Below are positions 1-64,000 of a stretch of DNA of 64,000 nucleotides, piece after piece. Within the stretch, counting starts at the first letter, position 1. Each line of letters begins with the position of its first letter. Source of the DNA: an archaeon (lineage in GTDB: Archaea > Nanobdellota > Nanobdellia > Woesearchaeales > GW2011-AR9). The stretch lies in NCBI GenBank assembly GCA_002688265.1, contig NZCK01000024.1, positions 8,731 to 72,730 on the forward strand. Direction: 5' to 3'. The notes under the pieces were generated by a model. It was not told the origin of the DNA. It saw only the letters and a list, made by a program, of their open reading frames with translations, and made no database searches. The translations under genes and the position numbers were made by a program.

Positions 1-541
1 CAGTGTATATTCTGTTATTAAAACTTGAATTTTCATCTGTCCCTTCGCCGTTGAATCTTAGAAGAAAGCCACCTAATCTGTCTATTTTATCATTCAAACT
101 ATCTCCCCAAATTTGGCCATCTTCACAAAAAGGAAGGCATGTTGAATATTCATCAGGACAAGTATCAAAATAACCTTCATCAAAATATAATGAATTTTCT
201 GGGGTTAACATTTCGTCTTCTAATATTTCATAAGTGCCAATTCCACTTTGATAATTGTCACCAAAATCACCATCTGCAGAGATTATGATTACACTTCCAT
301 CTAATAGTCCTATCTCCTTATAATCAACTCTAAATTCAGGATTGTCAGCATAACCTGTGCTAAACCCTACCGGGTGGCCATCACCTTGTAACATAAATGA
401 TCCTGAGCAAGATCCTGCAACAACATAAGAAGGATCATCTTCACTCCCTTCAACTCCACCATTACCCTCTAACCTATCACCATCTCCATCACACGCACCA
501 AGCAAAGCCACTAAACCTAAAGATGCAATCATTCGTTTCAT
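1..541 (-). CDS. putative secreted lipoprotein (3' part runs off the window)
   Basis: Not in the ORF track because it leaves the window. Reverse-strand ATG at 539-541 gives MKRMIASLGLVALLGACDGDGD...: a signal peptide ending in a lipobox-like LLGAC, then a Gly/Asp-rich mature part. Confidence 0.5.
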   Translation of the reverse strand, partial: MKRMIASLGLVALLGACDGDGDRLEGNGGVEGSEDDPSYVVAGSCSGSFMLQGDGHPVGFSTGYADNPEFRVDYKEIGLLDGSVIIISADGDFGDNYQSGIGTYEILEDEMLTPENSLYFDEGYFDTCPDEYSTCLPFCEDGQIWGDSLNDKIDRLGGFLLRFNGEGTDENSSFNNRIYT

Positions 542-639
542 AATATATTCACCATAAAATCTTATTACTACTTGAAAGAGACTGATTTATTTAAAGATTG
601 TGTCACTGAAGATTAGTTTTGAGTAATTTTGAACATCTT

Positions 640-966
640 TCATATAATCCTTACCTCTTCAGCAAGAATTTTCTTTTTAAGAGAAGGATGTAATTCCTCA
701 TACTCAATTAAATCTATTTTTCGTTTAACTGACTCTTCTAAAGCTAATTGAATTCCAACTATATCCAATAAACTTTTTTTTCCTTTAACTTTAATCAACA
801 AATCAATATCGCTGCTTTTTTTAGCTTGACCCCGAGCATAAGATCCAAATAAACCCGCTTTTACTATTCCATTCTTTTTAAGAATAGGCCTTGCTAACTT
901 AATGATTCTATCAATAGTTAGAATTTCTTCTTGTTTCGAAGACCTATTGCTTGCTTCTTTTTTCAT
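640..966 (-). CDS. minimal nucleotidyltransferase (MNT / Pol-beta superfamily, antitoxin-like)
   Basis: 108 aa. GLFGSYARGQAKKSSDIDLLI matches the GS-x(n)-DxD nucleotidyltransferase signature. No HEPN partner ORF is visible beside it. Confidence 0.8.
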   Translation of the reverse strand: MKKEASNRSSKQEEILTIDRIIKLARPILKKNGIVKAGLFGSYARGQAKKSSDIDLLIKVKGKKSLLDIVGIQLALEESVKRKIDLIEYEELHPSLKKKILAEEVRII

Positions 967-1206
967 AGAATTTAGATACTAGAATTTTATATAAAATCTT
1001 CTGTAAAAAGAATTAACGCCGCCTTCCCAAAAGGTTTCTCATCACAAAATAATCGTTCTTGTTAACAAAATTCACACCTTTTTGACTCAAAATCACTAAA
1101 TGTAAGTATTTCTTGAAAAATAAGACAAAAAATGACCTTTTTTATACAAATATATACCTAAAACCGAAAAAAGATATAAGGTATATGCAAAGGTAATAAA
1201 TACTAC

Positions 1207-1518
1207 TTGTTAGTAAAGACAATACTTATGAATATAGCAATCTATTTGGAACCGGAAACAAAACAAGATTTTGATTACATTGTCAAGAGTTACGACGAGT
1301 ATGGTACTCTTTACACTAACAAAGACACCATATCTATGCGTTTTCCTTTAACTGACGCTAGCAGATTCATTGTACTCTTACAAAGACTACAAGAATGGTG
1401 CTCACCCAATAACACCAAAAAACGGTGCAAAGCAGTTTGCAGAAATGGAAGCGATTGTCTAAACTCTGCCCAATTCAAAGATGTATGTTGGAAACATAGC
1501 AATTGGGCTGAAAAATAG
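1207..1518 (+). CDS. hypothetical protein, Cys/His-rich C-terminus
   Basis: 103-aa ORF (TTG start in the track). C-terminus reads CKAVCRNGSDC...CWKH. No family recognised. Confidence 0.3.
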   Translation: MLVKTILMNIAIYLEPETKQDFDYIVKSYDEYGTLYTNKDTISMRFPLTDASRFIVLLQRLQEWCSPNNTKKRCKAVCRNGSDCLNSAQFKDVCWKHSNWAEK

Positions 1519-1587
1519 GAAAAAAAGGGAAAAGAAGAGAAGAGGAGAACAGTTGGACTCTTCCTTCCCCTTAAGAACGTTATTTCT

Positions 1588-1863
1588 CTAAATTGGAAGA
1601 GGAATAATCTTCTCTAAATATTTGGCCACCCTCTCACTCATCGGCATATAACCCTTCTCACACAAACCATATATTTTCCTAGTACCATCTTCCTGCTCCA
1701 GATTTCTCCAACCTCCTCTTCGATAAATACATCTGAGGGGTGCTCCATTTTCTAAAGTGCAAACTCTAAAACTAGACACTTTCTTCTTGAACCTAGAATC
1801 ATACCTCTTGGCACACAAAGTTGCTAAATTTTCCAAAGAAGTTATTTCATTATTCTCGACCAT
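1588..1863 (-). CDS. hypothetical protein
   Basis: 91-aa ORF, convergent with the previous ORF. No motif recognised. Confidence 0.3.
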   Translation of the reverse strand: MVENNEITSLENLATLCAKRYDSRFKKKVSSFRVCTLENGAPLRCIYRRGGWRNLEQEDGTRKIYGLCEKGYMPMSERVAKYLEKIIPLPI

Positions 1864-1999
1864 TTTGCCTCCAACCTCCCATCAAAGAAACAAGCAAAAC
1901 TACTTTGGCTTAAACTTTTCACATATTCAGAAAATAGAGTTATATACCCAGAAGTTTTTTAATATAAGACAATAAATTATAAAAAAGGTTCTTGGGTGT

Positions 2000-2281
2000 T
2001 TGGAGACAAATAAAATGAATAAATTATTAGTAAGTATTGTTGGTGCTGCAATCTTAAGCACCACAACAGGATGTTCAAGAATTTCAGATTACATCATGCC
2101 AGAATGGGAATATCCAAACTTATGCACAGATGAATATTTTGTTAGTGGTCCTGAAGCACCCATACAAGATGAAGAAAGCGAAACTCCTGCAGTTAATTAT
2201 GATAACCATTTAATGGTTGTTCCAGAGTTCGATTTTGAAAGTTGGATTTTTAAAAAACCAGAAGAAAATTATTCACCTTAA
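2000..2281 (+). CDS. small putative lipoprotein
   Basis: MNKLLVSIVGAAILSTTTGCS is a signal peptide plus a lipobox-like Cys. ATG at 2015 is a more likely start than TTG at 2000. Confidence 0.5.
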   Translation: METNKMNKLLVSIVGAAILSTTTGCSRISDYIMPEWEYPNLCTDEYFVSGPEAPIQDEESETPAVNYDNHLMVVPEFDFESWIFKKPEENYSP

Positions 2282-2291
2282 AATTATTTTA

Positions 2292-3527
2292 TTATTCCGC
2301 TGAAGTTTTACCAAAACCAACAGCAACATAAGCTAAGATTTCTAAACTACCAGAATTCTCGCCACCCAAAGTATCTTCTTGCCTTGGAGAAAGTGGTGAA
2401 TATCCTACTCTAAATCCAAAAGGTAACACACCCCCTAACTTAGCATCAAACCTTAACGTAGCACTTGGTAAAATTAATTGCTCAGCTTGCACTCCCCCCT
2501 CAACAGAATTTGTTCCAGGTAAAACTAAAACACTAAACCCTGGTTGAATATGATAATCTCCTGCTATTAAAAAACCAAAATTTACATTACCTTGAACTGA
2601 TTGAGAATAATCGTGTTCTTTGTAAAACATCCCCGGGCCAGGAGCCGTTGCACTTAACATACTCCCTTGCTCTTCTGCATTATAAACGTCAGCGCCAAAC
2701 TGCCCTGTTGCTCTGAATTCTGCTTGCAAATCAAAAAAACCTTTTACAAAATATAAACCAAACATACCGGCAAACCTTGCAGTATGTTCATGATTTTCAA
2801 ATCCAGAAACATTAGAATTAAACCCTGGACGAAATTCATAAACTGCATCTAATTTTAAAACTGTACCATCTTTAAGATTTAAAGCACGATCTTCTTCTAA
2901 CTTTCTTAATTGACCAGTTAAAATTGATCTGTGGACAAAATGATTGTCAGGAAACAGGCCAGATTCTGGTGCTGCTGGCCAACCATAAGTTTTGCCAGCA
3001 AACTCTTGAGTTAATGATCCAGAAAATATTTTCTCTTCGTCTGTTGCTAACCGTAACCTTCCCCCAAACTCACTGCCACTTACTTCTTTATCTTTTTCTC
3101 TATCTCCTTCTGCAGTATAAACTAAATGGTCTCCCTGAACAATGTATTTTACAAAAGGTGCTACTGAAAAATTAGCAATTGGGTTTCTTAACATCAACTC
3201 TAAATTAGATTCGCTAGTTGTAATTGTTCCAAGCAAATCTAACGGAGAGTTACCTAACTCAGTGTAGAGTTGAATTTTTACTAGAGGAGCAAAATAACCA
3301 TCAGAAAAATGTAAAAGAGGAGTATCAACTCCTGCTACTGCAGTGAAATGATAATCTTGCCTTGGTTCAAAATCTGGTTTTTCTGCTGCTGCTTCAACAT
3401 CAGAATCTTCATGAACTTGAACGTGCGTTGGTTCATCAAAAACCCTTTGTGGTTCTTCTGCTTGAGCGAAATTTGGAATACCTAAAGCAAGCACAGCCGC
3501 TAACAACTTTGATCTAAGTGAATTCAT
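2292..3527 (-). CDS. secreted beta-rich protein (outer-membrane-barrel-like composition)
   Basis: 411 aa. Signal peptide with an AxA site (LALGIPNFAQA|EE). The rest is Gly/aromatic-rich with alternating hydrophobic strand-like segments (FGFRVGYSPL, LEILAYVAVGFG). No TM anchor. Confidence 0.6.
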   Translation of the reverse strand: MNSLRSKLLAAVLALGIPNFAQAEEPQRVFDEPTHVQVHEDSDVEAAAEKPDFEPRQDYHFTAVAGVDTPLLHFSDGYFAPLVKIQLYTELGNSPLDLLGTITTSESNLELMLRNPIANFSVAPFVKYIVQGDHLVYTAEGDREKDKEVSGSEFGGRLRLATDEEKIFSGSLTQEFAGKTYGWPAAPESGLFPDNHFVHRSILTGQLRKLEEDRALNLKDGTVLKLDAVYEFRPGFNSNVSGFENHEHTARFAGMFGLYFVKGFFDLQAEFRATGQFGADVYNAEEQGSMLSATAPGPGMFYKEHDYSQSVQGNVNFGFLIAGDYHIQPGFSVLVLPGTNSVEGGVQAEQLILPSATLRFDAKLGGVLPFGFRVGYSPLSPRQEDTLGGENSGSLEILAYVAVGFGKTSAE

Positions 3528-3648
3528 ATAATTTTGCGTTTATTACCACTATATAATGGTTTCTAGTTTGGAGACAATAGTTTTTTGTTTTGAATAAGTA
3601 AATATCAGAACAGAAGCATTAATAACCTCTTTTAATTTTATTGTCCCC

Positions 3649-4494
3649 ATGAAAACAGTAAAGTCTTTTGATGGTACCAAAATTGCATATTACAAACGTC
3701 AAGGAAATAAAGAAAAACCAACTCTGGTTTTCTTGCATGGGGTTGGTGGTAACTATACTACTTGGAACAAGGAACTAGAATTTTTTGAAAAGAAAAAATA
3801 TCCTTGCATTGCAGTTGACTTAAGGGGACATGGGGAAAGTGACGTGCCAGATGAATTCGAAAAGTATTCCACTGAAGCTTTTGCAAAAGATTTAGATGTA
3901 ATCTTAGACAAAGAAAAAATTGAATCATTCGTATTAATTGGACACAGCCTTGGTGGCTGCATTGCACTAACTTTTCATTTGCTCAGTAAAAAATCGGCTG
4001 AAGCAATCACCCTAATTGAACCATCTATTGTTTACCCTTTCAACCACGATCAACTTCTTAATCACAGCTCATTCACAACCAAACTGCTACGAAAAATTGC
4101 TTATAACCATAAACTAAGAAGTGAACATTTCCCCCATTTTCAAGATATTGACTTATCACTAAAAGGAGTAACTGAATACGCACACATCATTAAACACCTA
4201 TTACAAATTACCCCCATTAGAAGTATTATTTACTCGCTAGACCAAAACGAAAAATATATGCATGAACATTTCAAAGATATGAAAAAATTTGTAAAATCTT
4301 TTGAACATCCGCTCTTAGTAATTAGCTCTGATGATGATGATGTTTGTCTCCCTGAAAATGCGAAAGCAATTTGTCAACTAAACAAAAAACATGCAACTTT
4401 TTACTTATTGTCACATGCTGGACACAAATCAATCATTACCCACCCAAAAGAAGTTTCATTCACAATTTTTAGTTTTTTAGAACATGTTAAGTGA
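3649..4494 (+). CDS. alpha/beta-fold hydrolase
   Basis: 281 aa. Contains an HGVGGN oxyanion-hole motif, a GHSLGG nucleophile elbow and a C-terminal AGH. Confidence 0.85.
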   Translation: MKTVKSFDGTKIAYYKRQGNKEKPTLVFLHGVGGNYTTWNKELEFFEKKKYPCIAVDLRGHGESDVPDEFEKYSTEAFAKDLDVILDKEKIESFVLIGHSLGGCIALTFHLLSKKSAEAITLIEPSIVYPFNHDQLLNHSSFTTKLLRKIAYNHKLRSEHFPHFQDIDLSLKGVTEYAHIIKHLLQITPIRSIIYSLDQNEKYMHEHFKDMKKFVKSFEHPLLVISSDDDDVCLPENAKAICQLNKKHATFYLLSHAGHKSIITHPKEVSFTIFSFLEHVK

Positions 4495-4518
4495 AAGAAA
4501 TTTTATTTATTTAATTAT

Positions 4519-6048
4519 TTAATTAACTAAATAAGTTCTTTTGATTTTTTTCTTATCAGATTCAAACAATTGGTGGTTGTAAGGATAAACTTTGACTTTG
4601 ATATTCTTTAACTCAGGATCACCCTTAGAAATTTCTAAATAATCAGCGTTAAACTTTCCCAAATACTTTAGAATATTCTTTCGACAAACTCTCTCAAAGT
4701 TAGACCTACATTTTGACCCTTTCTTTAACTCAATATGAACCTCTAAAACATCTTGCATTTTTTTATTTGACGTGCGAGACAACTTAAAATGATTGATTTT
4801 CTTCTCTGCATCCTTATCTTGAAAAAGACATAGTTCTATTTGATTTGGATAAATGTTGGCAGCACCAAAAGTAATTATGTTCCCACTCCTCCCAAAAACT
4901 GAAAAGAAAGGCAGCGGCAATATCTCTCTAAAATGTTTGTAATTAGCAAAATTTTCTTTGAACTTTGGGTCGTGTTTTCTTAAGATACTGATTACATTAG
5001 CATAAGAAAATTTTCGGCCTCGATCTTTCAAATTGTACCTTATCTTTGGATGGGCAATATCTGCATTTAACAACGTGAAAAGTAACTCAGGGGGTGAGTT
5101 TTTTTCAGGTGGGCCTTCTTCAATATGACATAACAAAGGATTATATTGGAAAATCATTGGAACAGATTCTTGATTAAACAATTCATTACAAAACTCTGGA
5201 TTACTAGCCGCTAACTTACGAATATATGTACAAAAAGTACTTTCAAAACCAACACCAATATCTAAATCTGATGCACCATACCCAGAAACAATTAAAGAAC
5301 CTTTAGGCATTAACTGCTCCAAATATCTTAAAGATTTGATACTAATCCCTTCCCCTCCTATTGCAAGATCAATTTTGTATTTGTCCAAATTAATATGTTC
5401 ACGTAAATAAGTGATTAATTGCCGAATAAAAGGAGGATAACCCGCAATCAAATAATGCTCCTCTGGACCAAACTCTTCAAGTGTGTCCAAAATGTTTTCC
5501 ATGTCTTCTCCAATATTCTTAGCTAAGCTGGCATAGGAAGTTAATTCGCCAAACTTGGCACCAGTAATCCAAGGACCCATTACCCAGGTACTTAGAACAA
5601 TCGTAGGTTTTGATTGAAACATATAATGAAAATCAAAAATTACCTGGCTCAATAAAACGTCTTCCTCAGTTTTATTCTGAATCCAAATTGTTGGTTTGCC
5701 GGTCGATCCTGAACTTTCATAAATCATCCCATCTTTTGGTAAAATGCCCCCTGCACACCGTGATCTCAAAGGATACTTCTGGATATAATTGTGTTTGTCC
5801 ATAACAGGTATTTTTTCCCAAGAAGTCGTTACTTTGAATTTATTTTTTTTCAAGAATTTTTGATATGCTGGCACATGATTCTTAGCATGCTCAAACACAA
5901 TATTAGCACGTTTTTTTGAAATTGTTTCAAGAAGATGTGAAGGGGCTTTTTTCAATAACTTTTCAACTAAGGCAGGATCAAAATTCATTGAAGCATTTTC
6001 AAGTTTTTCTTCAATTTGTAATACTTTAAACTTTAACTCACTAAACAT
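4519..6048 (-). CDS. adenylate-forming enzyme, PaaK / coenzyme F390 synthetase-like
   Basis: 509 aa. The SSGSTGKPT adenylation motif is characteristic of the phenylacetate-CoA ligase / F390 synthetase family. Confidence 0.7.
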   Translation of the reverse strand: MFSELKFKVLQIEEKLENASMNFDPALVEKLLKKAPSHLLETISKKRANIVFEHAKNHVPAYQKFLKKNKFKVTTSWEKIPVMDKHNYIQKYPLRSRCAGGILPKDGMIYESSGSTGKPTIWIQNKTEEDVLLSQVIFDFHYMFQSKPTIVLSTWVMGPWITGAKFGELTSYASLAKNIGEDMENILDTLEEFGPEEHYLIAGYPPFIRQLITYLREHINLDKYKIDLAIGGEGISIKSLRYLEQLMPKGSLIVSGYGASDLDIGVGFESTFCTYIRKLAASNPEFCNELFNQESVPMIFQYNPLLCHIEEGPPEKNSPPELLFTLLNADIAHPKIRYNLKDRGRKFSYANVISILRKHDPKFKENFANYKHFREILPLPFFSVFGRSGNIITFGAANIYPNQIELCLFQDKDAEKKINHFKLSRTSNKKMQDVLEVHIELKKGSKCRSNFERVCRKNILKYLGKFNADYLEISKGDPELKNIKVKVYPYNHQLFESDKKKIKRTYLVN

Positions 6049-6137
6049 AAGTGTACTTATGAAAAAACTTTATAAAAACCCGTGTTTTAACTTAATAGTG
6101 ATTAAAACCAACAATCTTTATATATGATGTCTAGTAT

Positions 6138-8258
6138 TTGTCTGTTATGAGTAACATTTTTCCATCAGATTTAGAAGCAAGAATTCTGAATAATCAAATT
6201 ATTGCTAGGACTCGAGATAGTGGGTTAGTAAGAAAACCAATTGCGACACGTTTTGCTCCAGAATTTCGTCATACAACAATCAAATATATCACTGCAGGGA
6301 TGGAACTTGCTGAAGCAGGAAGTGAGTTCTCCTGGGAAGAGTTATGGAACGAATATGCAAGAGTTATCGGTTGTCAAGAAACTGGGAGTGAGCTGGCAGA
6401 ATTTACAAAAAAGATTGATCATTGGAATTCATTATGGTTTATGTATTCTGCACTTGAGTTTGCAGCAGAAGTCTTGCAAGCTGATAGAGAACAGTTTTAC
6501 CGAAGAGATGTGCCTGACAATTCTTTTACTAGCGAAACATTCTTGCAAGGCAGATTATTTGGAACTGTATTTGGAGGAAAAGCGCTACTTAAGTTCATTG
6601 AAAAAACTGCTCCAAATTTTTCAAAAGCATCTAGTTTTAGAAGTGAAGAAATTGATTCTGAAGACACAGACAGGCAAGAAAGTATTCGAAGCCTTATTCA
6701 TTTTCCAGAAAACTTGAATGGAGAATTAATGGAAGTTCTCCGTGTAAGAGATCCTACTATATTACAAAGAACATTTGATATTTATCAAGATCAGGCAAGC
6801 GACGCCCTTCAGTATGATACTTGGATTACCGAAGGAGTATTTAACTATGGAACAAACAGAACATTAGGGGAGTTTGGACACATAGAAGTTAGCCCAGAAG
6901 AATTGCCCGTTGGAACTACAAAATTCTATGCAGCTTTTCCTGCCGGGACTGAAAGGGCAACTGCTTTTGGAAAAGCGTTGTTGAATTCTAATCTCTCTGA
7001 TGCGTGGGTTCTTGCGAAAAGTATTGGAAATGCCCTGTACGACAAAGCAATAATGTGGGCAACACTTCCAAAAAGGCACCGTGAATTAGCACTGACATTT
7101 GATGCTAGATCGGAAGAAGTCTCCAATGGTGCTGCCCTAGCCACACGTTTAAATGATGAATTAGAAATTCAGGCTGCAAAATTATCTGAAGAAAGAGCAC
7201 AAGTAGAAGAACAAAAAGCAAGAGCAGATGCTGCTGAAAGAAGGATTGAATTGTTGGAAGGTGCAGGATTACGGCATGATGCTATCGCTTCTGTGCGCGA
7301 TGGACTGGCATTCCACCAATCAACTATATTTTCTTCTGTTTGTAATAATTTATTAGCTGCGTACCAAGCCGCTAATTCTGGCGACCCCAACTTTACAGAT
7401 TATATTAATGCCTTTGATAAAAAACTTAAATTTAGATTTAGAGGTAAGCAAGATCTTCAAAAAAGTGATTTAGAATCAAGACTTTCTGGAAAAATTAGTG
7501 AGAAGCCAGGAAGATGGTCAATTACTTATGAACAACTAGTTAAATTTCATGAACAAGTTCTGGAAAGATTAGAGGGAGATATTTCAAATGAAGCTTATCT
7601 TCAATTGCAAGAAGTTTTTTCTCCTTTGCATGAGTTATTAGAACATAGGCAATCTGCACGCTCTAGGATTAAAGACTTTGAATCAAGAGGAAGAGGAGGG
7701 GTTGTAGCTAAAGAATTTCCTCTCGAAAATATGTTAACAGAAGCAGAAGCTTTGGCTCGAAAAAAATTAGGAGAAGAATGGGTTTCCGAAATTCATGTTG
7801 ACACAGATTATGTGCCTACAGTTAAATCCAAAAGAACTTTTGTCGATAACATTTATGACTTAATAAAAAATAGCGTTGAAGCAGGTGCAACTAAAGTAGA
7901 TTTAGTTGCTGCAGACTTTGCTGAATTTTCTTATGATGAACTATATGGTAATTTTCTAATTCAAGATGGAGAACTTCCAATTGCCTACATCTGTCTTAAA
8001 GATAATGGAGGAGGTTACCCTCATGCGAAAGCAACTACTGCAGAAATAAATGATTATAATGGTGAAATTACAAACAGGTCAACAAGGGCTGCTGCAGACG
8101 GTGGGGGAGAAGGTACTAAAAACTTGCATGATTTGATCACAACTGATTTTCATCGAGGGAAACTAAAAGGGCTATATCACGCCGAAAGGGGGCCTGAGAC
8201 GCACGGAACAGAATTTTATCTCTTCTTTTACTCAAAAGATTTAGCAACTTTAAAATAG
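6138..8258 (+). CDS. coiled-coil protein with C-terminal GHKL (Bergerat-fold) ATPase domain
   Basis: 706 aa; ATG at 6147 is an alternative start. Contains N-box DLIKNSVEAGATKVDL, G1 LKDNGGGY, G2 DGGGEGTKNL and a terminal HGTEFYLFF. A charged coiled coil lies mid-protein (LSEERAQVEEQKARADAAERRIELLEG). The N-terminal ~330 aa are unrecognised. Confidence 0.6.
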   Translation: MSVMSNIFPSDLEARILNNQIIARTRDSGLVRKPIATRFAPEFRHTTIKYITAGMELAEAGSEFSWEELWNEYARVIGCQETGSELAEFTKKIDHWNSLWFMYSALEFAAEVLQADREQFYRRDVPDNSFTSETFLQGRLFGTVFGGKALLKFIEKTAPNFSKASSFRSEEIDSEDTDRQESIRSLIHFPENLNGELMEVLRVRDPTILQRTFDIYQDQASDALQYDTWITEGVFNYGTNRTLGEFGHIEVSPEELPVGTTKFYAAFPAGTERATAFGKALLNSNLSDAWVLAKSIGNALYDKAIMWATLPKRHRELALTFDARSEEVSNGAALATRLNDELEIQAAKLSEERAQVEEQKARADAAERRIELLEGAGLRHDAIASVRDGLAFHQSTIFSSVCNNLLAAYQAANSGDPNFTDYINAFDKKLKFRFRGKQDLQKSDLESRLSGKISEKPGRWSITYEQLVKFHEQVLERLEGDISNEAYLQLQEVFSPLHELLEHRQSARSRIKDFESRGRGGVVAKEFPLENMLTEAEALARKKLGEEWVSEIHVDTDYVPTVKSKRTFVDNIYDLIKNSVEAGATKVDLVAADFAEFSYDELYGNFLIQDGELPIAYICLKDNGGGYPHAKATTAEINDYNGEITNRSTRAAADGGGEGTKNLHDLITTDFHRGKLKGLYHAERGPETHGTEFYLFFYSKDLATLK

Positions 8259-8285
8259 AAAAAAAAGAAAAATTATTGAAAAAAC

Positions 8286-8981
8286 TTAACTAGAATAGCG
8301 ATCTAAAAAGATGTTAGGATCATAATGCATTGCCTTAACTTCTGTTCCCATCTGCATTCGATGAAGTGTTAAATCACCCTCACTTACAGGTTCCCCTGTT
8401 GTCTTGTCTAAAGCAGCCATCTTGTATGCGGTAAAAACTGCATCAAAAAGATTTGCAATTTCATTAACAGGGTCACTTCCTTTTCTTTGAACAAATACCA
8501 CTGGACCAACTCCAGCTTCTGTCTGAGGGATTATGGAACTCTTAAACAAAGGGTCCTCATAAACTAGTTCGGGTTCTGCTGTATAAAACGCTGCAATAAC
8601 TAAAGGGTCTGTCTGACTAGAAGAATTGGTGGTATTCATATAATTTGATAAAAACCGTACTCCTGATATTTCTTCAGCAGAGTCAACTCTATCTTCAAGA
8701 TACTCTCCGGTTCCTGCTTCACCTAGTAGAACTGGCACTTCAAGATATTTTAAATCACGATCAATAAACATTATTTGAATAGGACGGCCCTCTTGTAACG
8801 CAGCACCTATGTGTTCTTTCCCAGAAACAGCATTGTCTTCACAATGTAACCTCTCAGGCAAAGTTAAACCATGCAATTCAGCCAACTCTTCCCTATTACC
8901 CACATATACAGACTGGAGTCTTAATCTATCTCCGTGATTGTTCTCTACAGCAAGAATATTAACTTCAGGATTAGTTGTCAT
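8286..8981 (-). CDS. receiver(CheY)-like domain protein, paralogue A
   Basis: 231 aa. Shares ordered motifs with the next gene: ILAVENN, FIDRDLKYLEV, GVRFLS, AAFYTAE, GPVVFVQRKGSDPVNEI. Confidence 0.5.
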   Translation of the reverse strand: MTTNPEVNILAVENNHGDRLRLQSVYVGNREELAELHGLTLPERLHCEDNAVSGKEHIGAALQEGRPIQIMFIDRDLKYLEVPVLLGEAGTGEYLEDRVDSAEEISGVRFLSNYMNTTNSSSQTDPLVIAAFYTAEPELVYEDPLFKSSIIPQTEAGVGPVVFVQRKGSDPVNEIANLFDAVFTAYKMAALDKTTGEPVSEGDLTLHRMQMGTEVKAMHYDPNIFLDRYSS

Positions 8982-9098
8982 AATTAATCATCTCCATTTA
9001 TTGATAATAATTTTTTCTAACAATTCTATTTAAACTGAGTGCTTCTAAAAAATATAGTTCTAAAAAGTTAAATAAATAAAGAAAAGTAAAGAAAAAAA

Positions 9099-9926
9099 TT
9101 ATTGGGCTTGGAAGTCATCATAAGCGTTAGCTATTGTGCTTGGATTATATTTTCCTTCCGCTCTAATAAAATCATTGAACTCTTCATAAAGGCCAATGAA
9201 ATCACTAGGAACAAAATTTGTATCTGCCACCATCCTAGCTAAAGTTTTTCTCATATCTGCTGCTTCATAAGGGGCAGGTGCTTCATCAAACATTCCCTTT
9301 TTTGATACGGTGTGAACAATACTTCCTGCTTCTAATAAGGATCCTACTTCATTTGTAGGGTCTTCTCCTTTTTGTTGAACAAATATCATTGGCCCTTTTC
9401 CAGTTGCCATATACTTAGACAAATCTTTAAACTTTGAGTCTTCCTTCACTCCAGTAGATTCAGCTGTGTAAAATGCAGCAACGTCAATTGGACGACAATA
9501 GCCTTCCATTTGAAAATGAGCATAAACAACATCTGATAAAAACATAACACCATCACGACGATCTGATCCAGAAGGTCTTTCCATGGCCTGAATTACATCT
9601 TCATTTATTAAAACTTCAAAGTATTCTAAATCTCGATCAATAACAGCCAAAGGAAGAACGTTAGTAGTGTCGCCATCTCTTAAAAAATCAAGAGCGTCTC
9701 TTGCGTTATCTTTAAATGTTGGGGTTTCCTCTAACTTTAACCCATATATAATCCCCAAGTCATCTTTAATTGCTTGGTATACATTAAGAACTTTTTGAGC
9801 GTCACGCCCATTATTCTCAACCACTAAAACTTCTGTTTCTGCCAATGCATCTAAAGATTCGCTTTGTAAAGTAATCTCAGTCATTATTATTTCATCTCCA
9901 TGTGAATTTAATTGTGTTTTCACCAC
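9099..9926 (-). CDS. receiver(CheY)-like domain protein, paralogue B
   Basis: 275 aa. Motifs are VLVVENN, VIDRDLEYFEV, GVMFLS, AAFYTAE and GPMIFVQQKGEDPTNEV. It also has an ~80-aa C-terminal extension. Confidence 0.5.
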   Translation of the reverse strand: MVKTQLNSHGDEIIMTEITLQSESLDALAETEVLVVENNGRDAQKVLNVYQAIKDDLGIIYGLKLEETPTFKDNARDALDFLRDGDTTNVLPLAVIDRDLEYFEVLINEDVIQAMERPSGSDRRDGVMFLSDVVYAHFQMEGYCRPIDVAAFYTAESTGVKEDSKFKDLSKYMATGKGPMIFVQQKGEDPTNEVGSLLEAGSIVHTVSKKGMFDEAPAPYEAADMRKTLARMVADTNFVPSDFIGLYEEFNDFIRAEGKYNPSTIANAYDDFQAQ

Positions 9927-10003
9927 TTATCAATAGTTTTTATTTAAAAACGTTTATGTTCTGCAGTATATGTATCTCATTATAAGTGACGTTTTACTAT
10001 GAT

Positions 10004-10993
10004 TTATTGTACTCCTAACTGCAAAATATTACTAGAACTTTCTAAAGATTCTGCCTCTCCAACTAAAGTTACAGGATATCCTTCATTCGATGAAAGAGTC
10101 ATCTCGCCATAGAAATCATACAAATCAATAGCGTCGCCCTCTAATTCATAAGTTAAACGATCAATCACTTTTAGATTTCCCTCGCCTGCTGGAAAATACA
10201 TATATGAAAAAGAAATGTCATCTGTTGTAATAGTATCATACCGAAGAGCGTCAATCTCAATTTCTATCTCTGACTCACTCAAAATTGAAACTCCATTCAA
10301 ATGTATCTCTGAAATTGTTCCCTCCAAAGTTGTAGTGTGAGCATTAACTTTGAAGCGCCCCACAAAATCTGTTAAATCAATGGTTACTTTTGATTTGGCT
10401 TCAAGTAAATCTCCATTAATTCTAACACTAGAACCAAGGTTACTTGCAATAAAAGATATATCAGAAATTGAAGCAGTGGCATCAATTTCCGGAATATTAG
10501 AAAATTCTAATTCAAAAGCAATAGGATCATTTGTTCGACTAGTATCGACTGTTGGAATTGTTCTGCTAGTAGAATCATCGTTGGAGTTTGATTCTGAATT
10601 TTGATTGTCCCCTTGGTTATTTGCTGTCGTTTCTGATTCTGGAAGTGGTATACTCCCCTCACCTGCTTCTCCTTCATTAGAAGAACCATCTTCTGAATTT
10701 CCTGAAGCTTCTTGGACAGAGGTAGTTGTTGTAGTTCCGCTATCTCCAACAGGAACGTCTGCTAGAGTTGTAGTAGCAGCACCTAAGGTCCCAATATAAC
10801 CTCCAGTTATTCCACCATTCAACACCAAGGTTAAACCACCAACTATTGCAATCACTGCTAAAATAGTTAGAACAATTGTTTGAGCGGAATGGTTGGTCCC
10901 CATTTCTTCTTCTTTAACTTTAGAATTATCTTTACTTTCTTTTGAAATTTTGTCTAATACAGAAACACCTTCTTTTTTTACACCATCAACCAT
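10004..10993 (-). CDS. membrane-anchored protein with Thr/Ser/Asn-rich stalk
   Basis: 329 aa. The layout is a charged N-terminus, one TM (IVLTILAVIAIVGGLTLVL), a GAATTT motif, a low-complexity T/S/N/E linker and a ~180-aa C-terminal domain. Confidence 0.5.
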   Translation of the reverse strand: MVDGVKKEGVSVLDKISKESKDNSKVKEEEMGTNHSAQTIVLTILAVIAIVGGLTLVLNGGITGGYIGTLGAATTTLADVPVGDSGTTTTTSVQEASGNSEDGSSNEGEAGEGSIPLPESETTANNQGDNQNSESNSNDDSTSRTIPTVDTSRTNDPIAFELEFSNIPEIDATASISDISFIASNLGSSVRINGDLLEAKSKVTIDLTDFVGRFKVNAHTTTLEGTISEIHLNGVSILSESEIEIEIDALRYDTITTDDISFSYMYFPAGEGNLKVIDRLTYELEGDAIDLYDFYGEMTLSSNEGYPVTLVGEAESLESSSNILQLGVQ

Positions 10994-11056
10994 AGATTAA
11001 AAGATAAGACGGAATTGTATTTAAAGTATTCTGAAAAATCATACATATATAGGGAT

Positions 11057-11428
11057 TTATCTTTTTTGTAAAAGTCTTCTAAATGCACCTGTTTCTATTT
11101 TTGCACTAATTTTTGTTTGAACATGATACTTTTGACATAATTGCATATTCTGCTGCATCCTAGCTAATAGTTTAGCCTGATTGATTGCACCTTTAGTGTT
11201 CCGTAAATTTTCAAAAGAAAATCCAATGGTTTTTTTCTTTTTCTTTGCGATTTTTAAAGTAATTTGATCAAGGCCCGCTCTGAGGTAATGAAAAGAATCT
11301 TTGATGTGAATTTTTTCTGCTCCAAGAATAGATTTATCTTTTCTTCCCTCAATTTCTTGACGAAGTTTCTTCTCGTTGGAAGATGACATTCTTCTAATAT
11401 TATTGTATTTGTTTGCTTTGGAATTCAC
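11057..11428 (-). CDS. hypothetical basic protein
   Basis: 123-aa Lys/Arg-rich ORF. No motif recognised. Confidence 0.35.
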   Translation of the reverse strand: MNSKANKYNNIRRMSSSNEKKLRQEIEGRKDKSILGAEKIHIKDSFHYLRAGLDQITLKIAKKKKKTIGFSFENLRNTKGAINQAKLLARMQQNMQLCQKYHVQTKISAKIETGAFRRLLQKR

Positions 11429-11514
11429 AATAAACCAAGAATAACCTGTGATTGTTCTTAATATTTACTAAAATATAGCACTGTCCAAAAAATACCTAAA
11501 ATATACAACGTCAC

Positions 11515-12672
11515 TTATTTTATTGCTTGCAAAAGTCTCATTTCTGTTCTATACACCTCCTCAGATATTGCTTTTTGAGTTTTTAGGCCAATAAGGGCTT
11601 TATCAAAAGGAAGCCCACTCCCCCCTAGCATTGAATTATATAACTGACCAAAATTCCCTTTTTGAATTTGGTTCCTTGATCCATGAGAAGAAAATAAATA
11701 TTCCATAGCTAAAGCGACCCCATTACTCCCCTCTCTTGGAAGAATTTTTTGATAAGAGATGAACCGTAAGTAAGTTGCTAAATCATGTCTCACTGCCAAC
11801 TGTTCTCCTTCGGAAAATCTGGAACAAATTCCTTGCAAAGCATTTGGAACACTCTCACCATGATAAGTGCTTAAAACTAAATGACCTGTGCTGGCTGCAG
11901 TTAACGCCGCCCGAATTGTTTCTTTATCTCTTAACTCCCCAACATAAATAATATCGGGTTTGTCTCGAAGCGAATCCTTCACACCCTGTTCGAAACTAGC
12001 CACATGAAGTCCCACTTGACGCTGCACGACTTGTGTTGAACCATAAGATCTAAACAAGGCCTCAATCGGGTCTTCTAAAGTTATTAATTTTGCAGACCCA
12101 CTTCTCTTTATTGCACGCTCTTTAATAATCCCATCAACAATTGAAGTTAACGTTGTGGATTTACCTGAGCTGGTCGATCCTGTTACCAAAATTAATCCAC
12201 TTGATTCAGTTGCAATTAAACCATACACTGAAGTTGGAAACCCAATGTCACTAATTGACATGATCTTACTAGGCAGCTTACGCATAGTCACCGCAAACCC
12301 CATATAGGCGCTACGAATACTTACTCTAAACCGGCAACCATACAATTCTCTTGCCAAATCTAATCCTTTATTGTTTAATAGAACTTCATATTCTTTATCT
12401 GAACAAATTCCTCTGACAATCTGTTCAACAAACTCTTCTGAAAGAGGATCGACTTTTGTTTGTCTATGAAGAAAAGAGGGGCGATCTCCCGTCGCTGTAC
12501 TTGGGCCTTTAGCTAAACTTTTGGGAAGAGGAACTAATCCTCTCCCTGGATAACTAATACTTGGTGCAGACCCCACAGTGAAATGGAAATCAGAAACTTG
12601 ACCAATGGTTAATAGTTCTTGAAAGGTTAACTTGTTGTCCGGGAAAGCAATTTTGTCCAATTCACAAACCAT
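11515..12672 (-). CDS. pilT: PilT-family type IV pilus (retraction-type) ATPase
   Basis: 385 aa. Collinear with bacterial PilT: SDFHF, RFRVS, MRKLPSKI, Walker A LVTGSTSSGKSTT, ITLEDPIE, IIYVGELRDKETI and TGHLVLSTYHG. Confidence 0.8.
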   Translation of the reverse strand: MVCELDKIAFPDNKLTFQELLTIGQVSDFHFTVGSAPSISYPGRGLVPLPKSLAKGPSTATGDRPSFLHRQTKVDPLSEEFVEQIVRGICSDKEYEVLLNNKGLDLARELYGCRFRVSIRSAYMGFAVTMRKLPSKIMSISDIGFPTSVYGLIATESSGLILVTGSTSSGKSTTLTSIVDGIIKERAIKRSGSAKLITLEDPIEALFRSYGSTQVVQRQVGLHVASFEQGVKDSLRDKPDIIYVGELRDKETIRAALTAASTGHLVLSTYHGESVPNALQGICSRFSEGEQLAVRHDLATYLRFISYQKILPREGSNGVALAMEYLFSSHGSRNQIQKGNFGQLYNSMLGGSGLPFDKALIGLKTQKAISEEVYRTEMRLLQAIK

Positions 12673-12812
12673 TTTTTAAAAAAACTTCATTTTTATTTAA
12701 AAAAATGGCTACGATGGAAGCTATGTTTTAGAGCATAGTTTTTTAAAACAGAAACGTTCTGAAGCCCATAAAGAAACACTTAGCCAATTAGTGGAAGAGT
12801 GGGACCAAAAAA

Positions 12813-13016
12813 ATGAAGATTACTGTAACAAACGAGAAAGAAGCAAGTCGTAGAACCATTGAAACTTATGCTACAACAGTAAAAGATTTGCTACAAGAAT
12901 TAAAAGTTAATTCTGAAACTGTCTTAATTGCAAGAAATTCAGAAATTCTGCTCCCTACTGAAACACTAAAAGATGGCGATGAAATATTGCTGCTAAGTGT
13001 GATTTCAGGAGGCTAA
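12813..13016 (+). CDS. ThiS/MoaD/SAMP-type ubiquitin-like sulfur carrier
   Basis: 67 aa, the size of a beta-grasp domain. It ends ...LLLSVISGG-stop, a C-terminal di-glycine. Confidence 0.75.
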   Translation: MKITVTNEKEASRRTIETYATTVKDLLQELKVNSETVLIARNSEILLPTETLKDGDEILLLSVISGG

Positions 13017-13021
13017 AAATT

Positions 13022-13978
13022 ATGTCAAAATGTGATAAATGTGAACACAAATCAGTAATAATGCTGCAACATGGGCCACTTTGTAGTAAACACTTCGTAA
13101 GTTATTTTGAAAATAAAGTCTTCAAAACTATTCAAAAATTTAAACTAATAAACCGTGATGATATTATTTGTGTTGCAACCTCTGGGGGCAAAGATTCGCT
13201 AACAGTTCTGTATCTAGTAAAACAATATTTAAAACGTCAGGGGATGGACTCAACAACTTTGACTGCTCTTGCAATCAACGAAGGAATCGCAGATTATCGT
13301 GAAAAAACACTTGAAGACTTACGCAAATTTTGTAATGATTATGATGTCGATCTAACTGTAGCGACGTTTGAAGAACACTTAGGGGCAACCCTTGATGAAG
13401 CATACCCTAAAATTAACAAGATTACTGGGAAAAAACCTTGCAATATTTGTGGGGTATGGCGCAGATACTTGTTGAATAAGTACGCCAAAAAATTAGGTGC
13501 TACAAAACTGGTTACAGGCCACAACATGGATGATGAATCACAAGCCATCATGATGAACATGTGTAAAGCAAATACTTCGCTTGCAGCAAAACTTGGGCCA
13601 ATGGGTGGAGTGGCTGCGCATGAAGGTTTTACTCGAAGAATTAAACCATTATATTTGTGTAGCGAAAAAGAAACCCGGCTTTACACTTTCTTAAAACAAT
13701 GGAAAGTAGAATACACTGAATGCCCGAATGTAATTGCAAGTTATCGTGCAGAAATTAGAGATTCTTTGAATCAATTGGAAGAGAAATATCCTGGAACTAA
13801 AAATGGGATTGTTAAATCATTTTTGGATATGTTACCTTTGTTGCAATCACGAGAATTAAACAAAGATTCAAAATATTCTGGGCCGCAAACTTGTGCCCTT
13901 TGCTCTGAACCGTCAAACGCAACCGAATGTAATGCATGCAAACTAAAAACTATTTTGGATGGTGTTAACAATGAGTGA
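13022..13978 (+). CDS. ttuA: TtuA/Ncs6-family tRNA 2-thiolation PP-loop ATPase
   Basis: 318 aa. PP-loop SGGKDS. Zn-ribbon-like CxxC pairs at both ends (CDKC..., CALC...CNAC). CNIC plus a later Cys could be Fe-S ligands. Confidence 0.8.
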   Translation: MSKCDKCEHKSVIMLQHGPLCSKHFVSYFENKVFKTIQKFKLINRDDIICVATSGGKDSLTVLYLVKQYLKRQGMDSTTLTALAINEGIADYREKTLEDLRKFCNDYDVDLTVATFEEHLGATLDEAYPKINKITGKKPCNICGVWRRYLLNKYAKKLGATKLVTGHNMDDESQAIMMNMCKANTSLAAKLGPMGGVAAHEGFTRRIKPLYLCSEKETRLYTFLKQWKVEYTECPNVIASYRAEIRDSLNQLEEKYPGTKNGIVKSFLDMLPLLQSRELNKDSKYSGPQTCALCSEPSNATECNACKLKTILDGVNNE

Positions 13979-14957
13979 TACTGATAGATATATTAGACAA
14001 ACTCCATTGATTGGAGAAGAGGGTCAGATTAAATTGGCTGACTCGCACGTTGTTGTAATAGGGGTTGGTGCACTAGGAACAGTAGCTGCAGAACTGCTTG
14101 TTCGATCTGGTATTAACCACATTACTTTAATTGATAGAGACATTGTAGAAACATCAAATTTACAAAGACAATCACTTTACATTGAAGATGATGTTCTGAC
14201 TAGTAAAGTTTTATGTGCGAAAGAAAAATTATTGGCAATAAATAAAGATGTTAAGATTGAGATCCATGCTGTGAATTTGAGTAAAAGAAATATCTCTGAT
14301 TGTGTTCCAAAAAATGTTGATTTGATTTTAGATTGTTGCGACACTATGTCACTTAGGTGGCTAATAAATGATTACACACGCAAACATAAAATTCCTTGGA
14401 TCTTTGCTTCAGCTGTGGGTTGGCAAGGAATGTTACAACTGATTTTGCCAGATTCTAATTGCTTGGCCTGCAATTTTCCAAAAGAAGCGCAAGGTGAAAC
14501 TTGCGCAGAAGCAGGAGTTATGGCTATGACCTCCCACACTATTGCTAGTCTGCAGAGTAATTTGGCTTTGCGGTTTTTGGTTGGAGAAAAGATAGAAGAA
14601 TTTTGTGGCACTTTGTTCTCTTTGGATTTGCAATCTCTGGATATAAGAAAATTTAAAGTAAAGAAAAAAGAAAATTGTGGGCCTTGTAAAAAAGAGTTTA
14701 TGTTGTTAGAAAATGAAGGGGATCAAGAACAAATTGTGCGCTTTTGCTCGTCTGGACAATTTCAAGTGCATAAAACAAATTCTGTGGATTTGAATAAATT
14801 GTTAATGGTTGTAAAAAAAGAATTCGAATTTGTGCACCTTGATGAAGTTTGTTTAAGGTTTGGACCAGTAACAGTATTTTCTGATGGGAGAGCATTGATC
14901 AAGAGTAATTCTGAAGCAGAAGCAGTTAGTATATACGATAAATATGTTAGGAATTGA
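13959..14957 (+). CDS. E1-like MoeB/ThiF/UbaA adenylyltransferase
   Basis: 332 aa. Rossmann loop VIGVGALGT and two CxxC pairs (CLAC, CGPC). There is a ~90-aa C-terminal extension. ATG at 13971, overlapping the upstream stop, is the likely start. Confidence 0.8.
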   Translation: MVLTMSDTDRYIRQTPLIGEEGQIKLADSHVVVIGVGALGTVAAELLVRSGINHITLIDRDIVETSNLQRQSLYIEDDVLTSKVLCAKEKLLAINKDVKIEIHAVNLSKRNISDCVPKNVDLILDCCDTMSLRWLINDYTRKHKIPWIFASAVGWQGMLQLILPDSNCLACNFPKEAQGETCAEAGVMAMTSHTIASLQSNLALRFLVGEKIEEFCGTLFSLDLQSLDIRKFKVKKKENCGPCKKEFMLLENEGDQEQIVRFCSSGQFQVHKTNSVDLNKLLMVVKKEFEFVHLDEVCLRFGPVTVFSDGRALIKSNSEAEAVSIYDKYVRN

Positions 14958-15855
14958 TTTCTGATAAGTTTTTGTACCTTTGAAACTCTTTCATTACTTG
15001 TCCCTTAGTCCAAGCAACAATAGGTGATAAAATCATTGCATTTTGGATTTGGTCTGTTAATATCCCTTCTGCTCTTGTTTCAATATCCTTCCCATCAACA
15101 ACAATACAAGGTTGATTCTTTTGATTATTACAATTCTCTTGATATACTTCAACTGACGGAACGGTCTTTAACTTTTTTGGAAAAAAGTTTTGAATCAATT
15201 CTTGATAATTTGTGAACGATTGATTCTTAACAAATTTTATCTCCACACCCCTCTTCATCATAAGTAATGCAGCAATAACCTCCCTCTCATCTTTAATCTC
15301 AATCACTGCTTCACCTTCTTTGCCAGCAGGTAAACCACCTTCACATTTTATCTGCTGATTGTAAACAAAAGTTCCCTTCTGAGTTATTTCAATCCCTAAA
15401 ATATGGTCTGGTGATTTTAATTTGAAAGTTATATCTTTATTTGAGGCTTCAATCTGTTCCCCCATTTTATGATTTACTTGCACAGAAGTTAATGGAAATG
15501 TTTTATCGCTACGTTTTGTTTGAATATGAAATGTTCCTTCACTCTTTTGCATTAATTTAATTGCAATTGTTTGAATCTCTTCTAAATATTCTTCTGTAAC
15601 ATTATTGGTTTCAATAAAAACAGCTGGTGAATAAGTCTGAATGCCAAACACTAATTGTAATTTATGATGTTCCTTAAAAAAAGGAAGTAGAATTCTACCT
15701 CTTTGAGTATATACTTTTTCTTGACCGGTTTGAATTTTAATATTGGCAACAAGTTTTGATGTGAATTGACGCTGATTTTTTCCTTTCAAAAAAATTTCAC
15801 TAGCAACCCTACAAAGAATATGACTATATTGACGATTTAACATATTTATAATCAA
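14947..15855 (-). CDS. thiI: ThiI-like THUMP-domain protein lacking the PP-loop
   Basis: 302 aa. Collinear with ThiI: EIFLKGKNQRQF, VFGIQTYSPAV, TFHIQTKRSDKTFPLTS, GGLPAGKEG. Where ThiI has SGGIDS this protein has IKDERE, and it ends early. Confidence 0.7.
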   Translation of the reverse strand: MIINMLNRQYSHILCRVASEIFLKGKNQRQFTSKLVANIKIQTGQEKVYTQRGRILLPFFKEHHKLQLVFGIQTYSPAVFIETNNVTEEYLEEIQTIAIKLMQKSEGTFHIQTKRSDKTFPLTSVQVNHKMGEQIEASNKDITFKLKSPDHILGIEITQKGTFVYNQQIKCEGGLPAGKEGEAVIEIKDEREVIAALLMMKRGVEIKFVKNQSFTNYQELIQNFFPKKLKTVPSVEVYQENCNNQKNQPCIVVDGKDIETRAEGILTDQIQNAMILSPIVAWTKGQVMKEFQRYKNLSEINS

Positions 15856-16129
15856 TTTTGAAGATTTGTTTATAAAAACATCGACAAAAAAATTGCGTGA
15901 TTTTTTAACGCAGAAAAAAAAGGAATTGTTCTTGTTTTTTGTGTTTTAAAGAGTATTTTTAGTCTTTTTGCCTGGTTTTTTACCCTCTTCTCTTTATATA
16001 AATCAAACGAAGTATTTATAAAGTGTTATTTAAATATAATAGTCATTAGTTTTTAAATAAAGGGGAGTGGATTTAAAGACGTTTACAGACAACATTCTGT
16101 AATAAAGTTGAAATTCGGGGGAAATTCAA

Positions 16130-16714
16130 ATGGCAAAAGTTGCAACAAAGGGTAAAAAAGAGATTAAAAAAGGTAAAAAAGAAATTCAAATAGTAAATAT
16201 TGTAGTTTCTACAGCGCTTGAAAAAGATATCCCTCTTGAAAAAATGGCGGCAACTTTACCAAACACAGAATATAACCCTGAACAATTTCCTGGATTAGTT
16301 CTTAGAATCAAAGACCCGAAAACTTCAGCATTAATTTTTTCTTCAGGAAAAGTTGTATGTACCGGAGCAAGAACACTCTCAGATGTAGATTTGAGTATTA
16401 AAAGTATTATCAAAAGTTTGAAAAAATTGAAAATTAACGTAACAATTACTCCTGAAATCACTGTTCAAAACATTGTGGCCTCAGGGTCCATTGGAATGGC
16501 ACTCAACCTTAACTACCTAGGACTTAAACTACCAAACACAGAATATGAACCAGAACAGTTCCCAGGGCTTGTACACAAACTAAAAGGAACAAGAGCAACA
16601 TTCCTATTATTCAGTAACGGAAAAATTGTTTGTACCGGAACTAGAACAGAAGAAGAAGTACACGAAGCAACCGATCTTTTAATTAAAAATTTAGAAAGAT
16701 TACTGAATGCATAG
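16130..16714 (+). CDS. tbp: TATA-box binding protein
   Basis: 194 aa. Two direct repeats, each containing NTEY(N/E)PEQFPGLV...SGK(V/I)VCTG. Confidence 0.95.
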   Translation: MAKVATKGKKEIKKGKKEIQIVNIVVSTALEKDIPLEKMAATLPNTEYNPEQFPGLVLRIKDPKTSALIFSSGKVVCTGARTLSDVDLSIKSIIKSLKKLKINVTITPEITVQNIVASGSIGMALNLNYLGLKLPNTEYEPEQFPGLVHKLKGTRATFLLFSNGKIVCTGTRTEEEVHEATDLLIKNLERLLNA

Positions 16715-16866
16715 ATTAATTGATTTTTGTTGTTTGTTTTCTTTATTGAATTATTTCTTTTTTGATTGTTGTTCTCTTAAATGACTATTAGAGTATTTGG
16801 TTCTTTGATGCATTGATTCTATTTCCCATACTTTTTTATTAGCTGGCTGTTCTGAACCACAATAGA

Positions 16867-18942
16867 ATGGTAGAGAGTAACACAAGGAGCGGAGAAGGCC
16901 AAATAGAAAAAGAATTTGGTTTAGAAGTTAGTGAACAAATTCGCTTATTTAAAGAGTTTATTGAACAACATTACCACGCCCAATTACTTGAAGCAAACAG
17001 AAAAGGGAAAGAATCTCTAGTTATTTCATTTACTGATTTATTGAAATTTAACACAGAACTTGCTGAAGAATTAACTGAAAGACCCGAAGAAGTTCTAAAA
17101 GCAGCAGAAATTGCCATCAAAGAATTTGACCTTCCTCAAAAGATTGATGTATTCACTGTTAGAATAAAAAATATGCCTGACTCTCTAAAAGTTAACGTCA
17201 GTGAAATTAGAAGTAAACACCTAAGTAAATTTTTATGGTGCATTGGAATTGTTAGACAAAAATCTGATGTGAGGCCACATGTATCCACTGCAAAATTTGA
17301 ATGTCCAAGTTGTGGAAACGTATTAACTGTATTGCAACTTGATCAAAAATACAAGGAACCAACCAGGTGTAGTTGCGGAAGAAAAGGAAAATTCAAAGAA
17401 TTGAGTAAAGAGTTAGTTGATGGACAAGGATTAGTTTTAGAAGAATCGCCTGATGATTTGGATGGAGCACAACCTAAACGAATTAATGTTTTCTTGAAAG
17501 GAGATTTAGTTACTCCTCTACACGAACGCAGAACTAGCCCAGGAACCAAAGTTAAACTTTTTGGGTGGGTGTCTGAAATTCCAATCCAATTGCGTTCAGG
17601 AGGAAAAAGCACCAAATATGATTTGATCCTAGAAGCTAATCACATTGAACCTTTTGGAGACGATCCAAGCAATATGAAAATTAGTGACGCTGATTTTGCT
17701 GAATTTGAAAAAATTTCTAAACAAGAAAATGTATTGCTTTACGTTGCAAACAATATAGCTCCTTCTATTTATGGACATGATAAAATTAAACAATCATTAT
17801 GTTTACAGTTGGCAGGGGGTTGTGTTAAAAAAAGAAAAGACGGGGTGAGGACCAGGGGAGATATTCACATTCTATTAATTGGGGATCCTGGAGCAGGTAA
17901 AAGCCAGTTATTAAAAAGAATTACAAGGGTTGCTCCAAAAGCAAGATTCACTAGTGGAAAGGGGGCTTCGGCCGCCGGACTTACAGCATCAGTTGTAAAA
18001 GATGAATTCTTAGGAGGGTGGAGTCTAGAAGCGGGTACTTTGGTTCTCGCTAACAAAGGTTTTGCAATTATTGATGAGTTAGATAAAATGACTAAAGAAG
18101 ATAGGAGTGCACTGCATGAGGCAATGGAACAACAAACTGTTAGTGTTTCAAAAGCAAATATTCAAGCAACTCTTCGTTGTGAAACTACTTTGCTCGCTGC
18201 TGCTAATCCTAAATTTGGGCGCTTTGACCCATATGATTTAATTGCTAACCAAATTAATTTGCCCCCAACACTAATCAACAGATTTGATCTGATTTTTCCG
18301 ATTAAAGATATGCCTAGTCGAGAAAAAGATGATAAATTAGCTTCATTTATTCTGAAACTACACCAAGATCCAGATGCAGCAGTTGCAAAATTAGAATCAG
18401 ACATTCTTAAAAAATATTTTATGTATGTTAGACGTTTTGCTACCCCTTTCTTAAGTGATGAAGCAATAACTGAAATTAAACAATATTATATTAGTATGAG
18501 AAACTCAAGTGGAGTTGAAGAAGGAGGGGTTTCTTCAGTACCAATTACTGCTAGGCAATTAGAGGCACTTGTTAGATTAGCTGAGGCCAGTGCAAAATTA
18601 AGATTGGCAAAAACAGTAACTAAAGAAGATGCACTCAAATCTATAGAACTGGTAGATTATTGTCTAAACCAAATTGCAAAGGATGAAGAAACTGGAAAGA
18701 TTGATATTGATAGAATAAGTAGCAAAATTACTTCTTCTCAACGTAGTAAAATTAGTATGATTAAAGAAATAATTAGTAATATTGAATCTGTAACTAAAGA
18801 GAGAATTATTGCTGTGGAATTAATTATTCAAGAGGCAGCAAACAAAAAACTTAGCGCAGAAGATGTGGAAGATGTTTTAGAAAAACTTAGACGTAGTGGA
18901 GATATTTTTGAACCTAAAAGAGGATTTATTCAAAAATTGTAA
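16867..18942 (+). CDS. mcm: MCM replicative helicase
   Basis: 691 aa. Zn motif CPSCG...CSCG, Walker A LLIGDPGAGKSQLL, Walker B IDELDKM, arginine-finger region SRFDL-like NRFDLIF, and a C-terminal winged helix. Confidence 0.95.
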   Translation: MVESNTRSGEGQIEKEFGLEVSEQIRLFKEFIEQHYHAQLLEANRKGKESLVISFTDLLKFNTELAEELTERPEEVLKAAEIAIKEFDLPQKIDVFTVRIKNMPDSLKVNVSEIRSKHLSKFLWCIGIVRQKSDVRPHVSTAKFECPSCGNVLTVLQLDQKYKEPTRCSCGRKGKFKELSKELVDGQGLVLEESPDDLDGAQPKRINVFLKGDLVTPLHERRTSPGTKVKLFGWVSEIPIQLRSGGKSTKYDLILEANHIEPFGDDPSNMKISDADFAEFEKISKQENVLLYVANNIAPSIYGHDKIKQSLCLQLAGGCVKKRKDGVRTRGDIHILLIGDPGAGKSQLLKRITRVAPKARFTSGKGASAAGLTASVVKDEFLGGWSLEAGTLVLANKGFAIIDELDKMTKEDRSALHEAMEQQTVSVSKANIQATLRCETTLLAAANPKFGRFDPYDLIANQINLPPTLINRFDLIFPIKDMPSREKDDKLASFILKLHQDPDAAVAKLESDILKKYFMYVRRFATPFLSDEAITEIKQYYISMRNSSGVEEGGVSSVPITARQLEALVRLAEASAKLRLAKTVTKEDALKSIELVDYCLNQIAKDEETGKIDIDRISSKITSSQRSKISMIKEIISNIESVTKERIIAVELIIQEAANKKLSAEDVEDVLEKLRRSGDIFEPKRGFIQKL

Positions 18943-18978
18943 ATTGAGGAAAAATAAATATTTATTGAGTTAAAAACT

Positions 18979-19776
18979 ATGGCGACAAAACAAAGTTTTA
19001 GAGCAGAAGCAAAACTAGTTCCTCTTTCATATTTATATCTTGGAAAATATGTTGTTGGAAATGAAACTTCTGCAAGTTATCTGAAACTAGAGAATAAAGA
19101 AGAATTGATTAGAATTAATTGTGTTGCTGCAGTTGTACGTCGAGAAGATTTGGGGTCAATTACTGTATTCACTATTGATGATGGGAGTGATAACATTTCA
19201 GTAAGAATTTTTGATAAAAGAAAACATATTGATTCTATTAATGTAGGGCAAGTGATATTAGTTGTTGGAAGAATTAGAGAATATAACACAGAAAGATATA
19301 TTGCAGCAGAGATTATTCACTCTGTTGAGTCAAGATGGTTGAAATATAGGTCCTTATTATTGCATTCAAAAATGCAAAAAATGAAAAATGAAAAAATAGT
19401 TGATGAATTTAAAAAAGAAGAAACCAAAGAAGAAATTGAATCTGTTGTGATTCAAGAAACTCCTCTCAATACTATGACTTATTCTTCGACCGTTGATACT
19501 GCTCTTTCAAATAACGATTCTACCTTTGTTGGTTCTGTTACTTTAGAAAAAAAAGAAAAAGTAGTAGAAACAAGCCCAGTCTTTGAGGTAGCTAACACAG
19601 AAAATCCTTATTTAGAATTGATGAGTTTAATCAGTAAATTAGACTCTGGAAAAGGGGTAGCGCTGGAAGTTATTATTAATGAATCAAATTATTCTAATAC
19701 AGAAGAATTACTTCAAAAAATGATGGAAACCGGCGACATTTTCCAAAATATGCCAGGAAAAGTAAAAGTTCTTTGA
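18979..19776 (+). CDS. RPA32-like OB-fold protein with C-terminal winged helix
   Basis: 265 aa. OB-like core (VAAVVRREDLGSITVFTIDDGSDNISVRIFD...GQVILVVGRIREYN). An acidic/low-complexity linker precedes a C-terminus ending ETGDIFQNMPGKVKVL. It starts 37 nt after mcm. Confidence 0.55.
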   Translation: MATKQSFRAEAKLVPLSYLYLGKYVVGNETSASYLKLENKEELIRINCVAAVVRREDLGSITVFTIDDGSDNISVRIFDKRKHIDSINVGQVILVVGRIREYNTERYIAAEIIHSVESRWLKYRSLLLHSKMQKMKNEKIVDEFKKEETKEEIESVVIQETPLNTMTYSSTVDTALSNNDSTFVGSVTLEKKEKVVETSPVFEVANTENPYLELMSLISKLDSGKGVALEVIINESNYSNTEELLQKMMETGDIFQNMPGKVKVL

Positions 19777-19803
19777 ATGAAGAAGAAGAAAAAAGAATTT
19801 TAA

Positions 19804-20649
19804 TTACCATCCAAAAAATATTGGAGTAATATAAACTTCCATTAAAGCAGCAAATAACAATACACCTAAACTTAAAAGAACTAAACTAATAGAATCAAAT
19901 AACACAGTTTCATCTTGTAAATTGTGTTTAATCACAGCTATTGAAATGATACTACCTGCAATTCCTGCAATAAAATATGCTGCAATTTCTACAAAACCAT
20001 GAAACATGAACCTGAAAAAACTAAAAGTTCCAACACTTAAATAATTTACAAGCGTGACTGAACCTGCTTCTGCTGCAATTTCTGCTAGACTAGATTTGAT
20101 TAAAGCTCCAACAGCAACAGCAACAACCGAAGCATTCCAAGTTAAAATGAAAATAGCTCCCGCTCCAAATAAAAAGGAAAAAACTAAACAAAACATTAAT
20201 ACTTTTAAATTATTAACAAAAATTGCTTGGAATAATCCAAACAACGTAATCCCTCCTTGAACATTTGTTTGAACATTCACCATTGCCTGAGTTTGAATTG
20301 AAAATATCTCTGAAACCATGGAAGATGGTAAAAAAACATAAGCTACAGTCAAACCCATAACAACACCTACAAAAAAATATAATAAAAACATCAATACTTT
20401 ACTATGTTCTTTTAGAATTCTCCATTCACTTTTTATTTTCATATCAATTTCTTCTTCATTTTTAATTGCAGTATAAACTAAAGGTATTGCAGACATCACT
20501 ATTAAAAAAACCAATATTAATCCAGAGTAGTCTCTAAAAGATATATAAGCAAGAAATAAAGAGATTAATGAATATATCACTCCCGCAAAAAACATCTCCC
20601 AAGGTTTCCTTTTAACCGCAAAAGGATTAAACAAGGACTCTAGAACCAT
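19804..20649 (-). CDS. SpoIIM/DUF95-family integral membrane protein
   Basis: 281 aa with about 6 TM segments. IFVNNLKVLMFCLVFSFLFGAGAIFILTWNASV resembles the DUF95 signature. Confidence 0.5.
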   Translation of the reverse strand: MVLESLFNPFAVKRKPWEMFFAGVIYSLISLFLAYISFRDYSGLILVFLIVMSAIPLVYTAIKNEEEIDMKIKSEWRILKEHSKVLMFLLYFFVGVVMGLTVAYVFLPSSMVSEIFSIQTQAMVNVQTNVQGGITLFGLFQAIFVNNLKVLMFCLVFSFLFGAGAIFILTWNASVVAVAVGALIKSSLAEIAAEAGSVTLVNYLSVGTFSFFRFMFHGFVEIAAYFIAGIAGSIISIAVIKHNLQDETVLFDSISLVLLSLGVLLFAALMEVYITPIFFGW

Positions 20650-20810
20650 AGATTTTAGTAATCAAAAAACGTTTATAAATGTTTGTTCAAGACAAGCATA
20701 AGAATAATAAAATAATTTTTATTAAGGTGGTTTTTTGATTATAAATTAAGAGATTATTTGTTTTTATGAAGTTATATGTTATTATTTTTCTAAATGATTA
20801 GTAGTTTCAT

Positions 20811-20823
20811 TTGGAAATTCCAA
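20811..20823. repeat. inverted repeat TTGGAA-A-TTCCAA
   Basis: Read directly from the sequence. Lies inside the candidate origin. Confidence 0.6.
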
Positions 20824-20896
20824 TTATTTGAACTTGAGATCTTTCTACAAAATAGATATTAGTAAATAGAGATACTATTTTGCTACCAACCCCTTG

Positions 20897-20911
20897 GTTT
20901 CTTGTGGAAAC
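20897..20911. promoter_or_regulatory. ORB-like dyad GTTTCTTGTGGAAAC
   Basis: Resembles the archaeal mini-ORB core (GTTCCAGTGGAAAC, from memory). A second partial copy, TAGTGGTAAAA, lies at about 20921-20931. Confidence 0.4.
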
Positions 20912-21196
20912 TGATTTTTCTAGTGGTAAAAAAAAGCATTTAGAGATAGAAAAGATAGATAATTGATTTATTGTGCTTTTATGGGAATAGCATTCAACAA
21001 CATATATCTATGAAAATATAAATTGATAAAACTATTCTTGTTAAATGTTGTTATTTTAGTAGATTATCATTTGAATTATTATTTAATAATAAATTATAAA
21101 GAAACCTTCTTTTGATATATTAATAGTATATTTGAACTCAATATAAAAAATTAATTCCTCATCTTTGTTTATATAAAAAAATATTATTATTATATT

Positions 21197-21222
21197 TATT
21201 ATTTACAATATTGTAAATAATA
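21197..21222. repeat. 26-bp perfect palindrome TATTATTTACAATATTGTAAATAATA
   Basis: Self-complementarity was verified base by base. Sits in the most AT-rich part of the intergenic region. Confidence 0.9.
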
Positions 21223-21253
21223 TAATAAGTATAAACAACTTAGATGAATTACG

Positions 21254-21271
21254 AATAATAATAATAATAAT
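21254..21271. repeat. (AAT)6 microsatellite
   Basis: aataataataataataat, read directly. Confidence 0.9.
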
Positions 21272-21398
21272 TCTCTTAATTGTTTTGTAGATGAATATAT
21301 CTTTTTATGAGTATCTTCGAATACACATTTTGATTTGATTTGGTTGTTAATAGAGTATTATGGACACGTGGTTAGTTTTTCGATATTTATTTAAACTG

Positions 21399-21431
21399 GT
21401 TCCATCAGAAATAACAGTGTAATGGAAAAAC
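21399..21431. promoter_or_regulatory. two further ORB-like elements (GTTCCATCAGAAAT ... GTAATGGAAAAAC)
   Basis: These share the GTTCC / TGGAAA half-sites with the element at 20897. They lie about 85-115 nt upstream of the probable cdc6 ATG. Confidence 0.35.
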
Positions 21432-21514
21432 ATTGTGAAATTTTTAAAATATGAAACGGTTTATTTTTATATTTGATTAAATGTTCCACAGGAAATAAAG
21501 GGGTTGGAGTCTTA

Positions 21515-22717
21515 ATGAAAGGTATGAGGGGTTTTTTTGAGAATTTTTTAGAAAGAGAGTCATTATTTTTAGATAAAACATCATTGCTTTCTCATTATGT
21601 TCCAAACGAAGTTTTGTATAGAGAAGAGTTAATTAATGAAATAGCTAATATTTTAGCTCCATCACTTAGAATTGAAAGACCATCCAATTTATTTGTATAT
21701 GGAAAGACAGGTACTGGAAAAACTCTTTCAATAAGATATATACTACAGTCAATGGATCAAATTTCAAAAGAAAGAAATATTCCATTAAAATCAATTTATA
21801 TTAATTGCAAGTTAAAAAGAGTTGCGGACACAGAATATAGACTTATTGCACAAATAATTAAATCATTTGGGAGAGATATTCCCGCAACAGGATTACCAAC
21901 GGATGAAGTTTATAACATTTTTTATCGCTTATTAGACTCAGAGAAGCAAATTATATTATTAGTTTTAGACGAAATTGATCAACTCACTAAAAAAATGGGT
22001 GATGAAATACTATATAACTTAACTAGAATAAATGCTGAACTAAAAAAAGCTCAAATTTGTTTGATTGGAATATCAAATAATTTAGTGTTTGCAGAAAATT
22101 TAGATCCAAGGGTACAATCTTCACTCTCTGAAGAAGAATTAATTTTTCCACCATATAATGCACTGCAAATTCAAGATATTTTAAGACAGCGTTGTTCTAA
22201 AGCATTCGCAAGAGATGTAATTGAACCAGGTGTTGTTGAAAAATGTGCAGCTTATGCAGCCAGAGAACATGGTGATGCTCGTCGAGCAATAGATTTACTG
22301 AGGGTAGCAGGAGAATTGGCTGAACGTGAAAATGCTAAAACAGTTCAACTTATCCATTTAGATAGTGCAGAAGAAAAAATAGAATCAGACAAAGTAATTA
22401 ATACAGTTATAGGTCAACCTAAACAATTTCAACTAGTACTTTATTCGATATTACAATTAACTCCTAATAATCGCCCTTTTTTTACAGGAGAAATTTATGA
22501 ATTATATAGCAAAGTATGCAAAAAAGCTCAATTTAATGTTTTAACTCAAAGACGTATTTCAGATATCTTAGCAGAGTTTGATATGCTAGGAATAATTAAC
22601 GCAAAAATAATTTCTAAAGGAAGGTATGGAAGAACAAGAGAAGTAAGCGTGGCACTTGATGAAAATATGAAAGTAAAATTGAAAGAATTGATTGAAAAAT
22701 CATTACAAATGAATTAA
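21515..22717 (+). CDS. cdc6: Orc1/Cdc6 replication initiator
   Basis: Walker A VYGKTGTGKT, Walker B LLVLDEID, sensor region GDARRAIDLL, and a C-terminal winged helix. The track ORF starts at TTG 21473; ATG 21515 (MKGMRGFF) is preferred. Confidence 0.9.
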   Translation: MKGMRGFFENFLERESLFLDKTSLLSHYVPNEVLYREELINEIANILAPSLRIERPSNLFVYGKTGTGKTLSIRYILQSMDQISKERNIPLKSIYINCKLKRVADTEYRLIAQIIKSFGRDIPATGLPTDEVYNIFYRLLDSEKQIILLVLDEIDQLTKKMGDEILYNLTRINAELKKAQICLIGISNNLVFAENLDPRVQSSLSEEELIFPPYNALQIQDILRQRCSKAFARDVIEPGVVEKCAAYAAREHGDARRAIDLLRVAGELAERENAKTVQLIHLDSAEEKIESDKVINTVIGQPKQFQLVLYSILQLTPNNRPFFTGEIYELYSKVCKKAQFNVLTQRRISDILAEFDMLGIINAKIISKGRYGRTREVSVALDENMKVKLKELIEKSLQMN

Positions 22718-22754
22718 GATGTACAAATTTACATCCTATATTGGTTTATGAAAT

Positions 22755-24473
22755 ATGGAATCAAAAGAAAAATTAATTGAAAAATTATTCACTCAAGGAG
22801 TTTTAGTTACAAAAGATTTACTTGAAAAAATAGAAGCTGGAGAAAATAAATCTTTAATGAATAAATTAGAAACAGAAGAAGACATGTTGGTTTTAACAAA
22901 TGATTATGTAACCCTATTAGAAGATGATGGAAAACTTATTGATTGGTATGAAATGGATAAGTATAGAGTAGATTTTGAAAAAGAAGGTGACAAAGACCTA
23001 TATCAATCTCAATTACAACAATTTAGGAGCGTTAGTTTACAAGGAGCAAGCGCTAATCAAGATATTAGTAAAACAGAAGTTCATTCAATGGAGATGGAAT
23101 TAAAAAAAGAAGGCGCAGAAGTTTCTTTTGAAGATTCTGGAGAAATTTTTTCAGATAAATTAGTTGAAAATGAAAATAATCCTTTATTAGAACAAGAGGC
23201 AGAACAAGAAGTTGAAGTTTCTTACAAAGTAATTGTGAATTTTGAGCATACAGCAAAAAAATATTCTGTTAAAGATTTTTCAAACATTTTTCGGACAAGA
23301 TACAAATATCTAGAAAGAGTAATTCGAGCCCATCCTGAAATGAAAGGAGTTACAAGCATCAGCAGAATTTTACAAAAAAAAGAGAAAGAAGCTTGTGCAA
23401 TTATTGGGGTAGTATTTGATATTGCTTTAACTCGAAATAATAATTATATAATTACATTAGAAGATTTGACTGGACAGATAAAAGTAATTGTTAGCCAAAA
23501 AAATAAAGAAGTGTTCGAACAAGCAAAAGAATTAATTTTTGATGAAGTTATAGGAGTTGTTGGGAGTAATTCAGGAGATATTATGTTCGCTTCAGAATTT
23601 ATTTGGCCAGATATACCTCAAGGAAAAGAAGTAAAAAAGGCACCAGTTGAAGAGTATGCAATATTTTTAAGTGATATTCATGTAGGGAGCAATAACTTCT
23701 TAGAGGAAGAATTCCAAAAATGCATCAATTGGTTAAAAGCAGAAACAGGATCAGACAAACAAAAAGATCTTGCTTCAAAAGTAAAATATATTTTCATCGC
23801 AGGAGATTTAGTGGATGGGATAGGGATTTATCCCAATCAATACAAAGAACTCACCATTTTGGAGATGAAAGGCCAATACAAAGAATTTACTAAATTTATT
23901 AAACAAATTCCAACAGATAAGAAAATATTTATTTGCCCTGGAAACCATGATGTAGTTCATTTAGCAGAACCCCAATCAGTATTTTATAAAGAGTACACTG
24001 AAGAATTACATGAGATGGACAATGTTCATTTAGTATCAAATCCTTCAATGATTACAATTGCTAAAACAGAAAATTTTAGTGGAATAAATATTTTAATGTA
24101 TCATGGATATAGTTTTGATTATTATGTGGCGAATGTAGACAGTATTAGAAATAATGGAGGATACAATCGTGCGGATTTAATAATGAAATTTTTACTGAAG
24201 CGACGACATTTAGCTCCTGCTTTTAAATCAACACCATATTTACCTGCCTTTGATGAAGATCCTTTGTTAATAAGTCAAGTACCAGACATTATGATCTCTG
24301 GCCATATTCATTATAGCAGCGTAGCTAATTATAAAGGAGTCACGACAATTTGTGGTTCATGTTGGCAATCAAAAACAGAGTTTCAAGAAAAGTTAGGACA
24401 CAATCCAGAACCAGGAAGAGTACCAGTAGTTAATTTAAAGACGAGAGAAGTAAAAGTGCTTCGATTTGTTTAG
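22755..24473 (+). CDS. dp1: DNA polymerase D small subunit (DP1)
   Basis: 572 aa. It has an OB region followed by calcineurin-like phosphoesterase motifs (LSDIHVGS, AGDLVDGIGIYPNQ, PGNHD, GHIH). Confidence 0.9.
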   Translation: MESKEKLIEKLFTQGVLVTKDLLEKIEAGENKSLMNKLETEEDMLVLTNDYVTLLEDDGKLIDWYEMDKYRVDFEKEGDKDLYQSQLQQFRSVSLQGASANQDISKTEVHSMEMELKKEGAEVSFEDSGEIFSDKLVENENNPLLEQEAEQEVEVSYKVIVNFEHTAKKYSVKDFSNIFRTRYKYLERVIRAHPEMKGVTSISRILQKKEKEACAIIGVVFDIALTRNNNYIITLEDLTGQIKVIVSQKNKEVFEQAKELIFDEVIGVVGSNSGDIMFASEFIWPDIPQGKEVKKAPVEEYAIFLSDIHVGSNNFLEEEFQKCINWLKAETGSDKQKDLASKVKYIFIAGDLVDGIGIYPNQYKELTILEMKGQYKEFTKFIKQIPTDKKIFICPGNHDVVHLAEPQSVFYKEYTEELHEMDNVHLVSNPSMITIAKTENFSGINILMYHGYSFDYYVANVDSIRNNGGYNRADLIMKFLLKRRHLAPAFKSTPYLPAFDEDPLLISQVPDIMISGHIHYSSVANYKGVTTICGSCWQSKTEFQEKLGHNPEPGRVPVVNLKTREVKVLRFV

Positions 24474-25165
24474 TTAGTTATTCTGGTACCAATAAATCTC
24501 TTATTACTTAGAAATAAAGGTAATTGATTAAGATTTTTCCCACTAATAATAGCCACTTCTAAATCATATTCTTTAGCAAGTTTTGCGGCAATAGGATCAA
24601 ATGGTGCATTCATCCCAGGAGACCATTCATTTGGAAGAATTTTAATTATCTCATCCCAAGTGACTTCTTCTAATTTTTTTGCTTTTGGGTTGTCTTTTGG
24701 ATCAGAATTATAAAGACATTCAATATTACTAAGATTGATTAGTTTTTTTGCCCCAAATTTTTTTGCAAAAAGAACAGTATCATAATCTGTACTATGGCCT
24801 GGCTCAAAACCTGCACCAATTAAAATTGGCTTGTCGAATTTGATCTCTTCATCAGGATCAATTAATATTTTTTCACAAGCAAATTCCAATAAAAATTGTT
24901 TTACTAACTCCGCGTTTAATTTAGTTGCAGCAATACCTACCCAATCATTAGAAACAGTAGAAACATTTGGATTCAATTCTTTAAGCGCAGATTGATAATT
25001 ACGGCAGACTTTTCCCCCTCCACAAACAACTACAAAACGGTTGCCTTGCTCTACTTCTTTGAGAATGAAATCTTTGAATTTTCGTAAAAAACTAATATCC
25101 ACATTCTCTGGAGCGATTAAAGATCCACCAAGTGACAAAATGATTGTTTCATTGTTTTTTACCAT
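24470..25165 (-). CDS. pyrH: archaeal-type UMP kinase
   Basis: Amino-acid-kinase fold: IILSLGGSLI, VVVCGGGKVCRNY, EPGHSTDYD. The first 20-22 codons of the track ORF (to 25231) look like a non-coding extension; Met at 25165 or 25171 is preferred. Confidence 0.85.
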   Translation of the reverse strand: MVKNNETIILSLGGSLIAPENVDISFLRKFKDFILKEVEQGNRFVVVCGGGKVCRNYQSALKELNPNVSTVSNDWVGIAATKLNAELVKQFLLEFACEKILIDPDEEIKFDKPILIGAGFEPGHSTDYDTVLFAKKFGAKKLINLSNIECLYNSDPKDNPKAKKLEEVTWDEIIKILPNEWSPGMNAPFDPIAAKLAKEYDLEVAIISGKNLNQLPLFLSNKRFIGTRITN

Positions 25166-25329
25166 AATCATGAGAAGCAAATTGATTATTAATAAAGTTT
25201 TGTTTCTTAGCCACTGGCCAACTGTGAGCAAGATATATATAGCGTAAAACTAGTGAATTGGTGAGGAGATTTGAACAGATAGATTTGTCACTCTGAAACT
25301 TTAAAAATGTATATAGAGGTAGATATTTT

Positions 25330-28300
25330 ATGGAAATTGTAGCGTCGAAAACGATGCAGAAGTATTTTGCGACTTTACGTAAAGAAGTAGATTATTCTTA
25401 TAAAATAGCTCGCGCTGCCAGAAAAAAAGGAGTTGATCCACACGATGATGTAGAGATTATGCTAGCAAATTCAATGGCTGAGAGGGTAATTGGATTAATT
25501 TCTATTGTTTCCCCGAATGTAATTGATGTAGGTATTCCGAAAAGAATTGAAGAATTAGAGGAAGAGTATGGATTATTGGATTGGAGGGTAGGGTTTAGGA
25601 TTGCCGAAGAAGTTGCCAAACAAAAATTTTGTAAATTTCCAACAAAACTTGAGGCAATGGAAACAGGAATTAGAATGGGTTTTGCGTATTTAACTTTAGG
25701 AATAGTTGCGGCGCCACTTGAAGGATTTGTAGGATTAAAAACAAAAAAAAGAAAAGACGGGAAAGAATATTTTGCACTCCAATATGCCGGCCCAGTAAGA
25801 GGGGCAGGAGGAACAGCCTCTTCAGTTTCAGTAATTCTTTCAGATTATGTAAGGGTGAAGATGGGTTATGCTACATGGGACCCGACAGAACAAGAGATTA
25901 ATCGTTATGTAATTGAAGTTAATGATTATCATGAGAGGGTTACCAATTTACAATATAGGCCAAGTAATGAAGAGTTAAGATTTATGGTATCTCATTTACC
26001 AATAGAAGTTGATGGAGATCCAACAGAAAGAATTGAAGTTAGTAACTATAAAGATATTCCGCGGATTGAAACAAATCTTATTCGAGGAGGAATGTGTTTG
26101 GTGATTGCTGAGGGCCTTTGTCAGAAGGCTCCAAAATTGTGGAAAAGACTTTCAAAATGGGGGAAAGATTTTGATTTGGAATGGGAATTTATGAGTGATT
26201 TTTTGAAACTAAAAGAAGAGATTCATGCAAAACAGAGTGGAGAAGTAAAGAAAAAAATTAAAGGCGAAGGACCAGTTAAAGAAACACTAAAACCAAACGA
26301 TACTTTTGTATCTGATATTGTGGCCGGCCGCCCAGTAATTACTCACCCTATGGAAAAAGGAGGATTAAGATTACGTTATGGTAGGTGCAGAAATACAGGA
26401 TTTTCAGCAGCTGCGATGAACCCTGCTAGCTTACAAGTTTTAGAGAGGTATATTGCAGTTGGAACACAATTGAAAGTTGAGCGCCCAGGGAAAGCAACAT
26501 CAATTGTATTGTGTGACACAATAGATGGACCGATTGTCAAGCTCAAAGATGGGTCTGTTAAGTATTTAGCAACAGAAGCTGAAGCATTAACTGTAGTTAA
26601 AGAAGTTGAAGAAGTACTTTTTGTGGGAGACATCTTATTTAATTATGGAGATTTTAGTGAGAATGGACATAAATTAGTCCCTGTAGGTTATTGTCCAGAG
26701 TGGTGGGCACAAGAAGTCGTAAAATTAATTGAGTTAGAAGAAAAAAGCGAGGGAGGGTTAGATTATTCGAAAATTTGTAAGAAAATTAATATTAATGAAA
26801 AATCACTAAAAGAGGCAATTGAAAATCCCTTAAATAATTTTATTTCCTTATCAGATTCTTTTGCCCTTTATGACAAATATTCTGTGCCCTTGCATCCAAA
26901 ATATACCTATTTTTGGAAAGTGTTATTGATAGAGGACCTTAAGAGGTTAGTGAAATATTTTTCAAAAGGGAAAATAAAACGAAAGATAGTAGATGGGAAA
27001 AAAGTAGTAGAAAAGATAGTTTTACCATTATTTTCTTCCGATCAAGTTCACATAAAAGGAAAGAGAGAATTAGAATTAATGGGGCTTTCTCACATTGTTG
27101 TGGCAGGAGAAAATGTTGTGATTGGTAGTGATGAAGCAAGAGCGATAATACGAGTTTTTGGATTAAATTCTCAAGAAGAATTATCTAAATTAGAAATTGA
27201 TGCTTCTTTGACAGAAGGGTGTGAAAATGCACTCGATTATTTGAATAAATTAGGAAATATCTTGCAACGAGATAAATGCGGAACTTTCATCGGAGCCCGA
27301 ATGGGCCGACCAGAAAAAGCAAAAATGAGGTATATGAAAGGAAAACCCCATGGGCTATTCCCTGTTGGAGAAGAAGGAGGAAGGATGAAAAGTATCCAAG
27401 GGGCCCTTGAAAAAGGAGGAGTGATTAGAAGTCAATACAACAAAGAATGGTTAATGAAATTACAAAAAGAATATGGAGACGTTTTCGAAATGAAAGATAA
27501 TCGTGCAGATGATTATGCCTATGGGGAATTAAACATTAAAGAATATTTAAAAAAAATATTGAAAGAACAAAAAATGAGAGTATACCCTGATTTAATTAAA
27601 GGGGTAAAAGGGGTTTCTAACAAAGCAAAAATCCCCGAACACTTAGTAAAAGCAATTTATAGAGCAAAACACCAAATTGCTGTAAATAAAGATGGAACCA
27701 CAAGATATGATTGCAGTGAATTACCATTGACTCATTTCAAAGCAAAAGAGATAGGAACCTCTCTTGAAAAATTGCGTTCAATTGGCTATTTGGTAGATAA
27801 AGATGGAAACAATTTAGTTGATAGTAACCAAATATGTGAAATGAAACCTCAAGATATAGTACTTCCAGGATTTGATTCAATTGAAGAATCGTCCAGTAAA
27901 GTATTGCTCCGCGTTACAAAATTTATTGATGAAATTTTAGTTAATTTGTATGGAAAAAAAGCATTTTATAATTGCAAAAAAGAAGAGGATTTGGTTGGAC
28001 ACCTAGTGATTGGTTTAGCGCCACATATCTCTGCTGGAACGGTTGCTAGAATAATTGGGTTTTCTCAAACACAAAGTTTACTTGCTCACCCAATGTATCA
28101 CGCAGGTTTGCGCCGAGATTGCGATGGAGATGAAGCCGCAGTTATGATGTTAATGGATGGGCTTCTTAACTTTTCTAAAAAATATTTGCCTTCCTCCCGA
28201 GGTTCAACAATGGATTGTTCATTAGTTTTAACCCCTGTGTTAAAACCAGCAGAAGTTGATGACCAAGTTTTAGGGATGGATGTGTTATGGAATTATCCAT

Positions 28301-28893
28301 TAGAATTATATGAAGGCGCTTTAAAGATGAAGAAGCCCTGGGAGATAAAAGTTGGCGCTGAAGATAAGAAAATATTACAGTTAGATCATAGGTTGGGTGA
28401 AGAAAAGCAATATGAAGATTTTGGATATACACATACCGTTGAGAATTTCAATAAAGGGGTTCAATGTAGTGCATATAAAACACTCCCCTCAATGAAAGAA
28501 AAATTATTTGGTCAAATGGAGATTGCTTCGAAAGTAAGAGCAGTTGATATGGACAAAGTAGCATCTTTAGTAATTCGTAAACATTTTTTAGCAGACATTA
28601 AAGGAAATTTTCGTAAATTTAGTATGCAAGGATTTCGTTGCACAACCTGTAACACTAAATATCGCAGACCACCAATTAATAATAGGTGTTCTGGCTGTGC
28701 GAAAGGGAATATTATTTTTACTATCTCTCAGGGTTCTGTTGTTAAATATATGCAGATGTCTTTAGATTTATGTGATCAGTATAATTTTTCACCTTATTTG
28801 AAAGAGACGATACATATACTAAAAAATAATATTGATGTGGTGTTTGGTCGAGAGAAAGATAAGCAAGTTGGTTTGGGTGAGTTTATTGGGTAG
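25330..28893 (+). CDS. dp2: DNA polymerase D large subunit (DP2)
   Basis: 1187 aa. Typical DP2 blocks are present (GPVRGAGGTASS, GRPEKAKMR, HPMYHAGLRRDCDGDE) along with a C-terminal Zn cluster (CTTCNTKYRRPP...CSGC). Length gives no room for an intein. Confidence 0.95.
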   Translation: MEIVASKTMQKYFATLRKEVDYSYKIARAARKKGVDPHDDVEIMLANSMAERVIGLISIVSPNVIDVGIPKRIEELEEEYGLLDWRVGFRIAEEVAKQKFCKFPTKLEAMETGIRMGFAYLTLGIVAAPLEGFVGLKTKKRKDGKEYFALQYAGPVRGAGGTASSVSVILSDYVRVKMGYATWDPTEQEINRYVIEVNDYHERVTNLQYRPSNEELRFMVSHLPIEVDGDPTERIEVSNYKDIPRIETNLIRGGMCLVIAEGLCQKAPKLWKRLSKWGKDFDLEWEFMSDFLKLKEEIHAKQSGEVKKKIKGEGPVKETLKPNDTFVSDIVAGRPVITHPMEKGGLRLRYGRCRNTGFSAAAMNPASLQVLERYIAVGTQLKVERPGKATSIVLCDTIDGPIVKLKDGSVKYLATEAEALTVVKEVEEVLFVGDILFNYGDFSENGHKLVPVGYCPEWWAQEVVKLIELEEKSEGGLDYSKICKKININEKSLKEAIENPLNNFISLSDSFALYDKYSVPLHPKYTYFWKVLLIEDLKRLVKYFSKGKIKRKIVDGKKVVEKIVLPLFSSDQVHIKGKRELELMGLSHIVVAGENVVIGSDEARAIIRVFGLNSQEELSKLEIDASLTEGCENALDYLNKLGNILQRDKCGTFIGARMGRPEKAKMRYMKGKPHGLFPVGEEGGRMKSIQGALEKGGVIRSQYNKEWLMKLQKEYGDVFEMKDNRADDYAYGELNIKEYLKKILKEQKMRVYPDLIKGVKGVSNKAKIPEHLVKAIYRAKHQIAVNKDGTTRYDCSELPLTHFKAKEIGTSLEKLRSIGYLVDKDGNNLVDSNQICEMKPQDIVLPGFDSIEESSSKVLLRVTKFIDEILVNLYGKKAFYNCKKEEDLVGHLVIGLAPHISAGTVARIIGFSQTQSLLAHPMYHAGLRRDCDGDEAAVMMLMDGLLNFSKKYLPSSRGSTMDCSLVLTPVLKPAEVDDQVLGMDVLWNYPLELYEGALKMKKPWEIKVGAEDKKILQLDHRLGEEKQYEDFGYTHTVENFNKGVQCSAYKTLPSMKEKLFGQMEIASKVRAVDMDKVASLVIRKHFLADIKGNFRKFSMQGFRCTTCNTKYRRPPINNRCSGCAKGNIIFTISQGSVVKYMQMSLDLCDQYNFSPYLKETIHILKNNIDVVFGREKDKQVGLGEFIG

Positions 28894-28906
28894 AAATTTC
28901 TGATCA

Positions 28907-29341
28907 TTAACTATTTATAAAATACTTCTGAATATAATCTGGTGCCTGTGCGGTTGTAAGAATACCTTTTACTTTAGGAGTAATATCTCCAGTTCTAAGA
29001 ATTGCCGATAGACTACATTGAATTCTAATATAGTACCCTAACAATTCATGTCCTTTCCGTTTATTCAGAACAACCTCTGGGGAAAGCCAAGAAGGAACAA
29101 TTATTTTTCCGTATTCATATCTTCTTACTTTTTCTTCTATTTGATCTTGTTCACTTGAACTTACTATATCAAATGGTAAATTTGATTTACCTGAAAGAAA
29201 AGCTTCGATATCTTTAAGCTGATCAGCATAATTTCTTATTTCGCTTACATAAAAAGACCGATAATTCTCAGCCATTGTTTGAATCTTAGCAGTGACTGCC
29301 CTAAAATCTTTTTTAATGTGAAAAATATCTTCTCCTTGCAT
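28907..29341 (-). CDS. hypothetical protein
   Basis: 144-aa ORF. No motif recognised. Confidence 0.35.
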   Translation of the reverse strand: MQGEDIFHIKKDFRAVTAKIQTMAENYRSFYVSEIRNYADQLKDIEAFLSGKSNLPFDIVSSSEQDQIEEKVRRYEYGKIIVPSWLSPEVVLNKRKGHELLGYYIRIQCSLSAILRTGDITPKVKGILTTAQAPDYIQKYFINS

Positions 29342-29343
29342 AA

Positions 29344-30090
29344 TTATCTACCTTTAGTCTTTTTGAGAATTTATTTTCAAAATTAGGATTAACGAAAGGA
29401 GAAATTAGTGTTTATGTTTCTTTATTACAGTTAGGGTCCTCTACAGTTGGGCCAATAATTGATAGAGCAAAAATTTCTAGTTCTAAAGTTTATGTTATAT
29501 TAGAAAAATTGATTGATAAAGGATTAGTAAGTTATATCCTAAAGGAGAGAACTAAATATTTTCAAGCCGCACCACCAGTTGTATTAAAGGAACTTCTGGA
29601 AACAAAAACCAAAGAAATCGAGAAAATCAAGAAAGATTTGGATGAGAACATTTCCAAGATTGAAGAGATACAAAAACAAAAATTGCCCAGTGAAGGAGCC
29701 AGAATTTATCGGGGATATAAGGCACTTAAGGCTGCATGGCATGAAGCCGTTTTATCAATTGAGGATAAAGGGGAGTACCTATTTTTTTCTGTAGGATATG
29801 GAGATGACGCTTATTTGAAACGTTTCTTTGAAAAGTTAGCAAGAGAGTTGAAAAAGAAGAAGATATCTATTAAAGGAATTGCACACAACTCTGAGAAAAA
29901 GTTGTATCAAAAATATTATCAGAAATTTGGTTACAAGATGAAGTACACAGAGATTAAATTTCCAGCTGATACAACAGTTGCCGGAGACTTCGTATTAGTA
30001 TTTGTTTGGGATAAAAAGGAACCAGTAGTTTATTCTTTGAAAAGTCATGTATTGGCAGAGTCTTATAGAACTTTTTTCAGAAGTCTTTGA
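29344..30090 (+). CDS. TrmB-family transcriptional regulator (start codon unresolved)
   Basis: The track ORF starts at TTG 29509. The same frame is open from 29344 and encodes the expected N-terminal wHTH (LGLTKGEISVYVSLLQLGSSTVGPIIDRAKISSSKVYVILEKLIDKGLV). There is no ATG, GTG or TTG in that stretch. Confidence 0.6.
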   Translation, partial: LSTFSLFENLFSKLGLTKGEISVYVSLLQLGSSTVGPIIDRAKISSSKVYVILEKLIDKGLVSYILKERTKYFQAAPPVVLKELLETKTKEIEKIKKDLDENISKIEEIQKQKLPSEGARIYRGYKALKAAWHEAVLSIEDKGEYLFFSVGYGDDAYLKRFFEKLARELKKKKISIKGIAHNSEKKLYQKYYQKFGYKMKYTEIKFPADTTVAGDFVLVFVWDKKEPVVYSLKSHVLAESYRTFFRSL

Positions 30091-30152
30091 TTAATGATTG
30101 TTGCGCTGGATAACTAAAACTAAGAAAATTAAAGAGAAATCTACAATAAAGT

Positions 30153-30449
30153 CTATAACTCTTGCTCGCCGCTTAAAGTAAGAATACGTTTTGCTTCATC
30201 AATTTCTATTTGCAAAGTTAGGATATTATTTATTACAAGATCGTTACCCATTAAATATAAACTAACATTTCTCAAGTCTCGAAGACGAACTTTAATCATA
30301 TCTTCAAACTCTAATGTTTTAAAAGGAACTTTAGCTTTCAAATGAGGATTGTTTTCATCAAATAAACCAATCATTGCAGTCCAAAGACCATCTTTATCTT
30401 TTCCTGGTTTTCTACTTACAACAATACTTTTGCAGCTAATTTCTATCAT
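30153..30449 (-). CDS. hypothetical protein
   Basis: 98-aa ORF, tightly packed with the two membrane-protein genes upstream. Confidence 0.3.
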   Translation of the reverse strand: MIEISCKSIVVSRKPGKDKDGLWTAMIGLFDENNPHLKAKVPFKTLEFEDMIKVRLRDLRNVSLYLMGNDLVINNILTLQIEIDEAKRILTLSGEQEL

Positions 30450-30451
30450 AG

Positions 30452-30805
30452 TTACTTTAAGAAGGGCTTACTTTTAAAAGTTTGTATGATTTTCTTATCA
30501 TGCAGATAATAGGATAAAAAGAAACTTCCAAGTATTAAAATTGTTATCAAAAATCTATTAGCAAAGAAAGAGCCTGCAATAAAACCAACAATTAAAGCAA
30601 TCACCACCATAGCATAAGGAGTTAGTGGTTGAATATTTCTCATAAAGAAAATAATTCTAGCAGCCAAAGCGCCAATACAAATAGCGGTGACTATTGACAC
30701 CGTAGCACTTTGTGTTGCGATGGAAAGAGCAAAGCCTAAAACTAAAAGAATAGCAACAGAATACTCTGGCCACATTTCAAGTAAGTTTATCGAACTTTTT
30801 CCCAT
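30452..30805 (-). CDS. small integral membrane protein
   Basis: 117 aa with 3-4 hydrophobic helices. Confidence 0.4.
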   Translation of the reverse strand: MGKSSINLLEMWPEYSVAILLVLGFALSIATQSATVSIVTAICIGALAARIIFFMRNIQPLTPYAMVVIALIVGFIAGSFFANRFLITILILGSFFLSYYLHDKKIIQTFKSKPFLK

Positions 30806-30814
30806 TTTTAAAAC

Positions 30815-31543
30815 CTAAGCAGTCCATAATAGATTTATAATTTTATTGATAATTCCAATTGAAATAGCTAGCACCAACCCGATCTTGGTTGAAGATAATA
30901 ACAAAATACTGTAAAGGAAGATCGCTCCAATACCTACAAAAAATAAAAATTTGCTCCCAAAAAGTAAAGTCATTCCATCTAATTTAGGGATAGGAATAAT
31001 TGTGCACACAGCAAAAACTAAATTGAAAATTATTCCAGTTTCAAAAAAATAATTCCCTGGAAACATAAAAGAGCCTAATGCAAAAATAGTTGCAAGAGTA
31101 AGATTAGTAACAACCCCATCAAGAACTAATTTGGCGTTGTCTTCAAAAGAGTAACCATATCGAAATTCTCCTAATCTTTGCCTCACCATAAAACTAGTTG
31201 TGATAACCCCCAAAAATAACAAAGGCAAATAACCTCGGCTAAAGATCCCAATTAATAACGATGCGATTAAAGCAGCCCAAACAAGATGGAATTCAGCATA
31301 ATATCCATGTTTTAAGGCCTGAATTTTCTGGGAAGAAATTCTGGCCACAATACTTATTGCAGCAACAACTAGAGTTAAAATAAAATAGAAAAACCAAGAT
31401 TGAAAAGTGAAAACGTCTCCAGGAAACCTCAATGAAAAGAGAAAACTTGCTAATAAAATAGCTATACCTAAAGAAATTATTTCTTCTTTGGAAAAGCGAA
31501 AAAAACTTTGGATTCTAGCAGCCCACTCTTCATTCATAATCAT
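30815..31543 (-). CDS. M50 (site-2 protease)-like membrane protein lacking HExxH
   Basis: 242 aa, polytopic. FNLVFAVCTIIPIPKLDGMTLLF resembles the M50 N-x2-P-x4-LDG motif. No HExxH occurs anywhere in the protein. Confidence 0.4.
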   Translation of the reverse strand: MIMNEEWAARIQSFFRFSKEEIISLGIAILLASFLFSLRFPGDVFTFQSWFFYFILTLVVAAISIVARISSQKIQALKHGYYAEFHLVWAALIASLLIGIFSRGYLPLLFLGVITTSFMVRQRLGEFRYGYSFEDNAKLVLDGVVTNLTLATIFALGSFMFPGNYFFETGIIFNLVFAVCTIIPIPKLDGMTLLFGSKFLFFVGIGAIFLYSILLLSSTKIGLVLAISIGIINKIINLLWTA

Positions 31544-31602
31544 AAAAAATAATAGGTTAAAGCAAGTTATTAAAGCTTACTGTGAAGAAAGCAAATATTC
31601 AA

Positions 31603-32736
31603 TCAATCCCGCTTTTCAAAATAATATAAAGAAATATTCCCACTACCTCTTGGAATCAATTTATGCCAAAGAAGAAAAAACTTAGAATCTCCCTCCATTT
31701 CAAAACCAGCTCGAACAACAAACAAGACTTTTCCCTCAGGCTTAAGCATTAATGTCACCTGACGCAGAACTTCATTGATCCTTCTTTCATCCTTATTAGT
31801 CATCTGAACAATGACAATATCTATAGAAGCCTCCTCTAACTTTGAACTAATTTGATCCATTGGAGTGGAAAGAAATGTCAGATTATCTGAAATCCCGGCC
31901 AACTTAGCATTATTAGAGGAAGCACGAATATTTGAAGAAGAATCATCAATTAAGATAATCTGCTTACTTCGTTCTTTTTCTAATTTAGATTCAATGTTAG
32001 TTTTTGTTTCTTTAGATAGTTTTGCTTGAAGAATTTTTGATAAGTCTCTAATTGGTAAATCAAAAATCTTACAAGCAGCTTCAATTGCAATTGCACCATC
32101 ACGAGAAAATAAAGAAACAATTTTTTTTTGAGAAGAAGAAATATTGGCACTTTGACAAATAGATGCTGCAAAATCTCCTCTAAAAGAAGCTTTATGAGTA
32201 TAAACTCGCCAATCTCTTTTATCTAAATTAGATAGATGTAACTTAATTCCTAAAGTAAATGTTTTTGTTTTGGGCTCTTGACTCAATGAAAAAATAAATT
32301 CAGGATTTTTATAATTAACAATAGATTTTATTCCTTCTTTCTCTAATTTTTGAGCAATAATTTTCTGAACAGTAGCACCAAGGTTAATTCTAGTTTCATT
32401 TCCAGAAATCCTTTCACACAAAACCCTAAATTTCAATTCTGGTGGTTTTTTTGGAAAATAAGAGAGCAATCTTTTGAACATATCTTCAGTAAAAATTAAT
32501 TTAGAAATTTTTTCTTCAGTTCCTTGCCACAAAATTTCAGAAAGAGAATAAGCAGTACTAATTTTTTGAAAAATAGTTTTTAGTTGAATGGTTGTCGCAA
32601 GTTGAAATTCCACACTTTCAGAAGATTTAAGAAAGGTTTTAATAGAGAATTGTTCTAATTCTTTGACACAATAATGTGATAGGCCAGGTTTGCATAGCGC
32701 AATATAAGAAGAACTAATTTTCATTGTCATTGTCAT
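31603..32736 (-). CDS. THUMP-domain protein with degenerate class I methyltransferase-like domain
   Basis: 377 aa. Layout matches THUMP methyltransferases of the Trm14/RlmL (UPF0020) type: RGDFAASI, ...[35 protein letters not shown]. The expected motifs are replaced by other residues, D-P-x-C-G-S-G-T by SLFSRDGA and NPPYG by VQMTNKD. Confidence 0.55.
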
Positions 32737-35416
32737 CAGAAAGATCGTCTTCAGTAATAATTGGGTTATCTGTAATTTCTTCTGAAGTTGGTTCAGGGTT
32801 GGTTATTGGTTCAATAACTGAAGGTTCAGTAGTTTCTTTTAATTCCATTGATTCTAAGGCTTCTGGATTTTCAGATTCTTGCTCATTCCCCTCAATTAAA
32901 TTTTCACCACAGACATCATTGGTTTCAATATCCTCTGCTCGAATAATTGCAACCGCTGCCACCACATCATCTTCTCGTTTGAAACGCATAACTCTGACAC
33001 CTTGGGTAGATCTTCCAATAGTTGGAACAGAATTTACACTAATACGGATCCCAATTCCTTCTTTGCTCATTAACATTAGTTGTTCATCACCACAAACTAA
33101 TTTGGCTTCTACAACTGGCCCATTCTTCTCAGTAACTTTAACATTAATTACTCCCTTGCCCCCTCTGTTACAAAGACGGTAATCAGAAACAACACTTCTT
33201 TTACCATAACCTTTTTTAGTTATTGTGAGAACTTCTGAATCTTCTTTTGCAATTAAAACAGATACTACCTTGTCAGTTTCTTTCAACCTAATCCCACGGA
33301 CACCTCTGGCTGTTCGACCCATCGGCCTAACATTAACTTCACTAAACCTATTTGCAAGGCCACTTTTAGTTACAAGGACAATATTATCTCCACCAGAACT
33401 ACACTTCACCCCAATCAAAGAATCATTTTCCAACAATTCAATTGCACGGATTCCCCCTCTACGCGGTTTTGAAAATGCAGAAAGTTCAGTCTTTTTGATA
33501 GTTCCTTTTGCGGTTGCCATCACAACATAACCTTGGACATCACCTTCTTCTAAGGAAGCAACAGGAATTAGTGCACGAATTGTTTCTCCTTCATCAAATT
33601 CAACTAAGTTTGAAACATGTTTGCCACGAGATTGACGAGAACCTTCTGGAACATGATAAGCTTTGATCCAATGAACCTTTCCTTTGCTAGTGAAAAGTAA
33701 TAACCATACATGTGTTGAGCAAACAAACACGTCTTCTACAAAATCACCGTCTTTCATACTGGTCGCAACAACACCCTTTCCTCCCCTACCTTGTGTTCTA
33801 TATGAATCTAGAGAAATTCGTTTAAGATAATCTCCTTGAGTTTTAGTTAAGACAATAGTGTCTTCTTCAATTAAATCTTCAATATCAAGAGTATCATCCT
33901 CGTTGAAAATAATTTTACTACGTCTTGGGCTCCCATATCTATCGGAGACTTCAGAAACTTCATCTTTAATGATTCCATAAATTTTTTCTTCAGAAGCAAG
34001 AATTCCACGCAAAGTTTCTACAAGTGCAGTAAGCGTAGCATGTTCAGTTGCAATTTTTTCACGTTCTAAACTAGCTAATTTTTGTAAACGTAAATCAAGA
34101 ATTGCTTTAGCTTGAATAACAGAAAGAGAGAAATGGCCTTGCAAATAATTTTTTGCATCTTCAACAGTTCGACTATTTCTAATGGCAGGAATTATTTGAT
34201 CTAAATTCTTCAGTGCAATAAGCAAACCATCTAAAATATGTAATCGTTTTTCAGCTTCATCTAATTCATATTGTGTTCTACGAGTAACAATTTCTTTTCT
34301 ATGTTTGATATATTCTGTTAAGAAAGTTTTTAACGAGAGTAATTTTGGTTGGCTGTCAACAAGAGCCAACATATTCAAATTAAATGAAATTTTTAAATTG
34401 GAAAATTGATACAATTGGTTTAAAATAATATTAGAGTCAATGTCACGTTTCAAATCAATAACTACTCGGATACCATCACGATCAGATTCATCATTGATAT
34501 CTTTTATACCAAGGATTTTTTTGTCTTTAACTAGATCTGCAATCTGTTTAATCAGAGTTGCTTTATTTACTTGATAAGGTAATTCAGAGATAATTATTTT
34601 TCGTTTTTCTTCGTCAATTGTGGCTACTGATTTGATAATAACTCTTCCTTTTCCTCTAGAGTAAGCACCTATTAATGATCCACCCACATAAACATCAGCA
34701 CCAGTTGGAAAATCAGGGCCAGGAACAATTTTTATTAGTTCATCTAACTCAATTTCAGGGTTGTTAATAATTGCAATAATTGCAGTACAAAGCTCAGTTA
34801 AATTGTGTGGAGGAATATTGGTTGCCATTCCAACAGCGATCCCACTACTACCATTCATTAACAGATTAGGAATTTTGCTTGGAAGGACAGCAGGTTCTTT
34901 TAGAGAATCATCAAAATTGTTTTTCCAATCAACAGTGTTTTTATCTAAATCTTTGAGCATATCTTCAGCAAGCCGACTTAATTTTGCTTCAGTATAACGC
35001 ATAGCTGCAGCATTGTCCCCGTCTACACTCCCAAAATTCCCTTGGCCTTTAATCAAAGGATACCTGAGAGAGAATTCTTGGGCCATTCGTACTAAAGCAT
35101 CATAAACAGCAGTATCTCCATGAGGATGATATTTACCTAAAACTTCACCTACTATTCTGGCACATTTCTTTGAAGGTTTATTGTGATACATACCTAAATC
35201 TTGCATAGCATAAAGAATTCTTCTATGGACTGGTTTGAGCCCATCTCGGACATCAGGCAAAGCTCTTCCAATAATTACAGCCATGGCATAACTAAGATAA
35301 GCTTTTTTCATTTCTTCTTGAATTAAATTAGGAATTATTTTGTCTGAAGCAGAGTCTTCTATTGCAGAATCTTCGATCAGTTCTGGCGTAAGTGAGTGAG
35401 AATTTTGTTCTTCCAT
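32714..35416 (-). CDS. gyrA: DNA gyrase subunit A
   Basis: 900 aa. Motifs include [31 protein letters not shown] and AAMRYTEA (active-site Tyr). The C-terminal beta-pinwheel repeats are followed by an acidic tail ([12 protein letters not shown]). Confidence 0.95.
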
Positions 35417-35632
35417 TGTAATTTTTTTGCTATTTTACTCTCTAAAATTAAGCTGTTTTATATAAGAAAACAGACTGAAATTTCTTTATAAAGCTTGTGG
35501 TGTAAGAGAGCTTTTTGAAGAAATTTCTTAAAAGAAAAGGAGAGTTTAGTATGAGAAATATCTCTTTGGCCACAAGATTTAAAAGCGACACAAATCATCT
35601 ATTTTTAAAGAATCAACGTTGCGAGGAAAGGA

Positions 35633-36277
35633 GTGATAAAATCTAAAATGAGCAATTTAAAACATCAAGTGGAAGCAGTATTATTTGCAGTAGGCAAAGA
35701 GATTAGTGTTGAGAAAATTAGCAGTTTGACAAATGCTGAAATAAAAGAAGTCGAAGCAGAACTAAAATTATTACAAAAAGAACATGCTGAAATGGACCAT
35801 TCTCTTCAATTAATAAAACGTGATGATGGGATGTGGAAGTTGACTGTTCGTGACGAATTTGTACCATTAGTTAGCAGCATAGTTGAATCCACAGAGATTG
35901 AAGGGGCACTAATGCAAACATTGGCAGTTATTGCTTGGAAATATCCTGTGGTTCAATCAGAAATTATCAAATTGAGAGGAAGTTCAGCATATGAACACAT
36001 GAGGGAATTAGTTGAACAAGGATTTATTATCAAAGAAAGGTTTGGTAGAACTTATCGTGTAAGATTGACCAAGAAATTTTTCCAATATTTTGATCTTCCA
36101 AGTGCAGAAGCTAAAGAAGCTTTCCTTTCTCAAATTCCTGGAGATATCTTACAGGAAGCAGACGAAGTTGACAAAGAAATAGATGAAGTTGAGCGAATGG
36201 AAGAGCAGTATAATAAAGACAATGTCACAAAGAACGAAATTGAAGAAGCGATGTTGGCTGCAAAAGAGTTAAACTGA
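35633..36277 (+). CDS. scpB: ScpB-like segregation and condensation protein
   Basis: 214 aa. VEAVLFAVGKEISVEKIS plus a second wHTH (GRTYRVRLTKKFFQYF). ATG at 35648 is an alternative start. Confidence 0.7.
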   Translation: MIKSKMSNLKHQVEAVLFAVGKEISVEKISSLTNAEIKEVEAELKLLQKEHAEMDHSLQLIKRDDGMWKLTVRDEFVPLVSSIVESTEIEGALMQTLAVIAWKYPVVQSEIIKLRGSSAYEHMRELVEQGFIIKERFGRTYRVRLTKKFFQYFDLPSAEAKEAFLSQIPGDILQEADEVDKEIDEVERMEEQYNKDNVTKNEIEEAMLAAKELN

Positions 36278-36331
36278 TGAGAAGAACAAACTAATATTAG
36301 TTTTTTGATAATTTTTTTAAGATTTTAAAGT

Positions 36332-36904
36332 TTATTTTCCTGGAATTCGAAAATATAAATCTCCTTCTAAATCAATTTTTCCCAAATCAATTAATTTGTC
36401 AAGATAATCTGCTAATTTGTCACCCTCAACACCAGTATAACCAGACAATTGTTCAATTGTTAATTTATTGTTTGTTAACAAAACAAGCAAATAATTTCTT
36501 AGAAGACCAGCAGTATTTTTAGCCCCCATGTCACGTTCCATTTTCATTTTTTTGGCAAGCATATCTACTTGATGGAGTTTTGCTTGCAAATCATTTAGGA
36601 ATTGACTAAAATCTGCACAAGATAGTTGTAATTCAGATGGCTGGTTTATTTCAATTGAAGAAGGCATGAAATCAAAACAAAAACCAATCATATTTTCAAC
36701 ATTTTCTGTGGAAACTTCTACTTCCATGAAAGTTGCAAATAAATCAGTTTTTTCTTGAGGGATACAATCATGTTTTTCTGAAGCTTTGAGTTGAAATCTT
36801 TTATCTTCTTGAAGCTTGGTTAAAATTGAATCAAGCATTTTCTCAACATGTTCTTTTGGTTTACCTAAAACCTCAATAACCGCCCGAAATAAGATAGTTG
36901 CCAT
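36332..36904 (-). CDS. hypothetical protein with C-terminal wHTH-like segment
   Basis: 190 aa. The C-terminus, LTIEQLSGYTGVEGDKLADYLDKLIDLGKIDLEGDLYFRI, looks like a winged helix. Confidence 0.35.
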   Translation of the reverse strand: MATILFRAVIEVLGKPKEHVEKMLDSILTKLQEDKRFQLKASEKHDCIPQEKTDLFATFMEVEVSTENVENMIGFCFDFMPSSIEINQPSELQLSCADFSQFLNDLQAKLHQVDMLAKKMKMERDMGAKNTAGLLRNYLLVLLTNNKLTIEQLSGYTGVEGDKLADYLDKLIDLGKIDLEGDLYFRIPGK

Positions 36905-36932
36905 AATTATTAAGTAATTTATTGTTCTCTTT

Positions 36933-38984
36933 TTAAGGATTTCTGTGCGGAGCTTTCCATAAGAGAAATAGTAGTAAAATTGATGAAATGATTAATAATA
37001 TGGGAACCAAAGCGATGGTTCTTTTTCCAGTAGATTCATACGCGGTTGTTCCAGAGATTGCTGCTGTGAATGAAGAATTTGAAATATTATTATAGGTTGG
37101 GCTTGTTGGAGAAGAAAAAGCAGATTCAAAATTAGAAATAGACGAATTTGAAGAGTTATTAAAAGTGGAGTTAACGGTATTTTGATCAACTAGTTCAAAA
37201 TTAACAGTTTTTAGATCAATTATTGAAATGTTTGTACCAAGTTCGTTTGCGGTTTTTTGATTGTCTTTGAAAAATTTAACTTTTAATCTATAATCTGTGT
37301 CCAAATTTAAACGGGAGTCTAAACTAAGATTAAAGCTATGGTTATATTGTTGATTTGCTCCAAGCTCTATTGTTTTTAAAGAATAGTTTCTCTCTTTTGT
37401 GTTTTCATAACAAGAGTAACACCAAGCCCCATTGTATAAATAACTGTAAAAAGTATAGTTGTGGGGTAAGTCATCTGAATTAATTTGAATGGTAAAATTA
37501 AGTGATTGGTTGTGAGAAGTATTTGAAGGGAGTTCTAAAAATTGATATTCTTGATATTCATTAGTTGTTTCTATATTAGGATTTTCTGATTGATTATCAT
37601 TAAGGGAAAAAACATTTTCTGTTTTAAGTAATTCAGAATTAATTTCATAACTTGTACAAAGATCTGAATTAAGGCCAGAAATTTCAAATTCTTCTTCAGT
37701 TTCAATATTTAATCCCTCAACTATCAATTTGGCGGGACCATCTGAAATGGAACTATCACAATTAGAATACAATTGTATAGGTAAAGTCAGAGTTGATTCT
37801 TGAAAATAATTATAGAGATTTATTTTAGTTCTTTTGCTAACGATTTCATCATTTTTAGTTACATATAGTTCTACAGCATGTTTGCTTTCATCTCCTTTAT
37901 AGAGAATAACTTTAGCTAGAATTTGGTCGCCCCATTTTGCTTGACTATTCTGATTCAAATATAGTTTGTTTATGTCAAAACTACTTATTGATTTTTGGTA
38001 GTTTGGATTAATCGCAATTAAAACCGAAGAAAGATCATTTAGTTGGTTGGTGTCATTACAAGAAGAACTAGTTATGTTAAAAGTTAATTGGTAAACACCT
38101 GTTGCTAAATTTGGATGATAAAGTTTAGTTTTTTGGTTAGTAATTTTTTGATTCTTCCAAGGGGAATATTCTTTGATAATGACTCCATTAATATCTTGAA
38201 TTGCTCCAGTTACAGAAATTTCTTCTGATTCTAAAATCTTGTTTGTGTTTGAACCATTGTTTTGAACCATAACTTCAAACTCAAATTCTTCTGAATTAGT
38301 AATAGGCGCAACGAGGTTAATTGAAAGTGAAAAATCACAGTGACTTTCGTTTAATTGAAAGAGTGTTTTTTCTGAGTTGTTGGTATCATTTAGAGTGTTA
38401 TTTAAAGTATTATTTTGAGTTAGATTCTGATCGATAGAATTTTTGAATCCTGGACTTCCTTGGAAATTTAATGATTGGGCCCAAGTGCCATCATTGCTTT
38501 TTTCAATAGAATAATTGTTTCCATTTGCTAAGTTGGTGTAAGAAGAGTAATCAATAGAATCATTACAAAAATCACTCCCACTTAAAGAGAGAAGAGTACC
38601 AGAGTTGCTTAAAGTCATAGCAGATTCAACAACATTAATTGAAGTATTTGTTATTTGATTTATGGCTTGAAAATTGGTTTGAAATTTGCCTTTATCCCTG
38701 ACTATAATCAGAAAACTATTTGTTTCAATGAGGGTGTTGTTTGGAAGAATATTGTTGTTGAAAGTACAGTTGTTTAAATTTAAATTGGAAGAAGCATTAT
38801 TGAATAACTCTACCCACTCGCAATCACTATCACTGCAATCAACAGGGTTATACATTATTTCATTAATCTGAACACTGGCCTGAGCTGAACATGCCAAAAG
38901 AATAATAATTGTAATAATTGCAATTAGCAAAAAAAGAGGAAATAGAACCTTTATTCTTATTTTAGATAATTTGATAATTTTCAT
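36933..38984 (-). CDS. surface protein with N-terminal lamin-tail-domain (LTD) and C-terminal TM anchor
   Basis: 683 aa. A signal/anchor is followed by the LTD signature VQINEIMYNPVDCSDSDCEWVELFN. The protein is very Asn-rich with dozens of N-x-S/T sequons. The C-terminal TM is LVPILLIISSILLLFLLW. Confidence 0.6.
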   Translation of the reverse strand: MKIIKLSKIRIKVLFPLFLLIAIITIIILLACSAQASVQINEIMYNPVDCSDSDCEWVELFNNASSNLNLNNCTFNNNILPNNTLIETNSFLIIVRDKGKFQTNFQAINQITNTSINVVESAMTLSNSGTLLSLSGSDFCNDSIDYSSYTNLANGNNYSIEKSNDGTWAQSLNFQGSPGFKNSIDQNLTQNNTLNNTLNDTNNSEKTLFQLNESHCDFSLSINLVAPITNSEEFEFEVMVQNNGSNTNKILESEEISVTGAIQDINGVIIKEYSPWKNQKITNQKTKLYHPNLATGVYQLTFNITSSSCNDTNQLNDLSSVLIAINPNYQKSISSFDINKLYLNQNSQAKWGDQILAKVILYKGDESKHAVELYVTKNDEIVSKRTKINLYNYFQESTLTLPIQLYSNCDSSISDGPAKLIVEGLNIETEEEFEISGLNSDLCTSYEINSELLKTENVFSLNDNQSENPNIETTNEYQEYQFLELPSNTSHNQSLNFTIQINSDDLPHNYTFYSYLYNGAWCYSCYENTKERNYSLKTIELGANQQYNHSFNLSLDSRLNLDTDYRLKVKFFKDNQKTANELGTNISIIDLKTVNFELVDQNTVNSTFNNSSNSSISNFESAFSSPTSPTYNNISNSSFTAAISGTTAYESTGKRTIALVPILLIISSILLLFLLWKAPHRNP

Positions 38985-39196
38985 TGTGCCAAGACATTAA
39001 GATAACTAAGTTATATTGGCTTTGCATATACTGAAAATTCAGGGATATGACTTATAGTGTCTTTTGAAACTTTTGAGACTAGTCTTTGAAGAGAAAATGA
39101 CTCAAAAACAGATGTTTTAAGACAAATATTGAAATGTTACTATTATAAAATACTCAACAAAGTTTTAAAACCAATCTTGCGTTTATTGTTTTTATT

Positions 39197-39769
39197 ATGG
39201 GATGGTTATTTGGTCGTAAAAAGAAGAAGAAGAAAGCAAGTTCTGCCTTGCATGATGATCAATCATTAAGCTTTGGCTCTGATGATGGAAGTGATACAGT
39301 AATTAAGCCAGATCGGTTTAAAGCAGCTGCAGGAGTAGATACAGGATTTCCTGATCCAGATCACCCAGATTTAGGAGCAGATAATGATCTGCCACATGAG
39401 GGAGATTCTAATAATGATGCTTGGGGCCAAATGGGCGCACCAGCAGCAATGGGAATGCCTGAACCAGCTGGAGAACCACAAATGTTGAACCAAGGGATGG
39501 ATTTACCAGGAAGCCCAAGACCAGCTTCAATGACTGGGCGCAGATTAACTCAAGATTATAAATATTTACAAGTGTTACAATACAAAAGAATTCTTGGAGA
39601 ATTAAGTGATTTGGATAAAGAATTAAGTCACATGGGAAATTTAAGTAAGTCACTTGATAAAGCAGAATATAATGAAGAAAAACATTTCATGCGTTTAAAA
39701 GAAACAATGAGAAAAGCACATGACAAAGTATTGATGTCTGATAGAATATTATTCAGTCACAGTAGCTAG
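39197..39769 (+). CDS. coiled-coil protein 1 (basic N-terminus, disordered middle)
   Basis: 190 aa. MGWLFGRKKKKKK, then ~110 aa rich in Pro/Gly/Asp, then a ~70-aa heptad segment (YLQVLQYKRILGELSDLDKEL...). Confidence 0.45.
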   Translation: MGWLFGRKKKKKKASSALHDDQSLSFGSDDGSDTVIKPDRFKAAAGVDTGFPDPDHPDLGADNDLPHEGDSNNDAWGQMGAPAAMGMPEPAGEPQMLNQGMDLPGSPRPASMTGRRLTQDYKYLQVLQYKRILGELSDLDKELSHMGNLSKSLDKAEYNEEKHFMRLKETMRKAHDKVLMSDRILFSHSS

Positions 39770-39806
39770 AGAAGAAAATCATAGTTTAGAGATAAGAAAA
39801 GAAAAG

Positions 39807-40043
39807 GTGATTAATATGGATAAGATGCCCGTGTTTGTAAAGATTGATGAATATCGTGATGTATTAGATTTAATTGAAGTTGTTCGACGGAAAATGGAAG
39901 ATGCTAAAGCAACCCTTCTAAAAATTCACGATTTAAAAAATGAAGAAGATTCTCTTGTTGAGCAATGGCAAAATTCTTTAGCTGAAGTTGAGAAAAAAAT
40001 AGAATTTATTGATCACACATTGAATGAACCAGAACACTATTAG
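39807..40043 (+). CDS. coiled-coil protein 2 (core only)
   Basis: 78 aa (ATG at 39816). FVKIDEYRDVLDLIEVVRRKMEDAKATLLKIHDLKNEED... Confidence 0.45.
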   Translation: MINMDKMPVFVKIDEYRDVLDLIEVVRRKMEDAKATLLKIHDLKNEEDSLVEQWQNSLAEVEKKIEFIDHTLNEPEHY

Positions 40044-40073
40044 GTTTTAATTAAATTAATTGGAGAGGAAGAG

Positions 40074-40592
40074 ATGGCAGTAAGACGAAGACATGGACAC
40101 AGAAGGAAACCAGTACCTGCTCCACGAAAAAGAGTAAGTGCAACATCAAAAATTAAGAATCCAGGATATATGGTTCAATTAAATGAAGCAAATTTATTGC
40201 GGCGAGATTTGCTTGAAACATTACGTGAAGTAATTCTGTTTATGCAAAGTTATGAAAAGTTTAAACGAGTACAACAAGAAAAAGTACATTTGTTTACGTC
40301 CTTGAAAGCTGATTTGAAGGAATTGAATATGTTAATTGGCAGTAAAATGAAGGCCCACTTTCCTAAAGGTAAATTGCATGCAATTACTGAAACTGAAGAA
40401 CACATAGAGATGGAAAAAGAACATGCACTTGATGATGGAGCAATCCGGTCAGAATCTATTGGAATGGCACCACAAGCTAGGCATCCAAAAGCTGCACCTT
40501 TGAACCCCATCACATCAGAATCTCATAATGAACTTGACCAATTAGAAGATCAACTTCGAGATATTGAAGCACAGCTGAAAGGAATTCAGTAA
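40074..40592 (+). CDS. coiled-coil protein 3 (Arg-rich N-terminus)
   Basis: 172 aa. Starts MAVRRRHGHRRKPVPAPRKR. The core is YMVQLNEANLLRRDLLETLREVILFMQSYEKF... A second C-terminal heptad run reads LDQLEDQLRDIEAQLKGIQ. Confidence 0.45.
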   Translation: MAVRRRHGHRRKPVPAPRKRVSATSKIKNPGYMVQLNEANLLRRDLLETLREVILFMQSYEKFKRVQQEKVHLFTSLKADLKELNMLIGSKMKAHFPKGKLHAITETEEHIEMEKEHALDDGAIRSESIGMAPQARHPKAAPLNPITSESHNELDQLEDQLRDIEAQLKGIQ

Positions 40593-40678
40593 ACTTTTAT
40601 TTTTATTTTTTCTAATTTATTTTTAGTTTAGTTTTTTGTTAGGATAATTTTTTATAGTTAGTTTTCTCAGATTTATCT

Positions 40679-41242
40679 ATGCGAGAAATAGAAATAAAAG
40701 TAAAGATCGCAGAAATTGAATCTGCAATAAATTTTCTTAAAGAGAAGGGAGTAAAATTCAGTGAAGAAATAGATCAATATGATAGAATTTTTTTACCTAA
40801 TGGTGTGACTTATGACGATCTGCAAGTTAAACAAAGTGAAAATAGCGTGTTGAGATTACGAGAACAAAATGGTAAAGTAAAGTTTACTTTAAAACAAACC
40901 CAATCAATGGAACTTGATTGTTTAGAAGCAGAAACCGTAGTTGAAGACCCTGTGGAGATGGAAAAAGCAATCAATATGTTAGGTTTTTATTTAGCAATAG
41001 AAGTTAGAAAAAAAAGAAAGAAAGGAAAGTTAGGTGAATTAACTTTTTGTGTAGATCAAGTTGAAGATTTAGGAGGTTTCGTGGAAGTTGAAAAATTGTT
41101 TTCAGATGAAGTAGACGCAGGATCAGTGCAGAAGGAACTTTTTGATAATTTATTGGCAATGGGTTTGGAAATTGAGGAACAGGTATTTCAAGGTTATGAT
41201 ACGTTAAGATATTTTTATTTGAAGGAAAACTCTTCTGATTGA
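40679..41242 (+). CDS. CYTH-domain protein (CyaB/ThTPase-like)
   Basis: 187 aa. It begins MREIEIKVKI, the ExExK signature, and its size is typical of class IV adenylyl cyclase / triphosphatase tunnel enzymes. Confidence 0.75.
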   Translation: MREIEIKVKIAEIESAINFLKEKGVKFSEEIDQYDRIFLPNGVTYDDLQVKQSENSVLRLREQNGKVKFTLKQTQSMELDCLEAETVVEDPVEMEKAINMLGFYLAIEVRKKRKKGKLGELTFCVDQVEDLGGFVEVEKLFSDEVDAGSVQKELFDNLLAMGLEIEEQVFQGYDTLRYFYLKENSSD

Positions 41243-41250
41243 GAGTAATG

Positions 41251-41258
41251 TTTATAAA
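41251..41258 (+). promoter_or_regulatory. TATA box (TTTATAAA) for the tRNA gene
   Basis: Centred about 30 nt upstream of the tRNA 5' end. Confidence 0.5.
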
Positions 41259-41283
41259 ACGCTTTAGTTGATGGTATTTTTAT

Positions 41284-41428
41284 GCGGACGTGCCGGAGTG
41301 GTCAAACGGGACAGTTCAACTTAGCTGTTTGCTAATTGGAGTCTAAACTCAAAAACGTTTGGCGTATCAAAACCATTGAGCTATCTGTTGACTTAGTGTC
41401 TTCGCAGGTTCGAGCCCTGCCGTCCGCA
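41284..41428 (+). tRNA. intron-containing tRNA, isotype unresolved
   Basis: Acceptor GCGGACG (41284-90) pairs with CGTCCGC (41421-27); discriminator is A. U8 is present and the D-loop reads AGUGGUCAAA. The T-arm is GCAGG-TTCGAGC-CCTGC (41404-20). At 145 nt it must carry about 57-70 nt of intron(s) between about 41312 and 41395. Confidence 0.75.
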
Positions 41429-41495
41429 CTTTTTAAAATTAAATGTTTTGAATTTAATCCGTACTTTTTTATACTACAAATTCTTTGTCTTTTCC

Positions 41496-42842
41496 ATGCC
41501 AATTGAAATATGCACCATCGGAGGATTTTCCGAATGTGGACGAAATTGCACAGCAATTCGAGTAGATGATGAAGTTGTTATCTTAGATTTAGGTCTTGAG
41601 ATGGAAAGTTACATCCGTCACACACAACAAGATAGAGATAACGTAGTTAAACTAGACGCCGAAGATTTGATTAAAGTAAACGCAGTACCGAATTTACATT
41701 TAATCTCAGATTGGATGCCAATGGTTAAAGCAATAATCCCTTCACACGGACATTTAGACCATATCGGTGCAATTCCTTTTTTGGCAGTAAAATTTCCTCA
41801 CATCCCAATTATTTCTACACCATACACAATAGAAGTAATTTCTTCAATTCTCAAAGAAGAAAGATTACAGTTATCTAATGAATTGATTGTAAAGAAAGCA
41901 GGACAAAAATACAAAGTAAGTGATAAAATTACAGTAGAATTTGTGCATGTAACACATTCAATACCACACACAGCAATGCTGGTTGTAGAAACACCATATG
42001 GACGAGTAGTGTATGCAAATGATTACAAATTAGATATGACTCCAACACTTGGTAAAAAACCAGATTTGAAAAGAATAAAGGAACTTGGAAATGAAGGAGT
42101 AGATTTATTGATTTGTGAATCTCTTTACGCTGGAGAACATCGTAAAACACCGTCTGAAGCAGTTGCCAAACAAATGCTTAAAGATATTTTGAATCGAGAA
42201 TGTTCTGATGGACATGGACTGGTGGTAACTACATTTGCTTCACAAATTGCTAGAATCAAATCGATAATTGAATTAGGTGGGAAATTGAATCGAAAAATTG
42301 TTTTTTTCGGTCGCAGTTTACGTAAATACCTGTTAGCTGCTCAGCGAATTGGGCTTTTGGAAATACCTAAATCAATACCATTACTTAGTCGCCGCCAAGA
42401 GCTTGACAAAATGATGCGACAAATTAATCGAGAAGGCCAAGAAAAATATTTAATTGTCTGCACTGGCCACCAAGGAGAACAGCGTGCAGTGTTGTCAAGG
42501 ATTGCAAGAGGAGAATTAGCTTTGAAGTTGAACTCCAAAACAATGTGCGTATTTAGCTGTTCAGTAATCCCTGTAGAACTTAATATTCAAAATCGAGAAA
42601 AATTGGAGAGAACTCTTCGTAGCAGTGGTGTTAGAATTTTTAGAGATGTACATGCTTCAGGACATGCTTCTCGTGAAGATCACAGGGAATTGATTCAAAT
42701 GCTAAAACCAACCCATATAGTGCCTTCTCATGCAGGATTTGGACTCGCACACCATTTAAGAGATTTAGCGGTTGAGATGGGATATGTGGATCAAAAGACT
42801 GTGCATATGATGGAAGATGGGAAAAGATTAGTTTTAGAGTGA
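41496..42842 (+). CDS. rnj: archaeal RNase J (beta-CASP metallo-beta-lactamase ribonuclease)
   Basis: HGHLDHIG (HxHxDH motif) with later beta-CASP His/Asp motifs (HASGHASRED). The track start at 41448 adds 16 odd residues; ATG 41496 (MPIEICTIGG) is preferred. Confidence 0.85.
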   Translation: MPIEICTIGGFSECGRNCTAIRVDDEVVILDLGLEMESYIRHTQQDRDNVVKLDAEDLIKVNAVPNLHLISDWMPMVKAIIPSHGHLDHIGAIPFLAVKFPHIPIISTPYTIEVISSILKEERLQLSNELIVKKAGQKYKVSDKITVEFVHVTHSIPHTAMLVVETPYGRVVYANDYKLDMTPTLGKKPDLKRIKELGNEGVDLLICESLYAGEHRKTPSEAVAKQMLKDILNRECSDGHGLVVTTFASQIARIKSIIELGGKLNRKIVFFGRSLRKYLLAAQRIGLLEIPKSIPLLSRRQELDKMMRQINREGQEKYLIVCTGHQGEQRAVLSRIARGELALKLNSKTMCVFSCSVIPVELNIQNREKLERTLRSSGVRIFRDVHASGHASREDHRELIQMLKPTHIVPSHAGFGLAHHLRDLAVEMGYVDQKTVHMMEDGKRLVLE

Positions 42843-42945
42843 GTTCTAGACAACACCTTATTCTAGAAACTAACCTTTATAGACAATAGTTTATTGAGTC
42901 TTGTTTCGAAAACTTCTTAAACTAACAATCTAAAAATGAATTAAA

Positions 42946-43758
42946 ATGGACGAAATTAAAATTTCTGCAGCTATTGAAGCTGAAGAGGAACAAAATGAGG
43001 CCTCCCAACTAAAAGACGGGCTGAAAGCAGAACAGAATGTAGAAAAAGCCAAATCAGGAACCGAATTTGATGGGAAGACTATTGGAATTGCAGTTATTGC
43101 ACTTCTTGGACTTTTTGTAATTGCAATTGGTGGATTCAACGCAGCTGATTGGGTTGGAGACGCTGTAACTGGAGCTGCAACAACAACAATAGTAGATTTA
43201 GATTTAGAACATTTACATGCAGATAACAGAGCAGGTCAATTAGATCCAGAACAAGGATACATGTACAATGATTTTAGTTTTGTATTTTATGATGAACTGT
43301 GGTGGACAGAAATAGTCGTGCATTATACAGATCCACCTACATTACTAGTGGTACCTTTACATTATGGTCCACAAGATTTGCTTGATGTTGATGTAAGCGG
43401 GAAGTTAGACTCAGACTTTGATAATGTTAGTGATGTTTACATTAGTATTGATCCAAATGTGGTTGATCAACATTACTCACTTGCGATCTCAGAAACTAGT
43501 TTTAACTTAGTTAAAGGGGTTGGACGAAAACCACTAGGTGCTTGTAGTGAAGAAAATTCAGCCTGCGTTGGCCGAGAAATAATTAGCTGCGAAGATAATC
43601 CAAATGATTATCCAGTTGTACAATTGGTTCATGATGAAACAGTTTCAGTTGGATCAGTAGAATATGATGGTATGTGTATTCGGGTAACTGGCAGTGGAGA
43701 AGAAATTGTTCGGGCAGTTGATACTATGTTGCTTCTATGGTATCAAGTAATGGAGTAG
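42946..43758 (+). CDS. membrane-anchored protein with Cys-containing extracellular domain
   Basis: 270 aa. The layout is an acidic N-terminus, one TM (IGIAVIALLGLFVIAIGGF), a GAATTT motif and a ~190-aa domain. Confidence 0.45.
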   Translation: MDEIKISAAIEAEEEQNEASQLKDGLKAEQNVEKAKSGTEFDGKTIGIAVIALLGLFVIAIGGFNAADWVGDAVTGAATTTIVDLDLEHLHADNRAGQLDPEQGYMYNDFSFVFYDELWWTEIVVHYTDPPTLLVVPLHYGPQDLLDVDVSGKLDSDFDNVSDVYISIDPNVVDQHYSLAISETSFNLVKGVGRKPLGACSEENSACVGREIISCEDNPNDYPVVQLVHDETVSVGSVEYDGMCIRVTGSGEEIVRAVDTMLLLWYQVME

Positions 43759-43828
43759 AAATTTGATTATTTTTATTATTTTCTTGTTTTTTTTAATTTA
43801 TTCTTGATTTTTGTATTAGAAACAGTTA

Positions 43829-45619
43829 TCAAACTCCCCAAACTGGACGAATTTTTCTTTTGATCTCAACAATTTCTTTGACTAACGCAATTTCAGGTTT
43901 CGATAAATGTTTTTTGAGTTTTCGAAGTTTAGCATAATCTTCTTCAGAAAAATCAGAATACAAATAATCTCCTTCACTAGCTTGCCTCCCAACAGTAAGA
44001 TTTGGCATTGCCATCGCAACTTGATCTCCTTGCACTGCCGTTTGAACAGCTTCTTGACCCTTTTTCATACTCTTAACAGAAGTTACAGATTTGCCATTTG
44101 TAGTCATAATAGGATCACCATTTTTGATTTGACCAATTTCAATGTCAACTCCACAAATAGCAGGATTATTCTGCCGGAAAACATAACCTGGCATAATAGA
44201 AAATTTGCAAGGCCTTACAATATTTGCAAGTTCACGCTTCTCTATTTTGTCTTGTAGAGTTGCAGTGTACTCTTCATAGTTGTCAAAAATTTGATAAATA
44301 ATTTCTCTTGTAATGAGAGTAAGGTCTTTTTCTTTGATTTGTGTTTGAAGATCGACAGGGATTTTAACATTGAAACCTAAAAGAACACCAGTGAATTCAT
44401 CCTTGTCTTTAAGAGATTCTAAAGTTGAGAGATCTTTTTTAGTGACATCACCTAAGCTGGCAAAAGCCACAGGAATTCCTTTTTCTTCCAATAAAACTTT
44501 CATTGCTTCTAAACTTCCTAAAGTATCAGCCTTGATCAGAACACCTGATTCTCCTGTTTCATCTTCCTGAAGAACGGAATCAATCTCGGCTTGAACTTCT
44601 GCTTTTAACATTTCAATCTCTTCTTTACTTGCTTTAGTTTTGGCACGAATTGGCATTCCTGCCATAGCACCGTCCATATTAGGACCAGAAATTTTAACAC
44701 CAGTTGCCGCAACAACTTCTTTGACATTCTTGAATTTGCTTTTTTTATCGCGCATTTCAGCAAGTTCTTTTGGCTCTAATAGTGCTCTAACTTTTGTTAC
44801 AATTGGGCCATCTAATGATCCAATAATTAAAACATCATTAGTTCGGATTGTACCATCATAAATGATAGTGTCTAAAGTTAAACCTAATCCCTTTTCTTCT
44901 TTAACTTCTAAAATGCTACCTTTTGCATGGCTAGTTGTTTCTATCTCTAACTTTTCTCCAAAGAATTTTTGAGCTAAACCAGTTAAAACCATTAATAGCT
45001 CAGGGATTCCTTGACTTGTTTTAGAAGAAATTGGAACTATTGCAAATTGCTTTGTGTAATCTTGGACTCGATCGAATCTTTCTGCGTTAACACCATTTTC
45101 TTGGAATTGACCTACAAGCTCGTAGAATTTTTTTTCAAATTCCCCTTGTGTTTGATGATCTAAAGATTCAATGTTTTGCAAGAGAATTTTGTTTTTATCA
45201 TATTGCCAATTTGCCATTAAATCGACCTTGTTTGCTGCGATCACAAAAGGAACCTTATTGGCTTTTAATATTTCAATAGATTCTAAAGTTTGAGGTTTGA
45301 AACCCTCATTGATATCAACCACTAAAATTGCAATGTCAGCAAGAGCGCCACCTCGTTTTCTTAAAGAAGTGAAAGCTGCGTGACCTGGAGTGTCGATTGT
45401 TAAAAGACCTGGAACTGTGAGTTTACCTTTCATATGGTTTAATAGTGATCCGCAAACTTTTTCGATAGTTCGCATCGGAATGATGGAAACCCCGATTGCT
45501 TGAGTTATAGCTCCAGCTTCACCAGCTGTAACATCGCTATGTCTGATTTGATCTAAAAGGGAAGTTTTCCCATGATCTACATGGCCAACAACTGTAACTA
45601 AGATCTTTCTTAAGGTCAT
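43829..45619 (-). CDS. infB: translation initiation factor aIF5B (IF2 homologue)
   Basis: 596 aa. GTPase motifs are VVGHVDHGKTSLLD, DTPGH and NKVD. Confidence 0.95.
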   Translation of the reverse strand: MTLRKILVTVVGHVDHGKTSLLDQIRHSDVTAGEAGAITQAIGVSIIPMRTIEKVCGSLLNHMKGKLTVPGLLTIDTPGHAAFTSLRKRGGALADIAILVVDINEGFKPQTLESIEILKANKVPFVIAANKVDLMANWQYDKNKILLQNIESLDHQTQGEFEKKFYELVGQFQENGVNAERFDRVQDYTKQFAIVPISSKTSQGIPELLMVLTGLAQKFFGEKLEIETTSHAKGSILEVKEEKGLGLTLDTIIYDGTIRTNDVLIIGSLDGPIVTKVRALLEPKELAEMRDKKSKFKNVKEVVAATGVKISGPNMDGAMAGMPIRAKTKASKEEIEMLKAEVQAEIDSVLQEDETGESGVLIKADTLGSLEAMKVLLEEKGIPVAFASLGDVTKKDLSTLESLKDKDEFTGVLLGFNVKIPVDLQTQIKEKDLTLITREIIYQIFDNYEEYTATLQDKIEKRELANIVRPCKFSIMPGYVFRQNNPAICGVDIEIGQIKNGDPIMTTNGKSVTSVKSMKKGQEAVQTAVQGDQVAMAMPNLTVGRQASEGDYLYSDFSEEDYAKLRKLKKHLSKPEIALVKEIVEIKRKIRPVWGV

Positions 45620-45674
45620 AGAATGTTAGGAGGAACGTCTGTTTTTTAAAAGTTGCTTGTTTTTGAGGGAAGCA

Positions 45675-46769
45675 ATGATCCAAGAAGCAAAAATCCAACT
45701 GGAACTAAAGATTCCGAAAAAAGATGTAAGCAGATCTATGGAAGTATTTTATAACTCAGTTATGAAGTCAAACAGAGACATTTCTATTGCACTACTTTGC
45801 GCTTTGAATAAAAAAGAGATGAGAATGGCACTGCCACTCTCTGGATCAGGGATTCGTGCTCTTCGTTTTTTGAGTGAGCTGCCAGAGACAACAGTTGGAA
45901 AACTGTCTGTGAACGATAAAAGAGAAAATTTTGTTTCTGAATTTAAATCTACTCTGAAATTGAACAAACTAAAAGAAACAAAACTGAACATTGAATCAAA
46001 AGATGCTAACCTTTTTTTGCTTGAGAATATGGGTTTTGATTACATTGATATTGATCCGTTCGGTTCACCAAATCCATTTCTATCTTCAGCAATTGCTAGA
46101 ATCAATCGAAAAGGAATACTGGCTGTAACAGCAACTGACACAGGAGCACTGGCAGGAACCTATGTTAAAGCGGGTTTGCGCAAGTATTGGGCCAAAAGCC
46201 AAAGATGTTACATGAAACATGAACTGGGCTTAAGAATTTTGATACGTAAAGTTCAATTACTAGGAGCGCAGTTTGGGAAATCTTTGGTTCCAATTTTATC
46301 GTATCATAAGAACCACTATTACCGAGTTTTTTTTGTTTCTTCAAGCGGCAAGAAGCAATGCGATGAAATTTTGAAATTGCATCAATACTTTTTGTATGAC
46401 CCTAAAACCGTGGAGAGAAAGATTAGCTCTGAGAATATTTGGGAGGGAAAAAAGAGAAGTAGTTATCAAGTAGCAGGACCACTTTGGGCAGGCGAGTTAC
46501 ATGACTCTAAGTTACTTGAAAAAATAGTTTCAATGAATTTATTTGAAAGCGAAAAAAAGTTTTTAGAAACATTAAAAGAAGAATCTAGACATGAAAATGT
46601 GGTAGGATTTATTGAAAGTCATGCTTTGTCTTCAAAGAGAAATATTGATACTCCTCGGATGCAAGATTTGCTTTCTGTGGAAGGTACTTGGAAGACACAG
46701 TTTAGTGATAGTGCAGTTAAGACAAAACTTAGTGTGAATGAGTTGTTAAAGAAATTGAAACATGTTTAA
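45675..46769 (+). CDS. trm1: tRNA (guanine26-N2)-dimethyltransferase Trm1
   Basis: FYNSVMKSNRDISI, LSGSGIRALRF and DIDPFGSPNPFL are typical Trm1 blocks. The track ORF starts at TTG 45657. Confidence 0.9.
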   Translation: MIQEAKIQLELKIPKKDVSRSMEVFYNSVMKSNRDISIALLCALNKKEMRMALPLSGSGIRALRFLSELPETTVGKLSVNDKRENFVSEFKSTLKLNKLKETKLNIESKDANLFLLENMGFDYIDIDPFGSPNPFLSSAIARINRKGILAVTATDTGALAGTYVKAGLRKYWAKSQRCYMKHELGLRILIRKVQLLGAQFGKSLVPILSYHKNHYYRVFFVSSSGKKQCDEILKLHQYFLYDPKTVERKISSENIWEGKKRSSYQVAGPLWAGELHDSKLLEKIVSMNLFESEKKFLETLKEESRHENVVGFIESHALSSKRNIDTPRMQDLLSVEGTWKTQFSDSAVKTKLSVNELLKKLKHV

Positions 46770-46807
46770 GATAATTTTGAAAAGAAAATAAAAAGAAAAG
46801 CAAAAGT

Positions 46808-47086
46808 TTATCCAAGCGCCAAATCCATCTTAGCAACTTCAGCATTGATTACGCCTTCGAGTTCTGCCATCTTAGCTACAATACCATCAAAGTCAGCACC
46901 TTCAACTTCATACATAACCATTACCATAACTGCCTTTAAACCAAAAGCGATAGGCTCTTCTAAAACACGCATAGCACCAATTGCGCCTGCATCTTTTGCG
47001 ATTTTTTCAGCTTGCTCTTTAATTGGTTCTAGATTTGTGTCCGGACTTTCCGGCATTAATTTGAATGTAATTACTGCTTTTCCCAT
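46808..47086 (-). CDS. ef1b: elongation factor aEF-1 beta
   Basis: 92 aa. MGKAVITFKLMPESPDTNLE... is the typical aEF-1beta N-terminus. Confidence 0.9.
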   Translation of the reverse strand: MGKAVITFKLMPESPDTNLEPIKEQAEKIAKDAGAIGAMRVLEEPIAFGLKAVMVMVMYEVEGADFDGIVAKMAELEGVINAEVAKMDLALG

Positions 47087-47140
47087 AGTTGTTGCCTCTA
47101 TTATAGTTTTGTCACTTTTGTTTTTCTAAGATAAGAATAA

Positions 47141-47311
47141 CTAGTTTGGACCGGTAAATGAACAAGCAGGACAGTGATATTTAATTGCGTTCTTTCGAGC
47201 AAAAGTGCTTCTAACAATCTCATAGCTGGCACAGCCAGGACAAGGGAAACGTACAGCCCCAGAGTCATTGACAATCTGCTTTTTTGTTGATATACATACC
47301 ATTGATTTCAT
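47141..47311 (-). CDS. small Zn-ribbon protein (COG2888-like, aEF-1beta neighbour)
   Basis: Below the ORF-track cutoff. Manual translation gives MKSMVCISTKKQIVNDSGAVRFPCPGCASYEIVRSTFARKNAIKYHCPACSFTGPN (56 aa) with two CPxC knuckles. It sits directly upstream of ef1b on the same strand. Confidence 0.6.
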   Translation of the reverse strand: MKSMVCISTKKQIVNDSGAVRFPCPGCASYEIVRSTFARKNAIKYHCPACSFTGPN

Positions 47312-47431
47312 AAGTTGACTTTTAAGTAGCTTATTTATAAAGGTTACGTAAATCTTTATAGTGATTTACGACCTCAAAAACAAAGAGTTTTTGTAGGTTT
47401 GCTCTACTTGGTATATGTGGCAACAGTATTT

Positions 47432-47971
47432 ATGATCCATGGAAGTTTTGGGAATCCAGATGAAAATTGGTTCCCTTGGCTTAAAAATCAGTTAATAACG
47501 GCCGGATTCGAAGTAATTATTCCTAGTTTTCCAACACCAGATGGACAGTCACTTAAGGCATGGAGATATATTTTCTTGGAATTTGAAAATAAAATTAATT
47601 CAGAGACTATTTTTGTTGGACACAGTTTGGGTCCAGCATTTATTCTAGATATTTTAGAAAAAATTGATGTAAAAGTAAAAGCATGCTTCTTTGTTAGTGG
47701 ATTTTTAGGCTTTTTAGAAAATTCAGAATTTGACGAAGTGAACAAAACATTCATTGAAAGAGAGTTTGATTGGGAGAAAATTACTAGCAATTGTGAAAAC
47801 TTCTTAATGTATCATAGTGATAATGACCCATATGTGCCTTTGAAGAAAGCAGAAGAATTAAAGAAAAAGTTAAAGTGTGAATTAAAAATAATCTCTGGCG
47901 CAGGACATTTTAATGAAGCTACAGGATGTTTAGAATTCCCCATGTTGTTTAAAGAAATTATTAAAGAATAA
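47432..47971 (+). CDS. YdeN/RBBP9-like serine hydrolase (alpha/beta fold)
   Basis: MIHGSFGNPDENWFPWL, nucleophile elbow GHSLGP, and C-terminal AGHF. The track ORF starts at TTG 47399. Confidence 0.6.
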   Translation: MIHGSFGNPDENWFPWLKNQLITAGFEVIIPSFPTPDGQSLKAWRYIFLEFENKINSETIFVGHSLGPAFILDILEKIDVKVKACFFVSGFLGFLENSEFDEVNKTFIEREFDWEKITSNCENFLMYHSDNDPYVPLKKAEELKKKLKCELKIISGAGHFNEATGCLEFPMLFKEIIKE

Positions 47972-48017
47972 GATTTTCTAAGAACAATTTAAAAATAAGA
48001 TAGTTTCTTAATGATTT

Positions 48018-48800
48018 ATGACAATTAAAGTACTCGTAGCAGGAAAATTTGATATAGTTCACCCCGGCCATTTAAAATTCTTTGAAGAAGCCAAAAAGTT
48101 AGGAGATTATCTAACAGTTGTAGTAGCAAGAGACTCAATTATAATTAAAAATAAAGGGTATGGGCCCACTTACTCAGAAAATCAAAGAAAAGAATTCTTG
48201 GAAGCTTTAACAGTAGTAGATAAAGTAGTTTTGGGATCAGAAGAATTTGAATTAAATATTCTAAAAGAGATTAAACTAGATGTTCTTTGCTTAGGATACG
48301 ATCAGAAAATTTCAGAAGAAGTGATCTCAAAATATCTTTTTGAAAATAATTTACAATTAAAAGTAGTCAGATTAACCGCATTTAGAGAAGATTTATTCAA
48401 AAGCAGCAAAATTAAATCCCAAGTAACAAGAAGCAAAGAAAAAGTAGCTGAAGAATATGAACATACTCCAGTTAAGAATAAAGACGCTCTTGATGAAGTT
48501 CCTGTTATTGTTGGAAACTATGATGAGATCGAAGATTGGTCAATGGATCCAAAAGGATATTTTCTAATTCGAGTGAATAAAGAACGTTCAATATTAGAGC
48601 TTGCACATTGTAAGCAATTAGGGATAATAGATTGTATCTTTGAAGGGAAAAAACCACAAGACATTTATTATGAATTACATAAAAAGAAATTAATTTCTAG
48701 AGTAGATCATGCAGCTTATATTGGTAAAGAATTACACAAAGCCTATGTCTGTTTGAAGAAAGAAAAAGAATACGTGCAAGATGAAGAGTTTGAAATTTAG
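48018..48800 (+). CDS. cytidylyltransferase-fold (RibL/FAD synthetase-like) protein fused to a DUF4346-like C-terminal domain
   Basis: 260 aa. The N-terminus (VLVAGKFDIVHPGHLKFFEEAKKLGD) has the HxGH nucleotidyltransferase motif. The C-terminal ~100 aa (DPKGYFLIRV...RVDHAAYIGKELHKAYVCL...YVQDE) resemble DUF4346; that match is from memory. Confidence 0.6.
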   Translation: MTIKVLVAGKFDIVHPGHLKFFEEAKKLGDYLTVVVARDSIIIKNKGYGPTYSENQRKEFLEALTVVDKVVLGSEEFELNILKEIKLDVLCLGYDQKISEEVISKYLFENNLQLKVVRLTAFREDLFKSSKIKSQVTRSKEKVAEEYEHTPVKNKDALDEVPVIVGNYDEIEDWSMDPKGYFLIRVNKERSILELAHCKQLGIIDCIFEGKKPQDIYYELHKKKLISRVDHAAYIGKELHKAYVCLKKEKEYVQDEEFEI

Positions 48801-49915
48801 TTTTGTTTACTGATAGTTTTAATTGTTTTAACTTCTCTGTCAATTTCAAACTTAACAGGCAAAAACTGTTCTATCACATAAACATTAGCTAGAACATGGT
48901 CCGAGATTTTATCTACAAGAATTTTTGATCCAGGCAACAATGCCATGAAAATCAAAAGTTGATCCGCTAAAAAATGATCTACTGCCGCGTTTGAACTAAT
49001 TAACTCCTTCAATTTCTTAGCAGCAGTTTGTCCAATTTCTTCAGAACTTATTTTATATTCAACTAAAGCAGTTGCGCCAAGTCTTACACAATTTTGAGGA
49101 TCAAGAATTCCTTGGTTGCTATGAAGGGTCCAAAGTAATAACTCTCCCCCTGTCGACAAACTAGGGAAATAACCCTGATCAATACTGATAGGAACACCCA
49201 ACCCTCTAAGACTGGCAGTAGCTGCAGACTCTATTCTCTTTGAAACTTGTTTGTCAGATAGATCTTGTGAGGTGTTAACAAAACCTTTGATATACTCCAG
49301 GTTTCCTTGATTTGTAAAATCAAATTTCTTGGAGGAACTCGTAATATTATCTAAAAGATCAGAATAAGTTTTGAATTCTTTAGCTTTTATCTTAGGACTA
49401 ATCTCTAAGATAATTTCTCCACCTCCTTTAGGATAATATCCTCTTTTACGAACACTCAAATTGATTTTAGTTGCAAATCGTTGTAAGTTAGGAATTACTA
49501 ATTGTTGCAAATAATCAACGGAAGCTTGCCATTTTCCACAAGTGCCACCTTTAATATTAAGTGTAATCTTGGCAGGAGCAAATAAACAAGGCATTAACAT
49601 TGACTGTAAAAACAAACTAATGCTGCCAGCAGTTTTAATGTCAAAATTATATTGACCAGATTTGATCAATCCCGGATGGAACCATGCTTCTTGAGTTCCT
49701 AGTTCTATTTGGCTAGATTTGCAAGTTGGAGCTAACTGCTTAATAGCCTTGATTGCATGTAAGTGTTGTGGTTTTAATCCTGGTTTTGGACGATTGGAAC
49801 GAATCTTAGAAATTCTAAAGGGTTTTTGAGTTAGAAGTGAACAAGCTAGTGCAGTCCTAATAATGGAGCCGCCACCCTCAGCGTAGTTTCCATCCAATTC
49901 GATCATTTGTGTCAT
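48797..49915 (-). CDS. rtcA: RNA 3'-terminal phosphate cyclase
   Basis: 372 aa. EGGGSIIRTALACSLLTQKPFRISKIRSNRPKPGLKPQHL is the typical RtcA N-terminal block. Confidence 0.9.
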   Translation of the reverse strand: MTQMIELDGNYAEGGGSIIRTALACSLLTQKPFRISKIRSNRPKPGLKPQHLHAIKAIKQLAPTCKSSQIELGTQEAWFHPGLIKSGQYNFDIKTAGSISLFLQSMLMPCLFAPAKITLNIKGGTCGKWQASVDYLQQLVIPNLQRFATKINLSVRKRGYYPKGGGEIILEISPKIKAKEFKTYSDLLDNITSSSKKFDFTNQGNLEYIKGFVNTSQDLSDKQVSKRIESAATASLRGLGVPISIDQGYFPSLSTGGELLLWTLHSNQGILDPQNCVRLGATALVEYKISSEEIGQTAAKKLKELISSNAAVDHFLADQLLIFMALLPGSKILVDKISDHVLANVYVIEQFLPVKFEIDREVKTIKTISKQN

Positions 49916-49935
49916 TGTAAAATTATTTATCTTAT

Positions 49936-50505
49936 CTATTGTTTTGTTTGAAAAAACTTTCTAGTCTTTAAGGCAATAATTAAGCCATCTCCAACATTTA
50001 ATTCTTTATAAGAAAGACCACTTTTTTTAAGCGCCGGAAAAAATCCTGGCACTTTCTTTTTATGAGAGATAGTATTGTCGATAAAAATTACACCATTATC
50101 TGAAAGAAGAGGAATGCTTAAGCGTAGAAATTCTGCATAATCTGGTTTATTGGCATCAATGAAAATGCAATCATATTTTTTATTAGCTTCATTTAGAATT
50201 GAGAGGATATCAAGAGCATTCGCTTCAATAAGAGTGATTTCTTTTTTGAATTTTTTAAGATTTCTTCTAGCTTCTACAATGAAGATTTTGTCTTTTTCAA
50301 TTGTGGTTATATGGTCTGCTACAAGCGCTAAATGAAGGGCAGAATATCCTATATGGGTTCCGATTTCTAACACTTCTTTGAAATCTCCTTGTTTGCAGTA
50401 CTGCATAATTAGTTGGATTGTTTCTTCTTTAACAAACCAGTCTGACCTTTCTTTTTCTAAATTTCTGATTTTGTCTAAAATACGTTTTTTTGTATCTTGG
50501 GGCAT
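49936..50505 (-). CDS. class I SAM-dependent O-methyltransferase (family 3, YrrM-like)
   Basis: LEIGTHIGYSALHLA (motif I) and DCIFIDANKPDY. ATG at 50505 is preferred over TTG at 50520. Confidence 0.7.
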   Translation of the reverse strand: MPQDTKKRILDKIRNLEKERSDWFVKEETIQLIMQYCKQGDFKEVLEIGTHIGYSALHLALVADHITTIEKDKIFIVEARRNLKKFKKEITLIEANALDILSILNEANKKYDCIFIDANKPDYAEFLRLSIPLLSDNGVIFIDNTISHKKKVPGFFPALKKSGLSYKELNVGDGLIIALKTRKFFQTKQ

Positions 50506-50554
50506 GAACCTTTGGTTCAAGTAGTGCTTTTTAAAGCTATTTAGTACAGAAACG

Positions 50555-50562
50555 TTTTTATA
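50555..50562 (+). promoter_or_regulatory. TATA-like box (TTTTTATA) for tRNA-Trp
   Basis: About 30 nt upstream of the tRNA 5' end. Confidence 0.45.
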
Positions 50563-50629
50563 CAGCTTAAGGGCAGCTAGTAGTACCTGTGGGGATATAG
50601 TATAACCTGGCTAGAATATCGGGCTCCAG

Positions 50630-50677
50630 TTATGGAGCGATGAGCCTTAATTGGCAATGAATGGTTCTCCAGTAGAT
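50630..50677 (+). other. tRNA-Trp intron 1 (48 nt, canonical position 37/38)
   Basis: Near-canonical bulge-helix-bulge (BHB). The central helix is 50624-27 with 50672-75 (3 of 4 bp). The 3' bulge is AUA (50676-78). The inner helix is UGGAG (50633-37) with CUCCA (50667-71). Confidence 0.6.
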
Positions 50678-50692
50678 ACCTGAGGATCTGGG

Positions 50693-50723
50693 AAATAATA
50701 AGCATCTGCTTTTTATTCAGAAA
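50693..50723 (+). other. tRNA-Trp intron 2 (31 nt, non-canonical, between T stem and T loop)
   Basis: Clean BHB. The 4-bp helix is UCUG (50687-90) with CAGA (50718-21). It is flanked by 3-nt bulges GGA (50691-93) and AAU (50722-24). The inner helix is AAUAA (50694-98) with UUAUU (50713-17). Confidence 0.7.
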
Positions 50724-50800
50724 TTCGAATCCCAGTATCCCCACTCTTTCTTTAACTTATTTCACTAATCTTTAAATACAGAATCTTTCTAGTAAAGGAC

Positions 50801-51658
50801 ATGTATTCATTCCGAACAATTACTAAATTACTTCGAGTACAACAATGGTACAAGAACACAGTAGTTTTTGTTGCATTATTGTTCTCAGAAAATCTGTTCG
50901 ACCCAAAATTATTGGTTTTGTCAATTTTAGCATTTTTTGCATTATCGTTTGTATCCTCAGCTAATTATATAATCAATGACATCAAAGACAAAGAAAAAGA
51001 CACTAAACATCTACTAAGAAAGAATAGGCCAATTGCAGCAGGAATAGTCTCGATTAGAAACGCCAAAACTATTGCTGGACTGTTTTTGATTTTAGGATTG
51101 ACCTTAGCAGCTTTTTTGAATCCATTATTTTTGATTTTAACAATAATATTATTCTTGCTAATGCAGATTTACACTTTTTCTTTCAAGAGATATTTGTACT
51201 TAGATATAATTATGATCTCTTTGTTTTTTGTAATTCGAGCAATCTTGGGTGCCCTTGCAATTCTGGTTTGGATTTCTCCTTGGCTTATTATTTGTCCATT
51301 CTTTTTGGCAGGCTTTTTGGTTTCAGGAAAAAGGTATTCAGAAATAGCCTTACTTAAAGATAAAGCAGAGAAAACCAGAGAGGTTTTGGGAAAATATTCC
51401 TTAAAAAGTAGTATGAGATTTCTTAAAATAAGCTCAACATTATTGCTGCTAAGTTTTACTATTTATTCTATTCAAAAAAATTGGTTGTTACTTATTAGCT
51501 TACCTTTTGCATTTTGGGCATTGATTCGTTATTTGAACTTGATTAAAATTGACCCAAAAGTAGGAATTCAAACTCAATTGGCATTAAAAGATAAAAAGCT
51601 AATTATACTCTCAATATCTTGGGTTTTAGTTATTGCTTTAACTTTGTATTTAAGTTAA
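50801..51658 (+). CDS. UbiA-family prenyltransferase
   Basis: 285 aa, polytopic. Contains NYIINDIKDKEKD, the NxxxDxxxD motif. Confidence 0.8.
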   Translation: MYSFRTITKLLRVQQWYKNTVVFVALLFSENLFDPKLLVLSILAFFALSFVSSANYIINDIKDKEKDTKHLLRKNRPIAAGIVSIRNAKTIAGLFLILGLTLAAFLNPLFLILTIILFLLMQIYTFSFKRYLYLDIIMISLFFVIRAILGALAILVWISPWLIICPFFLAGFLVSGKRYSEIALLKDKAEKTREVLGKYSLKSSMRFLKISSTLLLLSFTIYSIQKNWLLLISLPFAFWALIRYLNLIKIDPKVGIQTQLALKDKKLIILSISWVLVIALTLYLS

Positions 51659-51754
51659 ATGTCATTCTTTTTGAAAGGAAAATACAAACTAATATAAACT
51701 AATTTTCAATTCTTTATTTTTGATAAATAATATTTAAATTTAGGAAGTAATGGG

Positions 51755-52960
51755 ATGGTAATTAGCTGGTGCAAGAATAATTCAAAATTGCTAAAGGCAA
51801 CAGCAACTTTAACTGGAACAGTTATAGGAGCAGGAATACTTGGAATCCCATATGTTGTTTCTAAAACAGGATTAGTATATGGGTCAGCAATAATTATTTT
51901 GATAGGAATTGTGTTTTTATTTTTGAATCTGTTCTTAGCCGAAACTGCACTTAGAACCAAAGGGAAACATCAACTTAGTGGTTACATGGAACGTTACCTT
52001 GGAAAATGGGGAAAACGAGCCATGACCTTTTCTATGATGGTAGGAATTTATGGGGCGTTAATTGCATATTTAATTGGGGAAGGGGAATCTCTTCGAGCAT
52101 TAATGTTACAAATACCATTTCTAAGTTCAATTTTACCAGCAATATTTTTTGAACCAATCACACTCAGTTTAGTATTCTTCGCGCTTTGTACCATAATCAT
52201 TTTCTTGGGCGTACACGAGATGGGAAGAGCAGAATTGTTAGTTGTTAGTTTTATGGTTATAGTTTTACTTTTAATTTGTGTTTTATCGGTCTCAAAAATA
52301 CAAGTAAATTATTTGACTTATTCCGATTTGTCAGAAATATTTTTCCCATTAGGAGTAATCATATTTGCATTCATTGGATCGGCAGCAATTCCTGAAATGG
52401 AAGAGATATTAGGTAAAGATCGAAAAAAGTTTCGAGGAGCAGTTATTGTTGGGACATTAATCCCAGTGGTTTTATATTTATTTTTCTGTGTTACAGTTAT
52501 TGGAACAGTAGGTTTTGAGAATTTTGAAGCCCTGGCAGCTAACGAGCGAATTGCAACAATTGCATTATCACAATTTATTAGCCCAACTTTAGGAATATTT
52601 GCAAACATCCTTGCTATCCTCGCCATGTTTACTTCATTTATCACGTTAGGAATTGCCCTGGTTGAAATGTATGATTATGATTACAAACTTTCTAGAAACC
52701 TTAGCATTTTTTTGACGTTATCACTCCCTTTAATTGCTTTGATATTTAATTTAACTACTTTTATGGCAGCCCTTGCAATCACAGGAATTTTTGCAGGAGG
52801 AATTGATGGAATATTAATTGTTTTAGCATATTGGAAAGCTAAAGTTATGGGAAATCGTAAACCAGAATTTGCTTTGAAAAAAAATGTGGTGATTGGTTAT
52901 ACAATAATTTTCTTGTTTGTGTTTGGAATGTTGCAGCAATTATATTTTATGTTTGTTTAA
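51755..52960 (+). CDS. amino-acid permease (Trp/Tyr permease / Aa_trans-like)
   Basis: 401 aa with about 11 TM. The N-terminal block is TGTVIGAGILGIPYVVSKTGL. Confidence 0.75.
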   Translation: MVISWCKNNSKLLKATATLTGTVIGAGILGIPYVVSKTGLVYGSAIIILIGIVFLFLNLFLAETALRTKGKHQLSGYMERYLGKWGKRAMTFSMMVGIYGALIAYLIGEGESLRALMLQIPFLSSILPAIFFEPITLSLVFFALCTIIIFLGVHEMGRAELLVVSFMVIVLLLICVLSVSKIQVNYLTYSDLSEIFFPLGVIIFAFIGSAAIPEMEEILGKDRKKFRGAVIVGTLIPVVLYLFFCVTVIGTVGFENFEALAANERIATIALSQFISPTLGIFANILAILAMFTSFITLGIALVEMYDYDYKLSRNLSIFLTLSLPLIALIFNLTTFMAALAITGIFAGGIDGILIVLAYWKAKVMGNRKPEFALKKNVVIGYTIIFLFVFGMLQQLYFMFV

Positions 52961-53442
52961 GAATTTGAAACATGCTCATCAATCTGTTTTTTTGAGAGTT
53001 GATAAAAAATGTTGTTCGTTCTAGTAGCATTATTTTTTTTGTAAAAATTTATTGCCGGCATGTTCCAATTTAAAGTCCACCATTCCATGCGACCACAATC
53101 CCTATCTTTAGCAAGTTTCACACAATAATCAAACATTTTTTGTCCAATCCTTTGCTTTCTAAATTCTTTTAACACAAAAATATCTTCTAAAAAAAGAGAA
53201 GGGAGTGCAAGAAAACTAGAATAAGTTGGATAAATAATCATGAATCCAATATCTTGAGATCCAAGATTAGCAATAAATGCCTCATATTTTGGATTTTTTG
53301 ATAATGCGTCTTCTTTTAGGCGCTTCTTTGCTGCAGAATCTGGAGGGGATTGATCTTCAAATAAAGCCATTTTTTCAAGAAGATTTATGAAACTATCAAA
53401 ATTAGTTTTTGTTACTTTTTTAATTAATATTTCAGTTGACAT
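52957..53442 (-). CDS. GNAT-family N-acetyltransferase
   Basis: 161 aa. The acetyl-CoA-binding segment is FRKQRIGQKMFDYCVKLA. Confidence 0.8.
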   Translation of the reverse strand: MSTEILIKKVTKTNFDSFINLLEKMALFEDQSPPDSAAKKRLKEDALSKNPKYEAFIANLGSQDIGFMIIYPTYSSFLALPSLFLEDIFVLKEFRKQRIGQKMFDYCVKLAKDRDCGRMEWWTLNWNMPAINFYKKNNATRTNNIFYQLSKKQIDEHVSNS

Positions 53443-53587
53443 TTTACTCTAAAGAAACTCAAATAAGACAGGCTTTTTAATTTATTGCCAAGTTATTGTT
53501 AGATATTCTCTTTATATTAGTTTTTTAACCTTTTTTTTAAAACGAAGATTTATAAATCTCTCGACCATTTCACAGAGTAGATTTAAG

Positions 53588-56500
53588 GTGATGGTTGAGA
53601 GGAAAAAACAGACTACTTTAGGGTCATCTGTTTCTGGAGCTAGTTCGAAGTATGTTTTTACTAGATTTAATGGCATATTTTTACTGTTCATTCTACTATT
53701 TGTACTATTCACCGTAGGAGTTTTTGCTGACACCGAAGGATGTTATTTATTTACAGGGGGATCAGAAGATTATCTCTGTCAAAACAATGTTTTAGAAAGT
53801 GAAGCAGAAGCAGACTGTTCCAATGATGATAATTGCGATTTTGATTCAATGTTTATTGCTGGTGAATCTTGTTCTAATTACCCAGAAGTTTGTGCCGAAG
53901 TAACCTGTTCTTATGATTGTGATACCCACTCTATTGGAAAATGTGAAGATTTAGGAGGAGAAGCAATCTCAGATGACGAATATGACCTTTGGTGTTCTGA
54001 AGGATGCTGCTCTGTTGGAAGTTTTTGTGAATATGTAGACATTCGATATGATTGTGTCGAAAGAGCAATCCAACAAGGCTACACCGAAAGCGATATTTCA
54101 ATGATAATTGAAAATATGGATTCAAATTCCTGTCAAACTACAATCTGCGGAGTTGAACTAAGCTTAGGAACAGTTGGAGGATATATTCTAGATCAAGATG
54201 GATTAGCTATCAGTGGAGCCAACGTAGAACTTAGTAGCACCCAAACAGATACTAGTTCTAGTGATGGATATTATTCTTTTTCTGGAGTTACTCCAGGAAG
54301 TTATGTTTTACAAGTTAGTGCAACAGGATATTCAAGTGTTAGCAGCTCAATTTCAGTAAGTTCAGGTGAAAATGTTGAAACTAATATCACCTTGGCTCCA
54401 GCCGGAGATAGTTACACTATTAGTGGAGAAGTTTATGATGATACTAGCGTACTGGTTGCTGATGTAAGTATTTGCTTTGAATCTTCAACGGGCGAAGAAT
54501 TTTGTACAACCAGTAGCTCAGAAGGAAGTTATAGTATTTCTGGATTACAGTCAGACAGTTACATCATCACTATGACTAAGTATGCGTACGCAACAACCAC
54601 AGACTCATTAACTGTTAGCGGAGATTCAAGCCACGATTTAGTGATTGACTCAATAGATTTTCAAGGAGTAAGTGGAATAACGTGGCTTGATGAAAACGGA
54701 GATGGCTTGGTTCAAAACCCAGAGGGAGTGGTTTTTGGAGCTTCAATTTACGTTGACGGTGTTTACAAAGGCAATTCTCAATATCCAGACGGGGATTATG
54801 AAGTTTACTTAGAAGATGGAACTTACACAGTACAAGCGACCTATCAAGATTATGCTAGTGAAGAGTACGAAATAACAGTTGGCGCAAATGAGGTTGATTT
54901 ATCAATCTTATTACAACAAGAAATTGGGGAATGTAGTTACGGCGAAGCTAACCAAGAAAAATCAGTAGAAGTTTTCGAAGCTACAATTACACAAGGAGTT
55001 TCCGAAGTAATCCTTAGTTGGGAAAAACCATGTAATGAAGTAAGTGGTTACATTATTCAAAGAGATGGATTACCACTAAGTGGAGTAGATTCATTTTCTC
55101 CTCTAGTAATTACTACAACCGACCTAGAAGTAGAATGGGGAGAAACATACACTTACTCAATTTGGGCAGTTTACACTGACGGACCATTAGATGAAAATGG
55201 TGACCCACAAGTAAGACAAAGTTCAAGCCCAGCAACAATTAGTATCACACTTGGAAATTTGAATTGCGAAGGGAGAGAAGTTGGAGCCACATTTTGTATC
55301 TCAGACGATTCCGACACCAGCACCGATGAAAGGAAAACTGTTTATTCTTGCGATGAGGGCAATAATATCATAAGTTCAGTTGATTGTTCAAGTTTGGATG
55401 ACTCTGAAAGCAGTTATTTTTGTAGTGCTGCTTCAGAAACTTATGCACTTTGTAAAAATACTGGAAATTGTAATGTTCTTGGACAAAACGCAGATCCATT
55501 CGGATTATATTACGATTCATCTTCATGTTATGGAAATTATGACGCACAAGATGGATACGATTCATTCTGTTATTATGATTACACCGAAACTAGTATTGTT
55601 GATGCCTGTTACTCATGCGAACAAGTAGTAAACTGTTTTGATTATATCAGCCAAGACAGTTGCGAAGTCAATAACTGTTTAGGCATTGGTTGCAACTGGA
55701 TAGATTCAAGCAATAGTAGTTTAGATTATGGCGTGGAAAACAGCGATTCATTCTTAGATTTAGGTTACCTATTTCCAACATCTGAACAAACAGGGCATGG
55801 ATATTGTGTTGAGGAAGGATATGGTGATTTAGAAATCTTAGGGTTTGGAGAATACTGCAGTCAATGTGGTCCAGATGCAGACCTTTTCGAAAACACTTTT
55901 TGTACAGCAGACGTTTGTAGCAACCTAGGACGTTGTTTTGCTGATGAAGAATTGGCAGCTTGCGACTCTTGTGGAGATGAAGCAAGTGGGGATGCTAACT
56001 GTTACACTTACAATTCGGAAATAGAATGTAGCGGAGGAAGTGATGTTTCAATTATTTCAGGAGTAGTTAGTGGATCAGAAGACAGTTGTGCATGGAACGC
56101 TTGTGCTTGGCAAGAATCACTCACGGCTTCAGCAGAAGGATTAGGTGAAGGAGTTAATGGATATTGCTACAAAGACGGAAATGGTGACAAAAATGATGAT
56201 TGTAGTGAATTTAGTAGTGGAGAATATGACTCCTGTGTTAGAGACGTATACTCTCCAACAACCAGCATAGTTACGAACAGTTTTGAAGTGGTTTCAACAG
56301 CTTATTCTAATGTAAGTTTTTCTGGAACAGACGAAGAGAATCCAATGGGCCAATTAGGATATTGCATAATGAGTTCAGATTCTGGTGATTGCGATAATTT
56401 CGAGTATGTAGATTATGCAGGATTAGAAAACACTGAAGAATTAGTAATTGATTTAATCAATAGCAGTTTCTTAAGCGCAAGCAAAATTGATGGAGAAAGT

Positions 56501-59500
56501 TATGTACTTAGATACTTCTCACTAGACAAATATTATAATCAAGAATCAGTTAGAGAAGCAATAGTTTTTGTGGACAACCATAACCCAGAGTTTACCGTTG
56601 AATGGGAAAGCACAACTGATGCTGATCTTAGCGAATTAACAGTTTACCTAAGTGATATGAATGAAGCAATGCGTTGTGATTTTGGATTAGATGAAACTTA
56701 TCCTTCAGGAGATAGTTACGAAACTAGTTCTGAGAGAGATGAAGATAAAGAAGCCACATTTAGTAACCTTGATGGAATTATATACAACTTAACTGTAAAT
56801 TGCTACGATGATTATGGGAACTTAGGCGAGTTTGACGAAGAGATTGTTTTTGATTTAGAACAAGACATAAGCATTGTATATCCCCCGTTTGAAGGAGTGA
56901 TCGCCGAAACGAGTGTAGAATTTGCAGTGACAACAGCAGTATCAGCCACTTGTGAATTGTATGAAGTAGAAAGTGGAAACAAACTAGCAGATTTTGCAAC
57001 ATCTGACACTGAAAACAAAGTACATGAAACAACAGAAGTTGCTGGTTATTTTGAAGGAGATTACTCTGGAACAGTAAAAGTTGTTTGTGTAGAATCACTT
57101 GATGGAGACATTCTAGAAGACTATTTCTATTTCAGCGTAGATTTTACAGCACCAGAAACTCAAATCATTTTAACCGAAGGAGAAAGAATTGAAGAACCAA
57201 CCGGATACGCTTGGGAAGAATTTTTTATTGAAGAAGTTCAAATCGATTTTGAATGCGTAGAAGATGATGGATTCGCTTGCGCCAGTACTTATTATTGTCT
57301 TGGAGAAGAATGTGAATATGCTGAAGCAGAAGGCTACGTGGAGTACACAGCCAGTGTCTCTGTAGTTGAAAGCACCGAAATTTGTTATTACTCTGTTGAT
57401 GAAGGAGGATCTGTTGGATATCCTGATTGCGGAGAAATACTTATCGAAGGATTTGGAATTTTGCTGGTGACACCAACCCAATTCTACTATGAAGGAGAAG
57501 TTTGGGGAATTAGTAATGCTGCAACATTTGATTGGGAAGTGATGACCAAAATTGATACCAACGCCTGTGCTTTTGATTTTAACGACGGGTTTGATATGCA
57601 TACCCAACCAGAATATAAACAAATCTCTAATAGTGATATCGCTGATAATCATTATACTTACCTAGAATTCCCAGGAGAAGTGTTAGAAGCTTACGAGGAA
57701 TCAGGTAACGTCAAGACTTTATACGTGCAATGCGAAGATTACACTGGGGAAGTGGGACCAAATCAATTAATGAATTTAGAATATGATCCAACACTCCCTG
57801 TAATTGGATCTAGTTACGCGGATCCTGACTCCATGAGCGAAGGAGTAGAAACGTATTTGTATGTAAGTACTGATGATAAAACGCTCTGCAAATTTAGTGA
57901 TGATAGTGAGTCAACAGGAAGTCACGAGTACGACACAATGGAATACTCGTTCCCAGGGTTTGAAGGAGACGATGGAGAACAAGAACTGTTTTTAGATCAT
58001 GAAACTGCTTTTGGTTTTAGTTTTGCAGGAGCGTCAAAAGATTATTTATTGAATGTACAATGTATGAATGGGGCAGGAGATTTATCTGAGGCCAACGAAA
58101 TCACATTTAGTGTAGATTATTCCATCTCTGGATATATTGAATCGATTTTACCAAGTGGATACATTACCAATACCGATGTCACATTAGAAGTTGTTACAAG
58201 TAAAAATGCAGAATGCAGTTATGATGAAGTTGTAATGGAATCTACTGGAGGCACAACTCACAGCCAATATTTAGGAGTATTATCAGAAGGAGAATATCAA
58301 TATTTGATTGTTTGTAGTATTGAAGGAAGTGATAGAGAAGCAGAAGCAAATTTTGCAATTGATTTAACAGCGCCAATTGTTTCTGAAATTGATGATGGAA
58401 CTTACACTTGTAGTCTAGACACTGCATCACTGTTTGCATACACTGATGATGAGTCAATTAGTAGTTATTATTATGAATTGTATCAAGGAGACTCTGTTGT
58501 CGTAGAAGATTCAACAAGTTCTAACGAAACAAATGAGTCAGTAGATACGGGTTCAACAAGTTCTGGAACTTTAATTACTACTGGCACAATGCCAGTTGAG
58601 AACGGAACAACAATTACTGGGTTGAATTTATTGGAGAATACATCTTATTATTTTGAGGTGTCAGTTACTGACACTGCTGGAAATGTAGGATCAGGAGCTA
58701 CCAGTGATGGATTTATTGCAGTGTCAAGTGATTCAGAAAGTTGTACCTCGGATGAAACGCCGCCAACAGTTACAGTTACAACTACTGATAGTTGCTCAAA
58801 AGTGACTGCTGTAATAGATTGTGAAGATGCTATGGGGTGTTCTTCTATATTTTATGGGTCAGCGGCTTCATCTTCAGATTGCAATACTACAGAAAATTAT
58901 TATGGATCAAATATTGATTTTGAAAGCAGTGGGTGGGTTTGTTATTATGCCGAAGATGTAAACGGAAATAATGTTAGCAGTTCAAAGAAAGTTACGGTCT
59001 CTGATGACGATGGGGACAAAGTGGCAAATAGTTGTGATGCTTGTGGAAGTACAGCTGCAGGTTCTGCAGTTGATAGTGAAGGGTGTGGTTACGGAGAAGT
59101 ACCAGACGCAGAATCTGAGAGTGGGACCAGCGATACTGATAACGATGGGCTGCCAGATAGTTGGGAAAAATTGTACGATCAAACAAGTTGTCCATTCAAT
59201 TATATTAGCTCTGACAGTGATTCTGATGGAACTTTGGACACTAATGAAGATTACGATGGGGATGGTTACACTAGTTACGAAGAATACCGAGCAGGTTATA
59301 ACCCTTGTACCTCTGATGGCCCAAGTGAAGATAGTAGTAGTACAACTTCAACAGAAGATGATTTAATAAGTAGCGATGATTCAAGTTCTAGTAGTACTTC
59401 TGGAGATAGTGAAGGATCATTAATGGCATTGATCTTCTTCTTGATCGGACTAGTATTATTAATTGGAGGTGGAGCAGGACTCTACTATGCTTATGCAAAA

Positions 59501-60040
59501 GATCCAAAAGGAAAAGCAGCAGTAGCTCAATTCTTTGGAAAAGGAACGACTGCTAGTTCAACAGGTTCTGATAATGGATTAATGGGAGGACCGTATTCTG
59601 GACCAAGTGGAGTAGTTAGTGGACGGGCCACAGGTGCAGCTGGTGCTGCAGAGGCAAGTGGAGCAGGAGGATGGATTGCTAATATGCGTAATGCTGTTGC
59701 TGGTTTAGGAAAAGTTAGAAACAAAAAAGCAAAACGTAAACAACGAGTTGGCGAATTTGGTGACTTTAATAAGAGTAGTTCTAGTTTCCCTCATTTTGCA
59801 GACGTATTAGATTCCAAGAAAAAACCACTGGAAAAATTAGGAGATTTAACTTCAAGATATTCAGAACATCGTGATATTGTCAAAAAAGGTTTAAAACCAC
59901 ATGAAAAAAGTCTGTTCTCACAATTAGATAGTATTTCTAAAAAAGCTAAAGGAAAATCATTAGATTCAGTGGCGTCTCCACAAGATGCTAAAAACATCTT
60001 TAGTAAACTAAAAAAGTTAAGTGATAAAAGAGGGAAATAA
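53588..60040 (+). CDS. giant Cys-rich cell-surface protein (carboxypeptidase-regulatory-like and thrombospondin-type-3-like repeats, C-terminal TM anchor)
   Basis: 2150 aa.
- Signal peptide: ...FTVGVFA|DTEG.
- Cys-rich modules.
- CarboxypepD_reg-like repeats (GGYILDQDGLAISGANVEL...GSYVLQVSATGY; YTISGEVYDD...).
- Asp-rich Ca-binding-like repeats at nt 59003-59310 (DTDNDGLPDSWE, DSDSDGTLDTNEDYDGDGYTSYEEY).
- Ser-rich stalk.
- TM at nt 59420-59494.
- A ~180-aa Gly/Ala- and Lys-rich cytoplasmic tail. Confidence 0.8.
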   Translation: MMVERKKQTTLGSSVSGASSKYVFTRFNGIFLLFILLFVLFTVGVFADTEGCYLFTGGSEDYLCQNNVLESEAEADCSNDDNCDFDSMFIAGESCSNYPEVCAEVTCSYDCDTHSIGKCEDLGGEAISDDEYDLWCSEGCCSVGSFCEYVDIRYDCVERAIQQGYTESDISMIIENMDSNSCQTTICGVELSLGTVGGYILDQDGLAISGANVELSSTQTDTSSSDGYYSFSGVTPGSYVLQVSATGYSSVSSSISVSSGENVETNITLAPAGDSYTISGEVYDDTSVLVADVSICFESSTGEEFCTTSSSEGSYSISGLQSDSYIITMTKYAYATTTDSLTVSGDSSHDLVIDSIDFQGVSGITWLDENGDGLVQNPEGVVFGASIYVDGVYKGNSQYPDGDYEVYLEDGTYTVQATYQDYASEEYEITVGANEVDLSILLQQEIGECSYGEANQEKSVEVFEATITQGVSEVILSWEKPCNEVSGYIIQRDGLPLSGVDSFSPLVITTTDLEVEWGETYTYSIWAVYTDGPLDENGDPQVRQSSSPATISITLGNLNCEGREVGATFCISDDSDTSTDERKTVYSCDEGNNIISSVDCSSLDDSESSYFCSAASETYALCKNTGNCNVLGQNADPFGLYYDSSSCYGNYDAQDGYDSFCYYDYTETSIVDACYSCEQVVNCFDYISQDSCEVNNCLGIGCNWIDSSNSSLDYGVENSDSFLDLGYLFPTSEQTGHGYCVEEGYGDLEILGFGEYCSQCGPDADLFENTFCTADVCSNLGRCFADEELAACDSCGDEASGDANCYTYNSEIECSGGSDVSIISGVVSGSEDSCAWNACAWQESLTASAEGLGEGVNGYCYKDGNGDKNDDCSEFSSGEYDSCVRDVYSPTTSIVTNSFEVVSTAYSNVSFSGTDEENPMGQLGYCIMSSDSGDCDNFEYVDYAGLENTEELVIDLINSSFLSASKIDGESYVLRYFSLDKYYNQESVREAIVFVDNHNPEFTVEWESTTDADLSELTVYLSDMNEAMRCDFGLDETYPSGDSYETSSERDEDKEATFSNLDGIIYNLTVNCYDDYGNLGEFDEEIVFDLEQDISIVYPPFEGVIAETSVEFAVTTAVSATCELYEVESGNKLADFATSDTENKVHETTEVAGYFEGDYSGTVKVVCVESLDGDILEDYFYFSVDFTAPETQIILTEGERIEEPTGYAWEEFFIEEVQIDFECVEDDGFACASTYYCLGEECEYAEAEGYVEYTASVSVVESTEICYYSVDEGGSVGYPDCGEILIEGFGILLVTPTQFYYEGEVWGISNAATFDWEVMTKIDTNACAFDFNDGFDMHTQPEYKQISNSDIADNHYTYLEFPGEVLEAYEESGNVKTLYVQCEDYTGEVGPNQLMNLEYDPTLPVIGSSYADPDSMSEGVETYLYVSTDDKTLCKFSDDSESTGSHEYDTMEYSFPGFEGDDGEQELFLDHETAFGFSFAGASKDYLLNVQCMNGAGDLSEANEITFSVDYSISGYIESILPSGYITNTDVTLEVVTSKNAECSYDEVVMESTGGTTHSQYLGVLSEGEYQYLIVCSIEGSDREAEANFAIDLTAPIVSEIDDGTYTCSLDTASLFAYTDDESISSYYYELYQGDSVVVEDSTSSNETNESVDTGSTSSGTLITTGTMPVENGTTITGLNLLENTSYYFEVSVTDTAGNVGSGATSDGFIAVSSDSESCTSDETPPTVTVTTTDSCSKVTAVIDCEDAMGCSSIFYGSAASSSDCNTTENYYGSNIDFESSGWVCYYAEDVNGNNVSSSKKVTVSDDDGDKVANSCDACGSTAAGSAVDSEGCGYGEVPDAESESGTSDTDNDGLPDSWEKLYDQTSCPFNYISSDSDSDGTLDTNEDYDGDGYTSYEEYRAGYNPCTSDGPSEDSSSTTSTEDDLISSDDSSSSSTSGDSEGSLMALIFFLIGLVLLIGGGAGLYYAYAKDPKGKAAVAQFFGKGTTASSTGSDNGLMGGPYSGPSGVVSGRATGAAGAAEASGAGGWIANMRNAVAGLGKVRNKKAKRKQRVGEFGDFNKSSSSFPHFADVLDSKKKPLEKLGDLTSRYSEHRDIVKKGLKPHEKSLFSQLDSISKKAKGKSLDSVASPQDAKNIFSKLKKLSDKRGK

Positions 60041-60111
60041 TAATTAATTTCAATAAATGTTGATAATGTTAACTTGGAAAAGAAGCGATTATTTGTAGGG
60101 GAGAAGAGAAG

Positions 60112-60657
60112 ATGGGAAAGATGACAATTGCAAGAGAAAATATTTTTAGAGACAAAAAGGGACAAGGAATAGGACAAGTTTTTGTGTTTATAGTAGCGGG
60201 TTTAACTTTTGCATTTGTTATGATTTTTGGATACAAAGCTATCGCAGACTTCTTGGAGAAAGGAGAAACAGTTGAGTTCTTACAATTCAAAAATGAAATC
60301 GAATCAGACATAAAACAAATAGCCTCAGAATATGGTGCAGTCAGACAAACAACATTTTATCTTCCTGCGAGATATGAAGAAGTTTGTTTTATAGATTTGG
60401 ATGCAGAGTATGATTCGAGTAGTGAACTTTGTCAAAAAAATATTATTGCGTGTGATGTCTGGGAGACTGCTTTTGAAGAGGGAGGATACACTGCGGCTGA
60501 TGAAAATGTGTTTTTGGAGCCAACAGCACCAGTTTCTATTAAAGTTTATAATATCGAACTAGACGAAGATTATTTTTGTGCAACTGTAAGCGGCGGACAA
60601 TTCACTCTGAGATTGGAAGGATTAGGCTCAAAAACATATCTCTCAGAAGCAAGCTAA
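60112..60657 (+). CDS. class III signal peptide (type IV prepilin-like) protein 1
   Basis: 181 aa. ...FRDKKG|QGIGQVFVFIVAGLTFAFVMIF has a basic leader, G|Q, then a hydrophobic helix. Confidence 0.6.
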   Translation: MGKMTIARENIFRDKKGQGIGQVFVFIVAGLTFAFVMIFGYKAIADFLEKGETVEFLQFKNEIESDIKQIASEYGAVRQTTFYLPARYEEVCFIDLDAEYDSSSELCQKNIIACDVWETAFEEGGYTAADENVFLEPTAPVSIKVYNIELDEDYFCATVSGGQFTLRLEGLGSKTYLSEAS

Positions 60658-60708
60658 ATTGAAGTTACTTGTATTGAATTTTATTTTTTGAGTTAATATA
60701 TTATAAAA

Positions 60709-61860
60709 ATGGTAGTAAGAAGAAGAGTTCGGTCTAAAACAGGGCAAATGACACTCAGTTTTAATTGGATCTTTGTTTTGATAGCTGGAACAATGATTTT
60801 ATTATTTTTTGTAGGAATTATAATTAAACAAAAATCAGTATCTGAACAAAAATTAAATTTTGATATTGTAACAGTTATGGATTCTATTTTAACAGGATCA
60901 ACAGTCTCTGAGAGGACAATTAATTTTGTAGATATAAGTGGACTTGCAGGATTTGAATTATATTTTGATTGCGAACTAGATGACGGAGGTGGTTTTGATG
61001 ACATATTTGCACAGTATGGAATTACAGGAAGTACTGCCAGCAGCGAATTACCAATGCAAGTTTTGTTCGCTCCTAAAACAATGGAAGGAACAGAAATGAT
61101 TACTTGGAGTTTGCCCTATAAAATGCCTTACAAAGTGATGGATTTATTGATGGTCACATCAACTTCAGTTAAATATTACGTTATAGGTGGAGAGAATACA
61201 GCATTTAGAACTGATTTAGAAAATGCAACAGATGGGTTCACAATAGAATTTATTTCTGATGTATCTGAAATTTCTTCACCAGGAGATTTGTACCATGTTC
61301 GAATAATTGACCTTGATGGAAGCACGTTAGTTCATAGTATGGAAATTCCTGACATATTAAAAGATGCAGATACTGGCGTAGTTACAGGAATTTTAATATC
61401 AGACACATTAAGTAGCGTAAATTATTTTGCTAAGAATGGAGATGTTTGGAATAAATTAACTTCAGCAGGATCTGTCCCGATAATTAATACAGGGTACGAA
61501 GAAAAAGATGCAGCATTATATGGTGCCTTGTTTTCATCCGATGATGAGTCATACAAATGTAATATGATGAAAGCGTTTAAACGGTACTATTTAGTGACTC
61601 AGTTGTACCAGGAGAAAGTTGAAGAGATGATCTCTTATTATGAAGAAGGGCCAGAAGAAGCTCAAGCTAATACTGATTGTGGTTTGCATTTAACAGAAGA
61701 CGCATCTAACATGGAAGACGCGCTTAATAATTTGGCAAGCACACTTACAACTTGTATAGAGCAAGGTTATGATTATTGCACAGAACTTTCAGAATATGCC
61801 AGAGAAGTGCACACTTTAAACGAAGCATTAAGTGGAGAAAATTGTGAGACATTATACTGA
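60709..61860 (+). CDS. class III signal peptide (prepilin-like) protein 2
   Basis: 383 aa. MVVRRRVRSKTG|QMTLSFNWIFVLIAGTMILLFFVG. Confidence 0.6.
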   Translation: MVVRRRVRSKTGQMTLSFNWIFVLIAGTMILLFFVGIIIKQKSVSEQKLNFDIVTVMDSILTGSTVSERTINFVDISGLAGFELYFDCELDDGGGFDDIFAQYGITGSTASSELPMQVLFAPKTMEGTEMITWSLPYKMPYKVMDLLMVTSTSVKYYVIGGENTAFRTDLENATDGFTIEFISDVSEISSPGDLYHVRIIDLDGSTLVHSMEIPDILKDADTGVVTGILISDTLSSVNYFAKNGDVWNKLTSAGSVPIINTGYEEKDAALYGALFSSDDESYKCNMMKAFKRYYLVTQLYQEKVEEMISYYEEGPEEAQANTDCGLHLTEDASNMEDALNNLASTLTTCIEQGYDYCTELSEYAREVHTLNEALSGENCETLY

Positions 61861-61889
61861 CACAATTAAAATAGGCTATTTGGGAAAAA

Positions 61890-62504
61890 ATGAAAACAAT
61901 TAATAAAAAACAGCAGCGCAAATGGGGAATTTTTCCTAAAGGCCGAAGAGCCCAAATGCAAATGATGGAAACAATAGGAGTGATCTTCATATTTTTCGTT
62001 TTAGTGCTGTTTGGATCAATATTTTACTTTAAATTCCAAGAAATTAGCTTTCAAAATCAACAAGAAGAATTGTTAGCCCAAAAAGCAATGGATATTACAC
62101 TAGTAACTTTGTTTTTACCAGAAATTCAATGCAGTCAAGGAGATGCAGAATCTGAAGATAATTGTGTTGATATGACAAAGGTGAGGGCCATGAATATGAT
62201 GATGGAAGAAAACCCCAGATATTTGACAGATTATTACTTCAATATTTTTGGTTACGCGAATATAAGTGTAAACATGGTTTACCCCATAAATTATTCTTGG
62301 ACCGTTTACGAATTTGAAAAAACAGGAATTTATGATAATGGGACAGAATACTCTGCTTGGGATCGAAAAGAAGCCACCTATTTTGTGATTACTTTAAGAG
62401 ATGGAATGCAAGGCTATGGATATGACAGTGCAGTAAGTTCATTATTCTTAGGAAATGAAATTATTTACAGTTTTGGTTACTTGAAAATTGAGGTGTTCAG
62501 TTAA
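61890..62504 (+). CDS. class III signal peptide (prepilin-like) protein 3
   Basis: 204 aa. ...FPKGRRA|QMQMMETIGVIFIFFVLVLFG. Confidence 0.55.
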   Translation: MKTINKKQQRKWGIFPKGRRAQMQMMETIGVIFIFFVLVLFGSIFYFKFQEISFQNQQEELLAQKAMDITLVTLFLPEIQCSQGDAESEDNCVDMTKVRAMNMMMEENPRYLTDYYFNIFGYANISVNMVYPINYSWTVYEFEKTGIYDNGTEYSAWDRKEATYFVITLRDGMQGYGYDSAVSSLFLGNEIIYSFGYLKIEVFS

Positions 62505-62505
62505 A

Positions 62506-63045
62506 ATGGCTAATCGCAGAGGACAAACAGAAATGATTGGCCTAGTTGTAATTGTGATAATGCTAACACTTGGAATGTTGTTCTTAGCCAAATTTGCTCT
62601 ACAGGAAGAACCAGCTAAAAAAATATTTACTAGAAAAGGTCTTGCTTATAGCACAATGAGTGCAGTTATGAAAACAGAATTAGAATGTTATGATAGCGCC
62701 ACATCAAATGATCCTGATGAACTAAAAGTTCAAGCGGATTTGCTTGAGGATTGTGCAGATGTTGTTAGATTTAATACCGCAGGAGATATTAGTTGTTATG
62801 GTTACGATAGCAGCTGTGATTTGTTAGAAGAAGAAATTTCTATTTTGTTAAATGCTACACTAGGAGAATGGCATAAAGAATATTTGTTTAGCGCTGAAGT
62901 TTTGGTTGGAACTGAGCCTTTGACAGTATTAGAGATTGATAGTGGTGGATGTGCCACTTCAACTGAGCGAGATAGTTCAGGATTATTTCCGATTTATGTG
63001 ACGAATGTAGGTTTAATTGAAAGTGTTTTGTATATCTGTGAGTAA
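62506..63045 (+). CDS. class III signal peptide (prepilin-like) protein 4
   Basis: MANRRG|QTEMIGLVVIVIMLTLGMLFLA. ATG 62506 is preferred over the track's TTG 62488, which overlaps the previous gene. Confidence 0.6.
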   Translation: MANRRGQTEMIGLVVIVIMLTLGMLFLAKFALQEEPAKKIFTRKGLAYSTMSAVMKTELECYDSATSNDPDELKVQADLLEDCADVVRFNTAGDISCYGYDSSCDLLEEEISILLNATLGEWHKEYLFSAEVLVGTEPLTVLEIDSGGCATSTERDSSGLFPIYVTNVGLIESVLYICE

Positions 63046-63155
63046 AGTTTTTATTAAATTTGAATAGGGATTCCCGTAATGTTTATATACGCTAAGAGAT
63101 TATTTATTAACTAGTATTAATAGTATAAAATTTAATATTTAACGAGGTGGATGGA

Positions 63156-63527
63156 ATGGATTTTCTAAAATCAAAGAAGGGACAAGGATTGTCTTTAACA
63201 GTTATTATTGTAGCAGCACTGGCACTAGTTGTTTTAGTGGTGTTGGTTTTGATTTTTACTGGAAGAATGTCAGTATTTAGTGAAGGTTTAGGTGAAGAAG
63301 GAACAGCAGAATTAACAACATACAAAATAGTTTATGGTGATTGTCATCCAACAAGCAGTCAAGAAAATGCGTTTTTGAATGCAATGAGTCAAGCAGCTAA
63401 TGACAAAGATAACACCCAAGAGCTGGAAACGGAAGCCAAAGATGACTTTGAAGGAGTCATTGATGACTGTCGTGCATCAGGAATTGATGAGAACGCTTGT
63501 GAATCTGATGGATGTAGTTGGAATTAA
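63156..63527 (+). CDS. small prepilin-like protein 5 (major-pilin candidate)
   Basis: MDFLKSKKG|QGLSLTVIIVAALALVVLVVLVLIF, with a Cys-containing C-terminus. ATG 63156 is preferred over GTG 63147. Confidence 0.6.
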   Translation: MDFLKSKKGQGLSLTVIIVAALALVVLVVLVLIFTGRMSVFSEGLGEEGTAELTTYKIVYGDCHPTSSQENAFLNAMSQAANDKDNTQELETEAKDDFEGVIDDCRASGIDENACESDGCSWN

Positions 63528-63530
63528 AAG

Positions 63531-63848
63531 ATGGTAATTAGTAAAAAAGCGCAACAAAACATGTTTTGGATAGTGATTGGTGCAGTAATTGCTTTGGTTG
63601 TAATGATCATACTAATAGTAATGTTTACTGGGAAGACAGGAGCATTAGAAGGGGGCCTTTTGGATTGTCAGAGTAAAGGAGGGGTCTGTGAATATACTAG
63701 TGAAGATTGTAAAAATTCCGACTCTTTTAGTAAAACTGGTGGTTACTCTGGAGAGGACGCAGGAACTGTTGCATCAGCATTTCAATGTTCTGGAGTTAGT
63801 TCAGACATAGTTTGCTGTTTCCCACCAAGCAAAGTTTCCGAAGATTAA
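63531..63848 (+). CDS. small prepilin-like protein 6 (major-pilin candidate)
   Basis: 105 aa. MVISKKA|QQNMFWIVIGAVIALVVMIILIVMF, with 6 Cys in the C-terminal half. Confidence 0.6.
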   Translation: MVISKKAQQNMFWIVIGAVIALVVMIILIVMFTGKTGALEGGLLDCQSKGGVCEYTSEDCKNSDSFSKTGGYSGEDAGTVASAFQCSGVSSDIVCCFPPSKVSED

Positions 63849-63881
63849 GAACGTTAGTAATGCTAGTTAAAGGTAAACATA

Positions 63882-64000: not shown

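What the first reader, a model, noticed from the sequence alone, without database searches (positions are those of the whole stretch)
6138..9926. Uncharacterised three-gene module: C-terminal GHKL ATPase protein plus two divergent receiver-like paralogues
The 706-aa protein has three parts:
- About 330 aa that I cannot assign.
- A charged coiled coil.
- A compact Bergerat-fold ATPase at the extreme C-terminus.

The ATPase N-box, DLIKNSVEAGATKVDL, is of the MutL/Hsp90/MORC kind (NSxDAGAT). It is not the histidine-kinase kind, and no transducer domain follows it.

Two paralogous genes (231 and 275 aa) lie convergent to it. They share ordered blocks that fit the beta1, beta3, beta4 and beta5 landmarks of a CheY-like receiver:
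- VENN.
- IDRDL(K/E)Y.
- GV(R/M)FLS.
- AAFYTAE.
- GP..FVQ.KG.DP.NE.

The candidate phospho-acceptor Asp, the Thr and the Lys are all present. The N-terminal acidic pair is replaced by E-N, and there is an insertion after beta3.

I do not know of a described system that combines a MORC/MutL-type GHKL module with tandem pseudo-receiver proteins. It could be a signalling switch or a defence-type module. A membrane-anchored protein and a PilT ATPase follow on the same strand as the paralogues.
Basis: partly seen in the sequence, partly recalled or inferred. Interest (0 to 1): 0.7.

Follow-up and report, generated by a model that had tools for sequence, protein, structure and literature searches.

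The report
Divergent archaeal two-component signalling module
The three genes are real, but they look like a very diverged sensor histidine kinase with two receiver-type partner proteins, so this is a hidden variant of ordinary two-component signalling in an uncultured marine archaeon rather than a new MutL/MORC-type system.

Summary
All three ORFs and the quoted motifs exist, and the two small proteins are true paralogues (33% identity, E=5e-25).

**Receiver side.** The receiver-like reading holds at fold level. An AlphaFold model (pLDDT 84) is a (beta-alpha)5 domain, and its best PDB matches are receiver domains. Glu-Asn, Asp, Thr and Lys sit at the canonical active-site positions.

**Kinase side.** The reading "MutL/MORC-type, not histidine-kinase-type" is contradicted.
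- All top-50 PDB and top-17 viral-library fold matches of the 706-aa protein are histidine kinases.
- Distant relatives pass Pfam HATPase_c.
- All 16 family members examined carry a conserved His motif just after the coiled coil.

**Gene neighbourhood.**
- In nine independent archaeal-type loci the kinase-like gene is followed tail-to-tail by one or two receiver-like genes. A tenth locus has a weak receiver-like candidate one gene away.
- A PaaK-like adenylate-forming enzyme and a membrane-anchored protein are usually adjacent, in varying order.
- The PilT gene is not part of the module.

**Unusual features.**
- Pfam HisKA and Response_reg models do not detect these proteins.
- The sensor domain is unassigned.
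- The His-to-N-box spacing is about 200 aa.
- The window's receivers have Asn at the metal-binding position, which makes them pseudo-receivers by definition.

**Verdict.** New variant of a known kind, of moderate interest. Phosphotransfer is inferred, not shown.

The parts
6138..8258 (+). Sensor histidine-kinase-like gene. It is 706 aa from TTG 6138, but more likely 703 aa from ATG 6147.
   Evidence: ORF. Public gene calls give 703 aa. Fold matches are all histidine kinases. The family was recovered by phmmer.
6117..6124 (+). TATA-like box TTTATATA, about 23-30 nt upstream of ATG 6147. This spacing suggests a leaderless or near-leaderless transcript.
   Evidence: Sequence read. The promoter role is inferred from archaeal promoter geometry, not tested.
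6165..6986 (+). N-terminal domain of about 275 aa (residues 10-283) with no family assignment; presumed cytoplasmic sensor domain. It has helices plus four strands in the order b-a-b-long a-b-b. Near-invariant residues are K49, Y50, C74, F120, R202 and Y264.
   Evidence: AF2 pLDDT is mostly 85-93. The domain is conserved in 12 homologues. No Pfam hit and no PDB sequence hit.
6993..7265 (+). Long charged helix (residues 286-376); presumed dimeric coiled coil or signalling helix.
   Evidence: AF2 predicts a single helix 286-376 with low pLDDT as a monomer.
7275..7277 (+). Codon of His380 (706-aa numbering) in the motif AGLRHDAIASVRDG; candidate phospho-acceptor.
   Evidence: His380 is invariant in alignment A6. 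An equivalent His motif is present in all 16 family members, 197-252 aa before the N-box Asn. It sits in the first turn of helix 379-413.
7272..7769 (+). Helical region (residues 379-544) between the His motif and the ATPase domain. It is presumed to be a DHp-like bundle with about 90-130 aa of extra helices.
   Evidence: AF2 helices at 379-413, 417-430, 442-452, 464-478, 484-491, 496-516 and 529-544. Foldseek alignments to DHp+CA structures span 245-290 columns.
7782..8228 (+). C-terminal Bergerat-fold (CA-type) ATPase domain, residues 549-697. Its motifs are the N-box D574/N578, G1 D622-G626, G2 G657/G659 and T691.
   Evidence: These residues are near-invariant in the 13-sequence alignment. 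Weak HATPase_c_3 hit. Relatives pass HATPase_c. The ThkA CA domain matches at TM 0.75-0.77.
8286..8981 (-). Receiver-fold paralogue 1 (231 aa). Active-site positions are E13-N14 after b1, D74 after b3 (codon 8760-8762), T134 at the end of b4 and K167 after b5. It has a disordered insert at 81-104 and two extra C-terminal helices.
   Evidence: AF2 pLDDT 84.2, pTM 0.83. The best Foldseek PDB hits are receiver domains. These residues are invariant in the 6-sequence alignment.
9099..9926 (-). Receiver-fold paralogue 2. It is 275 aa from GTG 9926, but more likely 261 aa from ATG 9884. In 275-aa numbering the active-site residues are E37-N38, D97, T154 and K186.
   Evidence: One public call gives 261 aa. 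The L003 orthologue is 260 aa. The GGAGATGA motif precedes ATG 9884.
8988..8995 (-). GGAGATGA ribosome-binding-like motif 6 nt before ATG 8981. An identical motif lies at 9892-9899, 7 nt before ATG 9884. TATA-like TTTAAATA boxes lie at 9027-9034 and 9941-9948.
   Evidence: Sequences read. Function is inferred.
4519..6048 (-). PaaK-like adenylate-forming enzyme (509 aa); conserved neighbour of the kinase-like gene.
   Evidence: NCBIfam PaaK E=2.7e-9 (partial) and Pfam AMP-binding_C_2 E=0.002. Homologues are adjacent in L003, L005, L011, L013/14, L015, L017/18, L019 and L020/21.
10004..10993 (-). Membrane-anchored protein (329 aa): short N-terminal cytoplasmic tail, one TM helix, a Ser/Thr-rich linker and a conserved C-terminal domain. 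It is a frequent neighbour of the module.
   Evidence: Sequence. Homologues lie next to the module in L003, L004, L011, L013/14/16 and L015, and about 1 kb upstream in L020. No family hit.

Best explanation
The module is a deeply diverged two-component signalling system of an uncultured marine archaeon.

**The kinase-like protein (703/706 aa).** It is a soluble sensor histidine-kinase-like protein with four parts:
- an unassigned N-terminal sensor domain;
- a long signalling coiled coil;
- a helical region that opens with a conserved His (H380);
- a C-terminal CA-type ATP-binding domain.

**The two convergent genes.** They encode stand-alone receiver-fold proteins with short helical C-terminal extensions and no recognisable DNA-binding domain.

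**Proposed mechanism (inferred).**
1. A signal sensed by the N-terminal domain is passed along the coiled coil.
2. This controls ATP-dependent autophosphorylation at H380.
3. The phosphoryl group moves to Asp74 of the 231-aa protein and Asp97 of the 275-aa protein (Asp83 if it starts at ATG 9884).
4. The receivers then act through protein-protein contacts. The likeliest targets are products of the conserved neighbours, the PaaK-like adenylate-forming enzyme and the membrane-anchored protein.

**Caveat on chemistry.** In the window's lineage the metal-binding residue DD2 is Asn, and the kinase His box has changed from H-x-x-[RK]-N to H-D-A-I. Phosphotransfer may therefore be slow, may depend on a different metal, or may be lost.

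**Shown versus inferred.** Shown: the folds, the motifs, the paralogy and the conserved gene linkage. Inferred: kinase activity, the identity of the acceptor residues, and the output.
For: **Kinase side**
- All top-50 PDB Foldseek hits of the AF2 model (pLDDT 76.6; 79-91 over most of the ATPase domain) are histidine kinases. They include HK853 DHp-CA in complex with RR468, CckA, CpxA, KinB, RetS and ThkA CA (TM 0.75-0.77).
- The top 17 BFVD hits are histidine kinases too.
- Relatives P0010, P0013 and P0014 pass the Pfam HATPase_c gathering score over the whole model.
- Some relatives are named "sensor histidine kinase" by PGAP or IMG.
- N, G1 and G2 box residues are near-invariant.
- A His motif is present in 16 of 16 members directly after the coiled coil. 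In most members it reads H-[AG]-[IM]-[RK]-N. From my own knowledge, this resembles the H-E-L-R-[TN] and H-R-x-K-N boxes of HisKA and HisKA_2/HWE.

**Receiver side**
- The AF2 model (pLDDT 84.2, pTM 0.83) has b1-a1...b5-a5 topology, with E13/N14, D74, T134 and K167 at the C-terminal ends of b1, b3, b4 and b5.
- The best PDB hits are receiver domains: Sln1 R1 (E=1.3e-4, TM 0.61), NarL, a bacteriophytochrome response regulator, and 3ilh.
- Those same residues are the invariant ones in the clade.
- Sister-clade homologues have a canonical acidic pair, D-D or E-D.

**Linkage**
- In nine independent loci the receiver-like gene or genes sit tail-to-tail 17-67 nt from the kinase-like gene: window, L003, L004, L005, L008, L011, L013/14, L015 and L020. 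Kinase identity to the window protein falls to about 20-25% across these loci. L017 has a weak candidate one gene away.
- Hits outside the HMM training set score E=1.9e-21, 8.2e-18 and 4.5e-16.
- The order and orientation of the PaaK-like and membrane-protein neighbours vary between loci. This argues against inherited synteny alone.

**Context**
- Archaeal two-component systems are typically a cytosolic kinase plus stand-alone receivers that act by protein-protein interaction (PMC5847659).
Against: - No Pfam HisKA-type or Response_reg match for any member. The window protein itself is below threshold even for HATPase_c_3.
- Profile searches against PDB sequences are non-significant, and MutL and histidine-kinase hits tie at E=0.3-0.9.
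- hhalign of the receiver-like family against six canonical receivers aligns only beta1, with probability 20%.
- DD2 is Asn in both window paralogues, which makes them pseudo-receivers by the published definition. Many pseudo-receivers are not phosphorylated.
- The His lies about 198 aa before the N-box Asn, against roughly 105-120 aa in textbook kinases (from memory). I could not see whether Foldseek aligned the DHp helices to the helix that carries His380.
- The N-box sequence is closer to MutL than to typical kinases.
- The genes are convergent, not co-transcribed.
- The receiver model rests on a 3-sequence alignment. Only 2 of 5 models had pLDDT above 80.
- Bacterial relatives (L009/L010) have no receiver-like neighbour.
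Confidence: 0.55

Rival explanations
1. A phosphorylation-independent switch. The kinase-like protein keeps the histidine-kinase fold and binds ATP, but in the window's lineage the two paralogues are true pseudo-receivers. They would be regulated by binding to the kinase-like protein, by a ligand, or by dimerisation, not by Asp phosphorylation.
For: - DD2 is Asn in all five window-clade receivers and in L011. DD2 binds the metal directly, and Asn is the commonest replacement in pseudo-receivers (PMC12632262).
- The kinase His box lost the [RK]-N residues in exactly the lineages where DD2 became Asn. Window, L003, L004 and L011 show both changes; L005, L008, L013, L015, L017 and L020 show neither.
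- The receivers carry a large variable insert next to the active site.
Against: - D74, T134 and K167, which contact the phosphoryl group, are invariant, as are His380 and all ATP-binding motifs. That is unexpected if the chemistry were abandoned.
- An Asn side chain can still ligate a metal (general chemistry, not tested here).
- The His-box/DD2 correlation rests on at most two or three independent evolutionary events.
Confidence: 0.28
2. One reading: a MutL/Hsp90/MORC-type GHKL ATPase working with pseudo-receivers as a new kind of switch or anti-phage defence module.
For: - The N-box NSVEAGAT resembles MutL's NSLDAGAT.
- The only Pfam hit of the window protein is HATPase_c_3 (E=0.03).
- A profile search gives MutL N-box hits at E=0.28-0.99.
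- A bacterial HATPase_c_3/paraMORC-linked two-component-like pair exists (PMC8011034).
Against: - No MutL, Hsp90, GyrB or MORC structure appears among the top 50 PDB fold hits; all are histidine kinases.
- No transducer domain follows the ATPase domain.
- Relatives score as well or better on HATPase_c over its full length.
- PADLOC gives no meaningful hit.
- There is no Pfam match to HEF_HK or Response_reg_2.
- The neighbours are metabolic or membrane genes, not restriction-modification or defence genes.
Confidence: 0.03
3. A Ser/Thr-type GHKL protein kinase (RsbW/SpoIIAB-like partner-switching logic) that phosphorylates or sequesters the small proteins, rather than a His-Asp relay.
For: Bacterial relatives (P0014, Desulfobacterales) sit next to a SpoIIE-type PP2C phosphatase and a DUF6272 protein. 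The DUF6272 sequence shows GHKL-like N and G2 motifs.
Against: - The conserved His motif and the DHp+CA-length fold matches point to histidine kinases.
- The partner proteins have a receiver fold with the Asp pocket conserved, not a STAS fold.
- The archaeal loci have no PP2C gene.
Confidence: 0.07
4. The three genes are neighbours only through inherited synteny among close relatives and have no functional link.
For: - L003 and L004 are collinear with the window over many unrelated genes, including ThiS, NcsA-like and ThiF genes.
- The genes are convergent, so they are not one transcript.
Against: - The kinase-receiver tail-to-tail pair persists in loci where everything else has changed or been rearranged: L005, L008, L011, L013, L015 and L020.
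- It persists at 20-36% kinase identity.
Confidence: 0.05

Closest known systems
Archaeal two-component systems with a cytosolic sensor kinase and stand-alone CheY-like receivers (census of Galperin et al. 2018, PMC5847659; e.g. FilI with FilR1/FilR2: one kinase, two regulators)
   Same: - Soluble kinase with an N-terminal sensor, a coiled coil, a His-bearing helix and a C-terminal CA domain.
- One kinase with one or two receiver-only partners encoded next to it.
- No DNA-binding output domain, so output is presumably by protein-protein contact.
   Different: - Not detected by Pfam HisKA*, HATPase_c (for the window protein) or Response_reg.
- The sensor domain is unassigned.
- His-to-N-box spacing is about 200-250 aa.
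- The N-box is MutL-like in sequence.
- The receivers carry a 25-50 aa insert after beta3 and, in the window lineage, Asn at DD2.
- The genes are always convergent rather than in one operon.
HEF_HK (PF19191) / Response_reg_2 (PF19192) two-component-like pairs of bacteria, linked to HATPase_c_3/paraMORC and restriction-modification genes (Bellieny-Rabelo et al. 2021, PMC8011034)
   Same: - A soluble kinase-like protein whose GHKL domain scores as HATPase_c_3.
- A His followed by an acidic residue.
- A tightly linked, strongly diverged (beta-alpha)5 receiver with loop extensions.
- Recognition by structure and motif rather than by standard Pfam models.
   Different: - No Pfam match to PF19191 or PF19192.
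- Archaeal, not bacterial.
- The neighbours are a PaaK-like enzyme and a membrane protein, not restriction-modification systems.
- The acidic pair is not conserved in the window lineage.
Pseudo-receiver domains (Bourret-lab review 2025, PMC12632262)
   Same: The window paralogues lack one of the five catalytic residues. DD2 is replaced by Asn, which is the commonest replacement in pseudo-receivers. They also have altered loops near the active site.
   Different: - They keep D, T and K.
- They stay genetically paired with a kinase-like protein that keeps its His and ATP motifs.
- Sister-clade orthologues are full receivers by the five-residue rule.
MutL/Hsp90/MORC GHKL ATPases
   Same: Bergerat fold, and the N-box sequence NS(V/I)(E/D)AGA(T).
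   Different: - No transducer domain.
- C-terminal rather than N-terminal position.
- The fold matches are histidine kinases only.

Membership tests
Sensor histidine kinase (DHp + CA) | CA domain: Bergerat fold with N, G1 and G2 boxes, placed C-terminal to a helical dimerisation region | tested here: met
   - AF2 plus Foldseek: all top-50 PDB hits are histidine kinases, with CA-only structures at TM 0.75-0.77.
- D574, N578, D622, G626, G657 and G659 are near-invariant.
Sensor histidine kinase (DHp + CA) | Significant match to Pfam HATPase_c (PF02518) | tested here: inconclusive
   - The window protein gets only HATPase_c_3 at 14.8 bits against a cutoff of 25.
- Homologues P0010, P0013 and P0014 pass PF02518 gathering over positions 2-108 of 111.
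- They are linked to the window protein by phmmer at E=2e-7 to 4e-4.
Sensor histidine kinase (DHp + CA) | Conserved phospho-acceptor His in DHp helix 1 (H-box) with a recognised HisKA-type profile | tested here: inconclusive
   - An invariant His motif is present in 16 of 16 members, at the start of the helix after the coiled coil.
- No HisKA, HisKA_2, HisKA_3 or HWE Pfam hit.
- Spacing to the N-box is about 198 aa.
Sensor histidine kinase (DHp + CA) | Autophosphorylation on His and transfer to a receiver Asp | not testable with these tools
   Biochemistry is required.
Sensor histidine kinase (DHp + CA) | Cognate receiver encoded next to the kinase | tested here: met
   Nine independent loci have an adjacent convergent receiver-like gene, and a tenth (L017) has a weak candidate one gene away.
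Receiver domain (CheY-like, Pfam Response_reg PF00072) | (beta-alpha)5 fold with a parallel five-stranded sheet | tested here: met
   - The AF2 model has pLDDT 84.2 and pTM 0.83, with elements b1-a1-b2-a2-b3-a3-b4-a4-b5-a5.
- The best Foldseek PDB hits are receiver domains (prob 1.00, TM 0.55-0.65 by target).
Receiver domain (CheY-like, Pfam Response_reg PF00072) | Sequence-profile match to Response_reg | tested here: not met
   - No PF00072 hit for any of 8 members, even with max_evalue set to 10.
- A profile search against PDB sequences found nothing.
Receiver domain (CheY-like, Pfam Response_reg PF00072) | Phospho-acceptor Asp at the end of beta3, Thr/Ser at the end of beta4, Lys after beta5 | tested here: met
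   - D74, T134 and K167 are at those positions in the model.
- They are invariant in the clade.
- Asp is invariant across both clades.
Receiver domain (CheY-like, Pfam Response_reg PF00072) | Acidic pair (DD) after beta1 that binds the divalent metal | tested here: not met
   - The window paralogues have E-N, so DD2 is Asn. They are pseudo-receivers by definition.
- Sister-clade homologues have D-D or E-D.
MutL/Hsp90/MORC-type GHKL ATPase | GHKL domain followed by a transducer (second) domain that completes the active site | tested here: not met
   The protein ends 9 residues after the last strand of the ATPase domain.
MutL/Hsp90/MORC-type GHKL ATPase | Closest structures or profiles are MutL, Hsp90, GyrB or MORC | tested here: not met
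   - None appears among the top-50 PDB fold hits.
- There are only N-box-level sequence hits, at E=0.28-0.99.
HEF_HK / Response_reg_2 two-component-like system (PF19191/PF19192) | Match to the two Pfam models, and a restriction-modification gene neighbourhood | tested here: not met
   No such Pfam hits. The neighbours are PaaK-like, hydrolase and membrane-protein genes.
Known anti-phage defence systems (PADLOC-DB 2.0) | Significant match of any component to a defence-system model | tested here: not met
   Only chance-level hits, at E of 0.02 or worse for the three proteins.

The most novel reading that the evidence does not exclude
In the window's lineage the pair would no longer be a His-Asp phosphorelay. 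It would be a new kind of ATP-driven switch, in which a histidine-kinase-fold ATPase with a MutL-like N-box and a remodelled His box (H-D-A-I) acts on receivers that have lost the metal ligand (DD2 = Asn). It could work through different chemistry or through nucleotide-dependent binding, to control a PaaK-like adenylate-forming enzyme and a surface protein. The joint change of His box and DD2 would record a co-evolved change of mechanism. The family would also add an unrecognised sensor domain and a hidden signalling system to small-genome archaea that are thought to be nearly devoid of two-component systems.
Probability: 0.2. Interest if true: 0.7.

Novelty: new variant of a known kind. Interest (0 to 1): 0.45.

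Why it matters
Censuses of archaeal signalling count Pfam HisKA, HATPase_c and Response_reg hits, and they report few or no two-component systems in many uncultured, small-genome lineages (PMC5847659). This family is invisible to those models. Even so, it shows the folds, catalytic residues and gene linkage of a kinase-receiver pair in at least nine independent loci.

If it is active, three things follow:
- Such censuses undercount archaeal signalling.
- The family supplies a new cytoplasmic sensor domain and an unusually spaced His box for study.
- It offers a natural contrast between full receivers (DD2 = Asp) and pseudo-receivers (DD2 = Asn) that are still paired with an intact-looking kinase. 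That contrast bears on the open question of how pseudo-receivers are switched.

The constant neighbourhood with a PaaK-like adenylating enzyme also gives a concrete candidate output to test.

Tried and rejected
**Searches that found little or nothing**
- Word-indexed homologue searches with the 706-aa and 275-aa proteins found only themselves. Only the alignment query and the exhaustive phmmer search found relatives.
- The GTDB genome scan with the two-paralogue alignment used poor patterns and found nothing. A second scan found one locus, L011.
- The metagenome scan with the window-clade kinase alignment found nothing.
- Profile searches against PDB sequences were non-significant for the receiver family, the whole kinase family and the N-terminal domain.
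- hhalign against canonical receivers aligned only beta1.
- Rfam and tRNA scans of the window were empty.

- The N-terminal domain fold could not be identified. Foldseek output for the full-length model is saturated by histidine-kinase hits in both libraries, and the model cannot be cropped. The strand-helix order resembles H-NOX/V4R-type sensors, but that is only my impression and is untested.

**Readings rejected**
- A defence system: PADLOC gave nothing.
- PilT as part of the module: it is absent in L003.
- A MutL/MORC-type ATPase: contradicted by the fold matches.
- An operon made up of the whole minus-strand string: each paralogue has its own TATA-like box and GGAG motif, a T-rich tract follows the second paralogue, and an unrelated RNase P subunit-like gene lies in the string.

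Full report
**1. What is in the sequence**

The window is archaeal. The same scaffold carries TBP, MCM and a ThiS/NcsA-like/ThiF/ThiI cluster. NCBI lists the large protein as "hypothetical protein CL619_04090 [archaeon]", from a Tara Oceans assembly. I could not verify a DPANN affiliation.

The two small proteins are clear paralogues at 33% identity, E=5e-25.

Two start codons probably need correcting:
- Public gene calls begin the large gene at ATG 6147, giving 703 aa. A TATA-like TTTATATA lies 23-30 nt upstream.
- The second paralogue most likely begins at ATG 9884, giving 261 aa. One public call does this, the L003 orthologue is 260 aa, and both paralogues have an identical GGAGATGA 6-7 nt before that ATG.

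**2. Sequence-level searches are nearly blind**

- Pfam gives only HATPase_c_3 at E=0.03 (residues 572-631, 14.8 bits against a cutoff of 25) for the large protein, and nothing for the paralogues.
- NCBIfam and PADLOC give nothing relevant.
- Word-indexed searches found only the proteins themselves.
- An alignment query found one orthologue, P0004.
- The exhaustive phmmer search of 1.84 billion representatives found 12 relatives of the large protein. Two are full-length (P0005 at 45% and P0006 at 41%). Three share the N-terminal 380 aa (P0007-P0009). Seven share the C-terminal 170-260 aa (P0010-P0016, E=2e-7 to 1e-3).

**3. The large protein is histidine-kinase-like, not MutL/MORC-like**

*Sequence evidence*
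- P0010, P0013 and P0014 pass the Pfam HATPase_c gathering score over essentially the whole model, with HATPase_c_3 scoring similarly or lower.
- PGAP and IMG already call P0014 and P0010 "sensor histidine kinase".
- In the 13-sequence alignment the N-box (D574, N578), G1 (D622, G626), G2 (G657, G659) and T691 are near-invariant.

*The AlphaFold2 model* (13-sequence alignment, mean pLDDT 76.6) shows:
- an N-terminal domain at residues 10-283 (pLDDT mostly 85-93);
- one long helix at 286-376;
- a helical region at 379-544;
- an alpha/beta domain at 549-697 (pLDDT 79-91, apart from the lid).

*Fold matches*
- All 50 best PDB hits are histidine kinases. They include HK853 DHp-CA with and without RR468, LvrB, CckA, CpxA, KinB, RetS and DivL. 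Isolated ThkA catalytic domains match at TM 0.75-0.77 and rmsd 3.0-3.8 A.
- No MutL, Hsp90, GyrB or MORC structure appears.
- In the viral library the top 17 hits are also histidine kinases.

- It holds only at the level of the N-box motif. A family profile picks up MutL's VVKELVENSLDAGATRIDI at E=0.28-0.99, level with ThkA and YycG at E=0.7.
- No transducer domain follows, and the protein ends 9 residues after the last strand.

**4. A candidate phospho-acceptor His**

All 16 family members examined have a His motif directly after the coiled coil, 197-252 residues before the N-box Asn.
- Most members read sG(D/G)(R/S)H(A/G)(I/M)(R/K)N.
- The window clade reads AGL(R/K)HDAI.
- L011 reads NASHHVSG.

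In the window protein this is His380. It is invariant, together with G377, D381, A382, I383 and R387, among the three closest homologues. It lies in the first turn of helix 379-413.

From my own knowledge, H-x-x-[RK]-N resembles the HisKA box H-E-L-R-[TN] and the HisKA_2/HWE box H-R-x-K-N. No Pfam HisKA-type model matches, however. The His-to-Asn spacing is about 90-130 aa longer than in textbook kinases. I could not see which helices Foldseek aligned to the DHp. The assignment of His380 is therefore an inference.

**5. The paralogues have a receiver fold**

*Model*
- The AlphaFold2 model of the 231-aa protein used a 3-sequence alignment. The best model has pLDDT 84.2 and pTM 0.83, but only two of the five models were confident.
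- Its elements run b1 9-12, a1 16-37, b2 46-48, a2 51-63, b3 70-73, a disordered insert at 81-104, a3 107-121, b4 129-134, a4 137-156, b5 161-166 and a5 171-190, plus two extra helices at 201-229.
- E13-N14 follow b1, D74 follows b3, T134 ends b4 and K167 follows b5. These are the canonical receiver active-site positions.

*Fold matches*
- The best PDB hits are receiver domains: Sln1 R1 8phx (E=1.3e-4) and 1oxk, NarL, the receiver of a fungal hybrid kinase in complex with its HPt protein, the bacteriophytochrome response regulator 6xvu, and 3ilh. All have probability 0.98-1.00 and target-normalised TM of 0.55-0.65.
- Rossmann-type dehydrogenases follow, with low TM and large rmsd.

*Conservation and limits*
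- In the six-sequence clade alignment the invariant residues are E13, N14, D74, D76, L77, E81, F132, Y133, T134, G157, P160 and K167. The pocket itself is therefore the most constrained part.
- Sequence profiles do not detect the relationship.

**6. Pseudo-receiver status and a correlated change in the kinase**

Under the definition in PMC12632262, a receiver that lacks any of the five residues (DD, D, T, K) is a pseudo-receiver. DD2 binds the metal directly, and Asn is its commonest replacement. Both window paralogues have E-N, as do their orthologues in L003 and L004 and the L011 homologue. All of these are therefore pseudo-receivers that keep D, T and K.

Sister-clade homologues have a normal pair:
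- VDDN and TEDQ in L005;
- VEDD in L008;
- QED in L013 and L015;
- VEDD in L020;
- LEDE in the weak L017 candidate.

The kinase His box tracks this. H-[AG]-[IM]-[RK]-N goes with DD2 = Asp, and HDAI or HHVS goes with DD2 = Asn. The correlation is suggestive, but it rests on at most two or three independent events.

**7. Gene linkage**

Local HMMs built from the receiver and kinase alignments, plus phmmer with the neighbouring proteins, were run over all fetched loci.

*Kinase-receiver pair*
- In nine independent loci the kinase-like gene is followed tail-to-tail, 17-67 nt apart, by one or two receiver-like genes.
  - Two receiver genes: window, L003 and L005.
  - One receiver gene: L004, L008, L011, L013/14, L015 and L020/21.
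- L017/18 has a weak candidate (E=0.022) one gene away.
- Hits outside the training set score E=1.9e-21, 8.2e-18 and 4.5e-16. The L011 receiver is weak (E=7.8e-4).
- L007 and L019 are too short to judge.

*Other neighbours*
- The PaaK-like adenylate-forming enzyme (window 4519-6048) is adjacent in nine loci. Depending on the locus it is divergent upstream, co-directional upstream, or downstream of the receivers.
- The membrane-anchored protein (window 10004-10993) is adjacent in six loci, and about 1 kb upstream of the kinase gene in L020/21, on either side of the pair.
- An alpha/beta hydrolase is often nearby.

The rearrangements, together with kinase identities down to 20-36%, argue for a functional link rather than inherited synteny.

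*What does not belong*
- PilT is present only in the window and is absent from the syntenic L003, so it is not part of the module.
- The bacterial relatives (Desulfobacterales, Desulfobotulus) lack all these neighbours. At least one sits next to a SpoIIE phosphatase and a DUF6272 protein.

**8. Interpretation**

The best-supported reading is a strongly diverged two-component system. It has a soluble sensor kinase with an unassigned sensor domain and two stand-alone receivers that act by protein-protein contact. That matches the general archaeal pattern (PMC5847659).
- I put about 0.85 on the statement that these are a functionally linked kinase-fold/receiver-fold pair.
- I put about 0.55 on actual His380-to-Asp phosphotransfer in this lineage.
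- The main rival is a phosphorylation-independent pseudo-receiver switch (about 0.28).
- The MutL/MORC or defence reading is disfavoured (about 0.03).

**9. Comparison with the literature**

The proteins here do not match those Pfam models, and their neighbourhood is different. I found no paper describing this family, and a search for DUF6272 returned nothing. The literature search was limited to open-access full text.

**10. Verdict**

This is a new variant of a known kind: a hidden, divergent two-component family. Its interesting details are the new sensor domain, the long His-to-ATPase spacing, the obligatory convergent arrangement, the pseudo-receiver state that changes together with the His box, and the constant PaaK-like neighbour. 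Interest is moderate at 0.45.

Noticed in passing
window 11515-12672 (-): A bacterial-type PilT/PilU retraction ATPase sits in an archaeal scaffold (TIGR01420 E=1.7e-70; best PDB hits are PilT at E=2.6e-45). It is absent from the otherwise syntenic locus L003, so it looks like a recent insertion or transfer. PilT-type ATPases are, to my knowledge, unusual in archaea.
   Followed up: partly
window 11057-11428 (-); L003 3657-3992; L004 4282-4650: A short ORF (110-123 aa) matches only the C-terminal half of RNase P protein component 3 (NF003023 E=3.5e-7, profile positions 116-174 of 217). It is conserved at this length in two related loci, so it may be a truncated or minimal Rpp30 homologue.
   Followed up: partly
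window 2292-3527 (-); L008 36-989 (-): These proteins have a bacterial-looking signal peptide ending in A(Q/K)AEEP and a beta-rich, Gly/aromatic-rich body with no family hit. The signal-peptide region is shared between the window protein and a protein next to the kinase-like gene in L008 (E=2e-4). An Lgt (prolipoprotein diacylglyceryl transferase) gene lies on the same scaffold (L001 2913-3677).
   Followed up: partly
L009/L010 5573-9359: In Desulfobacterales, the kinase-like relative P0014 follows a SpoIIE-type PP2C phosphatase and a DUF6272 protein. The DUF6272 sequence shows GHKL-like motifs (ELAQNIAKYS and GAGLGF). This suggests a partner-switching-type context for the bacterial branch and a possible fold assignment for DUF6272.
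   Followed up: partly
L019 2119-4360: The kinase-like gene is split into two overlapping ORFs (2119-3546 and 3482-4360). This is either a frameshifted pseudogene or an assembly error.
   Followed up: no
window 12792-15855: A ThiS-like, NcsA/ATP_bind_3, ThiF/MoeB-like and ThiI/THUMP gene cluster (sulfur-carrier and tRNA thiolation genes) lies next to the module. It is conserved in L003 and L004.
   Followed up: no
window 53588-60040 (+): A giant ORF of 2150 aa; not examined. Related scaffolds also carry very large ORFs, for example a 2711-aa Laminin_G_3 protein near P0010.
   Followed up: no
L011 (CAYFJV010000001.1): This record is titled "uncultured Methanosarcinales archaeon", yet it carries the same PaaK-like, kinase, receiver and membrane-protein cluster as the low-GC marine archaeal scaffolds. 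The taxonomic label, or the distribution of the family, deserves a check.
   Followed up: no

Follow-up and report, generated by a model that had tools for sequence, protein, structure and literature searches.

Can an archaeon encode a PilT-type ATPase, and if so, what would it do there? According to reviews and recent primary papers, archaea possess no PilT homolog, and no dedicated motor drives the retraction of archaeal pili (PMC6098224, PMC11178785). This literature agrees with an earlier note on this DNA, which had described archaeal type IV pili as lacking a PilT motor. Denise et al. traced the PilB/PilT duplication to a clade made up of bacteria alone (PMC6668835). In the stretch of 64,000 nucleotides analysed here (the window), the open reading frame at positions 11515–12672 of the minus strand encodes a 385-aa PilT-type ATPase, not a FlaI/PilB-type one. 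We are highly confident of its PilT identity, chromosomal location and horizontal origin taken together.

The locus is a well-verified gene-level counter-example to the view that archaea possess no PilT. It consists of a PilT-family gene in an archaeal chromosome, with an archaeal promoter upstream and apart from every bacterial partner. Since the gene stands alone behind an archaeal promoter, the question whether a PilT motor can work on, or be adapted to, an archaeal pilus platform becomes testable. The gene is also a further example of bacterial genes that have entered DPANN genomes. The surface appendages of DPANN archaea are thought to mediate contact with their hosts.

Genomic context and promoter

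The gene belongs to a tiny, uncultured marine Woesearchaeota-type (DPANN) archaeon with a reduced genome (1.07-Mb assembly, 84.7% complete, 34% GC). Its 73-kb contig bears archaeal TBP, MCM, Cdc6/Orc1, PolD DP1 and DP2, aIF5B and Trm1, confirming the archaeal replication and translation context that had been noticed before. On one side the gene is flanked by a 123-aa gene (11057–11428, minus strand), on the other by an operon of ThiS-like, PP-loop (NcsA/TtuA-like) and ThiF-E1 genes (12813–14957, plus strand). Both flanks are conserved and syntenic in same-genus genomes. In two of these (G003 and G002), the flanking genes adjoin at a distance of 100–160 bp with no pilT between them; in G003, a homologous 124-aa gene lies approximately 100 bp from ThiS. 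The left edge of the insertion is the spacer from the pilT stop to the start of the 123-aa gene (11429–11514). The right edge is the spacer from the pilT start to ThiS (12673–12812), of which the ThiS-proximal 23 nt (CACTTAGCCAATTAGTGGAAGAG) are kept in G003. A PilT-like gene was found in none of the four same-genus and none of the 42 same-family genomes. It is a lineage-specific single-gene insertion, missing from every close relative. Neither a target-site duplication nor inverted repeats or genes of mobile elements were seen on either side of the insertion, just short AT-rich chance repeats.

Within the genome, the gene ranked at the 96th percentile for GC content and at the 8th percentile for codon-usage score. 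The codon usage of the neighbouring NcsA-like gene was equally atypical. A 72-kb scaffold from Tara Oceans data (reported from three samples) was 100% identical across both pilT junctions, as was a 3.6-kb k127 contig assembled from run ERR594345 alone. Tara Oceans stations holding the contig are represented by SAMEA2619974 and ERR594345. Under table 11, the reading frame runs through 385 codons without meeting a stop. The gene is a real part of the chromosome and not an assembly artefact.

An archaeal TATA box (TTTAAATA; 12694–12701, minus strand) starts 29 nt upstream of the pilT ATG. In this genome, the starts of TTTAWATA motifs peak sharply at −30 (58 of 772 ORFs within −33 to −28, approximately 0–1 per position elsewhere), and the pilT motif at −29 lies within this genome-wide peak. 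Its position supports the 385-aa start and implies that transcription from it would yield a leaderless pilT mRNA.

Identity of the encoded ATPase

The product is a two-domain ATPase of the secretion superfamily (core PF00437), with an N-terminal PAS-like domain and a RecA-type ATPase domain but without an N1 extension. The earlier note had described it as collinear with bacterial PilT over its whole length. The collinearity holds over residues ~20–375, interrupted by an insert of ~25 residues at 50–75, and every block quoted there is present in the translation: SDFHF (27–31), RFRVS (114–118), MRKLPSKI (130–137), Walker A GSTSSGKS (165–172), ITLEDPIE (197–204), IIYVGELRDKETI (241–253) and TGHLVLSTYHG (262–272).

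In profile searches, the best family was PilT/PilU (TIGR01420) with 238 bits, short of the curated NCBIfam cut-off of 319.1 bits. It led the next family, DotB (127.5 bits), by 110 bits and was followed further down by TraJ (121.9), GspE (102), PilB (88), FlaI (NF058587, 58.7) and VirB11 (48). The best sequence matches in the PDB were PilT 5fl3 (2.6e-45), PilT4 6ojx and PilU 9n32, with FlaI reaching just 3.5e-10. An AlphaFold2 (AF2) model was predicted with confidence (pLDDT 90.6, pTM 0.87). Foldseek placed PilT4, PilT2, PilU and PaPilT on top (TM 0.75–0.82), followed by DotB and then PilB/GspE, although the AF2 input alignment consisted of PilTs and may bias the model toward the PilT fold. Against PilT4, the match had an E-value of 1.5e-36 and a TM of 0.8 over 375 columns. 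By these predictions the protein has the two-domain architecture of the PilT class of ~350 aa (PAS-like plus RecA-type, no N1). The claim that it does not resemble FlaI/PilB assembly ATPases was thus borne out by profiles, structures and predicted fold alike.

Compared with bacterial PilT (Thermus thermophilus PilT2 5fl3, Geobacter metallireducens PilT4 6ojx, P. aeruginosa PilT 3jvu), the protein shares architecture and length class as well as the Walker A lysine, the Asp box, the Walker B glutamate, the His box and the SD(L/F)H and RFRV blocks. In contrast to bacterial pilT, it is encoded by a lone archaeal gene without PilB, PilC, PilM-Q or bacterial pilins. With DotB and TraJ (type IVB secretion and IncI conjugation) it shares the PilT-like two-domain fold, and these families ranked second and third among profiles and structural matches. 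However, its scores of 127.5 and 121.9 bits compare with cut-offs of 463.3 and 368.3 (TIGR02524/TIGR02525 pair), and its neighbours are housekeeping genes, with no Dot/Icm or Tra genes nearby. The likeness to archaeal FlaI/PilB-type ATPases (S. acidocaldarius FlaI 4ii7 and the 774-aa ATPase of the same genome) is limited to the PF00437 core; the long N-terminal region of that type is missing, and the 58.7 bits against NF058587 compare with a cut-off of 550. In the kept columns of the tree alignment, mean identity was 33.6% to PilT, 24% to PilB, ~21% to DotB/TraJ and 18% to FlaI-type ATPases.

Phylogenetic placement

A superfamily phylogeny, which the earlier note had recommended, gave a divided picture. 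Maximum-likelihood (ML) trees placed the protein within the PilT/PilU clade (SH-aLRT 97 and 94), apart from the archaeal FlaI-type clade (support 99–100). In the careful tree it grouped with another PilT from an archaeal genome (96/91), and DotB/TraJ nested nearby with weak support. For this long-branch query, approximately unbiased (AU) tests did not reject a sister relationship with the FlaI-type clade (p 0.29) or with the PilB/GspE clade (p 0.23), and a deep branching outside the PilT crown group is thus compatible with them. The terminal branch measured 2.0–2.1 substitutions per site, three to four times the median of 0.5–0.7. The protein is not a PilU: it fell outside the pilT-adjacent paralog clade in ML trees, it lacks the PilU-specific C-terminal extension and ends level with PilT, and no second PilT-like gene was found in the genome.

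Close relatives were not detected. None of 1.84 billion cluster representatives exceeded 43% identity, and identity to any PilT was 31–39%. The best 80 genome matches (31–42% identity) are scattered across many bacterial phyla and point to no single donor lineage. A 293-aa database form, P0001, led to no record. Two kinds of candidate relatives were discarded: P0002 (215 bits), at first sight the nearest relative, contains an internal duplication, and the top scorers of the exhaustive search carry two domains in tandem.

Conserved and altered residues

The Walker A lysine, the acidic residues of the Asp box, the Walker B glutamate and the histidines of the His box are essential for PilT activity (PMC5065972). 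All are kept (Lys171; E200/D201/E204 in EDPIE; Glu246; His264 and His271), and they occupy columns that are invariant in 49 bacterial PilTs. The protein probably still forms an ATP-hydrolysing hexamer. The Walker A motif, correctly called slightly atypical before, reads GSTSSGKST (residues 165–173; 12154–12180, minus strand) instead of the usual GPTGSGKST, with Ser in place of Gly168, which is invariant in the 49 PilTs.

Elsewhere the sequence has diverged. At 25 of the 94 positions conserved at ≥85% in bacterial PilT, the protein differs; the changed invariant residues include R40, G168 (Walker A), N183, D238, E261, R281 and R337, and a conserved GM pair is missing. The insert in the N-terminal domain (12448–12525, minus strand) is lineage-specific, corresponds to a gap in all 49 aligned PilTs and is predicted to be disordered (pLDDT 54–58 in the AF2 model). 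A check for the PilT-specific C-terminal motif AIRNLIRE, suggested in the earlier note, turned up a degenerate counterpart, GSRNQIQK (residues 331–338; 11659–11682, minus strand). Only R, N and I are retained, and the second Arg, invariant in the 49 PilTs, is Gln. AIRNLIRE is absent from PilU, and modelling puts it at the PilT-PilC interface (10.1101/2025.10.30.685630).

Pilus machinery encoded in the genome

A search of the genome for partner genes gave a mixed outcome. An A24 prepilin peptidase is present (contig C30), whereas no bacterial-type PilB was found in this genome (84.7% complete) or in the congener G003. Neither genome contained a Pfam-detectable PilC platform protein (T2SSF, PF00482), with no match at E ≤ 0.01 in this genome. 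The T2SSE genes number just two, the pilT-like gene and the archaeal-type 774-aa FlaI/PilB-type ATPase on contig C7. As for a type IVa pilus set (PilB, T2SSF PilC, type IV pilins), the 84.7% complete genome has archaeal-type pilins, along with the A24 peptidase. The prepilin-like gene cluster reported earlier for the end of the window (60112–63848, plus strand; ~48 kb from pilT) was recovered and provides candidate filament subunits. The N-termini of its ORFs resemble archaeal class-III signal peptides (KKGQ|GIG, RRGQ|TEM, KKGQ|GLS, KKAQ|QNM); no Pfam family was assigned to the cluster genes.

A conserved 746-aa protein with nine helices, encoded near the 774-aa ATPase on C7, is a candidate platform. 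It gave no Pfam match at E ≤ 1 and no PDB profile match at E ≤ 10. Foldseek returned nothing at E ≤ 0.001, but weak likenesses to PilC (3jc8_Ca, probability 0.92) and EpsF (2vmb, 0.96), the latter to the EpsF cytoplasmic domain. A role of the 746-aa protein as pilus platform is no more than suggested. The close relatives all run the same archaeal pilus machine without PilT.

PilT genes in other Woesearchaeales

The possibility that PilT homologs are common in related archaea did not hold. PilT-type genes are rare, occurring in four other genomes among 401 sampled in the order (G095:C7, G508:C3, G498:C26 and G439:C186) and in none of the 42 of the family. Those of G095 (380 bits) and G508 (361 bits) exceed the TIGR01420 cut-off; those of G498 (316) and G439 (304, partial) fall just below. 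They are 29–32% identical to the 385-aa ATPase and share with it a loosely supported long-branch PilT group in ML trees. In contrast to the genome studied here, which has neither, bacterial-type PilB occurs in three of these four genomes and a Pfam-detectable T2SSF in all four. The PilT contig of G095 also bears archaeal CDC48, and its PilB contig bears archaeal-type ProRS and a NOG1 GTPase. Two further matches were rejected as archaeal PilTs. The PilT of an archaeal MAG, G038:C56 (35% identity), has 10–12 in-frame TGA codons and 28.6% GC, most likely the mark of a recoded bacterial contaminant, and a partial match in G036 fell in the PilB/GspE clade.

Possible roles of the ATPase

We propose that one marine Woesearchaeota-type (DPANN) lineage acquired a bacterial-lineage PilT-family motor gene horizontally, as a single gene. 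It would have entered the intergenic region from which the 123-aa gene and the ThiS-NcsA-UbaA operon diverge, and come to be transcribed from the archaeal TATA box. The hexamer would dock beneath the archaeal type IV filament machine that the cell itself encodes, putatively made up of the 774-aa ATPase (C7), the 746-aa candidate platform, the A24 peptidase (C30) and the pilins at 60–64 kb, and drive pilin removal (retraction or disassembly). The altered AIRNLIRE region and the insert in the N-terminal domain may represent a re-tuning to a non-cognate platform. Counted in favour of the proposal, besides the PilT identity, the insertion, the TATA box and the intact catalytic motifs, was the presence of partner genes in the genome (a second T2SSE ATPase, a prepilin peptidase and pilins). 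Taken as a whole, with the pilus-retraction role included, this explanation is a serious possibility, if short of a probable one. The docking step, with the hexamer driving retraction or disassembly in the manner of bacterial PilT, is somewhat doubtful. The fullest version, a bacterial PilT recruited and re-tuned at its platform-binding surface into a hybrid inter-domain nanomachine that gives an episymbiont motor-driven retraction for host attachment, seems unlikely. The genome has no bacterial-type PilB and no Pfam-detectable PilC, and its sole pilus machine is a divergent archaeal one; retraction by the ATPase therefore goes no further than plausible.

The gene might instead be a neutral or decaying passenger, transferred without partners and drifting under relaxed selection, its frame still open through recency or chance; it would then be a small footnote on horizontal transfer. 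The long terminal branch (2.0–2.1 against a median of 0.5–0.7 substitutions per site), the substitutions at positions invariant in 49 PilTs (Walker A G168S among them), the absence of the gene from all relatives and the lack of a cognate PilB or PilC are what such drift would leave. Yet the 385 codons are uninterrupted although stops arise easily at 34% GC, every catalytically essential residue is kept and the fold prediction is confident (pLDDT 90.6). Moreover, the host-type TATA box lies at precisely the genome-typical distance, and contigs reported from several samples or runs carry the identical sequence. DNA identity to the congeners is just 67–79% across the flanking regions that align, so a reduced genome (1.07-Mb assembly, ~85% complete) would have had long enough to shed a gene of no use. 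We consider a passenger possible but improbable.

Slightly less probable still is a PilT-like motor neofunctionalised outside pili, e.g. in moving DNA or proteins between symbiont and host at their contact, comparable to DotB in type IVB secretion. The rank of DotB and TraJ directly behind PilT/PilU (127 and 122 bits), their weakly supported proximity in the careful tree, the altered PilC-interface motif, the new surface insert and the lack of a Pfam-detectable PilC in the genome are consistent with such a role. Against it, the PilT profile scores 110 bits above DotB, PADLOC gave just a weak P-loop match (19 bits), and no T4SS or partner genes adjoin; the genes on either side have housekeeping functions and are conserved where pilT is absent. 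An assembly chimera or binning contaminant, i.e. a bacterial gene misjoined to an archaeal contig, could account for the mildly atypical GC and codon usage, and G038:C56 is most likely a contaminant of that kind in another MAG. It is very improbable here, as both junctions are 100% identical in two other assemblies (the 72-kb scaffold and the single-run k127 contig), congeners share the gene order of the flanks, the frame contains no stop under table 11, the archaeal promoter sits at its host-typical position and the neighbouring NcsA-like gene is as atypical in codon usage.

Several observations were counted against the proposed acquisition of a pilus-retraction motor, taken as a whole: the deep positions left unrejected by the AU tests, the degenerate AIRNLIRE at the modelled PilC interface, the score of 238 against 319.1 bits, the 25 of 94 changed positions, the T2SSF (4/4) and bacterial-type PilB (3/4) of the other PilT-bearing Woesearchaeal genomes that this host lacks, the close relatives running the same machine without PilT, and the 746-aa candidate platform without a significant PilC match. 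The terminal branch of three to four times the median also fits relaxed constraint on the pilT-like gene.

Identity and phylogenetic placement of the ATPase

The gene at 11515-12672 (minus strand) was an open reading frame of 385 codons without interruption, and its translation contained all the PilT sequence blocks cited in the earlier note. T2SSE was the sole Pfam domain (6e-34). TIGR01420 (PilT/PilU) was the top NCBIfam profile (238 bits), followed by DotB (127.5), TraJ (122), ComGA (107), GspE (102), PilB (88), FlaI (59) and VirB11 (48 bits). The closest sequences with solved structures were PilT2 (5fl3, 2.6e-45), PilT4 (6ojx) and the PilTs of Aquifex and Pseudomonas, then PilU and DotB; FlaI reached only 3.5e-10. 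An AlphaFold2 model (pLDDT 90.6, pTM 0.87), which may lean towards PilT because its input alignment consisted of 49 bacterial PilTs, matched PilT4, PilT2, PilU and PilT first in Foldseek (E 1e-36 to 1e-30, TM 0.75–0.82), with DotB behind these and PilF, PilB and GspE thereafter.

Phylogenetic trees included bacterial PilT, PilU-like paralogs encoded next to pilT, PilB/GspE (among them HofB and GspE of E. coli K-12), E. coli K-12 YggR, IncI TraJ and an Alteromonas DotB-like protein, together with FlaI/PilB-type ATPases of archaeal relatives and bacterial-type ATPases from other Woesearchaeal genomes. The archaeal FlaI-type (99–100) and PilB/GspE (99) clades were well separated. Both quick trees placed the protein inside the PilT/PilU clade (SH-aLRT 97 and 94). 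In the careful tree it belonged to a group of five long-branch PilTs (support 96/91), including one from the archaeal genome G095, and DotB/TraJ were nested nearby with weak support. Its terminal branch measured 2.0–2.1, against a median of 0.5–0.7. Since AU tests did not reject trees constrained to group it with FlaI-type ATPases (delta lnL 10.6, p = 0.29) or with PilB/GspE (delta lnL 13.9, p = 0.23), its depth in the tree is provisional. Mean identity over the kept columns was 33.6% to PilT, 29.5% to PilU-like proteins, 24% to PilB/GspE, 21.5% to DotB/TraJ and 18% to FlaI-type ATPases. Profile, fold, architecture and ML placement together all say that the protein is PilT-like; assignment to crown-group PilT goes beyond what the statistics can say.

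Phmmer, run exhaustively against 1.84 billion cluster representatives, yielded no match above 43% identity besides the protein itself. The nominal top scorers were two-domain tandem proteins and were rejected as close relatives. The top non-self match of a word-indexed search (public entry P0002) was likewise discarded: it is a 471-aa bacterial PilT whose score was inflated by an internal duplication (TCHIMTIE...LHTLDATE present twice), probably an assembly artefact. The best 80 genome matches (31–42% identity) were scattered over many bacterial phyla, so no donor can be named.

Genomic context and acquisition

The 73-kb contig carrying pilT (C24) also encodes TBP, MCM, Cdc6/Orc1, both PolD subunits (DP1 and DP2), aIF5B, Trm1 and RNase J. 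The assembly comprises 32 contigs totalling 1.07 Mb, with 84.7% completeness and 0.6% contamination. Homologs of other genes in the genome carry names that point to Woesearchaeota / GTDB Nanoarchaeota. The identical protein was encoded on four public contigs, one of them a Tara Oceans scaffold of 72 kb that is known from three samples and another a 3.6-kb contig from a separate assembly of run ERR594345. In both, the gene order was NcsA-ThiS, pilT, a small conserved gene (annotated with 110 aa on those contigs, the 123-aa ORF here) and a 329-aa gene. Because both were 100% identical to the window over the two pilT junctions, a chimeric join is very unlikely, and we regard an assembly artefact as extremely improbable.

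The flanks of pilT, a 123-aa gene (11057..11428, minus strand) and an operon of ThiS-like, NcsA/TtuA-like PP-loop and ThiF-E1 genes (12813..14957, plus strand), were kept in the same order in congeners (DNA search of four same-genus genomes). In congener G003 only ~100 bp separated the counterpart of the 123-aa gene from ThiS, and in G002 ~160 bp; here the two are 1.4 kb apart, with pilT in between. PilT-like matches were found in none of the four same-genus and none of 42 same-family genomes. The gene is a single-gene insertion specific to this lineage, and a search around it for repeats and mobile-element genes found none marking it. Its GC content (39.5%) was at the 96th percentile of ORFs in the genome and its codon-usage score at the 8th. 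Composition alone proves little here, since the native PP-loop gene next to it (13022-13978, plus strand) had equally atypical codon usage (7th percentile) and a high GC3; unusual composition by itself is thus not a dependable sign of horizontal transfer in this genome. A 23-nt element (CACTTAGCCAATTAGTGGAAGAG, 12777-12799) just 5' of the ThiS-like gene was kept in G003 (locus L020, about 1500-1525), unlike the remainder of this intergenic region, which had diverged. The element may regulate the sulfur-relay operon or serve as its leader.

Genome-wide, start positions of the TATA motif TTTAWATA peaked sharply at −30 relative to the ATG. It occurred within −33 to −28 in 58 of 772 long ORFs, and about 0–1 times per position elsewhere. 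This peak suggests mostly leaderless mRNAs, and is usable as a start-codon check throughout the genome. At this peak, pilT carried TTTAAATA (12694-12701, −29 from its ATG), whose chance occurrence there was estimated from the background rate at well under 1%. The motif supports the annotated start codon and probable transcription by the archaeal machinery. The archaeal chromosome thus carries a genuine PilT-family gene that is intact, was acquired horizontally and has a host-type promoter.

Residue conservation and possible function

Across 94 alignment columns conserved at ≥85% among 49 bacterial PilTs, the protein agreed with the consensus in 69. The residues reported as essential for PilT activity lie in the Walker A (Lys), Asp box, Walker B (Glu) and His box (PMC5065972), and all were retained (Lys171; E200, D201 and E204; Glu246; His264 and His271), as were the RFRV arginines and R131. 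It is probably still an ATP-hydrolysing hexamer. The 25 deviating columns included positions invariant in the 49 PilTs: R40S, G168S (Walker A loop), N183I, D238K, E261S, L270Y, R281G and R337Q. The conserved GM pair was missing, and a 25-residue insert at residues 50-75 was modelled with low confidence. AIRNLIRE, a feature separating PilT from PilU and modelled at the PilT–PilC interface (10.1101/2025.10.30.685630), was represented by GSRNQIQK.

The only other secretion-superfamily ATPase in the genome was a 774-aa archaeal-type protein on contig C7. An A24 prepilin peptidase was encoded on C30, and the window itself contains a prepilin-like gene cluster, at 60-64 kb. C7 also carries, two genes away from the ATPase, a gene (G000:C7:45143-47383, minus strand) whose 746-aa product has about nine hydrophobic helices, is 64–92% identical across Woesearchaeota/Nanoarchaeota, is occasionally named TadB by JGI and had no match in Pfam or PDB profiles. 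Modelled with medium confidence (pLDDT 70), this protein resembled PilC (3jc8_Ca, probability 0.92) and the cytoplasmic domain of EpsF (probability 0.96, TM 0.6 over 121 residues) only weakly and below significance. The protein is a candidate for a very diverged pilus platform. Tentatively, the PilT-like protein could be a motor acting on this archaeal type IV filament machine, which it would disassemble or retract; the altered AIRNLIRE region and the insert would then be adaptations fitting it to a foreign platform. This machinery was present in every close relative, PilT in none. The main rival readings are a drifting passenger gene, which seems rather unlikely, and redeployment of the motor to a non-pilus complex, which seems unlikely. 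The interpretation in the earlier note is only partly supported: it was right about the identity of the protein and its genomic context, and the retractile pilus is a tentative reading.

PilT-type genes in related archaea

TIGR01420 matched (E ≤ 1e-30) in 3 of 401 genomes sampled across the phylum and in 11 of 401 genomes of the order. PilT-type genes were found in five of the latter: the source genome, G095 (380 bits), G508 (361), G498 (316) and G439 (304, partial). Matches in G026, G032, G036, G428 and G475, and the secondary matches in G095, G498 and G508, were bacterial-type PilB-like genes (530–617 aa). The remaining match, a PilT gene in G038 (contig C56, L032/L120; 7.8 kb, GC 28.6%), contained 10–12 in-frame TGA codons, and the contig had no ORF matching the source genome; most likely this contig comes from a bacterium that recodes TGA (code 4 or 25) and was wrongly binned into an archaeal MAG.

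Near-canonical bacterial-type PilT, bacterial-type PilB (570–604 aa) and T2SSF genes occurred together in G095 (L028, L029), G508 (L121/L128/L131) and G498 (L122/L129). In G095, both ATPase genes were singletons amid archaeal housekeeping genes: PilT (G095:C7:45279-46307) on a 110-kb contig also carrying archaeal CDC48, and PilB (on C3) beside a NOG1-type GTPase and close to an archaeal-type ProRS. Pfam T2SSF had no match in the source genome or its congener G003; in contrast, T2SSF platform genes were detectable by Pfam in all four other PilT carriers, of which three had a bacterial-type PilB. PilT-type genes are rare but recurrent in the order, and the one described here is the most diverged and most isolated of them.

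What the first reader, a model, noticed from the sequence alone, without database searches (positions are those of the whole stretch)
53588..60040. 2150-aa Cys-rich, multi-domain surface protein heading the pilin cluster
This single ORF takes up 10% of the window. Its layout is:
- A Sec signal peptide.
- Repeated Cys-rich modules, with many C-x(2-8)-C spacings.
- At least three carboxypeptidase-regulatory-like beta-sandwich repeats.
- An FN3-like segment.
- Asp-rich thrombospondin-type-3/Ca-binding-like repeats (DTDNDGLPD, DSDSDGTLD, DYDGDGY).
- A Ser-rich stalk.
- One TM.
- A ~180-aa Gly/Ala- then Lys-rich cytoplasmic tail.

It is followed after 71 nt by seven prepilin-like genes on the same strand. 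In small-genome episymbiotic archaea, such giant proteins are prime candidates for host-attachment adhesins. The cytoplasmic tail suggests coupling to something inside the cell.
Basis: partly seen in the sequence, partly recalled or inferred. Interest (0 to 1): 0.6.

Follow-up and report, generated by a model that had tools for sequence, protein, structure and literature searches.

The report
Fused giant surface stalk protein
This gene encodes a real 2150-residue, disulfide-rich, membrane-anchored surface protein of a tiny uncultured Woesearchaeota (DPANN) archaeon; it is a fusion of two proteins that related lineages encode separately, and it always heads a conserved block of pilin-like genes, so it is a good but untested candidate for part of the cell's contact apparatus.

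Summary
Window 53588-60040 (+) is one unbroken 2150-codon ORF, collinear end to end with more than 60 orthologues.

**Layout.** Sec signal, Cys-rich head, three CarboxypepD_reg domains, an FN3-like domain, a Cys-rich core, about nine beta-sandwiches, three DxDxDG calcium motifs, a Ser-rich linker, one TM and a 180-aa basic tail. Seven prepilin-like genes follow after 71 nt.

**New here.**
- A full-length orthologue is in 42 of 42 sampled genomes of its GTDB family. 78 of 80 Cys are conserved and no region is hypervariable, so it is a core structural protein, not a variable adhesin.
- It is a fusion. In other Woesearchaeales families, residues ~47-1297 match the N-terminal part of a secreted, unanchored giant. 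Residues ~1302-2150 match a separate ~900-1250-aa anchored protein that always lies directly upstream of the first pilin-like gene.
- The conserved cytoplasmic end domain occurs nowhere else among 1.84 billion representative proteins.
- Only the CarboxypepD_reg domains clear a curated family cut-off, and structure searches gave only generic beta-sandwich matches.

**Best reading (~0.55).** A calcium- and disulfide-stabilised stalk and anchor of an undescribed type-IV-filament-related surface apparatus. Host attachment is plausible but untested.

The scan met this family before on other DNA (e1-761322, e1-1174890, e1-2852745).

The parts
53549..53556 (+). TTTATAAA, a candidate archaeal TATA box 32-39 nt upstream of the start; it would give a nearly leaderless mRNA
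   Evidence: Read directly from the sequence. Inference only; not tested.
53588..53728 (+). Sec-type signal peptide, aa 1-47: basic n-region, hydrophobic core, VFA|DTE cleavage site
   Evidence: peak 19-mer hydropathy 2.89. It is the least conserved part of the protein.
53729..54157 (+). N-terminal Cys-rich alpha/beta head domain, aa 48-190, with 16 Cys
   Evidence: The Cys are 93-100% conserved. AlphaFold pLDDT is about 90. No family hit. Secreted giants of other families carry the same domain at their N-terminus (A2 profile positions 3-326).
54164..54925 (+). Three CarboxypepD_reg (prealbumin-like) beta-sandwich domains, aa 193-446
   Evidence: Pfam PF13620 E=2.6e-28, three stretches. Matches NOMO2 in the PDB at E=5.8e-22. 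The three copies are homologous to each other, hhalign probability 97-99.6%.
54950..55261 (+). FN3-like beta-sandwich, aa ~455-558
   Evidence: AlphaFold strands. Weak FN3 profile matches, E 0.004-0.02. Some orthologues carry PF00041.
55262..56257 (+). Cys-rich core, aa 559-890, with 30 Cys of which all but three are invariant; mixed short helices and strands
   Evidence: A word-index search found it only in orthologues. A profile search also found it in secreted giants of other Woesearchaeales families. No solved-structure relative.
56258..57463 (+). Four beta-sandwich domains, aa 891-1292, forming the end of the 'A' (distal) part
   Evidence: AlphaFold. IgC is homologous to IgG, and IgD to IgI. 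Homology to the unanchored giants stops at profile positions 298-308, about aa 1297.
57464..59002 (+). Start of the 'B' (proximal) part: five beta-sandwich domains, aa ~1293-1805 (three two-Cys Ig-like domains, one FN3-like with a Ser/Thr-rich insert, one multi-Cys domain)
   Evidence: The stand-alone anchored proteins of other families start matching at A3 profile positions 313-317, about aa 1302. AlphaFold pLDDT is about 85-95.
59003..59308 (+). Membrane-proximal TSP3-like calcium-binding segment, aa 1806-1907, with three D-x-D-x-[DN]-G motifs and 5 Cys
   Evidence: The Asp residues are invariant. The segment is kept in the B proteins of other families.
59309..59419 (+). Ser/Thr/Asp-rich linker, aa 1908-1944, predicted disordered
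   Evidence: low conservation; pLDDT below 50.
59420..59497 (+). Single transmembrane helix, aa 1945-1970
   Evidence: hydropathy 2.63; helix.
59498..59719 (+). Proximal cytoplasmic tail, aa 1971-2044: Gly/Ala/Ser-rich, variable and disordered
59720..60040 (+). Conserved basic helical end domain of the tail, aa 2045-2150 (basic run, then F-G-x-F, then helices ending ...KLKxxSKKRK), plus the stop codon
   Evidence: Alignment A4. pLDDT 74-86, helical. Among 1.84 billion representatives, the significant profile matches were to the C-terminus of orthologues or of their fragments; a few weaker multi-stretch matches lie inside repetitive proteins.
60112..60657 (+). g05, the first prepilin-like gene (181 aa; KKG|QGIGQVFVFIVAG)
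   Evidence: It lies directly downstream of the giant or anchor gene in every family examined.
60709..61860 (+). g06, prepilin-like (383 aa)
   Evidence: Homologues in 292 of 401 sampled genomes of the phylum.
61890..62504 (+). g07, prepilin-like (204 aa)
62488..63045 (+). g08, prepilin-like (185 aa as listed; the likely start is the internal Met of MANRRGQ)
63147..63527 (+). g09, prepilin-like (126 aa)
63531..63848 (+). g10, prepilin-like (105 aa)
63882..64000 (+). g11, a 42-aa mini prepilin (MLSTKKG|EVSASPALLVTILL...) that runs 10 nt past the window end. It has no globular domain and is a candidate Flp/Epd-type filament subunit.
   Evidence: The equivalent 40-54-aa genes are present in relatives.

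Best explanation
The ORF encodes a Sec-exported, type-I membrane-anchored, strongly acidic surface protein built as a long string of about 17 folded modules.

Layout, from the distal end inwards:
- a Cys-rich head;
- three prealbumin-like domains;
- an FN3-like domain;
- a Cys-rich core;
- about nine beta-sandwiches.

The chain is probably stiffened by about 39-40 conserved disulfides and by a membrane-proximal calcium-binding segment. It ends in one TM helix and a basic cytoplasmic tail whose last ~100 residues form a conserved small helical domain.

The protein is a fusion.
- Its distal 1300 residues ('A') correspond to the N-terminal part of a secreted, unanchored giant in other Woesearchaeales families.
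- Its proximal 850 residues ('B') correspond to a stand-alone anchored protein. That protein is a fixed first gene of an operon of about 14-16 proteins with class III (prepilin-type) signal peptides, an operon found across the order.

Proposed mechanism (inferred):
- B is the membrane anchor and stalk that works together with the pilin-like proteins. These would be processed by the genome's A24 prepilin peptidase and assembled by its secretion ATPase, both encoded elsewhere.
- A is the distal working end that B holds on the surface, non-covalently in other families and covalently here.
- Together they would form a type-IV-filament-related surface apparatus, most plausibly for cell-to-cell or surface contact.

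What is shown computationally: topology, domain content, conservation, the fusion and the operon linkage. What is inferred: disulfides, calcium binding, physical interaction with the pilin-like proteins, and any role in host contact.
For: Intact ORF, topology and composition.

Conservation:
- Full-length orthologues in 42 of 42 sampled family genomes, and in three other families.
- 78 of 80 Cys conserved in at least 93% of 60 orthologues, with even conservation along the ectodomain.

Structure: AlphaFold models with mean pLDDT 84.4 and 81.0 show tandem beta-sandwiches, the TM helix and a helical tail domain. Foldseek returns tandem Ig/FN3 arrays, Gram-positive pilins, the grappling-hook protein GhpA and the adhesin SiiE.

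Fusion:
- Profile mapping shows A-type homology ending at A3 positions 298-308 and B-type homology starting at positions 313-317, in independent families.
- The A and B genes are adjacent in three families, and overlap by 4-8 nt in two of them.

Operon linkage:
- The order giant -> g05 ... g20 is collinear in dozens of loci.
- The median gap from the giant to g05 is 13 nt, and 18 of 57 loci overlap.
- In every family examined, the gene directly upstream of g05 is a large Sec-signal protein ending in a TM and a basic tail. In eight of the nine loci it matches the B profile; in the ninth (L088) it matches only the A profile.
- In one genome the B tail runs without a stop into the KKKKKGQ leader of g05, which fits the predicted topology.

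Machinery in the same genome: an A24 peptidase and a 774-aa T2SSE ATPase two genes from a 9-TM protein.

Literature precedent: archaeal type IV pilus loci that contain large C-terminally anchored 'S-layer-like' proteins and adhesin-like proteins with many conserved Cys (PMC4858521). In DPANN the filament genes are scattered around the genome (PMC13705601).
Against: - No protein of the operon, the giant included, reaches any Pfam or NCBIfam pilin, adhesin or S-layer model.
- The pilin-like call rests on an N-terminal motif only.
- No platform protein (PF00482) was detected in the genome, which is 85% complete. The 9-TM candidate has no Pfam hit.
- The ATPase, the peptidase and the operon lie on different contigs.
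- The even, strong conservation would fit a general envelope protein equally well.
- The direction of the event (fusion rather than fission) rests on distribution, not on a rooted tree.
Confidence: 0.55

Rival explanations
1. It is the main envelope (S-layer-type or canopy) glycoprotein of this Woesearchaeales family. On this reading it is a structural coat protein anchored by its C-terminal TM, and the neighbouring pilin-like genes are merely co-regulated surface components.
For: - Single-copy and universal in the family.
- Evenly conserved.
- Sec signal, Ser/Thr-rich membrane-proximal linker and C-terminal TM match the classical archaeal S-layer glycoprotein layout.
- Weak similarity of the prealbumin-like domains to Sulfolobus SlaB (Foldseek E=5.4e-8; profile E=0.0025).
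- Makarova et al. label such C-terminally anchored large proteins in pilus loci 'S-layer-like'.
Against: - No S-layer family hit.
- A chain of about 17 modules would, if extended, far exceed usual S-layer dimensions (inference).
- It has a 180-aa tail with a conserved folded end domain.
- It has only 11 N-glycosylation sequons.
- In other families the distal part is a separate, much larger and differently built protein, which is unlike a lattice subunit.
- Coupling to g05 is tight.
- Another candidate coat protein lies at 36933-38984 in the window (noted, unchecked).
Confidence: 0.2
2. It is a free-standing fibrillar adhesin for host or substrate attachment that does not physically depend on the pilin-like proteins. 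The gene neighbourhood would reflect shared regulation only.
For: - A tandem Ig-like stalk with a distinct N-terminal head and calcium motifs resembles fibrillar adhesins such as SiiE, SdrD and GhpA.
Against: - The order-wide fixed position directly upstream of g05, with frequent overlap of stop and start codons.
- One B-g05 fused ORF.
- No recent repeat expansion, no length variation and no hypervariable region.
- No recognised adhesive domain.
Confidence: 0.15
3. It is a transmembrane receptor or mechanosensor. The large ectodomain would bind a ligand or sense force, and the conserved cytoplasmic end domain would relay this to an intracellular partner, for example the filament assembly machinery.
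For: - The conserved folded tail domain is separated from the TM by a flexible linker.
- The basic run plus the hydrophobic-F-x-x-F motif is kept even in distant B proteins.
Against: - There is no enzymatic or known signalling domain.
- The tail domain has no relatives outside this family, so nothing ties it to a signalling pathway.
Confidence: 0.07

Closest known systems
Large 'S-layer-like' and adhesin-like accessory proteins in archaeal type IV pilus/filament loci (Makarova et al. 2016, PMC4858521: clade 1 Epd-type loci of methanococci and thermococci, and Thermoproteales clade 4 loci; see also PMC13705601)
   Same: A large Sec-exported protein with a C-terminal TM sits in one block with many class III signal peptide proteins ('minor pilins'). 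A second large secreted protein is usually nearby. Many conserved Cys are expected to form disulfides. Very small pilins without a globular domain are present, as in Epd.
   Different: No arCOG or Pfam family is shared, and DUF2341 (PilY-like) is absent. No ATPase, platform or peptidase lies in the locus. The pilin-like genes number about 14-16. The protein has a long conserved cytoplasmic tail and the A-B fusion. None of the operon's proteins in the window is recognised by current Pfam or NCBIfam models.
Bacterial minor-pilin plus PilY1 operon (P. aeruginosa fimU-pilVWXY1E) and T2SS pseudopilins GspH-K
   Same: A large calcium-binding non-pilin protein is encoded together with several different pilin-like proteins that are not the main filament subunit.
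   Different: PilY1 has no TM anchor or cytoplasmic tail and carries a beta-propeller. None is seen here, and the gene order and domain content are unrelated.
Fibrillar adhesins (Salmonella SiiE, staphylococcal SdrD, Aureispira GhpA, Gram-positive pilins)
   Same: An elongated string of Ig-like or prealbumin-like beta-sandwiches with calcium sites and a distinct distal head. These are the top Foldseek matches.
   Different: It is anchored by a type-I TM with a cytoplasmic domain, not by LPXTG or T1SS retention. The domains are ancient and dissimilar rather than recently repeated. Its length and sequence are conserved. It has 80 Cys.
Archaeal S-layer glycoproteins and the Sulfolobus SlaB anchor
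   Same: Sec signal, Ser/Thr-rich linker next to a C-terminal TM, and beta-sandwich domains. SlaB is weakly matched.
   Different: It has no S-layer domain family and no PGF-CTERM. Instead of a few residues it has a 180-aa conserved tail. It is operon-coupled to pilin-like genes.
Eukaryotic NOMO / teneurin / thrombospondin-type ectodomains
   Same: Similarity at the domain level only: CarboxypepD_reg sandwiches (NOMO2, E=5.8e-22) and TSP3-like D-x-D-x-D-G repeats.
   Different: Only these shared domains are similar. The overall architecture and the biological context are different.

Membership tests
CarboxypepD_reg domain (Pfam PF13620) | Score above the Pfam gathering cut-off | tested here: met
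   98.6 bits against a cut-off of 32.3, in three stretches at aa 195-446. The NOMO2 match confirms it.
Bacterial TSP3 repeat (Pfam PF18884) | Score above the gathering cut-off; D-x-D-x-D-G calcium loop | tested here: inconclusive
   15.8 bits against a cut-off of 25. However, three D-x-D-x-[DN]-G motifs are present with invariant Asp, and one orthologue carries PF18884.
Fibronectin type III (Pfam PF00041) | Pfam hit or clear profile match, plus a seven-strand sandwich | tested here: inconclusive
   No Pfam hit at E<=1 in this protein. PDB profile E values are 0.004-0.02 for aa ~454-550 and 0.004-0.1 for aa ~1646-1712. The AlphaFold model shows a beta-sandwich. Some orthologues carry PF00041.
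Archaeal S-layer glycoproteins | Membership of a described S-layer domain family | tested here: not met
   No such hit in Pfam, NCBIfam or PDB profile searches.
Archaeal S-layer glycoproteins | Sec signal, Ser/Thr-rich linker and C-terminal membrane anchor | tested here: met
   However, the anchor is followed by a 180-aa tail.
Archaeal S-layer glycoproteins | Very high abundance and lattice formation | not testable with these tools
Archaeal type IV filament (T4F) system, as an accessory component | Neighbouring proteins carry class III signal peptides | tested here: inconclusive
   The motif [KR][KR]x[GA] plus a hydrophobic helix is present in all seven downstream genes and in about 16 genes in relatives. 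No Pfam or NCBIfam pilin model matches, and cleavage is untested.
Archaeal type IV filament (T4F) system, as an accessory component | Class III signal peptidase (A24) and secretion ATPase present in the genome | tested here: met
   PF01478 at C30:18761-19123, E=1.1e-11. PF00437 at C7 (774-aa ORF) and in the window at 11515-12672.
Archaeal type IV filament (T4F) system, as an accessory component | Platform protein (T2SSF/TadC/ArlJ type) present | tested here: not met
   PF00482 was not found in the 85%-complete genome. The 9-TM 746-aa ORF near the ATPase has no Pfam hit.
Archaeal type IV filament (T4F) system, as an accessory component | Co-localisation of ATPase and platform with the pilins | tested here: not met
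   They lie on different contigs. None lies within 10 kb of the operon in the two relatives whose flanks carry Pfam annotation. DPANN T4F genes are reported to be scattered (PMC13705601).
PilY1 / DUF2341 pilus-tip adhesins | DUF2341 or a PilY1 beta-propeller domain | tested here: not met
   Neither is in the Pfam scan at E<=1. No propeller appears in the models or among the listed Foldseek matches.
Fibrillar adhesins | Stalk of tandem Ig-like domains | tested here: met
Fibrillar adhesins | Recognised adhesive head domain, or a variable number of near-identical repeats | tested here: not met
   The head has no family hit. Length is 2006-2207 aa among the 60 aligned full-length orthologues. The repeats are detectable only at profile level.

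The most novel reading that the evidence does not exclude
The giant and its ~14-16 pilin-like operon partners form a previously undescribed kind of archaeal surface machine. In it, a Sec-exported, membrane-anchored, disulfide-stapled stalk is mechanically coupled to a short type-IV-filament-like pseudopilus. The coupling would run through the stalk's membrane-proximal part and its conserved cytoplasmic end domain. Assembly of the pseudopilus would then deploy or position the distal head against a host cell. This would make it the general host-contact organelle of Woesearchaeales and Pacearchaeales, with the head swapped or fused in different families.
Probability: 0.2. Interest if true: 0.85.

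Novelty: new variant of a known kind. Interest (0 to 1): 0.55.

Why it matters
How DPANN archaea hold on to other cells is largely unknown outside a few cultured lineages, and Woesearchaeales have no cultured member. This locus takes up about 2-3% of a ~1-Mb genome. Its pilin-like core is found in about three quarters of the phylum genomes sampled (292 of 401). The giant is universal in its family.

The fusion gives a concrete, testable statement: the secreted giant and the anchored stalk protein work as one unit next to the pilin-like proteins. That defines targets for metaproteomics, cryo-ET labelling, complex prediction and heterologous expression.

The locus also shows that current type-IV-filament models (Pfam, NCBIfam and, by report, arCOG-based MacSyFinder models) miss a large, conserved DPANN system.

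Tried and rejected
- **Structure search.** Foldseek of both AlphaFold models against the PDB gave only generic tandem beta-sandwich matches, with nothing specific for the Cys-rich head, the core or the tail.
- **Profile search of the PDB.** It found only CarboxypepD_reg relatives and weak FN3 matches.
- **NCBIfam.** Nothing was found for the giant or for the six downstream proteins.
- **Tail domain.** A profile search of 1.84 billion representatives found only orthologues and their fragments. The ~350-400-aa hits are C-terminal fragments, not paralogues. The small paralogue reported in another genome (e1-1174890) has no counterpart here.
- **Cys-rich core.** A word-index search found only orthologues. 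That result understates its spread, because profiles also detect the core in giants of other families.
- **Rest of the operon.** It was sought in the window's own genome, but it runs off the end of contig C24 and was not found on other contigs.
- **Platform protein.** It was not detected.
- **Literature.** Four full-text searches and six papers gave no description of this family.
- **Artefact or non-coding.** Rejected, because of the end-to-end collinearity with orthologues.

Full report
**1. The observation**

Window 53588-60040 (+) is a single 2150-codon ORF. It starts at GTG 53588 or ATG 53591. A TTTATAAA box lies 32-39 nt upstream.

Hydropathy shows only two hydrophobic segments, the signal h-region and a TM at aa 1945-1970. 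The ectodomain is very acidic (pI 4.05; 20% Asp+Glu, 2.2% Lys+Arg). The 180-aa tail is basic (pI 10.2). This fits an N-out, C-in type-I topology.

All 80 Cys lie outside the membrane. Cys content is 3.7%, against 1.16% for long ORFs of the genome.

Pfam finds three CarboxypepD_reg domains well above cut-off, and a sub-threshold TSP3 repeat. NCBIfam finds nothing meaningful. Three D-x-D-x-[DN]-G motifs sit at 1849-1893.

The next gene starts 71 nt after the stop. It and the following genes carry [KR][KR]x[GA] leaders followed by a hydrophobic helix. There are six complete genes, plus a 42-aa mini-pilin gene that runs 10 nt past the window end. A loose version of the motif matches 2.7% of genome ORFs.

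**2. Organism and conservation**

The flanking genes are archaeal: aIF5B, Trm1-like, RNA cyclase, MCM, Cdc6 and PolD. Relatives are labelled Woesearchaeota or Nanoarchaeota MAGs and single-cell genomes, many of them marine. The genome is 1.07 Mb in 32 contigs and 85% complete.

A database search gave about 17 orthologues of 29-75% identity, most of them full-length at 1964-2157 aa. A scan of species-representative genomes gave 80 loci.

In a sample of 400 genomes of the phylum, a full-length match occurs in 42 of 42 genomes of the same GTDB family. It also occurs in three other families (f17 3/3, f72 2/2, f63). Elsewhere only part of the protein is matched.

In an alignment of 60 orthologues, 78 of 80 Cys are conserved in at least 93% of sequences. 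Identity to the query is 25-58% in every 50-aa window of the ectodomain. Only the signal peptide, the Ser-rich linker and the proximal tail are variable. The last ~100 residues are conserved again.

Against the closest relative the giant is 70% identical, within the 58-81% range of its neighbours. Nothing suggests diversifying selection or repeat expansion.

**3. Structure**

Two AlphaFold2 models were built on 61-sequence alignments.
- Residues 45-1000: mean pLDDT 84.4.
- Residues 990-2150: mean pLDDT 81.0.

They show the following, in order:
- an alpha/beta Cys-rich head;
- three prealbumin-like sandwiches;
- an FN3-like sandwich;
- a Cys-rich core of short helices and strands;
- about nine further beta-sandwiches;
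- a disordered linker;
- the TM helix;
- a disordered proximal tail;
- a small helical end domain.

Foldseek against the PDB returns only generic tandem sandwich arrays: Gram-positive pilins, fibronectin, contactin, alpha-2-macroglobulin, GhpA, SiiE and SlaB. Profile searches of PDB sequences find only CarboxypepD_reg relatives (NOMO2, E=5.8e-22) and weak FN3 matches.

Profile-profile comparison of the domains gives three repeat groups:
- the three prealbumin-like domains are homologous to each other;
- four two-Cys sandwiches (IgC, IgE, IgF, IgG) form a second group;
- two multi-Cys sandwiches (IgD, IgI) form a third.

**4. The operon**

In relatives the giant is followed, on the same strand and in fixed order, by about 14-16 genes. 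All have the pilin-type leader. They include two tiny genes of 40-54 aa with no globular domain. The block ends before an RPA gene.

The gap between the giant and g05 has a median of 13 nt in 57 loci, and the two genes overlap in 18 of them.

In the window's genome the operon runs off the end of contig C24, 525 nt after the window. The rest was not found on other contigs.

In many relatives a second giant lies upstream (46 of 82 loci). In this genome it is 1677 aa with 63 Cys, and its N-terminus looks lipobox-like. It sits at the other end of the same contig, followed by an 844-aa pilin-like protein.

The 383-aa pilin-like protein g06 has homologues in 292 of 401 genomes of the phylum. The pilin-like block is therefore far more widespread than this particular giant.

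**5. The ORF is a fusion**

I fetched the g06 neighbourhoods of nine genomes from other families.

In every one of them, the gene directly upstream of g05 encodes a large Sec-signal protein that ends in a TM and a long basic tail. The tail carries a basic run followed by a hydrophobic-F-x-x-F motif. In eight of the nine, this protein ('B', 876-1686 aa) has Ig-like domains and TSP3-like repeats. These eight match the profile of the giant's second half from position ~188-385 to the end; in four independent loci the match begins at positions 313-317, about aa 1302 (E 1e-45 to 1e-180).

In three of these families a secreted giant without any anchor ('A', 1872-3346 aa) lies immediately upstream of B. 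It overlaps B by 4-8 nt in two of them. Its N-terminal ~1350 residues match the giant's first-half profile across positions 3-933. They also match the second-half profile over positions 2-308, which is about aa 47-1297 of the giant.

The two homologies meet at about aa 1297-1302, near nt 57480. So the target protein equals the N-terminal part of A joined to mature B.

Most families carry separate genes, and A proteins continue for 500-2000 more residues after the shared part. The simplest history is therefore an in-frame deletion that fused the two genes in the ancestor of this family and its near relatives. This is an inference; no rooted tree was made.

Two further variants were seen.
- In L088, a 1735-aa protein with A-type domains is joined directly to a TM and tail.
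- In L094, the B tail runs without a stop into the KKKKKGQ leader of g05. This is topologically consistent, since the tail end and the pilin leader are both cytoplasmic. It is a single case and could be an assembly error.

**6. What else is in the genome**

- An A24 prepilin peptidase lies on contig C30.
- A 774-aa T2SSE ATPase lies on C7, two genes from a 9-TM protein. That protein has no Pfam hit.
- PF00482 was not detected.
- A second, PilT-like 385-aa T2SSE ATPase lies in the window at 11515-12672.

The newest survey of archaeal type IV filaments reports that DPANN genomes have scattered components. ATPase and platform lie close together while pilins lie elsewhere, and most systems cannot be assigned to a known subtype (PMC13705601).

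Makarova et al. described archaeal pilus loci with several minor pilins, tiny major pilins, and large proteins that are either adhesin-like or C-terminally anchored and 'S-layer-like', often with many conserved Cys (PMC4858521). That is the closest described kind.

**7. The tail**

A profile of aa 2045-2150 was searched against 1.84 billion representative proteins. It found 115 proteins. The significant matches are to the C-terminus of orthologues or of their fragments. A few weaker multi-stretch matches lie inside repetitive proteins and look spurious. The domain is specific to this family and gives no outside clue to its partner.

**8. Interpretation**

Firmly supported: this is a conserved, disulfide-rich, type-I surface protein. 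It arose by joining two operon components, and it is genetically coupled to a pilin-like gene block.

Inferred: it acts as stalk and anchor (B) plus distal head (A) of a type-IV-filament-related surface apparatus.

The S-layer reading remains possible (about 0.2), as does an independent adhesin (about 0.15). Host attachment is plausible for a ~1-Mb DPANN genome, but nothing here tests it.

**9. Novelty**

No paper found describes this family. The scan itself met orthologues before in other genomes, and earlier follow-ups reached a similar general reading.

- the 42-of-42 family count;
- the fusion mapping;
- the order-wide B protein;
- the family-restricted tail;
- the inventory of filament machinery in this genome.

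I class it as a new variant of a known kind, namely the large accessory proteins of archaeal type IV filament loci.

Noticed in passing
window 11515-12672 (-): A 385-aa T2SSE-family ATPase (Pfam E=6.4e-34) of PilT-like size lies about 40 kb from the pilin-like operon. The ORFs at 8286-10993 (-) have no Pfam hits. The ORF at 2292-3527 (-) has a signal-peptide-like N-terminus and no Cys, but was not scanned. Whether this part of the contig is of foreign origin was not checked.
   Followed up: partly
window 63882-64000 (+), continuing to G000:C24:72740; next gene at G000:C24:72741-72920: Two tiny genes (42 and ~50-59 aa) encode a pilin-type leader plus a hydrophobic helix and almost nothing else. 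They resemble Flp/Epd-type major pilins and have 40-54-aa equivalents in relatives. They are candidates for the actual filament subunits.
   Followed up: partly
G000:C24:2664-7697 (-) and G000:C24:1-2533 (-), upstream of the window: A second giant (1677 aa, 63 Cys, N-terminus ...LFLTGC, lipobox-like, no Pfam hit) is followed by an 844-aa protein with a pilin-type leader that runs off the contig start. In many relatives this giant lies directly upstream of the target gene. Here the locus is split and inverted.
   Followed up: partly
L094:4296-8357 (+) (G048:C1): In this genome of another family, the anchored B-type protein and the first pilin-like protein g05 form one 1353-aa ORF. The cytoplasmic tail runs straight into ...SLKKKKKGQ|AHTHIFIYVLAII. 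This is either a real fusion that the prepilin peptidase could cut, or an assembly error.
   Followed up: partly
L089:8160-13220 (-) (G173:C8): A B-type anchored protein of 1686 aa contains the Ig-like block twice (profile positions ~313-820 and 317-918) and extra TSP3-like units. So the stalk length varies between families by internal duplication.
   Followed up: no
G000:C30:1776-12350 (-) and C30:17447-19150 (-): A 3524-aa ORF with a basic leader plus a hydrophobic N-terminus lies about 6 kb from the A24 prepilin peptidase gene, which itself sits next to a 192-aa pilin-like gene. The genome holds several more ORFs of 1800-2400 aa.
   Followed up: no
G000:C7:45143-52616: The 774-aa secretion ATPase is separated from a 746-aa 9-TM protein (a possible, unrecognised platform protein) by a 919-aa protein. 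That protein has six N-terminal hydrophobic segments, a Pro-rich linker and a long C-terminal part. It was not scanned against Pfam.
   Followed up: no
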